Origin: Escherichia coli
GTDB taxonomy: Bacteria; Pseudomonadota; Gammaproteobacteria; Enterobacterales; Enterobacteriaceae
DNA: 64,000 nt
NCBI RefSeq assembly: GCF_011045215.1
Contig: NZ_CP049201.1
Reading direction: 5' to 3' (one strand)
Shown here: piece after piece, positions 1 through 64,000 of the stretch
Position numbering within the stretch: position 1 is the stretch's first letter
How the letters are laid out: every line of letters starts with the position of its first letter
The notes under the pieces: model-generated
The model's input: only the letters and a program-made list of their open reading frames with translations
Database searches by the model: none
Told to the model about the DNA's origin: nothing
Made by a program: the position numbers and the translations under genes

Positions 1-269
1 CCATCGAGAAAGCACTCGGTATTGACCAGGTACGCTTGATCACCACCGGCGGCGACGCCTTTGAAGCCGAACGTGAGCAGTGGAACGACGCCAATAACGT
101 TCTGACCATCCGCCCCGGTGTGGTGATTGGTTACGAGCGCAACGTCTGGACTAACGAGAAATACGACAAAGCCGGCATCACCGTGCTGCCCATCCCGGGG
201 GACGAATTGGGACGAGGCCGCGGCGGCGCACGCTGCATGAGCTGTCCGCTTGAACGCGACGGAATTTAA
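1..269 (+). CDS. arcA: Arginine deiminase, C-terminal fragment (5' end lies outside the window)
   Basis: Frame continues open from the window edge; C-terminus ...[17 protein letters not shown] carries the conserved catalytic Cys motif of arginine deiminases; followed by carbamate kinase and OTC genes. Confidence 0.8.
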
Positions 270-279
270 AGGAGCCATC

Positions 280-1191
280 ATGGAACGAAAACCCACTTTG
301 GTTGTGGCGTTGGGCGGCAACGCATTATTGAAGCGCGGCGAACCACTGGAAGCAGAAATCCAGCGCCAGAACATTGAGTTGGCCGCCCGTACCATCGCCG
401 GGCTCACGGTGAATTGGCGCGTGGTGTTGGTTCACGGCAACGGTCCACAGATCGGGCTGCTGGCGCTGCAGAACAGCGCCTACGACAAAGTAACCCCTTA
501 TCCACTGGACGTTCTTGGCGCCGAAAGCCAGGGGATGATCGGCTACATGCTCCAGCAGGCGCTGAAAAACAGCCTGCCACAGCGTGAGGTGAGCGTCCTG
601 CTTACTCAGGTGGAAGTGGACGCTACTGACCCGGCGTTCAGCAACCCGACCAAATATATCGGACCGGTGTACAACGAAGACCTGGCAAAAACACTGGCAG
701 CAGAAAAAGGTTGGGGGTTTAAGGCCGACGGCAGCTACTTCCGTCGCGTGGTGCCATCTCCACAGCCGAAACGCATTGTCGAGAGCGATGCTATTACGGC
801 ACTGATCCAGCGCGACCATCTTGTTATCTGCAACGGCGGCGGTGGTGTGCCAGTTGTGGAAAAGGCTAACGGCTATCGCGGAATTGAGGCGGTGATCGAC
901 AAAGACCTCTCTGCTGCCCTGCTGGCATACCAGATAGGGGCCGACGCACTACTGATTCTCACTGATGCCGACGCGGTTTACCTCGATTGGGGCAAACCGA
1001 CCCAGCGTCCGCTAGCGCAGGTGACGCCAGAACTGCTCAGAGGCATGCAGTTTGACACCGGATCGATGGGGCCGAAAGTGGCCGCCTGCTGCAAGTTTGT
1101 TGAAGCTTGCAACGGTATTGCCGGGATCGGCGCTCTGGTCGACGGGGCTGAGATTTTGGCGGGCAAGAAAGGCACATTGATTCGTAACTGA
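280..1191 (+). CDS. arcC: Carbamate kinase
   Basis: 303 aa from ATG at 280 with AGGAG 7 nt upstream; N-terminus MERKPTLVVALGGNALL typical of the carbamate kinase (amino-acid kinase) family; operon context. Confidence 0.88.
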   Translation: MERKPTLVVALGGNALLKRGEPLEAEIQRQNIELAARTIAGLTVNWRVVLVHGNGPQIGLLALQNSAYDKVTPYPLDVLGAESQGMIGYMLQQALKNSLPQREVSVLLTQVEVDATDPAFSNPTKYIGPVYNEDLAKTLAAEKGWGFKADGSYFRRVVPSPQPKRIVESDAITALIQRDHLVICNGGGGVPVVEKANGYRGIEAVIDKDLSAALLAYQIGADALLILTDADAVYLDWGKPTQRPLAQVTPELLRGMQFDTGSMGPKVAACCKFVEACNGIAGIGALVDGAEILAGKKGTLIRN

Positions 1192-1275
1192 ATCCCCCTT
1201 CACCTAACCCTCTCCTCAAAGGGGAGATGGCAGAGTGAGGGCATCAGACAGTTAAAATTTAAAAAGGATTTCCTA

Positions 1276-2280
1276 ATGACCATCAATTTGAAAAAACGCA
1301 ACTTCCTTAAACTGCTGGACTACACCCCGGCAGAGATCCAGTACCTGATCGATCTCGCGATCAAACTGAAAGCGGCCAAAAAAGCCGGACGAGAAAAACA
1401 GACCTTGGTTGGCAAAAACATTGCCCTGATTTTTGAAAAAACCTCCACCCGTACCCGCTGTGCTTTCGAAGTGGCTGCGTTCGACCAGGGGGCGCAGGTG
1501 ACCTACCTCGGCCCAGGCGGATCGCAAATCGGCCATAAAGAGTCAATGAAAGACACCGCCCGTGTGCTGGGCCGTATGTATGACGGCATCGAATACCGTG
1601 GTTACGGTCAGGCCATCGTTGAGGAGTTGGGCAAATACGCGGGCGTACCGGTGTGGAACGGTCTGACCGACGAATTTCACCCAACCCAAATCCTCGCAGA
1701 TTTGATGACCATGCTGGAACATTCCCCGGGCAAAAAACTGTCGGAACTGAGCTTTGCCTACCTTGGCGACGCACGCAACAACATGGGTAACTCCCTGATG
1801 GTGGGGGCTGCCAAAATGGGGATGGATATCCGTCTTGTAGCCCCAAAATCCTTCTGGCCGGATGTGGTGCTTGTTGAACAGTGCCGTTCCATCGCGGAAG
1901 AGACGGGCGCACGTATCACCCTGACCGATGACGTGGAAGAAGGCGTGTGGGGAACGGATTTCCTCTACACCGATGTTTGGGTCTCCATGGGTGAACCGAA
2001 AGAGGCGTGGACCGAACGCGTCAGCCTGATGAAGCCTTATCAAATCAACGCTGACGTGATGAACGCCACCGGCAACCCGAACGTCAAGTTCATGCACTGC
2101 CTGCCAGCCTTCCACAATGAGCACACCAAAGTGGGCCGAGAAATTGAGATGGCATACGGCCTGAAGGGACTGGAGGTGACGGAAGAGGTCTTCGAATCCC
2201 CTAACTCTATCGTCTTTGATGAAGCAGAAAACCGCATGCATACCATTAAAGCGGTCATGGTGGCGACACTCGGCGACTAA
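1276..2280 (+). CDS. arcB: Ornithine carbamoyltransferase, catabolic type
   Basis: 334 aa; STRTR carbamoyl-phosphate binding motif, HCLP motif; strong similarity to E. coli ArgI recalled from memory; lies inside the ADI operon. Confidence 0.92.
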
Positions 2281-2327
2281 TCACCACCCGGTGCGTCGTA
2301 GGGTGCACCGGGTCTCAGGAGAACATC

Positions 2328-3731
2328 ATGGGTAAGTTCAAATTTCCCTCCGCATATACCATTCTCTTTTTTCTGATTGCCATCGTTGCCGTCCTGACGT
2401 GGATCATTCCAGCCGGGCAGTATCACATGGCAATGAACGAAGCTCTCGGCAAGGAGGTTCCTGTTGCCGGCACCTATGCACACGTAGAGGCCAATCCGCA
2501 GGGACTGATTTCAGTGCTGATGGCCCCAATTGCCGGGTTGTATGATCCAGACTCCGGTCAGGCTAGGGCGATAGACGTTGCGCTGTTTATTCTGATCATC
2601 GGAGGATTCCTCGGGATCGTCACCAAAACCGGGGCCATTGACGCCGGAATCGAGCGCGTCACCACCCGACTACGTGGTCGCGAAGAGTGGATGATCCCGA
2701 TCCTTATGGCGCTGTTTGCTGCTGGCGGTACAATTTACGGCATGGCCGAAGAATCCCTGCCGTTTTATACCCTGCTGGTGCCGGTGATGTTGGCAGCACG
2801 CTTCGACCCTGTGGTAGCCGCCTCCACCGTGCTGCTCGGCGCCGGGATCGGCACGCTCGGTTCCACCATTAACCCTTTCGCGACGGTGATCGCCGCCAAT
2901 GCAGCCGGGATCCCCTTCACCAACGGTATCACCTTGCGTGTGGTGGTGCTTGTCATCGGCTGGATAATCTGCGTGACATGGGTGATGCGCTATGCCCGGA
3001 AAGTTCGCAAGGAGCCGTCTCTCTCCATTATTGCGGATAAACAAGAGGAGAACCTCGCCCACTTCCTCGGCAATAAAAGCGAACAGGCTCTGGAGTTCAC
3101 CCCGGTACGCAAAATTATTCTGGTGATTTTCGCCCTTACCTTCGCGGTCATGATCTACGGCGTGGCGGTGCTGGGTTGGTGGATGGCGGAGATCTCAACG
3201 GTATTTCTGGCCAGCGCAATTATCATCGGCCTGATCGCCCGCATGAGCGAAGAGGAACTGACCTCTACCTTTATCAACGGCGCGCGAGATTTGCTGGGCG
3301 TTGCACTGATTATCGGTATCGCGCGCGGTATCGTAGTGATCATGGATAAAGGTATGATTACCCATACTATTTTGCACTACGCCGAGGGAATGGTTACTGG
3401 ATTATCGACAGTAGCATTCATCAACGTGATGTATTGGCTGGAAGTGGTGCTGTCGTTTCTTGTGCCTTCTTCGTCCGGTCTGGCCGTTCTGACGATGCCG
3501 ATCATGGCACCTCTTGCCGACTTCGCTAACGTCAACCGCGACCTGGTAGTTACGGCTTACCAGTCTGCGTCCGGTATCGTTAACCTGATCACTCCCACCT
3601 CTGCCGTTGTGATGGGCGGACTGGCTATCGCCCACGTGCCTTACGTGCGATATCTGAAATGGGTTGCGCCGCTGCTTGGGATATTAACAGTGGTAATTAT
3701 GGTGGCATTAAGTCTGGGGGCATTGTTGTAA
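2328..3731 (+). CDS. YfcC-family polytopic membrane transporter (putative arginine/ornithine exchanger of the ADI operon)
   Basis: 467 aa, multiple hydrophobic helices, Gly/Ala-rich segments; positioned between OTC and the ArgR-like regulator. Confidence 0.75.
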   Translation: MGKFKFPSAYTILFFLIAIVAVLTWIIPAGQYHMAMNEALGKEVPVAGTYAHVEANPQGLISVLMAPIAGLYDPDSGQARAIDVALFILIIGGFLGIVTKTGAIDAGIERVTTRLRGREEWMIPILMALFAAGGTIYGMAEESLPFYTLLVPVMLAARFDPVVAASTVLLGAGIGTLGSTINPFATVIAANAAGIPFTNGITLRVVVLVIGWIICVTWVMRYARKVRKEPSLSIIADKQEENLAHFLGNKSEQALEFTPVRKIILVIFALTFAVMIYGVAVLGWWMAEISTVFLASAIIIGLIARMSEEELTSTFINGARDLLGVALIIGIARGIVVIMDKGMITHTILHYAEGMVTGLSTVAFINVMYWLEVVLSFLVPSSSGLAVLTMPIMAPLADFANVNRDLVVTAYQSASGIVNLITPTSAVVMGGLAIAHVPYVRYLKWVAPLLGILTVVIMVALSLGALL

Positions 3732-3811
3732 TTTGCCGGATGGCGCTGCCCCTATCCGGTCTACGGAATGGTGTGGTGTCACCGGTTATTTCGAGAACTG
3801 AATATAGGATT

Positions 3812-4291
3812 ATGATGGATTACGAAGATTTCTCTCCCAAAGAGCAACTACAGCTAACGGTCTGCCAACGTCTGATTGCAGAAAAGAGCTATTTTTCCCA
3901 AGAGGAGCTCCGCCGCGACTTACAGGAGCGTGGTTTTGAGACAATCAGCCAGTCCACCGTTTCTCGTCTGCTCAAGTTGTTAGGTGTCATAAAAATTCGA
4001 AATGCCAAAGGGCTAAAAGTCTATTCGCAGAATCCACAGTTGCGTCCGGCTCCTGATGCCGCGCGCACTGTGTCCGAAATGGTGGTGAGCGTTGAGCACA
4101 ATAGAGAATTTATCCTTATCCATACCGTTGCTGGATATGGCCGCGCAGTGGCACGTGTCCTTGATTATCACCAGTTGCCAGAAATTTTAGGCGTGGTGGC
4201 CGGAAGCAGTATCGTCTGGGTCGCTCCTCGGATGGTGAAGCGTGTCGCTCTGGTGCATAAGCAAATTAATTATTTACTAAGAACGTATTAA
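3812..4291 (+). CDS. ArgR-family arginine repressor-like regulator
   Basis: About 159 aa from the ATG at 3812 (the ORF-track start at 3659 is probably too far upstream); resembles ArgR in the N-terminal winged-helix (...SQSTVSRLLKLLGVIKIRNAKG...) and C-terminal oligomerisation region. Confidence 0.78.
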   Translation: MMDYEDFSPKEQLQLTVCQRLIAEKSYFSQEELRRDLQERGFETISQSTVSRLLKLLGVIKIRNAKGLKVYSQNPQLRPAPDAARTVSEMVVSVEHNREFILIHTVAGYGRAVARVLDYHQLPEILGVVAGSSIVWVAPRMVKRVALVHKQINYLLRTY

Positions 4292-4484
4292 TATTCACAA
4301 ATGCCCGCTTGTATTGACTAATACATACATTAAATCGCTTCATTCGCAAAGCGAGTTTCCTATAATGCCTGATAATGTGCCAGGAGGGAGCATAGTCAAG
4401 CGTGTACGATATAACGTCTCACCGCGTCTGAAATCAGACACTGGCTTGGTGTTTTATTCCCGTTGCTTAATCTATTCCTTGGGT

Positions 4485-4508
4485 CCCTCATTTGAGGGGC
4501 TTTTTTTG
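4485..4508 (+). terminator. Intrinsic terminator (GC stem ccctc/gaggg plus T7 run)
   Basis: Hairpin 4485-4498 followed by tttttttg; ends either the arc operon read-through or a short transcript starting near 4370. Confidence 0.5.
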
Positions 4509-4528
4509 CTCGGCATCAGGAGATAAAC

Positions 4529-4678
4529 ATGAATCCGTTTTATCAAAAAATAAATGCCCCTAGCCGCGAAGTGCTGGAGCTCGTTCTAAAAATCGCAGCA
4601 AAAATTGAAAACCATTCCTCAACCATCGCGGCGTTCGTATGCGCCGCCAATGATGCGCCCGAAAACGCGTCAATATGA
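4529..4678 (+). CDS. Small hypothetical ORF (49 aa) whose 3' end lies in a 63-bp repeat
   Basis: ATG at 4529 preceded by AGGAGA; translation MNPFYQKINAPSREVLELVLKIAAKIENHSSTIAAFVCAANDAPENASI; the last 14 codons recur at 4955-5017. Confidence 0.25.
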   Translation: MNPFYQKINAPSREVLELVLKIAAKIENHSSTIAAFVCAANDAPENASI

Positions 4679-5043
4679 GTTCGCCGGAATATTACTCTGC
4701 TGTCGGGAGTTGAACGCCTGACGACAGGAAATGAGCCAGGCCAGCCACCACGCGGGCTGACAGCGAATCAGAACCTGAGTCAGCCCGGAGCCATTCCCGG
4801 GGCTGCACTTCATCACCTGCCACCAGTACCCGTGTCAGTACTTCGCGACCTGACGCAATTATCCGACTCAGTCCTTCAGAACCCGCCTCCGATACCAGCC
4901 TGGCGCTCGCCCCTGCGCAAGCAAAATAAATCAACCATTGTCAGACTGCGATCATTCGTATGCACCGCCGATGACGCGCCCGAAAACGCGTCAATATGAG
5001 TTCGCCGGAATATTACTCAATATGAGTTCGCCGGAATATTACG
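4634..5043. repeat. Direct repeats: 63-bp unit at 4634-4696 and 4955-5017; 26-bp subunit (caatatgagttcgccggaatattac) in three copies at 4671-4696, 4992-5017, 5018-5043
   Basis: Read directly from the sequence; lies between the ADI operon and the cdiI terminator. Confidence 0.8.
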
Positions 5044-5065
5044 CCTAGCTGGGGGTTTTCTGTGC

Positions 5066-5096
5066 ACAAAAAAATCCCGGCATAATGGCCGGGATT
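5066..5096 (-). terminator. Intrinsic terminator of the cdi operon (minus strand)
   Basis: Palindrome atcccggc...gccgggat followed on the minus strand by a T7 run, just downstream of the cdiI stop. Confidence 0.6.
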
Positions 5097-5110
5097 TGCG
5101 AGCTTTCCCA

Positions 5111-5485
5111 CTATTTCTTGATTCCTAAACGGAACATATCAGTTGGGAATAAAGGTTGTATTATCACTTCATCATTAAAAATGAATAATTTGGGCGATAA
5201 AGCTGTTACGTCATAGATATTTTCAGCGATTAATCTTAGATTTGACCTAAAAACTGGAATACTTGCATCATCTACAAAGACAAACATGTCATCGTTTTTT
5301 ACAGAGTTTGCACACAATAGCTCATCAAAACTCTCATAATCAGAATGCCAGATCTCTGACCAAGTAACACTTCCTTTCGCGAGAGGGTACTTATTTAAAA
5401 TGCCCAGAGCCTCCTGCTGAGCCAGCCCCTCTACTATATTAAAATCAGCACTCAGTGCTTCCCGACACTCATCAAATAAAGTCAT
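5111..5485 (-). CDS. cdiI: CdiI immunity protein (cognate to the CdiA-CT encoded at 5494-6246)
   Basis: 124-aa acidic protein starting 5 nt after the cdiA stop codon; position and size typical of cdiI. Confidence 0.75.
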   Translation of the reverse strand: MTLFDECREALSADFNIVEGLAQQEALGILNKYPLAKGSVTWSEIWHSDYESFDELLCANSVKNDDMFVFVDDASIPVFRSNLRLIAENIYDVTALSPKLFIFNDEVIIQPLFPTDMFRLGIKK

Positions 5486-5490
5486 TTGCT

Positions 5491-8400
5491 CTACCTGTTT
5501 AGCTGTTTCAATATTGTTTCAAAAGACTTTTCATTGCCTTCAAAAGGTATGACTTGCTTCACCGCTTTTCCAGGGCCTTTACCCTGCGAGTAATCCCATA
5601 TATTGATGTGTGTGCCTTTTTCAGGATCATAATCAACACGCCAACCAACTTTTCCGTCGCTGGATTGCCGCCCTATGACTTTCCCATTACCAGCGCTGAC
5701 TTCCAAACGTCCGATAACTGGCTTAGAGTCCGCTCCTAAATTACCTACAAGATCCAATGCCTTGTTTCGAGCAGTTTCCCAGTTTTTCTCTGGCTTGAGG
5801 ATTTGTTCAATTTTAGGCTGGGAATTCCCTTTAACCTTACTAATTCCCCCAAATGCTGACGCCGCAGCGCTCGCGACTATTCCCGCCTGAACTTCATCCA
5901 AACCGTATTCTTCTTGGAGTGCTTCCGAGACTTTGTTGGTCGCGACAACCCCTTCAGCCTGCATTTGCTGCGCAAAAGTCGCCGTCAGATCGTAGACCAT
6001 TTTGATCGGGATATCTTCACCCAGAGCACGATCTATTGCCTGCTTCACCGCCAGACTGTCAGTCAGTACATCACCGTATTTCTGCTGGCAGGTTGCCGGG
6101 CTGGCTGCACAGTCACTGATCAGTTGCTTTTGCTGTGCCGTACTCAACTCTTCGTACTTTTTGATAATACCGCCGCAGTCACCGCCTTTCGCCTGACAGG
6201 ACTTCATTTCAGCGGACCAAGCATCTATCTGCTTACTGCTCAGATAGTTATTCTCAACAGTTGTCTTACCTGACTGTGCGCCGGCTACCGCTGAAGCCCC
6301 CGAGTCTCCCACCAGACCACCGGCCAGGCCGGCAGCAACCGTTGCCAGTGTCGAGACCGTCTGCTTCTCTGTCTCGCTCAGTTCACTCACCGGCTTACCG
6401 TACATCTGTGTGGCTATCATTCCCACCACCTCGCCGGTGGCTGCACCTGCAGCACCGGCAAGGGCATTCTTACCCTGTGCCAGAGACAGGGCGGCATTCA
6501 CTACTGCATGAGCTGCCACACGCCCCGCACCGTCCGGGGTGGTCTGTTTGATAATTTCAGCAATATACGGCGCTGCACCACCTGCCAGGGCTGCACTCAG
6601 ATTACCGCCGGCCAGTCCCTGTACCGCTGCCGTTGCGGCCTGTATCGCCTGCTGGTATTTGCCTCCCGTTCCAAAACCGGAGGCTGCCATACCGTTATTG
6701 TAGGCCCGCTGTGCCACATCCTGTTCCGTGTACGGTTTTCCTGCTGCCTCAAGCTCTGCGCGGGCCTGATTCAGTGCTGCCGGGTCCCGCTTCGCTTTCT
6801 CACCGGCTATCTGTCCTTCCGTTCTGGCAATATCTGCCACCTGGTTACCAATCTCACCAATGAGTTGCGCCTGCTGCAACCGCTGCTGCTCTTTTTCCCT
6901 GTCAAAGATGGGGGACAGCGTCTGGTTTGCATGCGCAACGTCACGGTTCAGGTCTGCCACATCCTGTTTCTGGCTCTGTGTATCCCGGATAGTGATATTC
7001 CCGGCAGACACAGCCGACTGCGTGGTACTGTCCGCATGGCCTTCATGATTTGCACCGACCAGCAGATTGTTTGCCATGTTCCCCAGGAAATTTCCGGCAA
7101 CACTGCCACCGGTACTGAGCCCTGCACTCTGATGTTCCGTTTTAAAGTCAGCCCGGTTTTCAGTGTCACTGAAGCCCAGTGTGCCGGTATCCAGCCTGTT
7201 TTTATCTGCCGTTGCCGTGGACGCAATCACCGCACCGTTCAGTTGCGTATGCTGTCCGGTGGTGACATCAAACCCGCCCCTGCCGGCAAAAATCCCCGTC
7301 TGCTCCTGTACACTGTCGTAGTTACTGTGCATTTTATCCCGGCTGAGGTTCACACTCGCCGAACCGCTCATGGACCCGAAAGTGAAGCTGCCTCCGGCGC
7401 TGGCATTCTGCTGCTTACTGTCATAACGGTCACTGTCCTGCTCACTGGTCAGTGTCAGATGACGACCGGCATCCACTTTCACCGTTTCACCGCCAGCCTG
7501 CGCGCCGGTAAGCGTGGTGTCCCGCCCGCTGATAATGGTCAGCCGGTTTCCCGCATCCACCGTGGTTTCTGTATGGGTGGTACCGTTGCCTTTTTCACTG
7601 CCCTTACCCTGGTTTGCGCTGGCTGACAGACTGAAACCAGGCCCTCCGGGCCCCACACCGATACCGACACCCACGCTGCCACCACTGGATGTGTTCTTTC
7701 CTTCCAGCTTTGACGTGTTTTCTGCTGATACCAGATTCACGTCACGGTTTGCCTGCAGCAGAACGTTGTTCCCGGCCTTTATCTGACCGCCCTGTATCGT
7801 CAGGTCACCATCCACGCCCTTCACGCCGGAGCCGGTGGCCTGAATACTGAGGTTATTACCTGCGGTCAGTGTACTGCCCTTCGCCACCGTCTGCTCTGAC
7901 TGCTGTTCTGATTTCGAAGACTGGCTGCCGTAAGAGAGGCTGATACCCACGGTATTGTTATTCTCTTTCTGGTTGCCCTGTGCTTCTGCCAGTCGTCCGG
8001 CCTGCACGGCCTGAGCCCCCGAGAGCGCGGCCTTCACCCCCTGCAGGGCTTCAAGCCGGCTGTTTCCGGCAGATTTCGCCGCCTGTACGGTCTCCACCGT
8101 CGTGTTCAGGGCGCTGCCCGCTGTGCCGGACAGGGCAAGCGTCAGACCGGAGGTTTTCTGCTCCACCGTATGTGTCTGCACATGCCGGTCAGTGGCGGCG
8201 GTAATGCTGACCTCCTTACCACTGAGTGCCATGTCCCTGCCGGCAATCAGGTCAGAGCCGTTGACGGTCAACCGGTTACCTGCCTGAAGGGAAACATCAC
8301 CGTGAACACTCCCCACCGTGCTGCCTTTCTGCGTGGTGTCTGTTGCGGTGTCCGTGACCTTCAGACTCTGGCTGCCCACGCTGAATCCCACACCTCCGGA

Positions 8401-11400
8401 GCTCATCAGTCCGGATTTTTTCTCCTGTTTCAGGTGTGTTTCACGGTTGCTTTCTGTCAGCGTTCCGATACTCAGGTTATTTCCGGCAGCCAGGGAGACA
8501 CGGTTATCCCCGGCCACACTGCTGCCCGTGACGTTCAGATTATGTCCGGCACCGATACTGACCGTATCCCCGTTCAGTTCACTGCCCGTCATGGTCCGGC
8601 GGTCAGTGACATCATGCGTGGTAGTGGTGGTTTTCGATAACATCCCGCTGTTGCCGGTCACTTTATGGTATTCATCCAGCGAGCGGGTATTCTGTGCACC
8701 GGTCAGCGTCACGTCATGACCCGCCATCAGGGCCAGGCCTTTCTGAGCTGACAGCGATGCCGCCTGTGACGTCATATCCCGTCCGGCGGTCAGCGTGACA
8801 TCACCGTTACCGGCAAGTGTGCTGCCCGTATTCTGTGTGACGCCCTGCGACAGACGATTATTTTTATCCCAGGTAATATTGTCCTGCGCGGATGTGGTCA
8901 CCGTGGAAAGCGTCATATCCCTGCCGGCACTGAGTTGTGTCAGGCTGTCCTTACCCTGATTCACCACCGTTGCCGCCGTCAGATTCATATCCCGTCCGGC
9001 CTGCAGCACCAGTCTTCCCTGGTCGTTCTGCACATACACGCCGGCCACACTGTCGATACTGGTACGTTCAAAATGGTTCTGCCCGGCGTCGCGCTGTGCC
9101 GTACGGGTGGTGGTGGTCAGACTGATATCCCGTCCGGCCATCGCCAGCAGGCTGTCCGTGGCCTGCAGCAGCCCGCCGGTACTGTTAATATCCGTCCGGG
9201 CCGTCAGGCTGACATTTGCTCCCTGAATGGTGCCGGCCTGGTTGTGAATGTTTTCTGCACTGAGCTGCACGGCCTGCTTCCCGGCCAGTTTACCGCTGTT
9301 AAACAGGTCACCATCCAGCTTCATCACCATGTCCCTGCCGGCAATCAGCGCACCGGCACTGTTCACATCACCGGGTTTTACACGGGCATACACCTGAGGT
9401 ACCTGAACCGTCTGCGTGCTGCCGTCCGGCAGTGTCACCGTGGTGTTAACCAGCCAGACAATATCACCGGTCAGTAACGCCATCTGCTCAGCAGTCAGCG
9501 CCACACCTGGTGTCAGGTTGTATTGCTTACCAAATGCAATACCCGCATCCATTAACGCCTTAAACTGCTCTTCATCATTACTGTATCCGTCCAGGTACCG
9601 TTGCCCGGTCAGAGCGACAACCTGCTCACGAATCAGACGCTGTTCGTAAAAACCATCCCCCAGGCGTTTGAGCATGTTATCCCCGTTCTGAGAAAACGCC
9701 TTCTGCATGTAATCACTGCCCAGCCACGTCTTCTGGTTCGTAAAACGCGGGTCCGTTTCAACCAGATATGGCACATTCACTGCCGGATTTGTTTTAAACA
9801 GGCTGCTGTCCGGCAGACGGGTATCCGGCCCGGCAACATGGATACTGCCCTGAGGTGCGCTGACTTCAAACTGCTGCCCCGGCAACAGAATGACCGGTTC
9901 ACCGGCTGACACCACCGGGCGAAGCGGTATCCGGTCAGTAACGGCTACTGTCGCATCCACATTTCCGGTCAGTCCTGTCTGTACATCCGTTCCCTGTGGC
10001 TTCAGGGGAGAAAGCGTGACCTGGCTGCCCTGAACCTGTCCGTGGCTGGTGAGCTCTCCCGGCTTCAGCGTGATGGTCTGAATGACGGGGGGCGGCTCGT
10101 AAGGGGAAATTCTTTCCCCCTGCCTGTCATTTTTATTTTTTCTTTTTATCCGGTAATAATATGTGGATGTCCCTTTATCAGTAACATGGCGCTCTCCGCT
10201 GACACTGACGTTTTCCACATCACCGGCCTGCATATCCAGCAGACCACCTGCAACCACCTGGCTCTTGTCATTAAGCAGTTTGTCTGCCACAACCGTCATG
10301 CCGGCACCGGACAGTATTTTCCCCGGGTCGGAGTCTTTTACCCGGGTTTCCTCCACGGTACGGGTGTATTCATATTTTGTGAACCGGTCGTTGTTATGTC
10401 CGGTATCATCCGGCGTGTTCAGGTTCAGCAGTCCATCAGAGGAGTTGTTATCAATGAACACCCCCTCATCTTTTGCATTCCAGCGGACATCTGACCCGCG
10501 ATGCTGATACTCAGTCACCTTTTCCGTGGAGACCACCACGCGCTCCGTGGTGAAATGGTCATTGACGTTATTGATTTGCCCGGCACTCAGTGTCAGGGAA
10601 CCGGCGGCTTCAATCGTGGCACTGTGATTATTCAGTACACCGGCTTTCCCCGTGGCGGCGCCATTCGCATCCAGCATGCCACCGATATGCATATCACCTG
10701 CACTGTAAATCAGGCTGTGCGTCCGGTTATTCAGGGTCTGTACCCCCAGGTCCACACGCTCACGTCCGGCCAGCGTCGCCGCCACGCCATTTTCATCCAG
10801 ATTATTAAATGTGGCAGCGCTGACACCAACAGCATCGCCGTAGATTCGCCCGGTACCGGAATTCGTCAGGGTGTTCGCCTGAAGATGCGTATATTTCCCG
10901 TCAATCAGCCCACGGTTCAGCAGTGTGTCCGTCACGTTAAGCCAGGTCTGCCCGGCACTGATTTCACCTTTCTCTGTGTTTTCAAGGCGGATGCTGTTCA
11001 GGTCAAGCCGGCTGCCTGCCAGCAGGCTGCCGGTATTAGAGACATCGCCATTAACGGAAAGCGTAAGGTTTCCGTTTGCAATGGTCTGACCACTGTTACT
11101 GAACGCTGTGTTACTTTTCAGCGTTATATCGCCCGGCGAAAGCAGTTTCCCGTCACCACCAAGCTGACCGACATCCACAGAGACTGACTGCCCGGCCTTA
11201 ACCACGCCGTCACGGTTCGAAAACGCCAGCTGACGGCCACTGACAGACAATGTCGCGCCGGAAGAGAGCACGCCATCATTATTACTGAGCGTCCTGTCTG
11301 CCATAACCGTAAGCGCCCTGTCTGCCAGAATACTGCCCTCCTGGTTATCAAGGTCCTGCGTCGTGATGTGTATTGTCTGCGCTTCCAGCCCCTGGCCGGT

Positions 11401-14400
11401 ATTCTGCGTGTGGCGATTGATAAACTGCAGGGCGTTCAGCGTAATGGCAGAACCACTGCGAATCAGACCAGAGACGTTGTCCACAACGCCCCGTACACTG
11501 TCGAACAGAATGTCGCCCACAGACTGTATCTGTCCGTGGCTGTTCTGCAGGCCTCCCGTATGCAGACGGAGTTCACCTTCACTGACCAGCCGGCCACCCT
11601 CACGGTTATCCAGCGAGGTGGTGCTCAGGTCAGCTGTCGTTTTCGCCCCCACGGTCCCGCCCCGGTTATCCATTGCTCCGGTACTGACAGTCAGTTCCTG
11701 CAGGCTGTTCAGCGTACCCCCTCTGTTATCCAGCGTCCGGCCTGCGCTATTAATGCTGATGCCTTTCCCCTGAATAAGACCGGACTGATTGTTCAGCGCC
11801 AGACTGTTCCGGCCGGGCAGACCGGTCGCCACAATCTGACCATTCGCCACCACCTGACCGGATGTATTGTTAACCACGCCTGCAGTCAGGGACAGCGCAT
11901 CTCCCGACAAAAGCACACCGGCAGTGCTGTCCAGTGTGCCGGCATTCAGCGTCATCGGGCCCTGACTGATAACCCCGCCCCGGTCACCACTGTTACGGTT
12001 GCTCAGTGTGTCAGCACGGAGATTCAGTGTGGCACCGCTCTGTATCAGACCACCTGCATCATTGCTGATATCCGTCGAGGAAAGGGTCAGTGACTGCTGT
12101 GCCACCAGTCTGCCGCCCTGATTATCAGAGCGGGTGACATCCAGCCTGCTGTTACCGTTGCTGACCACCGTCCCCTGCTGATTTTCCAGCACATTCAGGT
12201 GCGCATTCAGGTCCCCGCCGGCGGCAAGCGTCCCTTCCTGATTACTGACATCGCCACCACTCAGCAACATATCCGTCCCGGCCTTCAGTGCGCCTTTCTG
12301 GTTCATCAGCGTACCTGACGATATCTGTAATGACGCCTGACTCCCCAGCACGCCCTGACGGTTATCGAGCGTTCCGGCGTTCAGGGTCATATCCTTCTGA
12401 CCCGCCATAAATCCCTGCTGGTTATTCAGCATACCGGCCCGTACTGTCAGGGTACCGGCGCTGCTGATACCACCCCGTGTTTTCGTGTTCCGGTTACTGA
12501 GAACCCCGTCCTGTACATCCAGCGTCATGTCACTGCCGGACTGAATCAGACCATCATCAGAGACCAGTTCGCTGCCTGACACAGACAGCGTTTTCTGTGA
12601 AAGCAGTCTGCCGGACGTATTATCCAGCGCACCATCCAGCGTCACGGACAGCCCGTCAGACACCACCGTACCCTGGTGGTTATTCAGACTCCCTGCCGAA
12701 ATATCCAGCCTGCCGGCGGACTCCATTCGTCCCTCAGTATTGCTGACAGCCTGCTGTGTTTTTATCCTGCCCGTTCCGGCAGCAGCTGAAATCAGTCCGT
12801 TGTCGTTATTCAGTGCCTGTGTATTAATCAGGATGTCACGGCTGGCAATCAGACTTCCCTGCTGGTTATCCACGGCGCCGGTTGTCCTCACCTGCAGACT
12901 ACCTGACTGCGCCGCCTGCACTTTCCCCCTGCGATTATCAAGGCTCAGTGCATCCAGGCGCACCGCGCCATTTGCCGCAAGCAGCCCTTCCCGGTTATCC
13001 ACACCTCCCGGCAGGTTCAGTGAAAAATCCCCTGTTCCCGTCTGAATCAGTTTACCCCTGTGGTTTGACAGGCTCTGTGCTGATATCTGCAGTGTGTCGG
13101 CATTTATCGTGCCGTCATTATTGCTGAACTGCCCGGCAGTCCGGGCGGAAAGCGTACCGGCACTCAGTTGCGCATTTTGCGTGAACAGATTTCCGCTGCC
13201 TGCATCCAGCTCAGTATGTTGTCCCTGTATCCGGCTGTTGCTTAAATCCAGCCCCTGCCCCTTCAGTTGCATGTCCCCACCGGACAGAACCTGTCCGTGT
13301 GCCGCCAGTTCGCCGGTGGTACTGACAGTCAGGTTGCCCGCTGCCGCCAGACGTCCGTCATCTTTCACCCCGGCGGCCAGCAGACTCCGCTCACCGCCGG
13401 TCAGACGCGCTGTCTGAATCCGGGTGTTGCGACGTGATGCCACAGAGCCTGTATGGGTGAATACACCATCACTCTGTATCTGCGTATCCTGCCCCGCATA
13501 AACAGAACCACTGTTATGCAGCTCCCGGGTTGTCACCAGATGCACATCCGTTTTCGCACTGATACTGCCACTGTTTTCAATTCGTCCGTCAGCCGTCAGG
13601 GTAACCGCCCCTGCCTGCGCACCAATATGACCGGCGTTACGAACACCCACCCCCGTTTCCGTACCGACAAGGCGAATTTTTCCGGCATACATTCCACCAA
13701 GGCTGGACACATCCAGCGCCACCTGTGGCTGCGAAGAGGCATCAGCGGCTTTTTTCTCAGTCTGCCCGTGTGCAATATCCACATTGTTACGTCCGGTGGT
13801 CACTTTCAGGTCCTGCGCCCAGATACCCGCATTAATCTTCACAGACCGGGCAATGATATCGGTATAATCCGTGCGCGAGGCATCCATCCCTTTGCCCGTA
13901 ATCTGAATCTCACCACGTTCAACACTGAATCCGGTCAGACTGCCGTTTTTCATCTGAGGCTGCCCCGTGGTCAGCGTGGCCCGGTTCGCATTAATAAAAC
14001 CGCACCCGTCGCAACTGATGCCGGCCGGGTTCGCAATCACCACCTGCGCCTTTTTCCCGGCAACCTCAACAAAACCGTTCAACTGGCTGGGATTGCGACT
14101 GTTCACTTCATTAAGAATGATTCGGGCCTCTCCCTTCGCCAGCCACGGGTTACCGGCAACCATGCCGCCCAGTTGGGTCTGCACATTTTTATGCGAGTTA
14201 TTCAGAATGACACCCTGATGACTGACATCAAACTGACTGTAAGTATTGTGCGATACCCCACCTGCAGAAGGTGTCTGGATATTGACCTGAGGAATGCCGC
14301 TGGCTGTCTGCGTAATCGTGGGCTGCTGATGCCCCGGTGCGCCATGGTCTGCGACAATGCCTGCAGCACTGACAGAATGCACCATCCCCGAGGCCAGCCA

Positions 14401-14565
14401 CAGGGAGAATGCAAGCGATGTGACACGGCAGATACGTTGCCTGCGTGGATATCCTGTACGGGAGGAGGGTGATGCACCGGCGCGACCGGAACGGGCAATA
14501 TCTGCCACCACCATCAGCATTCCCCGGGCTTTGTTAAAAATAATGCGGTAACAATTTTTGTTCAT
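5491..14565 (-). CDS. cdiA: CdiA contact-dependent inhibition exoprotein (TpsA/filamentous-haemagglutinin family), 3024 aa
   Basis: N-terminal extended signal peptide MNKNCYRIIFNKARGMLMVVADIA; TPS domain; long Gly/Thr/Asn/Ser-rich FHA-type repeats; VENN motif at codons 6247-6258; 251-aa variable C-terminal domain. Confidence 0.95.
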   Translation of the reverse strand: MNKNCYRIIFNKARGMLMVVADIARSGRAGASPSSRTGYPRRQRICRVTSLAFSLWLASGMVHSVSAAGIVADHGAPGHQQPTITQTASGIPQVNIQTPSAGGVSHNTYSQFDVSHQGVILNNSHKNVQTQLGGMVAGNPWLAKGEARIILNEVNSRNPSQLNGFVEVAGKKAQVVIANPAGISCDGCGFINANRATLTTGQPQMKNGSLTGFSVERGEIQITGKGMDASRTDYTDIIARSVKINAGIWAQDLKVTTGRNNVDIAHGQTEKKAADASSQPQVALDVSSLGGMYAGKIRLVGTETGVGVRNAGHIGAQAGAVTLTADGRIENSGSISAKTDVHLVTTRELHNSGSVYAGQDTQIQSDGVFTHTGSVASRRNTRIQTARLTGGERSLLAAGVKDDGRLAAAGNLTVSTTGELAAHGQVLSGGDMQLKGQGLDLSNSRIQGQHTELDAGSGNLFTQNAQLSAGTLSARTAGQFSNNDGTINADTLQISAQSLSNHRGKLIQTGTGDFSLNLPGGVDNREGLLAANGAVRLDALSLDNRRGKVQAAQSGSLQVRTTGAVDNQQGSLIASRDILINTQALNNDNGLISAAAGTGRIKTQQAVSNTEGRMESAGRLDISAGSLNNHQGTVVSDGLSVTLDGALDNTSGRLLSQKTLSVSGSELVSDDGLIQSGSDMTLDVQDGVLSNRNTKTRGGISSAGTLTVRAGMLNNQQGFMAGQKDMTLNAGTLDNRQGVLGSQASLQISSGTLMNQKGALKAGTDMLLSGGDVSNQEGTLAAGGDLNAHLNVLENQQGTVVSNGNSRLDVTRSDNQGGRLVAQQSLTLSSTDISNDAGGLIQSGATLNLRADTLSNRNSGDRGGVISQGPMTLNAGTLDSTAGVLLSGDALSLTAGVVNNTSGQVVANGQIVATGLPGRNSLALNNQSGLIQGKGISINSAGRTLDNRGGTLNSLQELTVSTGAMDNRGGTVGAKTTADLSTTSLDNREGGRLVSEGELRLHTGGLQNSHGQIQSVGDILFDSVRGVVDNVSGLIRSGSAITLNALQFINRHTQNTGQGLEAQTIHITTQDLDNQEGSILADRALTVMADRTLSNNDGVLSSGATLSVSGRQLAFSNRDGVVKAGQSVSVDVGQLGGDGKLLSPGDITLKSNTAFSNSGQTIANGNLTLSVNGDVSNTGSLLAGSRLDLNSIRLENTEKGEISAGQTWLNVTDTLLNRGLIDGKYTHLQANTLTNSGTGRIYGDAVGVSAATFNNLDENGVAATLAGRERVDLGVQTLNNRTHSLIYSAGDMHIGGMLDANGAATGKAGVLNNHSATIEAAGSLTLSAGQINNVNDHFTTERVVVSTEKVTEYQHRGSDVRWNAKDEGVFIDNNSSDGLLNLNTPDDTGHNNDRFTKYEYTRTVEETRVKDSDPGKILSGAGMTVVADKLLNDKSQVVAGGLLDMQAGDVENVSVSGERHVTDKGTSTYYYRIKRKNKNDRQGERISPYEPPPVIQTITLKPGELTSHGQVQGSQVTLSPLKPQGTDVQTGLTGNVDATVAVTDRIPLRPVVSAGEPVILLPGQQFEVSAPQGSIHVAGPDTRLPDSSLFKTNPAVNVPYLVETDPRFTNQKTWLGSDYMQKAFSQNGDNMLKRLGDGFYEQRLIREQVVALTGQRYLDGYSNDEEQFKALMDAGIAFGKQYNLTPGVALTAEQMALLTGDIVWLVNTTVTLPDGSTQTVQVPQVYARVKPGDVNSAGALIAGRDMVMKLDGDLFNSGKLAGKQAVQLSAENIHNQAGTIQGANVSLTARTDINSTGGLLQATDSLLAMAGRDISLTTTTRTAQRDAGQNHFERTSIDSVAGVYVQNDQGRLVLQAGRDMNLTAATVVNQGKDSLTQLSAGRDMTLSTVTTSAQDNITWDKNNRLSQGVTQNTGSTLAGNGDVTLTAGRDMTSQAASLSAQKGLALMAGHDVTLTGAQNTRSLDEYHKVTGNSGMLSKTTTTTHDVTDRRTMTGSELNGDTVSIGAGHNLNVTGSSVAGDNRVSLAAGNNLSIGTLTESNRETHLKQEKKSGLMSSGGVGFSVGSQSLKVTDTATDTTQKGSTVGSVHGDVSLQAGNRLTVNGSDLIAGRDMALSGKEVSITAATDRHVQTHTVEQKTSGLTLALSGTAGSALNTTVETVQAAKSAGNSRLEALQGVKAALSGAQAVQAGRLAEAQGNQKENNNTVGISLSYGSQSSKSEQQSEQTVAKGSTLTAGNNLSIQATGSGVKGVDGDLTIQGGQIKAGNNVLLQANRDVNLVSAENTSKLEGKNTSSGGSVGVGIGVGPGGPGFSLSASANQGKGSEKGNGTTHTETTVDAGNRLTIISGRDTTLTGAQAGGETVKVDAGRHLTLTSEQDSDRYDSKQQNASAGGSFTFGSMSGSASVNLSRDKMHSNYDSVQEQTGIFAGRGGFDVTTGQHTQLNGAVIASTATADKNRLDTGTLGFSDTENRADFKTEHQSAGLSTGGSVAGNFLGNMANNLLVGANHEGHADSTTQSAVSAGNITIRDTQSQKQDVADLNRDVAHANQTLSPIFDREKEQQRLQQAQLIGEIGNQVADIARTEGQIAGEKAKRDPAALNQARAELEAAGKPYTEQDVAQRAYNNGMAASGFGTGGKYQQAIQAATAAVQGLAGGNLSAALAGGAAPYIAEIIKQTTPDGAGRVAAHAVVNAALSLAQGKNALAGAAGAATGEVVGMIATQMYGKPVSELSETEKQTVSTLATVAAGLAGGLVGDSGASAVAGAQSGKTTVENNYLSSKQIDAWSAEMKSCQAKGGDCGGIIKKYEELSTAQQKQLISDCAASPATCQQKYGDVLTDSLAVKQAIDRALGEDIPIKMVYDLTATFAQQMQAEGVVATNKVSEALQEEYGLDEVQAGIVASAAASAFGGISKVKGNSQPKIEQILKPEKNWETARNKALDLVGNLGADSKPVIGRLEVSAGNGKVIGRQSSDGKVGWRVDYDPEKGTHINIWDYSQGKGPGKAVKQVIPFEGNEKSFETILKQLNR
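5494..6258 (-). other. VENN motif plus CdiA-CT polymorphic toxin domain (251 aa)
   Basis: gttgagaataac (VENN) encoded on the minus strand at 6247-6258; Cys-rich segment (SCQAKGGDCGG...DCAASPATCQQ) right after VENN; distinct C-terminal domain ...GWRVDYDPEKGTHINIWDYSQGKG... Confidence 0.8.
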
Positions 14566-14580
14566 TCTGATAAACCTGAC

Positions 14581-15108
14581 TTATCTCTCCGGCACATCCA
14601 CAGCAAGCGGGTGCTGCACACGCCACTGGCGCGCCTCTTCACGACTGACCTGTGCACCCCGGAAATTCATCACCCGCAACCCGGTCTGCTGCCCACGGTG
14701 GTACAGCGAACGCCAGCACAGACGGGGAAAAATATCCTGCCGGACAAGACGACTCATATCCGGGGTATGTCCAAAAGGGGCAATCCAGTCACAGACCCAC
14801 ATCCGGTCGCCGCTGTTCCAGTCCGACTGAGGCATGAGAATTGCCGGCTGCGTAAGATAACGCGCCTCTGCCTCCGGGCTGAGCCAGGCCTGGCTCATGA
14901 AGAAAACCGGTCGCCCCTGCTCTGTTGCCACCACATACTGTCGGTGCTTAATCACCGGCAGCAGCAGGTCCGGCAGGGTATGCAGTGGCGCATCACGATG
15001 CAGGGGGGAGTGCATCCACAACCAGACGGCCGCCCCCAGGACTTCCGCCTCATTGACCGGCTCACCGGAATACAGGGGACTCAGAACGTCATATTTCCCG
15101 TTACGCAT
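14581..15108 (-). CDS. cdiC: CdiC, HlyC/TAAT-family lysine acyltransferase
   Basis: 175 aa; WLWMHSPLHRD ... HRQYVV ... WNSGDRMWVCDWIAPFGH closely parallel the HlyC motifs (WLWASSPLHRN ... NQYVLL ... WTSGDRKWFIDWIAPFGD, recalled from memory); sits between cdiB and cdiA. Confidence 0.85.
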   Translation of the reverse strand: MRNGKYDVLSPLYSGEPVNEAEVLGAAVWLWMHSPLHRDAPLHTLPDLLLPVIKHRQYVVATEQGRPVFFMSQAWLSPEAEARYLTQPAILMPQSDWNSGDRMWVCDWIAPFGHTPDMSRLVRQDIFPRLCWRSLYHRGQQTGLRVMNFRGAQVSREEARQWRVQHPLAVDVPER

Positions 15109-15117
15109 GAAACTTTC

Positions 15118-16857
15118 TCAGAAATCCCGGAACAGATTAAAACCGGCTGTCACATCACTCGTCATAAAACCCGCCGGCTTTGAAAACGGACGACCGATGA
15201 AAACGTCATAATCCGTACTGAACAGTTGCCCCCTCAGCCCCACAACACCACCAGCCAGATGACGTCCCACCAGGTATTCACTGCCGGCTCCCCCCACCTC
15301 GCCGTAATCCATTCCCAGATATAACTCCTGCTCCGGCAGTGGCGTACGCCAGGCCAGGTCGTTGCGGATATACCAGCCGTTACTGGCATTCAGCGTTCGC
15401 TCCCCGTCAAAACCACGAACCGTCCAGCGGTTACCGATGGCAAACTGTTCCTGTGGGGTCAGCGGGGTATTGCTCAGCTGGCGCTGATACCGGAAGGAAT
15501 AACTGAAGGGCTGCCCTGCAAGGGTAAAGGGCAGATTAAAGGATGCATTCAACTGCAGGATCTTACTGAGCGCCGTTGCCTCACCGAACGTTTCTTCCGG
15601 CGCCGGCTGTGCACCAAACCAGCGGGTTCCCCGTTGCCAGCTGACACCAGCATCCAGTGTGGCCTGAGAAATATAATGACGGTGCTGCAGCCCAAGTCGC
15701 CAGGCCGCTGTCTGCCGGCGCTGCACCTGGATTTCCGTATCATTAATGTAGTTACGCGACCTGCGGGCCTGAACATCGTAGGTCAGCACCGTTTTCTGCG
15801 TCCCGTTACGGTGCAGTACCCGGCTCAGCTGCATACCCAGATTCTGACTCTCGCCACTGTACTGGTAATCCTCAACCGCACCAGCTACCGTCTGATGGTA
15901 ATCGTAATCACTGGCGGTGACGGAAAACTGCCAGTAGCCGAAAGGCACAGAGTAATGGGCCGTGTAGTTTTTACTGCCCTTACCCCCGTAATGTGGAAAA
16001 TTACGGGTGGCAGAAACATACAGCAGGTCACTCAGGGAAAAAGGATTATCCAGAGAAAATGTTATACCACCGAGATAACGCCCTGTGCTGCGGGTACCTG
16101 AATCATCAAGCGAAAACCCCAGTCGCCAGTATTTGTCCTGTTTGCGGGTAATAAGAATGTCACTTTCCCCTGGCTGCTCACCGGGTACAATTTCCATATC
16201 AGCCTGCACACCCGGCAGTCGTTGCATATTCTCCAGCCCCTGCTCAATGTCCCGTAAATCCAGCAGAGAACCTTCGTGTGCCGGGAATGAGGAATACAAC
16301 TGAATATAGTCATCACTGTCCGGTGTCAGACGCACATGTCGCACAACACCGGGAATAACAACCAGCCGGAGGATACCGCTTTTTAAATCCTGCGAAGGTG
16401 CCAGAACACGGGTGGTGACATAACCATGATCGACCAGACGGTTCTGCAATGTACTCATCAGCAGATTAATTCCTTTCGCCCCCAGGCAATGCCCGACCGC
16501 CCCGTTGGCGATTTTTTGTAAAGGCAGCCAGTGTGGTAACGCATCAGCCCCCTCCAGTTCCGTCTGTTTAATCTGAAAACAGGGCGTTTCAACAGGAAAA
16601 TTAATCTTACGGGCAAAAGAGCCAGGTGCAGAAAGGCGAACATCAGGGGCTGAAGGCGTCAGTTGTTGCTCAAGGGCTTCCTGACGCTGCTGCTGAATGA
16701 TAAATGCATTATCTCCGCTACGCCGGACATCCGCGGCCTGAAGAGATAAAGGCGATAATAAAACAGACATCAGTGTCAGTGACAGCAAGGACGGACAGCG
16801 CCGGAATACGCTTTGTTCCTCAGCCCTCTCGTTCCTGCAACATAATTTTCCAGTCAA
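15118..16857 (-). CDS. cdiB: CdiB outer-membrane TpsB transporter (ShlB/FhaC/HecB family)
   Basis: 579 aa; signal peptide; POTRA-like N-terminal region and beta-barrel C-terminus ending in an aromatic residue; immediately upstream of cdiC-cdiA. Confidence 0.9.
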
Positions 16858-17448
16858 ACGAAAAACCTTTTATTCATGTCATACCAACAATCACCAGCCT
16901 CCTGACGATACCTCCCACCATGTTTTGCGATGGTACGCTACCGCCCTTCCGGTATTTACCCGCATCAACCGGTACCAGAATGTTGAGTAATAAATTTGTC
17001 AACTCTGAATTGGTTTAATTTTGATCATTATAGAATGAAGATCTGAAAATTCTCAATATTGCAGACATATCGATCGATATGTAGTTATCACGTAGTTATT
17101 TATTCCAACTAATATCGCAAAAGCAGCATATTGCAAAACTTATAACCACGGAGAACAAAAAACGACAGAAAATTATTCCGTAAGATGCTTCAAATACAGC
17201 CAGTCAACACTGAAAAAAGTGATTTTTGATTAAAATCATTGAAGTTTATGCAGTACAGAATCTGAGCGGTTCTCAGCGAAAGTCAGAAGAAAGGGAGGTG
17301 AGGTAAAAGGCAGAAATCAGAGTGACAGGAATGCACAAAAAGCAAAAAAAAATCAACAAAACAATAAATTAACATACCCCGAAAAAGCATCCGCAACGTA
17401 CCGGGTAATAACAACAATATCGTGTAAAACAACATTGTTCCGGAAGTT

Positions 17449-17640
17449 ATGTCTGAAGATATCCCGTTACCCAAAGTCGGTCAGCGATACAGAGACGATC
17501 ATGGTGCGCTTGTCACCGTAACCAGTGTTGAGGAAACCCGGGTGGTATTTATGCGGGACGGCTATCCACATCCCTGTATGCGGCCAATGTACAACTTTCC
17601 AGGAAAATTCAAACCCGAACCCCGGGAAGAAACAGAATAA
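17449..17640 (+). CDS. Hypothetical small protein (63 aa)
   Basis: ORF with a compact protein-like sequence (MSEDIPLPKVGQRYRDDHG...); no recognised domain. Confidence 0.3.
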   Translation: MSEDIPLPKVGQRYRDDHGALVTVTSVEETRVVFMRDGYPHPCMRPMYNFPGKFKPEPREETE

Positions 17641-17692
17641 AACGAAATTCCTGCCGGCAATCACACTGCCTGATGGCAGCATAATCCACTTT

Positions 17693-17926
17693 TTAATTCT
17701 CATCCCCGAAGACAAGCCCAGAAAACCACTCCGGGTGTTCACTGTATGCCGTGTTCAGCGCATCCCAGGAAACGTTTATATAAAAGCTGTCCTGCAATCT
17801 GCGGGTAACAACTTCTGCCAGGCGATTCCGGTTATCCGCCAGTCCGGCATAACCTCTCTCTGCCAGCCACTCATTCAGTTCATGTTCCAGAGACAGATTG
17901 ATAATATCGTAATCGGACCTTGCCAT
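17693..17926 (-). CDS. Hypothetical small protein (77 aa)
   Basis: ORF downstream of and co-oriented with the 207-aa gene; amphipathic, protein-like composition. Confidence 0.35.
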   Translation of the reverse strand: MARSDYDIINLSLEHELNEWLAERGYAGLADNRNRLAEVVTRRLQDSFYINVSWDALNTAYSEHPEWFSGLVFGDEN

Positions 17927-18012
17927 TCCCGTTTCCTTAGCACATGTTTTCAGGCACGGGTAAAAGTATAAAGAATGTCATACTGCTGCCAGAGCCCCCC
18001 CTGATGGTCGTA

Positions 18013-18636
18013 TCAGAGATGGTATGCCGGCACTTTGCGGGTTGTTCCCGTCAGGTTATCGTGCACCTCCACATTCGTTGTCACTACCGGCATTCCGCTC
18101 TGTCTTAATCTCAGGACATCAGCCGCAATACGCTGACTGCCAGACCAGAACAGCCCGTCCAGTGCGGTCACCAGTAAACCTGCTTCCAGCGCATACTTCA
18201 GCCGTTCACGGGACGCTTTCACTTCCCGGGCAACCTGCTGATATGGCAATGATGTGTTTTCATTCCCAACCACGCGACGAATACGGTGAGACAGATGATA
18301 CCGGAATGTATCCGGCACACCCGAAAGGCTGGCCTTCAGGCTGTACACGCAGCCAAACCGTTTATCGTTGAACACCACATTTTTCTGGCTGATGCCCCAT
18401 TCTTCACGCAGCGCGGCAATCAGTTGTGGTGTCCGGGTAAGCAGCAAGCGAAAAGGCAGCTCAAAACTGGTGACGTAATCCACATTCAGCAGTGCAATAC
18501 GCAGCCGTTCTTCTGGCCCGGCCCCTGTCTGCCGGCACTCATCCAGAACATCCTGCCACTGCCGACGAAGACGTGGAGATTCATTCAGTTCTGTAAAACA
18601 GTATTTATTCACCAGATAATCAATTCGTGTACGCAT
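18013..18636 (-). CDS. Hypothetical protein (207 aa)
   Basis: ORF with balanced composition; no recognisable motif. Confidence 0.45.
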   Translation of the reverse strand: MRTRIDYLVNKYCFTELNESPRLRRQWQDVLDECRQTGAGPEERLRIALLNVDYVTSFELPFRLLLTRTPQLIAALREEWGISQKNVVFNDKRFGCVYSLKASLSGVPDTFRYHLSHRIRRVVGNENTSLPYQQVAREVKASRERLKYALEAGLLVTALDGLFWSGSQRIAADVLRLRQSGMPVVTTNVEVHDNLTGTTRKVPAYHL

Positions 18637-18895
18637 AATATAGATTCAGGAAACAATAAAAGCTGAATAAGCCCATATTTCATTGGGAAAACTGCAGTGT
18701 CAATACCAAAATGTTGCTCAAATCGTAGTAGAAGTATGGGATGTAGCGTTCAGGGTATTAAGAAACTTTTAGTTGACTACGATTGGTAAAATACATTAAT
18801 TTTTATTGCGGTTGCGTTTAATAGACTGCGGAGCGTGTTAACGCTCTAAATAAAAGTACTTAAGATGGCATAAATGTTACAAGACCAGGATAATT

Positions 18896-19291
18896 ATGGC
18901 TGAATTTACTGTAAGATCGAAGGATGAACTCGAAAAAGCTCAAAACAGCAGAGCTGAAATTATAATTATTGAAGGAGAGTTAGCAAATAAAATTAAAAAA
19001 GCAAAGGCTGTAACAAAAGTAAGTGGTGTTGTTATTGCTGCCATGATCGCAACTTGTGCTACTATTCCACTCACTGGTGGAGGTTCTGTTTTAGCTGTTA
19101 GTTCTTTAGCTGCATTATCCGGACTTGATATCGCTGTTATTATTGCTGCAGCATCCATTGGTATTGCTCTGGTTATTACTGTTTTCCGCGATTACGAAGA
19201 AATTGAATTTAGCAATGGAAAGATGATATTAAAGTTAAAACGTAAAAAAACTGAGTCTACAACTGACAAAAATGAGAAAAAGCAGAAGTGA
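18896..19291 (+). CDS. Hypothetical small membrane protein (131 aa, two predicted TM helices, Lys-rich tail)
   Basis: AT-rich ORF; hydrophobic segments VSGVVIAAMIATCATIPL and LDIAVIIAAASIGIALVITVF. Confidence 0.45.
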   Translation: MAEFTVRSKDELEKAQNSRAEIIIIEGELANKIKKAKAVTKVSGVVIAAMIATCATIPLTGGGSVLAVSSLAALSGLDIAVIIAAASIGIALVITVFRDYEEIEFSNGKMILKLKRKKTESTTDKNEKKQK

Positions 19292-19598
19292 AAGGTCTGT
19301 GCATCGGAATATGAACATATTTTAGTAATATTTTAATAAATCGTAAAGCCTCTATATTCAGAACCACGAAATAGAGGTGTTTTAAACTGCAACTGTTATC
19401 TCAATTTTTATCGAGGCGCCATTAAAACAAATACCCCGTTCTGCTGTTTTCTGATTATGCCATGAGATTAAAAACACTAATTTTTGATTGAATTGTATAT
19501 ATACATTGTAATACAAGATTTAAATACATATTTCTTCTTTTTTATCTGTAATCTATTATTATCAATAATCACATGAACAATATCAGAGGCAACACATT

Positions 19599-20372
19599 AT
19601 GAATAAAGCTGAAGTTCTGGAAAAAGGTTATTGGATTGAAATCAGTATTGATGCATATGCACAAAAAGTTAAGGGTATATCACGAGATGACTACCCACCA
19701 TTACGTTGTATCTCATGCGAGAAACCTGTCCATGATAGCGGATTAGTCACTCCCAATCCTGATTATAGCCCCAGATTCTCTCATTCCGCTTCACCAGAAA
19801 ATAAAGAGTTCTGTCCCCTAAGCGCAAGATCTCAACGTTTTTCTGGTTTTTCAGGTAATGAACGCTCTGCTTCAGCAGAAATTGCAGTATCTCGCCGAAA
19901 TCAATTCATGCAATTTGATAACCTCTATCGGGCCTGGGTTGTTTGTAGAGCATTAAGGGGAGGTGAAGGGAAGCTTGATCAAAAATCATTCATTCGGATG
20001 GTCAGGATCGCGGATAGTTTTGGGATCTGGCATTATAGCTATATGCCTGACTGGGGAATCCCTCTTATGCTAATGTTAATGGATAACCACCCGACACCAA
20101 ATGGTAAATCAACTTTTTTCTATTCATTAAAAAAAGAACGTGTTCGAAAAGGTGTAAAATGGCAAGATCTAAATGTCAGACTTGAAGCACATTGGGTAAA
20201 TGGTGGTAACCGCATAGTTCCAAATAAAGATAAAAAAGCTTCATTCTTGCTCACCATTCCATTTGCTAAGTCTGTTATTGATGAAATACTGAGTAAAGAA
20301 AATCTGTCATGGTGCTCAAAAAACTCTCTACCAATATTGCATTCTTTTAGCATTAGAGCTTTAACCACTTAA
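19599..20372 (+). CDS. Hypothetical protein (257 aa) with an N-terminal CxxC pair
   Basis: AT-rich ORF with purine-rich sequence just upstream; CISCEKPVHD motif; no recognised family. Confidence 0.45.
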   Translation: MNKAEVLEKGYWIEISIDAYAQKVKGISRDDYPPLRCISCEKPVHDSGLVTPNPDYSPRFSHSASPENKEFCPLSARSQRFSGFSGNERSASAEIAVSRRNQFMQFDNLYRAWVVCRALRGGEGKLDQKSFIRMVRIADSFGIWHYSYMPDWGIPLMLMLMDNHPTPNGKSTFFYSLKKERVRKGVKWQDLNVRLEAHWVNGGNRIVPNKDKKASFLLTIPFAKSVIDEILSKENLSWCSKNSLPILHSFSIRALTT

Positions 20373-20662
20373 TTGAGGAAGTAATGATACAAGCTACAGT
20401 ATTGGTGACGAATCTATAGACAAGGAGATAAAAACCAAATATCAGAATTATTTTTGATAGTGCTGGTAAAGAAGCGGTGTTTGATATCAGCATGTTTATC
20501 GGAAAAAAGCTTACCTGGAGCTTTGAAAAATTGCAAAGCAGGGCCTGACAATGAAGGCCCTAATACTGTACTAAATGTTAACTCAGTACCAAATCACAAG
20601 GAAAAGTATTTTTTCTGGTAAGATTCTATATACATAATAAATCACCTTATAGTTACAATAGG

Positions 20663-21166
20663 TCAAAAACCGCTGTAGCCAAAGTTACGCTGGCCTGATG
20701 CTTTAGTGTCGAGCTTCGTCAAATAATCCAGACGTACCAATAAGCGCTGGTACTGCTCAGGGAAATCAGGATCGTTAATATCCAGGATGTAACGCCCATT
20801 AGTAGGGAAATGAACTAATCCCTGGTGATCTTCCAGTTCCAACCCTAAGGCACTGTACCAGGCTCCGGTAATTAACCCTCTCAGGGTGTCAGAGCGCTCA
20901 TAGTCTCCCAGGTGGTAATAGGCGTCTTTGTTAAACAACAGGCAGACGTGATAATGACATTTAAAGGACTGCGTATATTCTTTCGCCCAGATAATACAAA
21001 CCGACGTTGCGTAGGTGCGTTTGCCTTGTTGTTTTTTACGGTGTTGATCTGCATTAATTTTCGCATTCAGCGAGTTACGGAAACGAGATATTTCTCCGGG
21101 GGTCAGGTTAGGAAAACAGGTAATGGTATCCCCGTTGTCAATCACAGGAGGGTAATGGAGATCCAC
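20663..21166 (-). CDS. YfjJ/YagK-like (inovirus Gp2-type) prophage protein
   Basis: 167 aa; resembles the CP4-57 YfjJ family and the paralogue at 21739-22302. Confidence 0.5.
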   Translation of the reverse strand: MDLHYPPVIDNGDTITCFPNLTPGEISRFRNSLNAKINADQHRKKQQGKRTYATSVCIIWAKEYTQSFKCHYHVCLLFNKDAYYHLGDYERSDTLRGLITGAWYSALGLELEDHQGLVHFPTNGRYILDINDPDFPEQYQRLLVRLDYLTKLDTKASGQRNFGYSGF

Positions 21167-21280
21167 CCGTATTGCTGTTATTCTGGAAGTATTTTTAATA
21201 TTCGTATTGATAGTTCTCAGAGATATATCACACTCTAGATATTTTAATTAAGTATCAGTTCGATATCGGCATATTGTACA

Positions 21281-21644
21281 CTACCTCTGGTAGATGATGA
21301 GATCAGATACAGGGATCAACTGACGGTGAGCGCAGTCCCCACATTTTATCCAGGGCTTACTGCATATTCCCAACAGCCATTCGTTAGCCAGGTAGACGAA
21401 TACCCTTTCCGCTGGTTTTGCTTTCCCATCGAAGGGCCCATACATCATCACGCCCGCGAAACAGTCGACAAAATAACGCAACTTTCTCATCCGTGGATAA
21501 TACGAAAACGCACTGCACAGGGCTCTGCGGTTTACGTCGCCATTCAATCCCATGAGCTTCAAGTAATGAGACCAGCCGGGTATTTTCTGCCCGCAGTACT
21601 GCTAGTTCATCGCTGTCAGATTTATAAACCATATGCGTTATCAC
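21281..21644 (-). pseudogene. Fragmented gene remnant (two overlapping minus-strand frames)
   Basis: ORFs 21281-21562 and 21384-21644 lie in different frames and overlap; consistent with a frameshifted relic. Confidence 0.3.
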
Positions 21645-21738
21645 TTGTACCTGTCTCCCGGCGGCACCACGACTGAAATTCGTGTGAAGGCAAATCCACG
21701 CGATAACTTACGATAGTTCGGACATAAGCCCCCATAAT

Positions 21739-22302
21739 TCAGTTATGTCGTGGTCGGCCGCGGTTACTTTTTTCGGGAAGCCTGCTACGCCCCAGAATAA
21801 TACCGTGTTCTTTCTGATCCTGTTTCGCCAGATAGCTAAGGGCGTAACGTAAGTCGTCTACCGCAGATTTATCACTATAGTGAATTACATGATCGATACG
21901 CACCGGGTATTTATCTTTAGCCCGGCACAGGTGAAAATAACCCTCCCCTTCCGTGATCCGCCTCCAGATATCTCCCAGTTGCCTGGATATCTGATAAGAG
22001 TTCTTGTGACGTTGTCCATCCAGATAGCCGATAAAATGAATATGAAGCCCTTTGTCTGGTGTATATTCCATTACCCAGTAATATCCCGCCAACATCGTCT
22101 GGGTTTCGCTAAGTAAGCGGTACATTTCCATACACATACTGTGCTTACAGGAAAGACCAAAACTGGGCGTGTCTTTCCTGTAAGCAAAATCAATTCTGAA
22201 AGGTAACAGTTTAGAAAAACGTTGAAACAGACCTTCCATGTGTTCATTCACATCTTTCAGAATCGCGAAATTCATTTCGTAATTGGGATTGGCATTATAC
22301 AT
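21739..22302 (-). CDS. YfjJ/YagK-like (inovirus Gp2-type) prophage protein
   Basis: 187 aa; family resemblance to CP4-57 YfjJ; prophage gene context. Confidence 0.55.
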   Translation of the reverse strand: MYNANPNYEMNFAILKDVNEHMEGLFQRFSKLLPFRIDFAYRKDTPSFGLSCKHSMCMEMYRLLSETQTMLAGYYWVMEYTPDKGLHIHFIGYLDGQRHKNSYQISRQLGDIWRRITEGEGYFHLCRAKDKYPVRIDHVIHYSDKSAVDDLRYALSYLAKQDQKEHGIILGRSRLPEKSNRGRPRHN

Positions 22303-23240
22303 TTTATAGTCCTTACTTTATAAAACTGACAGGAAAGTGGAATTACATAAATACTGAGAGTACAGAAACGCCGTACCGCGGCATTAATAAAAGAGGTAAC
22401 CAGCAGCACAGACAACCTGATAAAACTGTTTCGTATTACCTCATTACAGTAATAGGGTAATGATTCAGAATACAGTAAGACTTTCTTAAACTGAGGACCA
22501 GAACGAATTACAATAAAAAACACACCTCATATAATTGAGTTTAAGAAAGCACCATTCAATTACTTACAGGATATAATCTGATCTTCACAAAAGTCAGTAC
22601 CGGGTAGCCACAGACAACATCGCTATTAATATTGCCGTACCATTAAGTAAAAACAGAGACTCTGCAGAGAGAGCCTACAGATATTTAACCTCACAATAAG
22701 AAGATTATTTCATACAGAAAATATTATATTTACCTATGCTTATAAACTGTAACGGAGCCATAACATACTCTAATAGTGTTCCGGTACGTAACCAGTGTTA
22801 AGTGCGTACAAGACAACATAACATAACAGATTTATGTTCCCAACATTACACCACATAATTCACCATACAGCTTCCCCCCATATGCTTCACTGCGTAGTGT
22901 ATGGAGATATATGTATTACACACATACAGAATACTTAGCATAGAGAGGAGTGACATTACGATAAAAGAGACAACATAACAGATCACATAACTCCCACTAA
23001 TAATACTAATTAACCTAAATTATTTATTGAACACGAAAACAATGAAGGCCCCACCTCACCTCAGACTAAAGCCGACAATATCCTGAGCAACACTCTATCC
23101 AATAGTAAATAGTGGTTACACCAGTTATATTTACTGACTGACCTGTACCAGAGTTTTCTAATACAACGCTGACATGGTAAAGACATTAGTCTCCTCCGCA
23201 AGTAGCAGAGGAGACTATATGTACTCAACGATTAAGTCGT

Positions 23241-24692
23241 TCAGAGGTCAAAGTTAGGTGCGACACACAACGTTTTTCCCTCAATAACCGGTACAACTCT
23301 GTTTTGTTCATACAGTAAATCCAGTAACCAGTTGATTTTATCCTTTTTCCGGAAACGGTTCGGGCCACGCTGTAAAATGTCATTTTTTTTCATACAGAGG
23401 ATCCCCTTCTCAATGCAATAGCTTTTTATCCAGTTGAAAAGTTCAAGCTCCTCTGGAATGAGTCGCACAGGTACGGTCAGGGCGGAGTTGTCAAAAGTTA
23501 ACGGATTAGACAACCGCACATACTCATTACCGTACCATATTGCTAATTCTCTCGCCATTTCTGCAGTGTAAGGGGAAATCTCCCCCTCTTCACCGCTCGA
23601 ATGGTAAATAAGTCCTGCCAGTCTTGCCATATACTCTGCATTTTTAGCAGCATATTCCCGGCAATGTCTTAAAGGCCCCAATCCCCCCAGCTTCGATTCC
23701 ACATCATTGTAATAATCCGTCCAGATTCTGGCAGCCTGAGGAGAAAAGTGAAGGCAACGTCGTTCACCACTCATCGCCAGACTTTCATCAATAAGCTCAT
23801 TGATCCTCTCTTCAAACAAATCCTGATACTGTGATGAATAATTATCTCCGGTTATTATCCTTGTCCCCTGCGTTGATGTTGGTTGACACATCAAAAACCT
23901 TGCATGATGTCCTGACGTTTTCACAAGTTCTTTTTTTCGCGTACAAAAACCTTTGTGGTAAACATCAGGCTGAATCATCACCGATATCGTCAGTCTTGGC
24001 TCCTTCAAATTAATTCCGGGAGATGATTTCCTGTCGATGAAAAGAGAACCTCCATCCCACAAAGTGTTAATAATTCCCAGTTTACTCATGGCCCGGCTGT
24101 CAAAAATTACCCCCCCTTCACTGGATACAAGAGCAAAAGAGCGATTGCTATCAGAGTAATATTTTAACATTCCCTCTATCGTTGTCTCATTAAAAATTGT
24201 TCGACGTATCTGCGGCGGAACAGGAGATTTATTCAGATGCGTTTCAAGCTCTGATTCTGTTGCCTTGTAATCTTTACCGGCACGAATCTCTTTATGAAAT
24301 TTTGATTCCAGCGCTTTTTGTTTTTGCTCCCATATTTCCTTTTCTGTACTGTAATTCTCAACCAGTTTCGCGTATTCTTCCGCCAGGGCTTCATCCCTGA
24401 GATAAAATGCTTTCATAAACACTTTATCCACGGTCGTTTTCCTTTCACCGGAATCAGCCAGAATCAGAGAGTAAAGATTAACAGGCCCATGTAAATTTCC
24501 AGGTCTGCACACGTCAATCTGATTCTGACAGGCAATTGAGATCGCTGTTAATGCGGATGTTGCCACCATAGCCAAAGGTGCCTGTGTATTTTTTTGAGTT
24601 TCAATTATTGCATTTCTCACCAGCGGTGGTAGTGCATATATCGGATAAGGATTTTCTGGTGCAAGTAAGCACATAAAAGCCTCTCTTTTCAT
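23241..24692 (-). CDS. DUF3987-domain protein (YfjI-like, primase C-terminal-like)
   Basis: 483 aa; sits downstream of alpA as yfjI does in CP4-57. Confidence 0.6.
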   Translation of the reverse strand: MKREAFMCLLAPENPYPIYALPPLVRNAIIETQKNTQAPLAMVATSALTAISIACQNQIDVCRPGNLHGPVNLYSLILADSGERKTTVDKVFMKAFYLRDEALAEEYAKLVENYSTEKEIWEQKQKALESKFHKEIRAGKDYKATESELETHLNKSPVPPQIRRTIFNETTIEGMLKYYSDSNRSFALVSSEGGVIFDSRAMSKLGIINTLWDGGSLFIDRKSSPGINLKEPRLTISVMIQPDVYHKGFCTRKKELVKTSGHHARFLMCQPTSTQGTRIITGDNYSSQYQDLFEERINELIDESLAMSGERRCLHFSPQAARIWTDYYNDVESKLGGLGPLRHCREYAAKNAEYMARLAGLIYHSSGEEGEISPYTAEMARELAIWYGNEYVRLSNPLTFDNSALTVPVRLIPEELELFNWIKSYCIEKGILCMKKNDILQRGPNRFRKKDKINWLLDLLYEQNRVVPVIEGKTLCVAPNFDL

Positions 24693-24892
24693 TAATGGGT
24701 TAGTAAAATAGCAGCAACTCCCGCTACAATAGCGAAAATAGCTGCTATTCAGACCTGATGCTCTGAGAAATACTGAGCATTTGTAGATCTGATGTTTAAT
24801 AAACCGATAAGGTTAATTCAGTGCAGACTGTATTATTTACCACGAAATATCATTCATATTTCTCATTCTTAATACCTCCAGAAATTATTTCA

Positions 24893-25090
24893 CTAATACC
24901 TTTCCCCCGGTCTTTTCCCTTTCTCCAGAACCATAGTGTAAATATTAACGGCCCCACGTAAATTTCCGGGGCTGCATACGTCAACCTGATTCTGACAGGC
25001 AATTGACATCGCTGTTAATACTGACATTGCAACCAGAGTCAGAGGTACTTGTTTATTGTATTGAGCTTTAATTATTGCCTTCCCTATCAT
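24893..25090 (-). pseudogene. Duplicated 5' fragment of the DUF3987 gene
   Basis: 65-aa ORF (…TLVAMSVLTAMSIACQNQVDVCSPGNLRGAVNIY…) paralogous to the N-terminus of the 483-aa protein (…LAMVATSALTAISIACQNQIDVCRPGNLHGPVNLY…); flanking DNA is also duplicated. Confidence 0.5.
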
Positions 25091-25316
25091 TGATGGTCAC
25101 GTATATACTGAATACGGCATATCCGGTTTGATGTAAGACATAAATGCTTCCTTTTTCGTAATACGTTTCGGTTATAGCAGCAATTACCGCTACAATAGCG
25201 ACAATAGCTGCTCTTTCAACAATGAATGCTGGAAATTCTGTTTATCAATTAAACTTCTGGCTAAATTGTTCTTATGCTTCTTTTTCCTCCTGAGGTGATC
25301 ACGTGATGACAAAAAC

Positions 25317-25625
25317 TTATCTGCTCATGGTCATATCTGAAGAAAGCGTATGTCGCACTTCGTCATTAACACCTTTGACTGCTGATCTGGCAGGTACAGT
25401 ATGTAAAGTAAGCCATTCGTCAATAGCTGATGAACGCCAGCCCACAGAACCACTACCAAGACGTACCGGCCTGGGGAAGGTTGCATCGTAGTATTTCGAT
25501 AACGGATTCATTTTTTCGTAAATTGTCGAACGAGATATACCTAACAATTGGCTCAGTTCAGGCATCCGTAAGATGCGTGAAGGAGTCCAGCAGTATCCGG
25601 ATTGATCTGGCATTTTATCCCCCAT
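25317..25625 (-). CDS. alpA: AlpA-family phage transcriptional regulator (HTH)
   Basis: ...RILRMPELSQLLGISRSTIYEKM... is the AlpA-type helix-turn-helix signature; start codon uncertain (25625, 25613 or 25697). Confidence 0.7.
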   Translation of the reverse strand: MGDKMPDQSGYCWTPSRILRMPELSQLLGISRSTIYEKMNPLSKYYDATFPRPVRLGSGSVGWRSSAIDEWLTLHTVPARSAVKGVNDEVRHTLSSDMTMSR

Positions 25626-25822
25626 AGTGTGGTGAACTGTCGTTACAGTTTGTATTCCCCGGGTAAATTTGTCTGCGTAAAAAAATGGGCTGAGCAAAAA
25701 GACAATAAATAATTAAAAATCAATACGATAGAAAACAACAGCATTATTGTTATTTTACTTTCTCCTTATCACTGTCGATTCTCATTATCATTCATTGGTA
25801 AAAAAACAGCAAAAGAGGCCCT

Positions 25823-26585
25823 GGTAATGACTCCAGTCAGTAGTACAGTGTTTTCGATAAATGAACCAATGGCTTTTCGTGAATTTCCAGGGAGCGTGAA
25901 AAGCAAATCGTTTTCCGGGCTGGTCGTTTGATGTGAGTACGAAGTGTCAGATTGTTGCGCTCAATGCGCCGGGTAAATATCTTGCCGACAAGATGCTTAT
26001 CCTGTGGCATTTCTCTGGTATAACTGCTCCGGTTGTCTCTGGTTATCATGCCTGTGGAGAATGGCTTCAGGAGTTCCGGCAACTCACGACATGTTTCATC
26101 AGTGCGAGGACCAAAAGTGTAAGCCAGCACACCTCCAGATTTGGTGTTATACGCATACCAGTGCCACTGCTGACGAGCTTTGTTTTCGACAAAACTCCAT
26201 TGTTCATCAAGTTCGCAGATAAGCGCCACATCGGCACTGACGTCTGGAGATGTGGTTACTTTGCGTGGTGAGCGTTTTATAAAGTGAGAATGACGGTGTT
26301 GATATCCACCTTCAGCGTTCTGGAGCTATCGCGAACCCGACTCCGTTATGAACCATTTCAACAATTTGCTCTTTGATGCCTGGTTTTCGGGTTTCGTAGA
26401 TGTAATTCAGTTGAAATACACACATTTGCAGGATTAGCACTGGAAACGCTCATGATCTGAGGTGCTGTGATCATAATGGTACACTTTATAGGAATTACAG
26501 CGGGGAGAATGTACTGTAACTGTTGCCATATGGTCTCCAGATACCAATAGAATATCACATTAATCTATCGTCAGAAGGCATCACC
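25823..26585 (-). mobile_element. IS1-family insertion sequence, divergent and degenerate (763 bp)
   Basis: Terminal sequence ggtaatgactcca at 25823 and gcatcacc at 26578-26585 match the IS1 inverted repeats; the 130-aa ORF 25837-26229 resembles the InsB C-terminus (MALICELDEQW...RIERHNL...); the InsA-like frame is interrupted. Confidence 0.6.
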
Positions 26586-26725
26586 GGGGCCTTCTGACAT
26601 AATCTGTTAATACGTGTACTATTACCCTGTTCAGAAAATATTGATTCAAAAATGAAAACCAGTTAACAGAAAAGCAAAATGATATAATGTTAAAATTTTA
26701 TATAGTGCAATAAAAGGAGAATGTT

Positions 26726-28543
26726 ATGTATAATTTTATCACTATAATGTATGATGTCTTTTCATGTTTTGGTGTTCTGGCTAAAAACCAGAATACCCGT
26801 GACATCCGAAATATTAAAAATTTTTCCTCACATCAACATTCACTGGGCGACATGTTTGATGAATTAATAAACATTATTGATAAAGAACAAGTATTGAGTA
26901 CAGAACAACGAAAAGTTATATTTAGGAGATATGAAGATCTCTATGTTAAGCTAATGCACTATTCTGTTTTTACAGACAAAACACATCAAATAATAAAACA
27001 AAAATATTTTAATGACATTGTACCAATGATTCTCGCACTCGACATCAGGAACACATATCGCCCGGATAATGAGATGGCATTTTACTATCATATTCATTCT
27101 TTTCTCACTCAGATACCGGATAATGAGGATGATATATATCATGCTGCAAGGACATATCTGCGAAATTACATTAAGTTATGTTTATCCGGATACACACCAG
27201 CGAATGCGCATTTCAAAGATATCTTTGATGGCGTATATGAATTCATTCGTAATATTCGCAAAAACAGTACACCAGGAAAAACAAAACTTACCGCAACTAT
27301 CAACACATGCAAAGAAACCTGTAAACATCTGCTTTATTTAAGTAATGAAGACAAGGAAAAAATAATTTCTGACTTAGATAAAATTCAAGTTGCATGTTAT
27401 TATCTCACCATATTACTGGCTTTCGAAAGACGAACTTCATTAACAAGCGCCCTGGCAACTTTATATAAAATGCTGATAAGCGAAAGAGAAGTTTCAGAAT
27501 ATGAATGCCAGTTATTATATTTAACCAACCCAATAGATGTAATGAATATACTGAACAAACACATATATTACTTTCCTAATGAGAACTCACCATTTTATAC
27601 ACTGAAAATTGACAGTGCATTATCGTGGGAGGCCATTGACGCAATACGAGACTATAGTATTTCTGATATTTATCTTTATCCTGAACAAAAAACAATAAAT
27701 TGTGTCGTTGAGATTGAAAACATTGTCTTTGGCGGTTACATTTATACATTGAACAACGGCGTCACATTACAAAACATAGAAAACACTTTAAAAGATTCTT
27801 CATGCCATTATGTCTTAAATGGCTATACAGAATTTGTTAACTGTTTGATACAACTTACTTCAGGAAAGACTGAAAGTGTTCATCGCACCATCAATAAACT
27901 GAACTATGAGAAATTACCTTTTGGATTTATCATTGCCGCGTTTGCTATACTAAAGATAGCATTTAAAATAAAATTCAGTAAAAATCATGTAAATATCCGA
28001 GCATTATTAAATGACATCAATTATTTTATGACTTATCAGGGCGAGTCCATTAACCTTATTTCACTGGATCACGAATACCCAGAGTCCTGTCTTCAAAATG
28101 ACACAAACACATATTTATTAGGAAGAGTAATATTTCTGTATAACTCAATGATTTATAAGTTCATAAACTGTCAGGAACATGAAACCAATAACATTCACTC
28201 AGCTATGATAAATAACCTATTACAGGAAGTTGATATAGCCCTTGGTAAAATAAATAACATTATAGACAGCAGAAATATATCAACCCCCCATGAACTAGCA
28301 AATATTCTTACCCGCGAAAAAATACTTACAACACGGGAAAAAAAAGGAAACCTGATAAGCCTGTTTGATGGATTCACTTTATTCCATTGTGTTGGAATGA
28401 TAACCTTTCTTATCCATTATCTCAGAACACCTGAAGAAAAAGTTGAAAATATATTTATGTTATATGGTGCAGATAAAAACAATAAACTACGCAGAAGACT
28501 GATTTATGACGCACTAGGAATAATTCAGTCTCAGCAGGAGTGA
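26726..28543 (+). CDS. Hypothetical 605-aa protein, strongly AT-rich, no recognised domain
   Basis: Long uninterrupted ORF in low-GC DNA with AGGAGA 7 nt upstream of the ATG; Asn/Ile/Tyr/Lys-rich; two short hydrophobic segments; no P-loop or nuclease motif recognised. Confidence 0.6.
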   Translation: MYNFITIMYDVFSCFGVLAKNQNTRDIRNIKNFSSHQHSLGDMFDELINIIDKEQVLSTEQRKVIFRRYEDLYVKLMHYSVFTDKTHQIIKQKYFNDIVPMILALDIRNTYRPDNEMAFYYHIHSFLTQIPDNEDDIYHAARTYLRNYIKLCLSGYTPANAHFKDIFDGVYEFIRNIRKNSTPGKTKLTATINTCKETCKHLLYLSNEDKEKIISDLDKIQVACYYLTILLAFERRTSLTSALATLYKMLISEREVSEYECQLLYLTNPIDVMNILNKHIYYFPNENSPFYTLKIDSALSWEAIDAIRDYSISDIYLYPEQKTINCVVEIENIVFGGYIYTLNNGVTLQNIENTLKDSSCHYVLNGYTEFVNCLIQLTSGKTESVHRTINKLNYEKLPFGFIIAAFAILKIAFKIKFSKNHVNIRALLNDINYFMTYQGESINLISLDHEYPESCLQNDTNTYLLGRVIFLYNSMIYKFINCQEHETNNIHSAMINNLLQEVDIALGKINNIIDSRNISTPHELANILTREKILTTREKKGNLISLFDGFTLFHCVGMITFLIHYLRTPEEKVENIFMLYGADKNNKLRRRLIYDALGIIQSQQE

Positions 28544-28730
28544 AACGTTAAAACAGGCAAATTGTTTTTTATAAACAGGAGATTGTTGAGTAATCCCCTG
28601 TTTATAAAAATACGCTTTCCTGACGATCTGATAATTATCAGCTCAATACATTTGACATAAAAGCGGTTCCTTAATTACTACTGCCACGATCACATATCAA
28701 ATCATGATCGTACAATATACATTTTCACTA

Positions 28731-29933
28731 TTATTTATTCACAATTTGAGACATCACATAATCCGCCCATGCCTGCATCATCGGTACACGCTGCTCCAGT
28801 AGATCAGTGCGATGATATGCCGCCTCAACCTTATTTTTCAGCGTATGAGCGAGCGCCCTTTCCGCCAGATCCCGCGAATACCCCTGTTCACTACACCAGT
28901 CCCTGAATGTTGAGCGAAAACCATGTGCCGTGGCAACTCGCCCCGGAATGTCACTGACGGCTTTCTTTTTACGCAGAAAACTTGTCAACACCATATCGGA
29001 AAGGATCTGCTGCTTTCTGGGTGAAGGGAACACCAGTTCATCATGCAGGCCACGTATATTTTCCAGAATGTAAATAGCCTGCCGGGATAAAGGAACACGA
29101 TGCTGTAGCCTAGCTTTCATTCTTTCTGCAGGTATAGTCCATACCCGCTTATGAAAATCAATTTCAGCCCAGCGCATTCCCCTGGCTTCGCCCGAGCGAG
29201 TTGCTGTAAGTATCACCATTAATAACAGTGCGCGGGTAACATTATAAGGTTCATCACTATACACACTGGTCGCCACAAAAAGCGGTAACTGCCTCCAGGG
29301 CATTGCGGGTTGGTGTTCATCACGTCCTCTTGTCTGCTGAGGAAGCAAATGGTCAACCACATCAACAGGATTTGCCACACAAAAACCGTGCGCCCATCCC
29401 CACTGCATAACAACATGAATGCGCTGTTTAACCCGGCTTGCCGTTTCTGACAAGGTTAACCAGACTGGACGCAATGTTTCTGCCACGTCCGCAGCCGTAA
29501 TCGAATCCAGCGTTTTTGCTCCCAGTTGAGGAAACGCGTAATTCTCAAGCGTCGATAACCACTGCCTTACATGCTTTGGATTTTCCCATCCAGGAGACAG
29601 TTCTGCATGTACACGCCTGGCTGCATCGGCAAATGTTGGGATAACGACTTTCTCAGATTCAGCCTTTTTAATCTCCAGAGGATCATCACCTGCAGCAAGT
29701 TGCTCTCGCATTATCCGGGCAGTACGTGCAGCTTCAGCAATACTGACCTCTGGGTAAGTTCCCAATCCAGCATTACGTCTTTTTTGTGTCACCGGACTTA
29801 CATAACGAAAAACCCATTTCCCCCGCCCCTTTACTGAAGAAGGATGAAGGGTCAGTCCGGTAATTCCCCCATGGGGCAATGGTTTGTCATCAGGTTTGAT
29901 ATGTCTTGCTTTCGTATCCGTCAATACTGCCAT
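28731..29933 (-). CDS. int: P4-type (tyrosine recombinase) phage integrase
   Basis: 400 aa; N-terminus MAVLTDTKARHIKP...; C-terminal catalytic region with HGFRST...; ends ...LAHT...AYHRTD...RVPMMQAWADYV, conserved in P4-family integrases. Confidence 0.9.
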   Translation of the reverse strand: MAVLTDTKARHIKPDDKPLPHGGITGLTLHPSSVKGRGKWVFRYVSPVTQKRRNAGLGTYPEVSIAEAARTARIMREQLAAGDDPLEIKKAESEKVVIPTFADAARRVHAELSPGWENPKHVRQWLSTLENYAFPQLGAKTLDSITAADVAETLRPVWLTLSETASRVKQRIHVVMQWGWAHGFCVANPVDVVDHLLPQQTRGRDEHQPAMPWRQLPLFVATSVYSDEPYNVTRALLLMVILTATRSGEARGMRWAEIDFHKRVWTIPAERMKARLQHRVPLSRQAIYILENIRGLHDELVFPSPRKQQILSDMVLTSFLRKKKAVSDIPGRVATAHGFRSTFRDWCSEQGYSRDLAERALAHTLKNKVEAAYHRTDLLEQRVPMMQAWADYVMSQIVNK

Positions 29934-30149
29934 ACGCTAATTCCCGTCACTCTGGTATGCCATCCAGTATGCCATTAGTCTCTCGCTTCACTAAGAATAC
30001 ATTAGATAATATCGGACAACAAAAAGTGTAATACATTGTTTATAATGAAATTATATAACACCCCTGGATTAAGTCAGATTTATTTCAGGCGGTCCCCCTC
30101 ACCGCCATATTTAAATAAATATCCTCCGGCATAGCCGGAGGTTTTTCAA

Positions 30150-30860
30150 ATGCGCCTATAAGGCTCTCTTACCAGCCGCGCCCTAACAGGCGCACACGAT
30201 CTGACATTTGCATCCAACTTCGTTACTTACGGCCCGTAAACGGGCTGCCCGGATAGGGAATCGATAACTGCTCTCCCATTTCATCCTCTTCAAGCTGGTG
30301 CTTTATGTAATCCTGTATCTTCGCCGTGTTCTTACCCACCGTATCGACGTAGTACCCTCTGCACCAGAACTCCCTGTTCCTGTATTTGAATTTCAAATCC
30401 CCAAACTGCTCATAAAGCATCAGACTGCTTTTCCCTTTCAGATATCCCATAAAGCCGGATACGCTCATTTTGGGCGGGATCTCCACAAGCATATGGATAT
30501 GATCTGCACAGCATTCAGCTTCAAGAATCCGTACGCTTTTCCACTCACACAGCTTTCTCAAAATACTGCCTATTGCTCTACGCTTCTCTCTGTAGAACAC
30601 TTGTCTTCGGTATTTTGGCGCAAAAACTATGTGATATTTACAGTTCCATCGGGTGTGCGCTAAGCTCTTTTCGTTCCCCATTGGGACCCCCTTTTGATTT
30701 CTTGTTTGACACTTGCAGTTGCCAGACCGCAAGGTGTTTTAACAAATCAAAAGGGGTTTTAATAACTGGCTCAAAGCTGAAAGCTTTCCGGAACCCCCAG
30801 CCTAGCTGGGGGTTTTCTGTGCACAAGAAGAGCCCGTACGAAAGTACGGGCTTTTTTTTC
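30150..30860 (-). mobile_element. IS200 element (ends approximate)
   Basis: tnpA flanked by palindromes (acggcccgtaaacgggctgcc at about 30232; gcccgtacgaaagtacgggc plus T8 at 30831-30858); boundaries not determined. Confidence 0.5.
30223..30684 (-). CDS. tnpA: IS200 transposase TnpA (IS200/IS605 family Y1 HuH transposase)
   Basis: MGNEKSLAHTRWNCKYHIVFAPKYRR...HIHMLVEIPP...YY motifs; near-identical to IS200 TnpA as recalled; start taken at Met17 of the 169-aa ORF. Confidence 0.85.
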   Translation of the reverse strand, partial: PMGNEKSLAHTRWNCKYHIVFAPKYRRQVFYREKRRAIGSILRKLCEWKSVRILEAECCADHIHMLVEIPPKMSVSGFMGYLKGKSSLMLYEQFGDLKFKYRNREFWCRGYYVDTVGKNTAKIQDYIKHQLEEDEMGEQLSIPYPGSPFTGRK

Positions 30861-31010
30861 GTATATTGCACACACCGGGTGCCCCCGCCCACGTCTGTTA
30901 GGGCGAGGGGAAATCGTGCACATCAACTGTCTGATTGCTCAGTCAACAATCAAAATGCGCAAGAGAGTACAGAACATATATGCGCTATCTGGTCACTTCC
31001 TGTAACTTCC

Positions 31011-31997
31011 TCACTTATTAAAATGCCCCCAACGGAAATACATGTCACATGCCATCATAAAATCGTTATGCCAGAGGAACCGACAATGGAAAAAATAGTA
31101 AATTAAGCACGGTACATAGCAGAGTAAAAAATAGGCTTCAAACCAAATCCGCCATTCCACAAGCGTTGCCAATACCGACACCAGCGTAATCCACATCACT
31201 TCAATAACCAGCAATATGAATAACCGAAGCCAAAGCGGCTTGGCAAAAAAGGTCGACAACGCATTTTCACTGGAGAAAAACAGATCGATTTCCTGCAAAA
31301 AAAGCCTGCCCAGAAAAGCGTACCGCTTGGAGAAGCGCAGAAAAAACAGATTAATCGCCAACACTACGCCACAAAGAATGAGCAATGCAATTATCGATTT
31401 AAACGTTAACCACTGCCCCTCTGTCACAAAAGAGTTACTGTTACGCAACGGGCTGATAGTAAGCAGGTTAACAACCGTTGAGATACAAACCGAAAGCAGC
31501 ACATAGCGAGTCAGACTTTTATATTTTACTTTTTTCGCTACTGAAATAGCGACCTGCTTGACATAACTGGTGCGGATCATCCGAAACAACAGAAAGATGA
31601 CCAACGGCCCAAGTAACGAAATCAGGAACAGCGCATATAACGAGGGTAGAAGCTGGTATAGCCCCCAACTCATTGCACTCAACATGATTAACGACAGAAA
31701 TCCTGCCACCAGAGGTTGTGTAAGAAATAATTCTATTTTGTGGTTCTGCTTTTTCTTAAACCACGAAAAATCGATATTCTTCGTGACGCATTTATAAGCC
31801 CAGTACGCCTTGAGATCAAAAATAAAATTATACAGCACCAGGGCCAGAATCCCACTAACTACACCAATATCCTCTGATGGAAAAGTAAACCCTGCATTTT
31901 TCCAATAAAAGCCTATCAGAATAAGTCCAATAGCATAAATGTATATCAGATTTCGTTTATCCTGAAAGCGAATAAAAGTTAAATAATCAGGAATCAT
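31011..31997 (-). CDS. Hypothetical polytopic inner-membrane protein (last gene of the biosynthetic cluster)
   Basis: 328 aa, multiple hydrophobic helices; start overlaps the stop of the upstream acyltransferase. Confidence 0.5.
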
Positions 31998-32938
31998 TTG
32001 AATACCTTCGCATCACTAAATGCTTTACGACAATGCATAACTCGTTGCTGATCCACGCCAGCAAAATCATTTAACATATTCCCCAAATAGGGCTTATTAC
32101 TTATTTCAAGGAAAGCTACCGGGGTTGGCATATTCAGAAATGTATCGAGAGATTCAGTCCATTTCACCGTATGAGTTAAGTGTAATGAGAGATTTTCTTT
32201 GATAATTGACGGAGCGACCTCGCTTTTTGCTGTTACGTTCATCAGAACCTGATGCTCTGGCGAAGCGATATCCAGTCCGGCAAGATAATCGCGCATTGCC
32301 TGAACGCCGTCTTCCATCAAACGCGTGTGCCAGGCACCGCTCACACCGAGTTTAACCGGTTCGTACCCAGCGGCCATCAGCAGCGTGGCAAATTCATTCA
32401 ACGCAGTCTGCGTTCCCCCAATAACCTGCTGGCGCGGCGTGTTATCACAGCTAATATCCAGCGCAATGCCTGATTCCGTAATCATCGTCTGCAGTTGTTC
32501 GCGGTTGATGCCTTTAACCGCCAGCATTGCGCCTTTATTTCTCTGGCTTTCGTCATGCATCAGGCTGGCTCTGAAGTGAATCATGCCAAATAGCGTCTCA
32601 AGAGAAATAGCTCCAGCGGCGTAGAGCGCACTGTATTCACCAACGCTGTGTCCGCAGGAGCCCACAACCGTTAAATTCTCAAGACGCTCGCGGCACAGGG
32701 TATAGAGCGTTACATTAATTGCGGTCACCGCCAGTTGTTGTACCGTCGTTTGAATAAGGCGATTCATCGGCCCTTTCTGACACAGGCGACGCAGGTTCAG
32801 TCCGGAAATATCGCTGGCACAATCCCAGATATGTTTTGTACTGGCGTTGAGATCCCAAAGATCGCTGCCCATACCAATAACCGGATTACCCTGACCGGCA
32901 AAAAGCAGTACTGTCGGTTGTGAAGCATTATTCATCAT
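31994..32938 (-). CDS. FabD-like malonyl-CoA:ACP transacylase family acyltransferase
   Basis: 314 aa; GHSVGEY active-site motif (GHSxG); N-terminal LLFAGQG. Confidence 0.7.
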
Positions 32939-32948
32939 CTCTTTATCC

Positions 32949-34337
32949 TTATAGATAGTATTTAAAGCCCAAATAAAGGCCTAACGTGTCGCCAAAAAGC
33001 GCAAATTCAGAATACCGACTTCCCAGCGCGCTATAGCCACCGGCATAGGCTTCAAGCTGGTTACTGATAGCGCTGAGCGGCGTGGAATAATGCAGGCCCA
33101 GCAACGTACTGCCATCAATGAGATTGACCACCAGCGAAGGCTGCAGCGTCGACTCTCCCGCCAGCGGCAGACTGGCCCAGGCGTTCAGATAGTGCTTACC
33201 CTGCAGCATCCCCTGATTGGCGGTATTGCTGATTTCTGAAGCCATCAGGTATTTGTAAGAATCAAATGCCTGATCCAGTGGCGCATAGCCGGTTGTGGTA
33301 TTGAGGAAGTCAATTAACTCGCGCTGCTGACGCTGTTCAGCGCGCGAATAACCCTCGCTCTGAAAGTAATACTCAACGCCAAACACGCTGAAATTATCAC
33401 TGGTGTACTGCCCACCCAGCGCCAGCTCCACGCCGCTTTCATCTTTCGTTTCATAGAGCGAATCCGGAAACTGATATTCCTCGACCTGCGCCGTCTCACG
33501 GTGGGAAAGATGCCGCCATTGCTGGGAGCGGTGGTAGGCTGCGTCGACATTCAGCGTAAGCTGCGGGGTGTAGTGATAACTGTCAGACAGCGCGAGTGAC
33601 GGCGATGGTCCGAGCCGCACATTGACTGTCGGCGTGTGCTCACCAAAGCGATGATCGCTGAAGCTCAGCAGATAGGCTTCGTCGCTGTTTCCCTGCTGAT
33701 TAGCCGACCAGTTGCCAGACGTCACATAGCGTTTGTCGATGGTGGCTAACTTCGGTATGACACTCGCCGAAAACGCATAATCGCGTGTATCCACGCTCAT
33801 TTTTGCGCCCCACGATGACGCCTGATACGCCGATGTCATTTTGGGATCGTGCAAACGCGTCGACTGGAATCCAGTGTAATAATGCGTTTGCAAATCAGAA
33901 GGCGAACGCAAAAAGAACATTCCTGACGGCGCGGCAAATTTGCCTGCTTCAAATTGAACGCTGTCCGAGGCACTATAGACCAGACTGAAGCGGTTAATTA
34001 ACGCACGCGTGCGGCTATCATCCGTTTCGAATTTCCCTGCAGGTTTAAGCGCATATTCGTTTATTCCATACAGATTGAGCTTAAGGTCCAGCGTATTGTC
34101 GATTATTGAACAACCACTATTGATGCCAATCCCCGCCTCCTGATAACCGTTGTGACGTGTGTAGGGATTTTTGCCTGCAATCTGCCAGGCCGAAGCCTGT
34201 TTATTGACATAAGACACCTGCTCGTAGAGCGTCACATCGCTGTTTTGTGCCACCTCGTCACCTGACAGGCAATCCGCCTGTACCGTCAACGGCAGCGCAA
34301 CACACAGCAACGAAGAGATCTTCAGCGTGCGTTTCAT
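32949..34337 (-). CDS. Putative outer-membrane beta-barrel protein
   Basis: 462 aa; signal peptide MKRTLKISSLLCVALPLTVQA; alternating aromatic/hydrophilic pattern; C-terminal ...FKYYL. Confidence 0.5.
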   Translation of the reverse strand: MKRTLKISSLLCVALPLTVQADCLSGDEVAQNSDVTLYEQVSYVNKQASAWQIAGKNPYTRHNGYQEAGIGINSGCSIIDNTLDLKLNLYGINEYALKPAGKFETDDSRTRALINRFSLVYSASDSVQFEAGKFAAPSGMFFLRSPSDLQTHYYTGFQSTRLHDPKMTSAYQASSWGAKMSVDTRDYAFSASVIPKLATIDKRYVTSGNWSANQQGNSDEAYLLSFSDHRFGEHTPTVNVRLGPSPSLALSDSYHYTPQLTLNVDAAYHRSQQWRHLSHRETAQVEEYQFPDSLYETKDESGVELALGGQYTSDNFSVFGVEYYFQSEGYSRAEQRQQRELIDFLNTTTGYAPLDQAFDSYKYLMASEISNTANQGMLQGKHYLNAWASLPLAGESTLQPSLVVNLIDGSTLLGLHYSTPLSAISNQLEAYAGGYSALGSRYSEFALFGDTLGLYLGFKYYL

Positions 34338-35122
34338 TTCGCACCTCGCTGAATATACTCTTTGGTGAAATGAAACTCTGGCAGCGATTCCAGACGAACA
34401 TCGCTGTACTCCATCACTGAATAGTTATTGCCGTGACGGACATCGGTAACGGTTATTTTCATGGGTCGCGTTTTCCCCAGCACCGGCTGGAAATCCTGAT
34501 ACAACACTTCTTTTATTAACTGGTCATCCTGCGAGTAATAGGCCGCCTTCCACGGGCGATTATCACCGTCTTTTTCAACGTAATAGATAACCTTCGGCCA
34601 GGTGATATCCGCCGATTTACGCACAAGCGCCAGCTTGTAACACTGCTTTTCAGCACAAGAGACTTCCCCCACAAGGGTCGAGTCATAGGCATATTCAAAG
34701 TTAGTGACAATGACATCGCCGTTAGAGATTTGCCCAATTAATCTTTGTTGCCGTGAAATAGGCATCGGACGTCGCAGTTCCGGCGTGTAAAACCATAAAT
34801 CGTACCAGTCGGAAAGCATGACTTTTCCTTTATCTCGCGGCGGATAAATAAAACGCACCAGCGAGCGCGCATCCGCTTTTTCATTACCCAGCGGTTTCAT
34901 AAAACGCATGGAAATATCGAGGACCTGTTTATTCTCTGGCTGGGTTACGCCCGCTTTATATTCCGTTACCGTCAGCGTGTAACGAAACGGTTTATTCGGC
35001 GAACGAATTTCGTCAGCGCGACGAATTATATCCAGCGCCTTATTATCTGTGCTCGCCGCCTGAACGCACGACGTAGCGAGCCACAGGCAAGCAAACCACT
35101 TGCCGTAAAAAGCCATATTCAT
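34334..35122 (-). CDS. LolA-like periplasmic lipid/lipoprotein carrier protein
   Basis: 262 aa with signal peptide; clusters with the ABC permease and ATPase. Confidence 0.45.
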   Translation of the reverse strand: MNMAFYGKWFACLWLATSCVQAASTDNKALDIIRRADEIRSPNKPFRYTLTVTEYKAGVTQPENKQVLDISMRFMKPLGNEKADARSLVRFIYPPRDKGKVMLSDWYDLWFYTPELRRPMPISRQQRLIGQISNGDVIVTNFEYAYDSTLVGEVSCAEKQCYKLALVRKSADITWPKVIYYVEKDGDNRPWKAAYYSQDDQLIKEVLYQDFQPVLGKTRPMKITVTDVRHGNNYSVMEYSDVRLESLPEFHFTKEYIQRGAK

Positions 35123-35130
35123 AATCAGTC

Positions 35131-36441
35131 CTACGAGAATTTAAATGCGTCAGAAATATTCAGCCGGGAAGCACGTAAAGCCGGTAACACAGAGGCACCT
35201 GTTGCTGTCAAAATAGGTAATACCACCGTCACCCAAATCAATTCCGGGTTACTGGTTTTTATAAAGGCGGTATAGCCGATGGTTTGTCCCGGCGATGGCG
35301 GCATCGCAATACCATAAAGATTAATAATCCAGGCTAGCGCCCCCCCCACCAGTAGGCTACCGACTGCGCCAATCACACCAATAAAAATGCCTTCCGTCAG
35401 AAACAAGCGCGTGACGTGAAGCGGCTTCAGGCCTATGGCACGCAGAGTGGTAATTTCACGGGTGCGTTCAACAATGTTCATTGCCATCGAATTGCTGATC
35501 ATGAAGATGACAATCAGCGCAACAATCAGCTTGATGAAGAAATAGATCCCCGACAGTAACCCCTCAACCTGTTGATAAAAGAGTGAAACATCACGCCAGT
35601 CTTTGACCACCAGCGGCAAATGATTGCGTTCAATAAACTGACGCAGCTTAGCGCTAAACGCCGCGGTGTCATCCTCTTTTAGCAGGATAAGCACTTTGCT
35701 GACGCCATCCGTACCCATCATGCGCTGCGCGGTGTCCAGCGGGATCTTCATCGCGACATCGTCATAATCTTTAATGCCTGACTCAAAAATGCCACGCAGT
35801 TTTAGCGACAATGCGCCCTGCCCGCCCGCCGTGTTGACGACCATCACATCCAGCCAGTCGTCATATTTCGCATTCAACGTTTTCGCCAGACCGCTGCCCA
35901 GGGTGATTTCATCACCTTTTACCCGGGAAAGATCGCTCCCCGCGATAATCTTATCGAACGAGCCCAGCTTTAAAGCGGGTAACGGCTCCACCCCTAGCGC
36001 GGAGAAATAGCTGGAGGTTTCGCTCTCGTAATGTGAAATTACGCCAGTAAACTCCAGTTGCCCGGAGAGCGTGGAAATATCCGCCGCCAGCGTCGGGTCC
36101 GACAAAATAGCTTTCTTTAACGCCGCATAATCGGCAATCAGGCTCTTATTTTTATTCGACGTTTCAAAATAGTGCTGATTGTAAATCTGTACATGACCAA
36201 TATTGGTACGAATCGTCTGCTCTTTCAGGATCCAGAAAGAGTAATCAATAAATCCGCCATATAAAAAAATTGCCACGCCACCCAATACAATGGCGGTTAT
36301 AGTAGAAAAAGAGCGACGCTTGTGGCGAAAGAGATTCAAAAATGCAAATTTGACATCTCGTGAATAAAACAGAAGCTGATAAAACACAAAAAACAGAATC
36401 AGCAGCAGAACGCAATTAACAGCTAAAATTTCCCCGGACAT
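35131..36441 (-). CDS. ABC transporter permease (FtsX/MacB/LolE-like, large periplasmic loop)
   Basis: 436 aa; TM1, about 200-aa periplasmic domain, then three C-terminal TM helices. Confidence 0.7.
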   Translation of the reverse strand: MSGEILAVNCVLLLILFFVFYQLLFYSRDVKFAFLNLFRHKRRSFSTITAIVLGGVAIFLYGGFIDYSFWILKEQTIRTNIGHVQIYNQHYFETSNKNKSLIADYAALKKAILSDPTLAADISTLSGQLEFTGVISHYESETSSYFSALGVEPLPALKLGSFDKIIAGSDLSRVKGDEITLGSGLAKTLNAKYDDWLDVMVVNTAGGQGALSLKLRGIFESGIKDYDDVAMKIPLDTAQRMMGTDGVSKVLILLKEDDTAAFSAKLRQFIERNHLPLVVKDWRDVSLFYQQVEGLLSGIYFFIKLIVALIVIFMISNSMAMNIVERTREITTLRAIGLKPLHVTRLFLTEGIFIGVIGAVGSLLVGGALAWIINLYGIAMPPSPGQTIGYTAFIKTSNPELIWVTVVLPILTATGASVLPALRASRLNISDAFKFS

Positions 36442-37098
36442 TTACTCACCTTTCATCAGCGGCAGCAGTACCTGGGTTAACTCTTCACTATCCCATTCTG
36501 GTACAACATTAAAATCATGCGTCAGCGACTGCGCTAGCGCGGTGTTTTGCCCTTTAATTTGCGCCAACAACGCATTCGCACGGGTGGTGTCCTTGCAGTG
36601 ACGTAATGCGCGATAACGCATCGCCAGAATATGGTCGCGGATCGTTGTCGTCCATATCGCCGGGTCAGCCAGCATGTGTTCGGTATCTTTGACTGTCACC
36701 ACGCAACGCCCTGAATCTGCGGGTAAATAGGCATCTACGCGGGCACGTAAATACCGTACGCGTTGATTTTTCTCCTGCAAATCCACCGCTTCATCCAGCC
36801 AGAAAAAGCCGCTTTTGGCGTATTCTGAGGCATGGATAAAATCGTTTGTTGCCGCATAACTGTCTGCCTGACGCAGTAAGCCATAGGCATAAAAAACCAG
36901 CGCCACCACATTGTGCCTGGCGTCATACTCTTTCTTTAACGCCTCGGTCAGCATCGCCAGCGCGGCAGGCTGCGCCGGGAGCCCCTGTTGCAGAACCTGG
37001 TTAACGGCGTCGGGTGTTGCCGCGTAAATCTTCGGGGCCAAAAACGCCGCGTACAAAAAGACGCCGATGAGCAAAAATCCTTTATGCATCTGAGTCAT
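36442..37098 (-). CDS. Hypothetical secreted protein
   Basis: 218 aa with N-terminal signal-like segment; stop abuts the permease start. Confidence 0.45.
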   Translation of the reverse strand: MTQMHKGFLLIGVFLYAAFLAPKIYAATPDAVNQVLQQGLPAQPAALAMLTEALKKEYDARHNVVALVFYAYGLLRQADSYAATNDFIHASEYAKSGFFWLDEAVDLQEKNQRVRYLRARVDAYLPADSGRCVVTVKDTEHMLADPAIWTTTIRDHILAMRYRALRHCKDTTRANALLAQIKGQNTALAQSLTHDFNVVPEWDSEELTQVLLPLMKGE

Positions 37099-37789
37099 GA
37101 ATCAATACTCCATCCTGAATTTCAACCACTCGCCGTGCCCGCGCTTTTAATTCGCTGGAGTGCGTGGAAATAACAAATGTGGTGCCTGTCTGCTGATTAA
37201 TCGTCAACAGCAGGTCCAAAATAGCCTCGCCGGTTGCCAGGTCTAAATTTCCCGTCGGTTCATCGGCAATGACCACCATCGGTTCGTGTGCCAGTGCCCG
37301 GGCGATGGCGACACGCTGTTGTTGACCGCCCGATAGTTGCCCAGGTTTGCGATCGCCAAAACCGCTTAATCCGACGCTATCGAGATAATGCAGCGTCCGT
37401 TCAGTGGCTTCTTTTTTACTGAACTGGCCATTAAGCACCAATGGGAAATAAACGTTATCGAAAACATTTAATACCGGCATAAGATTAAAAAACTGAAAAA
37501 TAAAACCCAGATGTTTTCCACGAATCACAGCTAACTGCTCTTCCGGCAGTTGGTTCAGTAATTTATTTAAAAATATCACCGTTCCGCTGGTCGGTTTATC
37601 AATACCCGAGAGAATATTCAACAGAGTACTTTTACCACTGCCTGATGGCCCACACAGTGCGAGAAATTCGCCTTTATTGATATCAAGATTAATGCTTTTA
37701 AGCGCATCAACCTTTCCTGCCCCGGCACCATAACACTTGTAAATGTTGCTAAGCGAAATAGCGGGCAACGATTTAATAGTAGATTGCAT
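37082..37789 (-). CDS. ABC transporter ATP-binding protein (LolD/MacB type)
   Basis: Walker [10 protein letters not shown], signature [15 protein letters not shown], Walker [13 protein letters not shown]; start taken at Met30 of the ORF (37789) to avoid a 77-nt overlap. Confidence 0.8.
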
Positions 37790-37799
37790 ACGACTGTCG

Positions 37800-38753
37800 T
37801 TATCCTTCAAGGTATTCAAGGTCAAAGTAGTGATAACCAAACTGTTTATCGGCAATGACCGTACGCATTTTTCCACCGGGCTGAATATGACGGGTTAAAT
37901 AATCCATACTCAGCGCGGGCGTCAGACAACCGCTTTCTCCGTAATGGGCTACCAGGTCGATAACGCCAGCAGCAGGCCGGGACGGCATTTGTCGCCGTTC
38001 GCTGAAGGCCATGACATCAATATCCGTAGCATGCTGTGGCGCAGTGCCGGAATGATATTCCCCGCATTGCAGCCTGATGGCGCTCTCACGCTGGCTGAGA
38101 ATAAAACAACCCACGCGTTCAACAGATAAATTCACCTCATCAGCACGACGGGGGAATAAACGCTTAGGCGGTTTACCCACATCCTCTTCAGAGAATACCA
38201 GTACCGGAATTGCCCGATAGGCAGCGCAAATCACCACGTTATCGAATACATCCCAGGCGAGATAATCCTGCGCCATACGCAGCGCCTGAACGAATGCCTG
38301 TTTTTCGCCACGAATTTTGCAAGTCGGCTCAGTTATCGAAAACTTCTTAAGTAAATTCTTGGGAAGCGTATCAATAGTGGCGATATGCAGCGCACTGGAA
38401 ATTTTTTCAAACGGACCGGATTCGCCCCAGGAATCGGCATAAATAAATGCCGTGCGCGATTTCATTAACTTCATGCGTTCTTTAGTCGGCATTTGTTGTA
38501 ATGCAGAATCGGTCACCTGCTCCATCGCCTCAAGGTAAGGCATATATTGCGGATTACGGATCCGTTCCGGCGCATAAATATCGTTCTCAACGCCAAAGCG
38601 CTTCAGCCCCCAGCCATTAGCACGGGTGCCATATAATCCTCTTTCGTACATATGTGCTTCCCAGGCGTTGAGCCAGGTCGGCTGATAAAAATAAAAAATG
38701 TCGTCCGGTTCCGTAAGCGCCCAGGAAGACAGGTAGATACTCTTTTCCGTCAT
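37800..38753 (-). CDS. Hypothetical protein (317 aa) in the FAS/PKS-like cluster
   Basis: ORF tightly packed between the KS and ABC ATPase genes; no motif recognised. Confidence 0.45.
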   Translation of the reverse strand: MTEKSIYLSSWALTEPDDIFYFYQPTWLNAWEAHMYERGLYGTRANGWGLKRFGVENDIYAPERIRNPQYMPYLEAMEQVTDSALQQMPTKERMKLMKSRTAFIYADSWGESGPFEKISSALHIATIDTLPKNLLKKFSITEPTCKIRGEKQAFVQALRMAQDYLAWDVFDNVVICAAYRAIPVLVFSEEDVGKPPKRLFPRRADEVNLSVERVGCFILSQRESAIRLQCGEYHSGTAPQHATDIDVMAFSERRQMPSRPAAGVIDLVAHYGESGCLTPALSMDYLTRHIQPGGKMRTVIADKQFGYHYFDLEYLEG

Positions 38754-40039
38754 TTCGCGCGCCCCGCTTGCATATTTGACATAACAACGCCAATAACCGA
38801 ACCATCGACACCCACACCAACCTTCAGCAAATGGCGTTTGCTATGGTTTGTCACGCTGCCGTCCGTAAGTACCAGCGAAGCCATGCTGTCGATAATGACG
38901 TCGTTACCAACAGGTGCGATCAGTTGATGATGCGTCAACGAATGGTGGCCAATGATCAGATCGACAACACCGGATCCGGTTGCGGTATAGCCGATCTGCC
39001 CTTTATAGGCGAGAACGGGGATCTGCCGCTCCCCTGCGAACATGGTGATGGCTTTGGCTTCCGCGTTATCGCTCACTGCCGAACCGTTGCCGTGTGGAAG
39101 AATGGCTGCAAGATCATCCAGCGCTATTTCAGCCTGCTTCATCGCGGCCTGCATGACCTTGTGCACGTTAGTGCTAAGCCAGGAGGCATCGTTGCTGCGG
39201 CCCGCGCTGATTTGGGTGTAAGTCGTTTGCACCCTTACGCCCTCACTTTGTTGACGCGCCCGGCGGTGATGAGCGCTTTCCAGTAGGAGCGCGCTAAAAC
39301 CTTCTGCGAACGCCACACCTTTACTGTTTTCACCAAACGGCTGAACCTGTTCGCTGTCCAGCATCGATTGCGTTTCCAGGAACCAGATATCCTGGGTTTT
39401 AATTTTCGAACAGTTCAGCACAATCGCGAGATCAATCCCGCCCTGCTCAATGCCCTGCGTCGCCAGATGCACCGCAGTCAGTGACGAGTTACTGGTGCAG
39501 TTCATGTTAGGCGGCAAATACTGCAAGCGATATTTGCGCGCAAGATGGCTTGAAATCGTGTCCTGCGACATCTTTGAGGCATGCAGATTTGTGATGGATT
39601 GCGTTAAGTTGATATCTTCTACATCGTTGTAATTATAGAAAGATTTGTAATCCAGCCCGTCGATACGCGGCCCAATACCGGTCAGATAAACGCGAACGTT
39701 GCGCCCGGCCAGGCAATGCTTATCCAGCATTGCCTGTTCCAGGGCTTCGTCGATCAACTGAGACAGCAGGTCCAATGCGCTATCGTCCACCTGTTTCAAC
39801 GTCGCCACTGACGGATTACCCTTAAACCCGCATTTAATGGCTTCCTCGTTGGAGGTAAACCAGGGTGTACGCGCAACGCGTTTCCCCTGTTTCAGATTGT
39901 CAATTAACTGCGAACAGTCTTCGGCATACGGCATCCACACGCTGTAACCCGAAATAATAGCGGCATTGTCCACAGTCTTATCCCTTAATGACGAACGCGT
40001 AGTAGTTGCCGCCTTCCGTTGCGCCAACAAGCAGGACAT
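38750..40039 (-). CDS. Beta-ketoacyl synthase-like protein (thiolase fold, possibly a chain-length-factor-type partner)
   Basis: 429 aa; KS-like architecture; start likely downstream of the ORF-track start because it overlaps the upstream gene by 62 nt. Confidence 0.65.
   Translation of the reverse strand: MSCLLAQRKAATTTRSSLRDKTVDNAAIISGYSVWMPYAEDCSQLIDNLKQGKRVARTPWFTSNEEAIKCGFKGNPSVATLKQVDDSALDLLSQLIDEALEQAMLDKHCLAGRNVRVYLTGIGPRIDGLDYKSFYNYNDVEDINLTQSITNLHASKMSQDTISSHLARKYRLQYLPPNMNCTSNSSLTAVHLATQGIEQGGIDLAIVLNCSKIKTQDIWFLETQSMLDSEQVQPFGENSKGVAFAEGFSALLLESAHHRRARQQSEGVRVQTTYTQISAGRSNDASWLSTNVHKVMQAAMKQAEIALDDLAAILPHGNGSAVSDNAEAKAITMFAGERQIPVLAYKGQIGYTATGSGVVDLIIGHHSLTHHQLIAPVGNDVIIDSMASLVLTDGSVTNHSKRHLLKVGVGVDGSVIGVVMSNMQAGRAK

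Positions 40040-64000: not shown

Follow-up and report, generated by a model that had tools for sequence, protein, structure and literature searches.

A decayed second copy of the 5' end of yfjI, and the palindrome upstream of it, in an island family of Escherichia coli

The window analyzed here is a stretch of 64,000 nucleotides of Escherichia coli DNA (RefSeq assembly GCF_011045215.1, contig NZ_CP049201.1). Its minus strand carries a full-length yfjI-type gene (23241-24674), which encodes a DUF3987, helicase-like protein and was recognized from the open reading frame, Pfam, PHROG and RefSeq. The product has 477 amino acids from the start that RefSeq uses in a near-identical gene, while the open reading frame called mechanically extends to 24692 (483 amino acids). 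The protein belongs to the DUF3987/YfjI family: it matches Pfam PF13148 with 283 bits (cutoff, 27) over positions 1 to 363 of the 364 in the profile, it matches PHROG 2373 ("DNA helicase") at E = 8e-63, and RefSeq names it "YfjI family protein" in a 99.4% identical locus. NCBIfam and PDB sequence searches with YfjI gave no usable match.

The gene is part of an island that also contains, on the minus strand, an AlpA-family excisionase/regulator gene (25317-25613; PF05930, 68 bits; PHROG excisionase/regulator) and a tyrosine integrase gene (28731-29933; domains Phage_integrase, Phage_int_M and Arm-DNA-bind_3). The integrase gene abuts ycdU (28731-31997 region), and ARAGORN detected no tRNA or tmRNA gene in the window. 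The gap between the integrase gene and ycdU holds a full-length match to the Hfq-binding small RNA STnc490 (30691-30814; 146 bits). Between alpA and a 605-amino-acid open reading frame lies an IS1-family transposase pseudogene (about 25836-26529), which has a frameshift and an internal stop according to the RefSeq annotation of a 99% identical locus (L001). The 605-amino-acid frame itself is AT rich, lies on the plus strand (26726-28543), keeps its position in all related islands in versions of 1,614 to 1,818 nucleotides, and has no Pfam or NCBIfam match. Downstream of yfjI are two Gp2/YagK-YfjJ-like genes on the minus strand, one at 21739-22302 and a truncated one at 20663-21166. The DNA between them (about 21384-21644) retains the 5' stub of a gene for a TOTE-type archaeo-eukaryotic primase; two related loci (L004 and L006) have this gene at full length. 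This pair with its primase stub (20663-22302) is a second case of paired or truncated modules in the same island.

The preliminary description of this DNA had noted that the 5' end and the upstream region of the DUF3987 gene are duplicated in tandem. A repeat search of the window, a MAFFT alignment and blastn agreed that this duplication is real, diverged and direct. The repeat search returned two direct repeats, 24458-24690 versus 24925-25157 (233 nucleotides, 75% identity) and 24676-24749 versus 25142-25215 (74 nucleotides, 74% identity), which adjoin each other and have copy spacings of 467 and 466 bp. Local blastn joined 24405-24749 and 24882-25215 in one alignment of 346 bp with 73.4% identity (E = 3e-54, computed for a database of about 130 kb), so the similarity is not a short chance match. 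In the MAFFT alignment, the two copies, here called c1 and c2, were collinear over the upstream hairpin, the ribosome-binding site, the start codon and the coding sequence up to about codon 91. The repeat unit is thus about 335 to 370 bp long, contains the first 91 or so codons, the ribosome-binding site and the upstream hairpin of the yfjI gene, and is 73 to 75% identical between copies. As expected of a tandem segmental duplication, the two copies are adjacent, collinear and direct, with similarity far above chance, while about 105 bp of DNA for which no source was detected (24777-24881) lies where the end of the unit would be joined directly to its start.

Both copies lie on the minus strand, and both are somewhat wider than the limits first given (24480-24720 and 24940-25200). 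Copy c1 (about 24405-24776) comprises the 5' codons of yfjI, the ribosome-binding site, palindrome 1 and about 30 nucleotides upstream of it; its upstream boundary was set by comparison with the c2 copy of a related island (L003). Copy c2 (about 24882-25215), delimited by alignment and in-register translation, is a pseudogene that retains the 5' end of a yfjI paralogue, together with its ribosome-binding site and palindrome 2. Along the minus strand from 5' to 3', alpA is followed by palindrome 2, c2, a spacer, palindrome 1, the ribosome-binding site and the intact yfjI gene.

We then analyzed the coding capacity of c2. The 65-amino-acid N-terminal paralogous fragment described earlier exists as an open reading frame (24893-25090, minus strand) that starts at an internal ATG of c2 and is found in the open reading frame list and in RefSeq. 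It matches the DUF3987 profile at positions 1 to 42 of 364 only (32.7 bits; cutoff, 27) and is not a complete domain. RefSeq/PGAP labels such stubs "DUF3987 domain-containing protein," "hypothetical protein," or a pseudogene that is "incomplete; missing C-terminus," and the clusters of stub proteins span 49 to 87 amino acids. The ancestral ATG of c2 in the window is at 25139-25141, followed by a TGA at codon 15 (25097-25099) and a 10-bp deletion near 24926/24927. In-register translation showed other lesions in other lineages: L003/L004 have a TGA at codon 76, and in L005 codon 15 is TAA and the frame carries a deletion and a +1 insertion. The premature stops and frameshifts of c2 thus differ between lineages, as in a decayed pseudogene. 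A TAA at codon 89, at the end of the homology, is common to the c2 of every lineage, and the copy is truncated at about codon 89 to 91. It ends just past a GERKT motif, which is putatively Walker-A-like, with nearly the whole domain missing.

The substitution pattern of c2 was also analyzed. Between the c2 copies of the window and L003, substitutions at the three codon positions numbered 17, 8 and 8, with no excess at the third position. The corresponding numbers for the 5' end of the intact yfjI gene were 10, 6 and 10, which is only weakly biased in a low-power selection test, as the N terminus itself is variable. Amino acid identity to the K-12 outgroup was 39 to 45% for c2 and 48 to 55% for c1 (first 88 residues for c1), and c2 has thus evolved faster than c1. 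Copy c2 has decayed, and it is probably a noncoding 5' gene remnant with no function. Two stub variants (P0008 and P0017) are chimeric, with a c1-like 5' end and a c2-like 3' end, which suggests gene conversion between c1 and c2 in some strains.

The two copies are separated by a spacer of about 105 bp (24777-24881, minus strand), which was delimited by whole-genome search and blastn. The junction joins about codon 91 to this DNA, for which no homologue was detected, and such a junction fits illegitimate recombination, as had been proposed. The event is not specific to this genome, however; it is old, with a divergence of 25% between the copies, and the spacer occurs in 1,337 of 5,426 complete E. 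coli genomes. Local alignments of the spacer with alpA were not significant (439 and 82 of 500 shuffles scored as well), and blastn matched it to no other sequence in any of the fetched loci. The spacer could be a decayed 3' end of alpA or filler DNA. Its best-conserved part is a GGAGG followed after 8 nucleotides by a mini-open reading frame of 9 codons (MRNMNDISW*; 24837-24879, minus strand), seen in the alignment of lineages. Variable columns numbered 3 of 45 in this stretch versus about 17 of 79 in the remainder of the spacer, for three lineages and a region chosen post hoc, and the changes within the mini-open reading frame were one synonymous and one stop-to-stop. It could be a leader peptide or a chance occurrence. 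RNAalifold gave no indication of an attenuator formed by the mini-open reading frame and hairpin 1: none of the 79 predicted pairs had changed in a compensatory way, and the hairpin arms had no alternative partners. The suggestion that a promoter had been duplicated found no support either, as a sigma-70 consensus scan returned 6 sites versus 4.2 expected and none in the spacer. What is duplicated upstream of the gene is the ribosome-binding site and a conserved palindrome.

The palindrome accounts for the short identical run reported earlier between the copies. The run is 15 nucleotides long and forms the core of a hairpin-forming palindrome (GCTATTnnnGCnATTnnTAGCGG); the conserved palindrome core is GCTATTTCCGCTATTAATAGCGGAAATAGC. 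Palindrome 1 (24708-24748, minus strand) was found by inverted-repeat search, folding, a pattern match at 24719-24742 and covariation. Its stem has about 18 pairs, of which 3 to 5 are G.U when the sense strand is read, and the sequence AUUUUAC comes next; the hairpin folds at -29.9 kcal/mol (z = -5.3). Palindrome 2 (25176-25212, minus strand), found by folding and a pattern match at 25185-25208, forms a hairpin without a U-tail. Folding is about as good on one strand as on the other, c1-type copies excepted. A classic intrinsic terminator was rejected: only part of hairpin 1 was flagged (4 U after the stem), and hairpin 2 and most homologues have no U-tail. Hairpins 1 and 2 of the window differ at one pair in a way (U-G to G-U) that looked compensatory, but this was also discarded, because other c2 lineages have G-A or G-G at that position. 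An Rfam scan of the window from 20 to 31 kb returned nothing relevant on the repeat; its sole match on the hairpin, to a plant microRNA model, was attributed to chance (24 bits against a gathering score of 110).

The palindromes coincide with breaks in the similarity between island variants. The homology between the window type and the L003 type ends exactly at the outer edge of palindrome 2 (25212), with 40% versus 90% identity on either side, as read from genome matches (H60-H68) that cover query positions 1 to 520, i.e., 24693-25212. Other mosaic breakpoints lie at about 24675-24750, at palindrome 1 and the start of yfjI.

To compare the locus with other genomes, we searched 5,426 complete E. 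coli genomes. The 2.5-kb region was present at a coverage of at least 80% in 1,024 of them, and the stretch of c2, spacer and hairpin was present in 1,338, so that roughly one in four complete E. coli genomes has this architecture. Every occurrence of the spacer was full length and part of the duplication, and a genome had up to three of them. Three diverged island lineages, namely, the window type, L003/L004 and L005, share the junction and the spacer, and loci L098 to L101 likewise have an identical architecture and junction. In the L003/L004 and L005-type lineages, the alpA gene is of a different, 75-amino-acid type. A scan of viral contigs found only two near-identical loci.

A neighbor-joining tree of the homologous segment of about 345 bp separated all c2 copies from all c1 copies as two clades, and K-12 yfjI lay far outside both. 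The c1 copies differed by 2 to 13% among lineages versus 25% between c1 and c2, and no other yfjI type came nearly as close to c2 as c1 did. The duplication has a single origin, and a single old event is what best fits the reciprocal c1 and c2 clades. The duplicated form dominates this yfjI clade (about 1,338 of 1,400 genomes). Unduplicated relatives occur in at most about 60 genomes and are represented by L006, in which alpA is followed directly by yfjI, and L008. Their single copy nests within the c1 clade, and its flanks are c2-like upstream and c1-like downstream of the palindrome. This pattern fits, but does not prove, a secondary loss of the duplication by recombination between the two palindromes. 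Mosaic recombination among island variants is frequent (L003 and L004, for example, have about 100% identity as far as palindrome 1 and 91% within yfjI), and arguments from the tree and from timing are soft for this reason.

The palindrome is not confined to the duplicated islands. The cryptic prophage CP4-57 of E. coli K-12 has this core as well, in the interval that separates alpA from yfjI and 50 to 75 nucleotides before the start of yfjI. When one genome of each species was scanned for the pattern, 88 stretches matched, of which about 70 were unassociated with alpA or yfjI, were not strongly palindromic and were discarded; many of these lie within coding sequence for hydrophobic A-I-x-A-I-L-A-A segments. 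Ten matches lay between alpA and yfjI homologues, in Escherichia albertii, Escherichia sp., an Enterobacteriaceae metagenome-assembled genome (MAG), Enterobacter, Siccibacter, Dickeya, Brenneria, Mangrovibacter, Phytobacter and Kluyvera. Five further matches, from Pseudomonas (four loci) and Serratia (one locus), lay 200 to 400 nucleotides upstream of alpA or yfjI, and the YfjI proteins of these loci are 31 to 43% identical to that of the window. The Pseudomonas palindrome sits upstream of alpA in a divergent intergenic region, which is at odds with a terminator. In a Thiotrichales MAG, the palindrome follows a radC-like gene. Among the fetched loci, it was found in L002 (3910-3934), L010, L011, L014, L029, L032 to L035, L041, L051, L053, L057, L064, L065, L069, L083 and L094.

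We then analyzed the pairing of the palindrome in 23 sequences. Base pairs were formed in 78.6% of the cells versus 71.3% in shuffles, and the covariation score was 0.243 versus 0.149 in shuffles; in neither case did any of 500 shuffles reach the observed value. Controls in which the position was slid gave 28 to 58% pairing. In the outer helix, which is outside the search pattern, 11 of the 16 pairs change on both sides. A literature search for the palindrome sequence found no description of it. The palindrome might serve as an operator, as an RNA element, or as an origin or site of helicase loading. We tentatively consider, as a reading that may well prove wrong, that the palindrome could be a cis-acting site (e.g., origin, helicase-loading site or operator) of alpA-DUF3987 helicase modules from Enterobacterales to Pseudomonas and Thiotrichales, that the E. 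coli islands would keep two functional copies of it, and that the palindromes would serve as junctions for module exchange and for loss of the duplication.

It is quite probable that the locus reflects one old illegitimate or unequal recombination event in an ancestor of the island family with the order int, alpA, yfjI and Gp2/YfjJ-like genes. The duplicated segment would have run from about the end of alpA to about codon 91 of yfjI. The upstream copy, c2, would have stayed right after alpA without almost the whole DUF3987 domain and then decayed, while the downstream copy, c1, would have continued into the intact gene. The arrangement would since have been passed on by inheritance, with recombination reshuffling the island variants and, now and then, removing the duplication by an exchange between c1 and c2. 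Two findings sit less easily with this explanation: some lineages keep c2 as an open frame of 75 to 87 codons, and the mini-open reading frame region of the spacer is unusually conserved. An origin of the similarity in chance or misassembly has practically no credibility; the modest identity of the copies could be cited for it and nothing further, and it would have to explain the E-value of the alignment over 346 collinear bases and the same structure in more than 1,300 independent complete genomes.

On the other hand, c2 may be what is left of the yfjI gene of another island that had already diverged and that recombined illegitimately with the resident one, e.g., when two islands had integrated in tandem and a deletion followed. 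The distance between c1 and c2, which is large next to that among c1 copies, would be expected in this case, and the island does show swapped modules, with different alpA types upstream of the same c2, as well as other paired remnants (the two Gp2/YfjJ-like genes and the primase stub). However, no full-length c2-type allele was found in the 5,426 E. coli genomes, in 72,556 plasmids or in a phage set, and the best full-length gene was 65% identical to c2 in amino acids and at most 77% identical in DNA. A protein database search returned only short proteins and missed the known full-length YfjI, so it was uninformative on a full-length c2-type protein. The closeness of c2 to c1 relative to all other yfjI types also argues against a second island, and the branch of c2 is longer than that of c1 relative to the outgroup, as decay after duplication predicts. 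We consider a second island unlikely, and because no full-length c2-type allele was found, a duplication that arose in situ is favored over the fusion of two diverged islands. It was also considered that the duplicated leader is kept for a function, with palindrome 2 and the mini-open reading frame regulating yfjI or the stub being made as a small protein. The dominance of the duplicated form in this yfjI clade would fit such a function, as would the retained ribosome-binding site and ATG of c2, the nearly invariant GGAGG and 9-codon frame, and the palindromes, which are 90 to 100% conserved among lineages versus 80 to 88% for the stub. Yet the c2 frame is broken differently in each lineage, RNAalifold detected no covarying leader structure besides the palindrome, promoter and terminator signals are at background, and unduplicated islands exist; moreover, the conservation contrasts are weak and post hoc, with only three independent lineages. 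Retention for a function therefore seems improbable, and more so than a second island.

With a single old duplication as the preferred reading, the locus can be compared with known systems. It shares the order int ... alpA, yfjI (DUF3987), yfjJ-like with CP4-57 of K-12 (b2624-b2625), and its tyrosine integrase, AlpA-family gene and yfjI make the island CP4-57-like, although the tRNA or tmRNA gene expected at a CP4-57-like integration site was not found in the window. The palindrome between alpA and yfjI is shared as well. CP4-57 differs in having no duplication, in a YfjI that is 48 to 55% identical to c1 over the first 88 residues, and in flanking DNA that cannot be aligned with the window. 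The RefSeq/PGAP stub WP_000579535.1 (65 amino acids) is the same open reading frame in the same place between AlpA-like and YfjI family genes; that annotation differs in treating it as a protein or an isolated partial gene, and it records neither the duplication, the palindrome nor the sharing among lineages. The int-alpA-primase/helicase modules of P4-like, PICI and PICMI satellites likewise combine an integrase, AlpA and a DUF3987 protein, and PF13148 is a primase marker for PICMI satellites (PMC10803314); the window island is likened to such phage satellites by its replication-module genes alone. We found no partial duplication of this kind described for P4-like, PICI or PICMI elements, and the literature on yfjI and on DUF3987 with AlpA contained no description of the duplication. 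Like partial-duplication remnants in general, the locus has two direct copies and a novel junction, and the copy that was truncated has decayed. It differs from them in its age and wide distribution, which are unusual for a dead remnant, and in the deeply conserved palindrome within the unit.

The duplication is real, ordinary, old and inherited, and only the palindrome is mildly novel. The duplication accounts for a small DUF3987 or "hypothetical protein" call that recurs in roughly one in four complete E. coli genomes and that is a dead stub, and the junction with its spacer provides a clean marker of one island family, including islands of O157:H7 strains. In itself the duplication matters little, and the palindrome, a by-product of the analysis, is more useful: with its conserved core and covarying outer stem, it is a mark of the alpA/yfjI module even in distant Proteobacteria, and mosaic breakpoints fall at its positions. 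Should it be an origin or an operator, it would give a direct handle for testing the replication or the regulation of these poorly understood islands.

Follow-up and report, generated by a model that had tools for sequence, protein, structure and literature searches.

Gene X, an open reading frame of 605 codons in a 64,000-nucleotide stretch of Escherichia coli DNA (hereafter the window), appears from comparison of homologous loci to be a constant of the alpA module of its island and not the occupant of a variable slot between the integrase and alpA, because its relatives stand head-to-head with alpA and DUF3987 throughout, while the integrase and the cargo move. X is more likely to belong to the control machinery of the island than to be an anti-phage gene, since the family is always found head-to-head with alpA in a single class of enterobacterial islands. 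The earlier note had placed X in a variable cargo position between integrase and alpA and considered it a candidate single-gene defence system; as that premise is unsupported (X lies head-to-head with alpA-DUF3987 in 9 of 9 homologues and 12 of 12 scanned loci), the defence reading has lost its main argument. The features of the region are listed in Table 1.

Table 1. Gene X and neighbouring features, with positions in the window
Feature	Position	Strand	Description
YfjJ/YagK-type "inovirus Gp2" protein	21739..22302	-	Putative replication initiator; ORF list, RefSeq annotation
YfjI-family DUF3987 protein	23241..24692	-	Primase/helicase-like; ORF list, RefSeq annotation
Tandem partial duplication beside alpA	24705..25215	-	Two palindromes and a DUF3987 fragment
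Palindromes of the duplication	24705-24750, 25165-25215		GCTATTG..TAGC
DUF3987 fragment within the duplication	24893-25090		N-terminal
alpA/rox-type gene	25317..25613	-	Phage_AlpA family (PF05930); excision regulator/recombination directionality factor; divergent from X
Degenerate IS1	25836..26560	-	alpA-X intergenic region; frameshifted, internal stop; RefSeq annotation of identical arrangement, ORF fragments
Upstream region of X	26561..26725	+	From IS1 scar to ATG; read from sequence
Extended -10 TGATATAAT	26680-26688	+	Upstream of X; promoter-like match
Shine-Dalgarno AAGGAG of X	26714-26719	+	Strong; 6 nt before ATG
Gene X	26726..28543	+	605 aa, ATG start; RefSeq WP_000282219.1, "hypothetical protein"
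AT-rich hairpin	28566..28610	.	19-nt arms, 7-nt loop; between convergent X and int
P4-family tyrosine integrase	28731..29933	-	400 aa; convergent with X; ycdU-proximal island end

Gene X and the island around it

The very AT-rich frame is present as it had been described, with GC content of 0.31-0.34 (about 32% overall) compared with 0.40-0.49 in the flanks, and on the strand opposite to both alpA and int. Chance is ruled out for a 605-codon frame in DNA of this composition: X is a real gene under selection. Its dN/dS ratio is 0.20 at dS 0.21 against an allele diverged by 11%, and 0.20-0.30 in four independent comparisons; that of the integrase is 0.05. In nucleotide identity to the diverged allele X reaches 93.5% and the adjacent IS1 scar 88.7% with indels, X being more conserved than both the scar and the intergenic DNA beside it. 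Some signs of decay are seen: a 1-bp deletion shortens the product to 542-546 aa in some E. coli lineages, the surrounding alpA module carries IS scars, and X is disrupted in four or five of the 12 loci scanned (Xenorhabdus, Citrobacter koseri, Enterobacter cloacae, Pseudescherichia), so it is dispensable. However, a decaying or non-functional frame, open by chance or hitch-hiking with the island, is hardly credible and is disfavoured by the dN/dS values, by the greater conservation of X relative to its flanking DNA, by a frame that stays open across more than 1000 genomes, and by full-length homologues with a consistent confident fold in many genera.

In the window X is predicted to have its own sigma-70-type promoter, given the extended -10 upstream of it. 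This upstream region is unrelated to the control region of about 100 bp that lies between alpA and X in canonical loci and that is interrupted by IS1 in the window. The degenerate IS1, noticed before and indeed frameshifted and stop-containing, is common to the window allele and the allele 11% diverged from it; the insertion is old and has separated X from alpA in the window, and purifying selection on X, int, and alpA persists despite the scar. The hairpin downstream of X is probably a bidirectional terminator, and it occupies the spot of a conserved GCTAC palindrome in other loci. Rfam models gave no known RNA inside or adjoining X.

The context of X is assigned to the CP4-57/SRL-PAI/OI-43-48-type integrative islands by the P4-family integrase at one island end and by the alpA/rox-yfjI(DUF3987)-yfjJ(Gp2-like) block, identified from the RefSeq annotation of a near-identical region (at least 99% identity) and from Pfam families in homologous loci. 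By gene names alone, the RefSeq annotation of the region contains no P4 structural or regulatory genes. The integrase is labelled a tyrosine recombinase in RefSeq, and its homologue in locus L020 contains the Arm-DNA-bind_3, Phage_int_M, and Phage_integrase domains; the window alpA is 98.3% conserved relative to the same locus. The DUF3987 protein of the window is closest to K-12 YfjI (42%), and is 23-30% identical to the DUF3987 proteins of other X loci. The view that such P4-integrase islands can carry defence genes is borne out by related loci, whose cargo includes CHAT, Abi_alpha/Abi_C, type I restriction-modification, and SLATT/GAP1/DO-GTPase genes.

Distribution, synteny and divergence of the X family

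About 19% of complete E. coli genomes carry X, always annotated as hypothetical and located on OI-43/OI-48/SpLE1/SRL-PAI-type islands; in O157:H7 genomes it is found at 99% identity. A word-indexed search returned only relatives of at least 91% identity, even with an alignment as the query, whereas an exhaustive HMMER search reached full-length Enterobacterales and Aeromonas relatives with identities of 24-39%. The term "orphan" is appropriate in that no relative is characterised, but a family of full-length homologues exists, and X is best assigned to this uncharacterised family. The reported lack of a recognisable motif holds for Pfam, NCBIfam, PADLOC, PHROGs, and PDB sequences, and the same family searches with 10 homologues and the family profile gave no assignment. 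Matches to X among plasmids comprise four records, all from E. coli and non-mobilizable, two of them megabase-sized; these are mislabelled or very large. No paper was found that mentions WP_000282219 or the likely O157/CFT073 locus tags, the literature on the function of the alpA-yfjI-yfjJ module does not extend beyond Rox, AlpA, and PICMI, and a survey of E. coli defence islands does not discuss X.

All nine remote homologues (19-35% identity) are head-to-head with alpA at a distance of 60-250 bp, with DUF3987 next, and E. coli GF4-3 has the same layout. An AlpA-based scan of one genome per species gave 11 enterobacterial loci and one MAG, all 12 with X in this arrangement; the scan patterns were derived from X-linked AlpA proteins, so the constant association applies to that AlpA clade, where an X-family gene occupies the alpA-divergent position in 21 of 21 loci. 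X stays beside alpA, and the integrase and cargo shift around the X-alpA-DUF3987 block, in several loci to its far side. Within E. coli, alpA, IS1, and the ORF keep this order almost without exception, in 1026 of about 1030 genomes that carry X. Neither unrelated genes at the same position in close backbones nor the same gene in other contexts (phages, plasmids, other hotspots), both typical of a defence hotspot, were observed for X, and every genomic context of X that was examined adjoins alpA. Acinetobacter proteins encoded divergently from alpA were compared with X and rejected as homologues.

Pairwise identities of X and of DUF3987 correlate (Spearman 0.79), and this broad co-divergence is what characterises a backbone gene and sets it apart from shuffled cargo. 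At the same time, X diverges faster than its module neighbours. For instance, loci L011 and L015 share 92% identity from yfjJ to alpA and on across the control region into the initial 50-100 nt of X; the body of X then has only 39% protein identity, before similarity returns at the palindrome. Discordance occurs in both directions: an X identity of 39% is found alongside 92-93% for DUF3987, AlpA, and YfjJ, and one of 81% alongside 33% for DUF3987. The central third of the protein (residues 241-360) is its least conserved part, the N- and C-terminal parts being conserved, and dS varies 15-fold along the gene. X is mosaic, with alleles exchanged like cassettes. Pervasive positive selection was considered and is not seen (omega 0.2-0.3); mosaic recombination and relaxed central constraint account better for the fast divergence. 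In every locus the GC content of X falls 5-12 points below that of its own module.

This AT-richness, fast divergence, and cassette-like exchange would also fit a stand-alone anti-phage or anti-MGE defence or abortive-infection protein, hard-wired beside alpA, whose variable centre senses a phage component and which exerts a non-enzymatic stop, for example by sequestration or membrane action. We regard such a role as possible but somewhat unlikely. It agrees with the defence cargo of related loci and with abpAB in K-12 CP4-57, with the frequent loss or pseudogenisation of X elsewhere, and with the purifying selection that maintains X in 19% of E. coli genomes although its module is partly decayed, a pattern that points to some advantage for the host. 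On the other hand, one and the same family holds this place even where identity has dropped to about 20%, and its divergence follows that of DUF3987, unlike hotspot cargo; it was never seen outside the alpA-divergent position, and X has no match among 50,697 phage records, satellites included. The failure of PADLOC-DB 2.0.0 to match any of 11 family members (X of the window at E <= 1, 10 diverse homologues at E <= 0.1) is weak evidence, as this database dates from 2023 and defence systems described later are outside its coverage.

The control region between alpA and X, about 100 bp in most lineages, is conserved at the DNA level: it can be aligned, with near-invariant blocks, across 10 loci whose X proteins are just 30-40% identical. 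On the other side of the gene, 10-60 bp after the X stop codon, 14 of 17 loci contain a perfect palindrome of GCTAC units with arms of 14-25 nt, which occurs once per locus and changes symmetrically on both arms; palindromes of a related type lie ahead of DUF3987 both in the window and in K-12. Given that the module also encodes a primase/helicase-like protein and a Gp2-like initiator, X might be an accessory factor for island replication or transfer at the palindrome, which would perhaps be an origin or nick site for YfjJ and YfjI; origin recognition, copy control, and hijacking of helper packaging or conjugation machinery are possible roles. The module has no recognisable transfer gene, so some such function is unaccounted for. 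Still, we find this alternative very unlikely. Accessory proteins of replication normally co-evolve tightly with their initiator, in conflict with the discordant identities of X and DUF3987 given above. Further, the window allele is conserved with no GCTAC palindrome after it, and the palindrome may be no more than a conserved terminator or a recombination boundary.

Protein properties and candidate role of X

The AlphaFold model of X, built with a 19-sequence alignment, is all-alpha (pLDDT 84, pTM 0.84); the single-sequence model was unusable (pLDDT 37). Its likeness to solved structures is no more than a generic one to helical bundles or TPR proteins; a Foldseek search of AFDB50 gave uncharacterised relatives and nothing else, and the viral structures of BFVD gave no match. 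The product of X, about 600 aa long, looks soluble and all-alpha and contains no catalytic motif. The two hydrophobic segments reported earlier were recovered at approximately aa 397-415 and 550-566. The first, with a Kyte-Doolittle 19-residue mean of 2.04 in the window allele (1.3-1.8 in other members), could be taken in favour of a defence protein; however, this helix is amphipathic and contains K/R/H in other members and is buried in the confident compact model (pLDDT 87-95 there), and X has no nuclease, NTPase, TIR, Sir2, protease, or pore-type domain. Some UniProt fragments of the family are labelled "Membrane protein".

Members of the P0052 subfamily, 866 aa in length and at the same position beside alpA, have an N-terminal IS481-transposase-like region (NCBIfam NF033577, E 2.5e-12) that includes the DNA-binding part of the NF033577 family; a Pfam search of this long fusion gave no match. 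A further E. coli relative of 930 aa in AFDB is annotated as an HTH-domain protein.

We tentatively suggest that X may sense or regulate the AlpA excision-replication switch by non-enzymatic means and be a backbone part of the AlpA(Rox)-YfjI(DUF3987)-YfjJ(Gp2-like) module, a role read only from position and by analogy. It would be in agreement with the synteny, the co-divergence with DUF3987, the conserved control region, the P0052 fusion and the HTH-annotated relative, the variable centre, and the persisting selection. Islands of this type still excise (PMC3064760), and AlpA is the switch of the int-alpA-DUF3987 satellites PICMI, where the phage-sensing step is unknown (PMC10803314). As such a regulator, X would act through binding and not catalysis: contact with the module, whether at AlpA, the control region, or the palindrome, would be made by its conserved ends, the variable centre would detect a trigger that differs between lineages, for example a protein brought in by a helper phage or plasmid, and X would thereby set the AlpA-dependent excision/replication programme on or off, in a manner analogous in logic, not in sequence, to SaPI Stl or a phage immunity gene.

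Several observations speak against this regulatory role. Canonical members have no detectable DNA-binding domain, the pI varies from 5.7 to 9.2 across the family, and AT-richness is a trait often seen in accessory and defence genes. Moreover, X of the window is still conserved even though its upstream region differs, IS1 stands between it and alpA, and the palindrome is missing, so that its selected function may not need cis-linkage to alpA.

A more far-reaching version, which we consider distinctly unlikely, makes X the missing trigger sensor of the "cryptic" CP4-57/SRL-PAI/OI-43-48-type islands: its hypervariable centre would bind a specific incoming phage or plasmid protein, and the conserved ends would release the AlpA-YfjI-YfjJ programme, leading to excision and to replication from the GCTAC palindrome. 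If so, these widespread pathogenicity and defence islands would behave as inducible elements akin to satellites, with X representing a new fold class of Stl-like sensor, which may also blunt the inducing phage.

In E. coli, Shigella, and Salmonella, few carriers of virulence, resistance, and anti-phage genes are as common as islands with a P4-type integrase and AlpA/YfjI/YfjJ, such as the tellurite/urease/Iha islands of O157, the SRL PAI, and CP4-57 of K-12. The X family is the only large conserved component of this module with no assigned role, and the window allele is present in about one fifth of E. coli genomes. With X a constant of the module and not cargo, island induction and regulation become the priority alongside phage plating, and the alpA-X control region and the GCTAC palindrome provide two conserved cis elements as handles. 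Should X be a sensor, it would explain the induction of these islands; should it be a defence protein, it would have a new fold without a known effector domain.

Comparison with known systems

The TPR sensors of the RRNPP group (NprR, Rap, AimR) give structural scores no better than dozens of unrelated helical proteins. They are Firmicutes proteins, whereas X has neither an HTH nor an adjacent peptide gene; an RRNPP/AimR-type receptor, with N-terminal HTH plus TPR and a cognate peptide gene, was rejected for X.

In CP4-57 of K-12, which belongs to a more distant clade, the position and orientation of X are taken by yfjH (int -> <- yfjH / alpA -> yfjI -> yfjJ). YfjH is likewise AT-rich (37% GC) and uncharacterised, but has only 318 aa, and was rejected as a homologue (hhalign probability 0.05, BLASTP E 0.39). 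Its presence there is compatible with the replacement of one regulator by a non-homologous one, as well as with a slot.

The PICMI satellites of Vibrionaceae have the order int - iolg/icg - alpA - up1 - prim[DUF3987], with 13 unrelated families of unknown function between int and alpA, and helper-phage activation of their alpA regulon is unknown (PMC10803314). They share the P4-type integrase, the AlpA switch, and the DUF3987 primase with the X islands. The PICMI gene iolg differs from X in that it overlaps int in the same orientation and is required for excision. X, which is much larger than iolg and unrelated to it, is transcribed away from alpA and towards int. To our knowledge no helper phage has been described for the enterobacterial X islands, unlike PICMI.

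SaPI Stl and X are both divergent from the excision/replication operon of the element and highly diverse between otherwise similar elements, and the divergent transcription across a shared control region that would be expected of an Stl-like system is found in canonical loci. X, too, would act by protein binding, and its variable part would be expected to recognise a helper protein. The two are unrelated in sequence and in fold; X is two to three times the size of Stl, and its canonical members have no detectable HTH.

The OI-43/48 integrase is 99% identical to that of the SRL PAI (PMC3064760). The gene order in the latter is int, orf2 (YfjI/DUF3987), orf3 (rox, an AlpA-type directionality factor), orf4 ("no similarity"), and orf5 (Gp2 family) (PMC6980539), and Rox has been described in both studies (PMC6980539, PMC3064760). 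This order matches the int/DUF3987/alpA/X layout of locus L007, at the same ycdU site; orf4 would then be the X-family member P0026, as judged from gene order only. No function has been published for orf4 or for the gene in O157 O-island 43/48/SpLE1.

Finally, the defence genes of P2/P4 hotspots and the single-gene Abi/PD systems resemble X in that they reside in integrase-bearing E. coli elements and are AT-rich, fast-evolving, and often without an annotated domain. However, P2/P4 hotspot cargo consists of unrelated systems swapped between near-identical backbones, whereas X is one family fixed beside alpA.

Gene X and its protein family

All features attributed by the earlier note to the AT-rich ORF (gene X) and its surroundings were found by ORF scan, GC profile and annotation of the region. 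The GC content is 0.31-0.34 across X versus 0.40-0.49 in both flanks, and the ATG is preceded by AAGGAG (6 nt) and an extended -10 element TGATATAAT (~40 nt upstream). In the window, alpA is separated from X by an IS1 with a frameshift and an internal stop, and is followed leftward by a DUF3987 fragment, a full YfjI-family DUF3987 gene and a YfjJ 'inovirus Gp2' gene. X occurs in 1036 of 5426 complete E. coli genomes, O157:H7, ST131 and ATCC 25922 among them, with identity of at least 99% in 929 records, and is invariably annotated as 'hypothetical protein' (WP_000282219.1).

The same IS1 scar is carried by a lineage that shares 89% identity with the window over the whole yfjJ-to-int block, hence the alpA-IS1-X arrangement is old. 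Between these two alleles, nucleotide identity is 93.5% in X, 88.7% in the IS1 scar (with 18 gap columns) and 85.5% in the X-int spacer; X has dS 0.21, dN 0.041 and dN/dS 0.20 (Nei-Gojobori, custom script), and dN/dS is 0.05 for the integrase and 0.07 for alpA. A 1-bp deletion at nucleotide 1613 accounts for the 542-546-aa database variants; the codons 3' of it still look constrained, so this frameshift is recent. X is split into two or three pieces in Xenorhabdus (L025; L numbers denote compared loci, P numbers X-family proteins), Citrobacter koseri (L027), Enterobacter cloacae (L031) and Pseudescherichia (L032). Judged from its sequence, X is a real and functional gene under selection, and a dead ORF is effectively excluded.

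Neither the window protein nor ten diverse relatives and the family profile had a match in PADLOC, NCBIfam, PHROGs, Pfam or PDB sequences, in agreement with the earlier report of no recognisable motif. The term orphan holds in that no known family was matched, but not otherwise: a word-indexed search reaches only alleles at least 91% identical, whereas an exhaustive HMMER scan of 1.84 billion representatives found 33 proteins, about 14 of them full-length relatives (570-690 aa, 24-39% identity). Structure prediction, which had been suggested as a check, gave a confident AlphaFold model with the homologue alignment (pLDDT 84, pTM 0.84; 28 helices, no strands). Relatives from Leclercia, Pantoea, Hafnia, Salmonella, Shigella and Providencia have independent AFDB models that superpose on it with TM 0.8-0.87; remoter matches are from Aeromonas (16-18% identity, TM ~0.74), Burkholderia and Tolumonas, and every one of these structural relatives is 'uncharacterized'. 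Both short hydrophobic segments noticed earlier are present, as helices within the compact predicted model, the first being amphipathic (LPxGYLxxAFxxIxxALKIKL) in the remaining family members. Conserved residues are mainly hydrophobic, with no Walker, nuclease, HEPN, TIR or protease-like signature among them. X is thus a selected, all-alpha protein of non-enzymatic appearance.

X as a constant partner of one alpA clade

The earlier note placed X in a variable cargo position between the integrase and alpA. The survey of homologues it called for does not support this: X lies beside alpA in all relatives checked, and it is the integrase and cargo that move. In each of nine remote relatives checked (P0024, P0025, P0026, P0027, P0030, P0034, P0037, P0051, P0052), X is divergent from alpA (PF05930), beginning 60-250 bp from it; alpA is followed by DUF3987 (PF13148) in all nine and then usually by YagK_YfjJ_C (PF11726). 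The integrase lies past the far end of this block in L003, L004, L006, L007 and L015. Cargo sometimes separates the two (CHAT in L006; DUF4062, Abi_alpha and Abi_C in L015) or is found 3' of X (type I RM and an SMC-like ATPase in L006; SLATT, GAP1-N1, DO-GTPases and GASH in L011). Other flanking cargo includes a 1912-aa trypsin/AAA_16 protein, PNP_UDP genes and, in one locus, an AEP-primase/DEAD-helicase protein that may be similar to SpLE1's IS-excision enhancer (IEE).

A scan with AlpA patterns of one genome per species (GTDB) yielded 60 loci. An X-family gene occupies the alpA-divergent position in all 11 enterobacterial loci and one MAG, with DUF3987 downstream in 11 of these 12 and X disrupted in four or five, and is missing from the other 48 (Pseudomonas, Acinetobacter, Burkholderia, others). 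Since the patterns were derived from X-linked AlpA proteins, the scan shows that X co-occurs with this AlpA clade, not that it stands beside every alpA. The MAG locus (L029, JAEWTL010000133.1) is a 3.2-kb contig labelled 'MAG: Bacillota bacterium', whose X-alpA-DUF3987 segment has 93% protein identity to enterobacterial L003 and is probably contamination or mis-binning. Among close relatives the position is not variable, as the alpA-IS1-X stretch is intact in 1026 E. coli genomes. E. coli GF4-3 has another X allele at the same ycdU site, with canonical 100-bp spacing and a similar integrase adjoining. With the positional argument gone, and with domain, database and context support all absent, the proposal that X is a defence gene appears unlikely.

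Pairwise identities of X and DUF3987 over 16 loci are correlated (Spearman 0.79), indicating that X is mostly inherited with the module, yet X diverges faster: DUF3987 identities of 93-94% correspond to 82-93% in X, and 72-78% to 39-50%. Omega between close alleles is 0.27-0.30 for X versus 0.17-0.25 for DUF3987, and dS along X spans 0.09 to 1.33, which indicates mosaic recombination. Two pairs are discordant: L011/L015 (X 39%, DUF3987 92%, AlpA 93%, YfjJ 92%) and L006/L026 (X 81%, DUF3987 33%; AlpA and YfjJ not available). In the former pair, 92% nucleotide similarity extends from yfjJ across alpA and the alpA-X spacer as far as 50-100 nt inside X, collapses beyond that point and resumes at a 36-bp palindrome shortly after X. 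The least conserved part of the protein is residues 241-360, and the most conserved are the N-terminal 120 residues, 361-480 and 521-560; in all loci the GC content of X is 5-12 points below that of its own module. X consistently accompanies one clade of AlpA-YfjI-YfjJ modules and evolves fast.

The window module itself is recombinant, as K-12 YfjI and YfjJ, and not the counterparts in other X loci, are the nearest relatives of its DUF3987 and YfjJ. Each GCTATTG..TAGC palindrome of its tandem duplication precedes a DUF3987 start, one that of the full gene and the other that of the duplicated 65-aa fragment, and a related palindrome likewise lies between alpA and yfjI in K-12.

Conserved elements bracketing X and its possible role

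In most lineages X is bracketed by two conserved cis elements. The ~100-bp alpA-X region is alignable over ten loci although the X proteins are only 30-40% identical; it carries lineage-specific dyads, e.g. CTGCCA-N7-TGGCAG, and a near-invariant block ...CTGAGATACTGTCCCCGTAAAAAAAYGGAAACCAACCGGAGG immediately 5' of the X start codon (block given as TGTCCCCGTAAAAAAAYGGAAACCAACCGGAGG). No consensus sigma-70 promoter was detected in this region of canonical loci, which would fit activator-dependent promoters. The second element, a perfect palindrome with 14-25-nt arms of GCTAC units, e.g. CTGCTACAGCTGCTAC GT GTAGCAGCTGTAGCAG, is present as a single copy per locus in 14 of 17 loci, 10-60 bp 3' of the X stop. 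Its substitutions are mirrored on both arms and its conservation is far above that of the X proteins, and it may be an origin/nick site or a protein-binding site. That X is a replication or transfer accessory acting at this palindrome seems rather improbable. In the window, no GCTAC palindrome follows X, where an AT-rich hairpin of a different kind is found, and the upstream region, unrelated to the canonical one, has a good extended -10.

Tentatively, we favor X as the sensor or regulator of the module: the conserved ends would mediate interaction with the module and the variable centre would determine trigger specificity, by a logic as in Stl or an immunity gene. Additional hints come from a 930-aa AFDB relative annotated HTH and from the IS481-like N-terminus of one subfamily, represented by P0052. 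The 300-aa N-terminal extension of this protein matches IS481 transposase (NF033577, E 2.5e-12, profile positions 39-194 of 284), and by eye its catalytic acidic residues look replaced. The extension could represent a DNA-binding module that was domesticated or a fusion of IS origin. Against the sensor or regulator role stand the lack of a DNA-binding domain in canonical members, the conservation of the window allele despite its uncoupling from alpA, the persistent AT-richness of X and its frequent loss.

Coordinates of gene X, its neighbors and related features
Feature	Location	Strand	Remark
Gene X	window 26726..28543	+	ATG-initiated ORF, 605 aa
P4-family integrase	window 28731..29933	-	convergent with X
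alpA-type gene	window 25317..25613	-	divergent from X
Tandem partial duplication	window 24705-25215		two related GCTATTG..TAGC palindromes, 24705-24750 and 25165-25215
DUF3987, full gene	window 23241-24692		
DUF3987, N-terminal fragment	window 24893-25090		65 aa
AT-rich hairpin	window 28566-28610		
IS200-type tnpA and Rfam sRNA STnc490	window 30223-30814		STnc490 30691-30814, 146 bits; between integrase and ycdU
Left-hand cargo	window 5491-16857		3024-aa filamentous-haemagglutinin-type protein (TIGR01731, TIGR01901), adjoining 579-aa ORF
Left-hand cargo	window 18013-18636		ECs1377-family gene
Right of ycdU	window 31011-51340		fatty-acid/polyketide-like cluster (malonyltransferase, ketosynthases, ACP, FabZ-like)
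X with 1-bp deletion	L020 10001-11629; also L023		542-546-aa products, P0003-P0021; some E. coli lineages
P0052	L018 2467-5067; also L019		866-aa X-family member, still divergent from alpA-DUF3987
alpA-X intergenic region	L003 9898-10000		equivalents in L002, L006, L007, L010, L015, L028, L033, L070, L085
GCTAC palindrome	L002 5674-5713; L006 11837-11876; L007 11865-11904; L011 11923-11964; L015 12021-12054; L018 5148-5181; L085 18509-18550		also L026, L028, L030, L033, L034, L070
Variable cargo	L006 3020-6829, 12696-18750; L010 593-6331; L011 1-5270, 11993-19283; L015 3856-7066; L020 2500-4851		around X-alpA-DUF3987-yfjJ block
alpA-divergent genes, other clades	L044 1949-3403; L050 4549-5901; L054 4502-5866; L014 3645-4601		L014, K-12 yfjH

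Island identity and comparison with known elements

Adjoining the integrase is ycdU in the window and clpA in strain A0 34/86; these junctions are those of O157 O-islands 48 and 43/SpLE1, at serX and serW (PMC3064760). The OI-43/48 integrase and its Shigella SRL PAI counterpart share 99% identity, and excision of OI-43/48 still occurs (PMC3064760). ARAGORN found no tRNA in the whole window, and analogy with OI-43/48 (PMC3064760) suggests that the island end next to the integrase is the cryptic ser'X one. The left-hand cargo and the contents right of ycdU, where a second ShlB/FhaC and haemagglutinin pair is also found, were judged by annotation of the collinear region in GF4-3.

Databases have contained the X ORF ever since the O157 genomes, and in this sense it is nothing unusual. 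Three aspects appear to be undescribed: its family is confined to the position divergent from alpA, the gene belongs to the backbone and not to the cargo, and it is accompanied by a conserved control region and palindrome. X provides a clean, testable lead on control of a very common island class.

Further alpA clades also have an AT-rich uncharacterised gene divergent from alpA. The Acinetobacter proteins (450-484 aa) share only ~20% identity, and K-12 CP4-57, otherwise of the same layout as X loci, has the unrelated YfjH (318 aa) where X would be; none of these matched PADLOC, NCBIfam or the X profile. In the PICMI satellites of Vibrio, int, alpA and a DUF3987 primase form the helper-induced excision/replication core, uncharacterised genes lie between int and alpA, and the helper-sensing step is undescribed (PMC10803314). 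X would be a regulatory or accessory partner gene of a mobile element, with an unrelated predicted fold. Finally, in the SRL PAI, rox (orf3) encodes a directionality factor of the AlpA type, orf2 resembles YfjI and orf4 is described as having 'no similarity' (PMC6980539); this gene order is that of L007, and thus orf4 is probably a member of the X family.

Follow-up and report, generated by a model that had tools for sequence, protein, structure and literature searches.

Two copies of a 27-mer around a cdi and integrase region of Escherichia coli as the very probable left ends of independently inserted IS200C elements, one intact and one truncated by an IS66-family element

The stretch of Escherichia coli DNA analyzed here, in the following termed the window, comprises 64,000 nucleotides of contig NZ_CP049201.1 (RefSeq assembly GCF_011045215.1) and features a 27-mer, GCCTAGCTGGGGGTTTTCTGTGCACAA, that is present in two exact plus-strand copies at 5043-5069 and 30800-30826. 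The copies stand in direct orientation and bracket about 25.8 kb containing cdiBCAI, a hypothetical block and an integrase. Identity ends on both sides of the 27 nucleotides, with c/a at 5042/30799 and a/g at 5070/30827, and no further match with up to three mismatches was found in the window or in 100 shuffles. Each copy is adjoined by a strong hairpin, the two hairpins differing in sequence and both folding far better than shuffled controls. An exact direct pair with unlike hairpins following each copy had been noted in a first-pass annotation of this DNA and is confirmed by our window search and by folding. The features relevant to its origin are collected in Table 1. Comparisons within the species are based on a survey set of 5,426 E. 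coli genomes, to which the genome containing the window does not belong, and no record in the collection covers at least 80% of window positions 14000-31000.

Table 1. Coordinates of features in and around the two 27-mer copies (window positions)
Feature	Position	Strand	Basis or remark
IS66-family right terminus, third stacked copy, 62 bp	4634..4695	+	Repeat analysis
IS66-family right-terminal fragment, 321 bp	4696..5016	+	98% identical to DNA 3' of tnpC in mip270_22
IS66-family 26-bp terminal inverted repeat, reverse complement GTAATATTCCGGCGAACTCATATTGA	5017..5042	+	Abuts the IS200 stump
27-mer copy 1, remnant (nt 1-27) of the left end of a second IS200C	5043..5069	-	27/27 identical, with no identity past the IS end
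Intrinsic terminator of the cdi operon, 3' of cdiI (predicted)	5072..5097	-	DNA fold -10.8 kcal/mol, z -4.5; probable target of the lost IS200
cdiI immunity gene, last in the cdi operon	5111..5485	-	Pfam CdiI_ImmP, E 5.9e-34; identical loci so annotated in RefSeq
P4-type tyrosine integrase of the serX island	28731..29933	-	Pfam Arm-DNA-bind_3, Phage_int_M, Phage_integrase
tRNA-Ser (serX) 3'-end fragment CCCCCTCACCGCCA (30094-30107) plus TATTTAAA; island/backbone junction	30090..30115	+	K-12 homology
Complete IS200C, 711 bp	30116..30826	-	K-12 empty-site comparison; ends uncertain by 2-3 nt (A/T runs at both junctions)
Right-end subterminal hairpin	30123..30141	-	DNA fold -10 kcal/mol, z -4.45
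tnpA, Y1 (HUH) transposase, 152 aa, intact	30223..30681	-	Pfam Y1_Tnp PF01797
IS200 5'UTR / art200 region	30691..30814	-	Rfam STnc490 RF01405, 146 bits vs gathering score 56
Left-end palindrome CCCCCAGC-cta-GCTGGGGG, nt 15-33	30794..30812	-	DNA fold -11.7 kcal/mol, z -3.3
27-mer copy 2, IS200 left-end nt 1-27	30800..30826	-	Stops exactly at the element terminus
Intrinsic terminator of the serX tRNA repeat unit (predicted)	30829..30858	+	Outside the IS; target adjoining this IS200

The right-hand copy of the 27-mer is part of an intact IS200C that resides in backbone DNA between the 3' end of the serX tRNA-Ser and its terminator. The empty site in K-12 reads CCATATTTAAA/GAAGAGCTCGTACG, the slash marking the junction, and the window carries 711 bp inserted at this point with no target duplication. 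In the same way, the K-12 serX-ycdU intergenic region, ...CCCCCCCTCACCGCCATATTTAAA/GAAGAGCTCGTACGAAAGTACGGGCTTTTTTTT..., appears in the window as two halves split by 711 bp. The empty-site comparison fixes the ends of the element at 30116-30826; the interval 30150-30860 originally assigned to IS200 thus lies about 34 nt too far to the right, and it encloses the hairpin at 30829-30858, which the same comparison with K-12 proves to be external to the element. The 27-mer had also been placed upstream of tnpA, a description that is incomplete since the 27-mer is the terminal 27 nt of IS200 itself and comprises the 3' arm, the loop and two nucleotides of the 5' arm of the left-end palindrome. For IS200, Ellis et al. 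(2015; PMC4513863) located a terminator palindrome at nt 12-34 of the left end, a hairpin with which the element terminates transcription in both directions.

All features by which the IS200 group of the IS200/IS605 family is recognized are present between 30116 and 30826. The sole gene encodes a Y1 transposase that matches Y1_Tnp (PF01797) over profile positions 2-121 of 121 (E 3.8e-38) and whose counterpart in the syntenic locus of strain GF4-3 is annotated as IS200C transposase. The element has the expected length of about 700-710 bp, lacks terminal inverted repeats and a target-site duplication, and carries hairpins near both ends, the left-end palindrome and a structured 5'UTR, with a terminator role predicted from position. 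Its right-end hairpin is followed by the T-rich tail ATATTTA up to the end of IS200C. The left end lies against a short conserved top-strand target, as is the case for 31 of 31 distinct flanks. Identity to IS200C copies annotated in RefSeq amounts to 98.6-99.8%, and we see no substantive difference between this intact copy and the IS200C known from E. coli; the copy at 5043 is restricted to nt 1-27.

To the right of the element, between ycdU and a two-partner secretion pair, window positions 31011-51340 hold a fatty-acid/polyketide-like cluster that is absent from this place in K-12. According to the annotation of the syntenic GF4-3 locus, its products include ketosynthases, an ACP, FabZ-like and SDR-family enzymes, a holo-ACP synthase, an ABC transporter and a lipoprotein-sorting protein. 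The two-partner secretion pair consists of a ShlB-type transporter (45820-47439) and a haemagglutinin-like protein (47528-51340).

To the left of the IS200, the integrase is adjoined by a tRNA-Ser 3'-end fragment. Position 30094 is the first with homology to the backbone of K-12, NCTC9064 and DA33137, and the end of the annotated tRNA-Ser corresponds to 30107, so that the stretch 30094-30107 can be taken as the tRNA-derived att core; it is located about 160 bp from the start of the integrase gene. Within the window, the best second copy of the tRNA-Ser 3' end shows 4-5 mismatches in 18 positions and ARAGORN detects no whole tRNA gene, which places the far end of the island beyond the window. 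The arrangement agrees with the tRNA-associated serX/serW islands of E. coli that carry P4-type integrases, with which it shares the integrase adjoining a tRNA-Ser 3'-end repeat and a mosaic cargo of cdi, defence-like and IS genes. It differs in that the 27-mer forms no part of the system and in that serX and the second att site lie beyond the window. Behind serX, K-12 has three repeats of 181 bp (K-12 locus, 3740-4653) that each comprise the last ca. 22 nt of the tRNA and a terminator; in other strains, RefSeq lists such repeats as RtT sRNA. The window retains a single unit, which is interrupted by IS200 (30090-30115 and 30827-30879). The serX repeats provide several available copies of the att core of the integrase.

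It had been suggested that the two 27-mers are att-like direct repeats limiting one acquired segment, which would imply that they were made or used by the neighboring tyrosine integrase and delimit a single island of 25.8 kb. Their direct orientation, the fact that they bracket cdiBCAI, the hypothetical block and the integrase, and the distance of only about 870 bp between one copy and the integrase gene fit this idea. However, the att core is the tRNA-Ser 3' end at 30094-30107, and the right-hand 27-mer is situated about 700 bp beyond this island/backbone junction, shows no relation to the tRNA and belongs to an IS in backbone DNA that occupies the same site in island-free strains. Indeed, all four combinations of island and serX IS200 exist: the window and GF4-3 contain both, EC2 and GXU-23-25-310 have the island but not the IS200, NCTC9064 and DA33137 have the IS200 but not the island, and K-12 has neither. 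Island and IS200 are each found without the other, and they represent independent events. Uninterrupted ...CACCGCCATATTTAAAGAAGAGC..., with no IS200 and no 27-mer, follows the integrase in EC2 and GXU-23-25-310, such that the same island end exists without the repeat, while serX loci free of the island either lack the 27-mer altogether (K-12) or contain it within a whole IS200. The serX-unit terminator, whose GC stem at 30831-30852 lies between A- and T-runs (DNA fold -10.4 kcal/mol, z -4.7), follows uninterrupted and directly after CCATATTTAAA in K-12, EC2 and GXU-23-25-310. Overall, IS200 is present at the serX site in 14 of the 5,426 genomes.

Further observations speak against the two 27-mers as att sites. 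The joint predicted upon loss of the segment, in which one 27-mer links the IS66 repeats to the serX terminator and which corresponds to the single copy at an empty site for which a search had been proposed, was found in none of the 5,426 E. coli genomes. The left-hand 27-mer is found at the same cdiI junction even where the neighbors of the cdi locus differ on the other side. Finally, the DNA to the left of 5043 harbors an arc operon, which is linked to ter genes in mip270_22, and is thus itself accessory, implying that 5043 is an internal module joint and not an island end. Taken together, we regard a function of the 27-mers as att sites as hardly credible.

The other origin that had been considered for the repeats, as relics derived from IS200 ends, applies very well to the left-hand copy, which is identical to nt 1-27 of the IS200C left end. 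In strain SCU-101, a complete IS200C (711 bp, 98.6% identical) sits against the same cdiI terminator with the junction ...TTTTCTGTGCACAA/AAAATCCCGGCATAATGGCCGGG, and the outer junction of the window copy is the one seen there. Of the 5,426 E. coli genomes, 35 have 67 nt or more of the IS200 left end at the cdiI-terminator junction, and the IS-free site, GATGCGCAAAAAAATCCCGG, exists in MP1 and 25-07338. Identity up to the terminus, combined with the full element and the empty site in relatives, shows by sequence comparison that the 27 nt at 5043-5069 correspond to the left end of a second IS200C and are to be viewed as its remnant. This element would have been located just past the U-tract of the cdi terminator in the same orientation as cdi. 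The break lies two nucleotides inside the 5' arm of the left-end palindrome and the left-end hairpin is consequently lost (DNA fold only -1.8 kcal/mol). The stump, with neither hairpin nor transposase, is predicted to be inert. As a side note on the cdi operon, cdiC, encoding an HlyC-type acyltransferase (Pfam E 3.7e-32), lies between cdiB and cdiA at 14581-15108; in the otherwise similar cdi locus of mip270_22 no cdiC is annotated and cdiA is longer.

The SCU-101 element deserves attention for another reason. This IS200 (4317-5027 of its locus) combines a right-end flank with hypT, as found in EC2 (17283-18008), with a left-end flank formed by the cdiI terminator, and can on account of these combined flanks be understood as a recombinant of two IS200 copies that joined two island modules. 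IS200 copies do therefore serve as crossover points in these islands, and it is conceivable that a directly repeated IS200 pair recombined homologously in the window as well and thereby assembled or moved the 25.8-kb segment, in which case the 27-mer would be a true module boundary. The position of the stump at the outer edge of the cdi operon would agree with this. Against it, both junctions in the window bear their own ordinary insertion signature, each with a terminator and an IS-free counterpart, the serX IS200 and the island occur separately, the segments at 17.1-30.1 kb and the cdi operon are found in other combinations, and the corresponding deletion product is present in 0 of 5,426 genomes. 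We saw no sign of a crossover between the two IS200 copies of the window and consider such an event improbable. Both 27-mers are instead, very probably, nt 1-27 of the IS200C left end stemming from two independent insertions in the same orientation, with the copy at 5043 truncated by an IS66-family element.

The truncating element is represented in the window by right-end fragments only. Three such fragments of one IS66-family element, all ending in ...GGAATATTAC, are stacked head-to-tail between 4634 and 5042. Strain C311 contains an intact IS66-family element that includes tnpA, tnpB and tnpC and whose right end is the repeat abutting the stump, and in an O111:H8 strain the same repeat likewise constitutes an IS66-family right end against the stump. 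Assignment to the family is based on the repeat GTAATATTCC..., which starts with GTAA and is part of the intact tnpA/B/C element of C311; the 8-bp target duplication typical of the family is documented by an element in strain STEC2017-197. The stump junction occurs with a doubled IS66 repeat in mip270_22 and mip270_05 and with a single repeat in C311, two O111 strains and one food isolate, while in strain 1303 the full junction query was matched in two pieces.

The C311 element is flanked by two unlike sequences, GAACTTAT and GCCTAGCT, and this indicates a rearrangement or an adjacent deletion rather than a simple insertion. The reciprocal junction, the inner IS200 up to GCCTAGCT followed by the IS66 left repeat, was found in 0 of 5,426 genomes in a search with a guessed repeat that differs from that of C311 at 5 of 26 positions, and insertion with subsequent loss is for this reason indistinguishable from an IS66-mediated adjacent deletion. 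Within the stump of STEC2017-197, a second IS66-family element is present with a clean 8-bp duplication (CCTAGCTG; locus positions 480-520 and 2990-3030), only 1 nt from the break in the window, and in the O43 strain RM10042 an end of the IS66-family element ISEc8 interrupts this IS200 at left-end nt 67 (locus positions 2990-3010). The structure thus resembles the solo IS ends that remain after nested insertion or after a deletion mediated by an IS, with which it shares the terminal IS fragment fused to the terminal repeat of another IS and an IS66 copy without matching target duplications. It differs from them in the break at the top of the IS200 palindrome and in the second IS66-family insertion one nucleotide away in another strain. 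The position of the break and this neighboring insertion suggest a locally preferred IS66 target, and the IS200 left-end palindrome may be favored by IS66-family elements.

The 27-mer is not confined to the two sites in the window. It accompanies every IS200C copy. In E. coli, 2,350 genomes contain the inner IS200 left end, which amounts to about 9,200 places with up to 35 per genome, and the exact 27-mer is contained in 28 stretches from 13 other Enterobacterales genomes, mostly as the end of an IS200 copy. The genera concerned include Brenneria, Citrobacter, Kluyvera, Pluralibacter, Entomohabitans, Kosakonia, Mangrovibacter and Yersinia. The repeat is therefore scattered in high copy number across species and order, a distribution which the first-pass annotation itself had named as incompatible with a special relation to island ends.

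Two contigs of the soil metagenome-assembled genome CTSoil_132 lead to one further consideration. Here, the 27-mer follows a similar sequence of about 26 nt ending in GCATTAC(A), while the flanks differ on both sides, and from this one could suppose that the copy at 5043 belongs to a small, independent repeat, composed of the IS66 repeat and the IS200 tip, that spreads by itself. In E. coli, however, every observed junction of IS66 repeat and 27-mer is located at the one cdiI terminator, and this single site fits the inheritance of one event. In addition, the partner sequence in the soil genome differs from that in E. coli. A self-spreading repeat is, in our view, very improbable as a source of the window copy. 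In the two CTSoil_132 loci, the 27-mer is found on the minus strand at 12684-12710 (L012) and 445-471 (L013), no IS200 sequence precedes it and the flanking hairpins differ on both sides. One possibility is that a different IS66-like end was fused to the 27-mer at the same nucleotide, another that the two loci contain a small composite repeat.

The presence of unlike hairpins next to both 27-mers finds an explanation in the sites at which IS200 is inserted. We collected distinct left-end flanks from E. coli and the 13 other Enterobacterales genomes, allowing one variant base in the palindrome arm. At all 31 of these sites, the IS200 left end is positioned 5-6 nt beyond the stem of an intrinsic terminator. 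Every flank reads CACAA/NAAAA followed by a GC stem, with ...GTGCACAA preceding N-A-A-A-A, which on the top strand corresponds to the target stem-TTTTN/TTGTGCAC (31/31 distinct flanks). When flanks of the exact 27-mer were folded, 28 of 30 reached -13 kcal/mol or lower within 40 nt, compared with 7.9% of random 40-mers from the same loci, whereas flanks of the IS200 right end fold like random sequence (Mann-Whitney p = 2e-19). CFT073 provides an example in the interval from thrL to thrA, where IS200C immediately follows the U-tract of the thr attenuator. The hairpins beside the two 27-mers are thus accounted for by the choice of terminator-side sites by IS200 and are not a feature of island ends.

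Terminator-like sequences have been reported to be enriched immediately upstream of IS elements, with the strongest effect for the IS200/IS605 family (preprint 10.1101/2025.07.22.666184). An explicit rule of fixed spacing to a stem-TTTTN motif was not found in the searchable literature, older subscription papers being outside this search. As the right end of IS200 is made up of a GC hairpin and a T-rich tail, the target resembles the right end, and the conserved spacing suggests that TnpA may recognize the structure of the terminator. Tentatively, and with somewhat less than an even chance of being correct, we propose that transposases of the IS200 group select intrinsic terminators by structure, at a fixed distance of 5-6 nt past the stem and within the U-tract, with the GC hairpin and T-rich tail mimicking the right end of the element, and that the IS200 left-end palindrome is in turn possibly a preferred target for the IS66 family. 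Adjacency to terminators could alternatively have its source in selection for harmless sites and not in recognition by the transposase. The terminator-targeting class C group II introns, REP-targeting IS and the RAYT Y1 enzymes are presumably comparable in that the site is set by a stem-loop rather than by a long sequence. We take the class C group II introns to differ in mechanism, as they rely on a ribozyme and a reverse transcriptase, whereas IS200 employs a Y1 HUH transposase acting on single-stranded DNA.

On the basis of these comparisons, the following course of events appears likely for the window. One IS200C was inserted between the 3' end of the serX tRNA-Ser and its terminator, outside of the integrase island. 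Another, with the same orientation as cdi, was inserted immediately behind the U-tract of the cdi terminator. This second IS200C would then have been broken at the top of its left-end palindrome by an element of the IS66 family, and all but 27 nt of it would have been lost, leaving a stump fused to the IS66 terminal repeat.

The kind of feature encountered here, an IS200C accompanied by an IS200 end scar, is already known. The 27-mer pair is ordinary transposon debris and therefore no marker for the ends of an acquired island, the limits of which should not be drawn by it: the serX island ends at 30094-30107 and runs to the left past 5043. The stump instead marks a place where cargo modules meet and where, past the cdi terminator, IS200 and elements of the IS66 family have accumulated. 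The regular spacing between IS200 and terminators provides a useful rule for locating IS200 ends and relics. Should the proposed structural selection of intrinsic terminators hold true, IS200 would be a terminator-homing element, which would help to explain its harmlessness and its long persistence.
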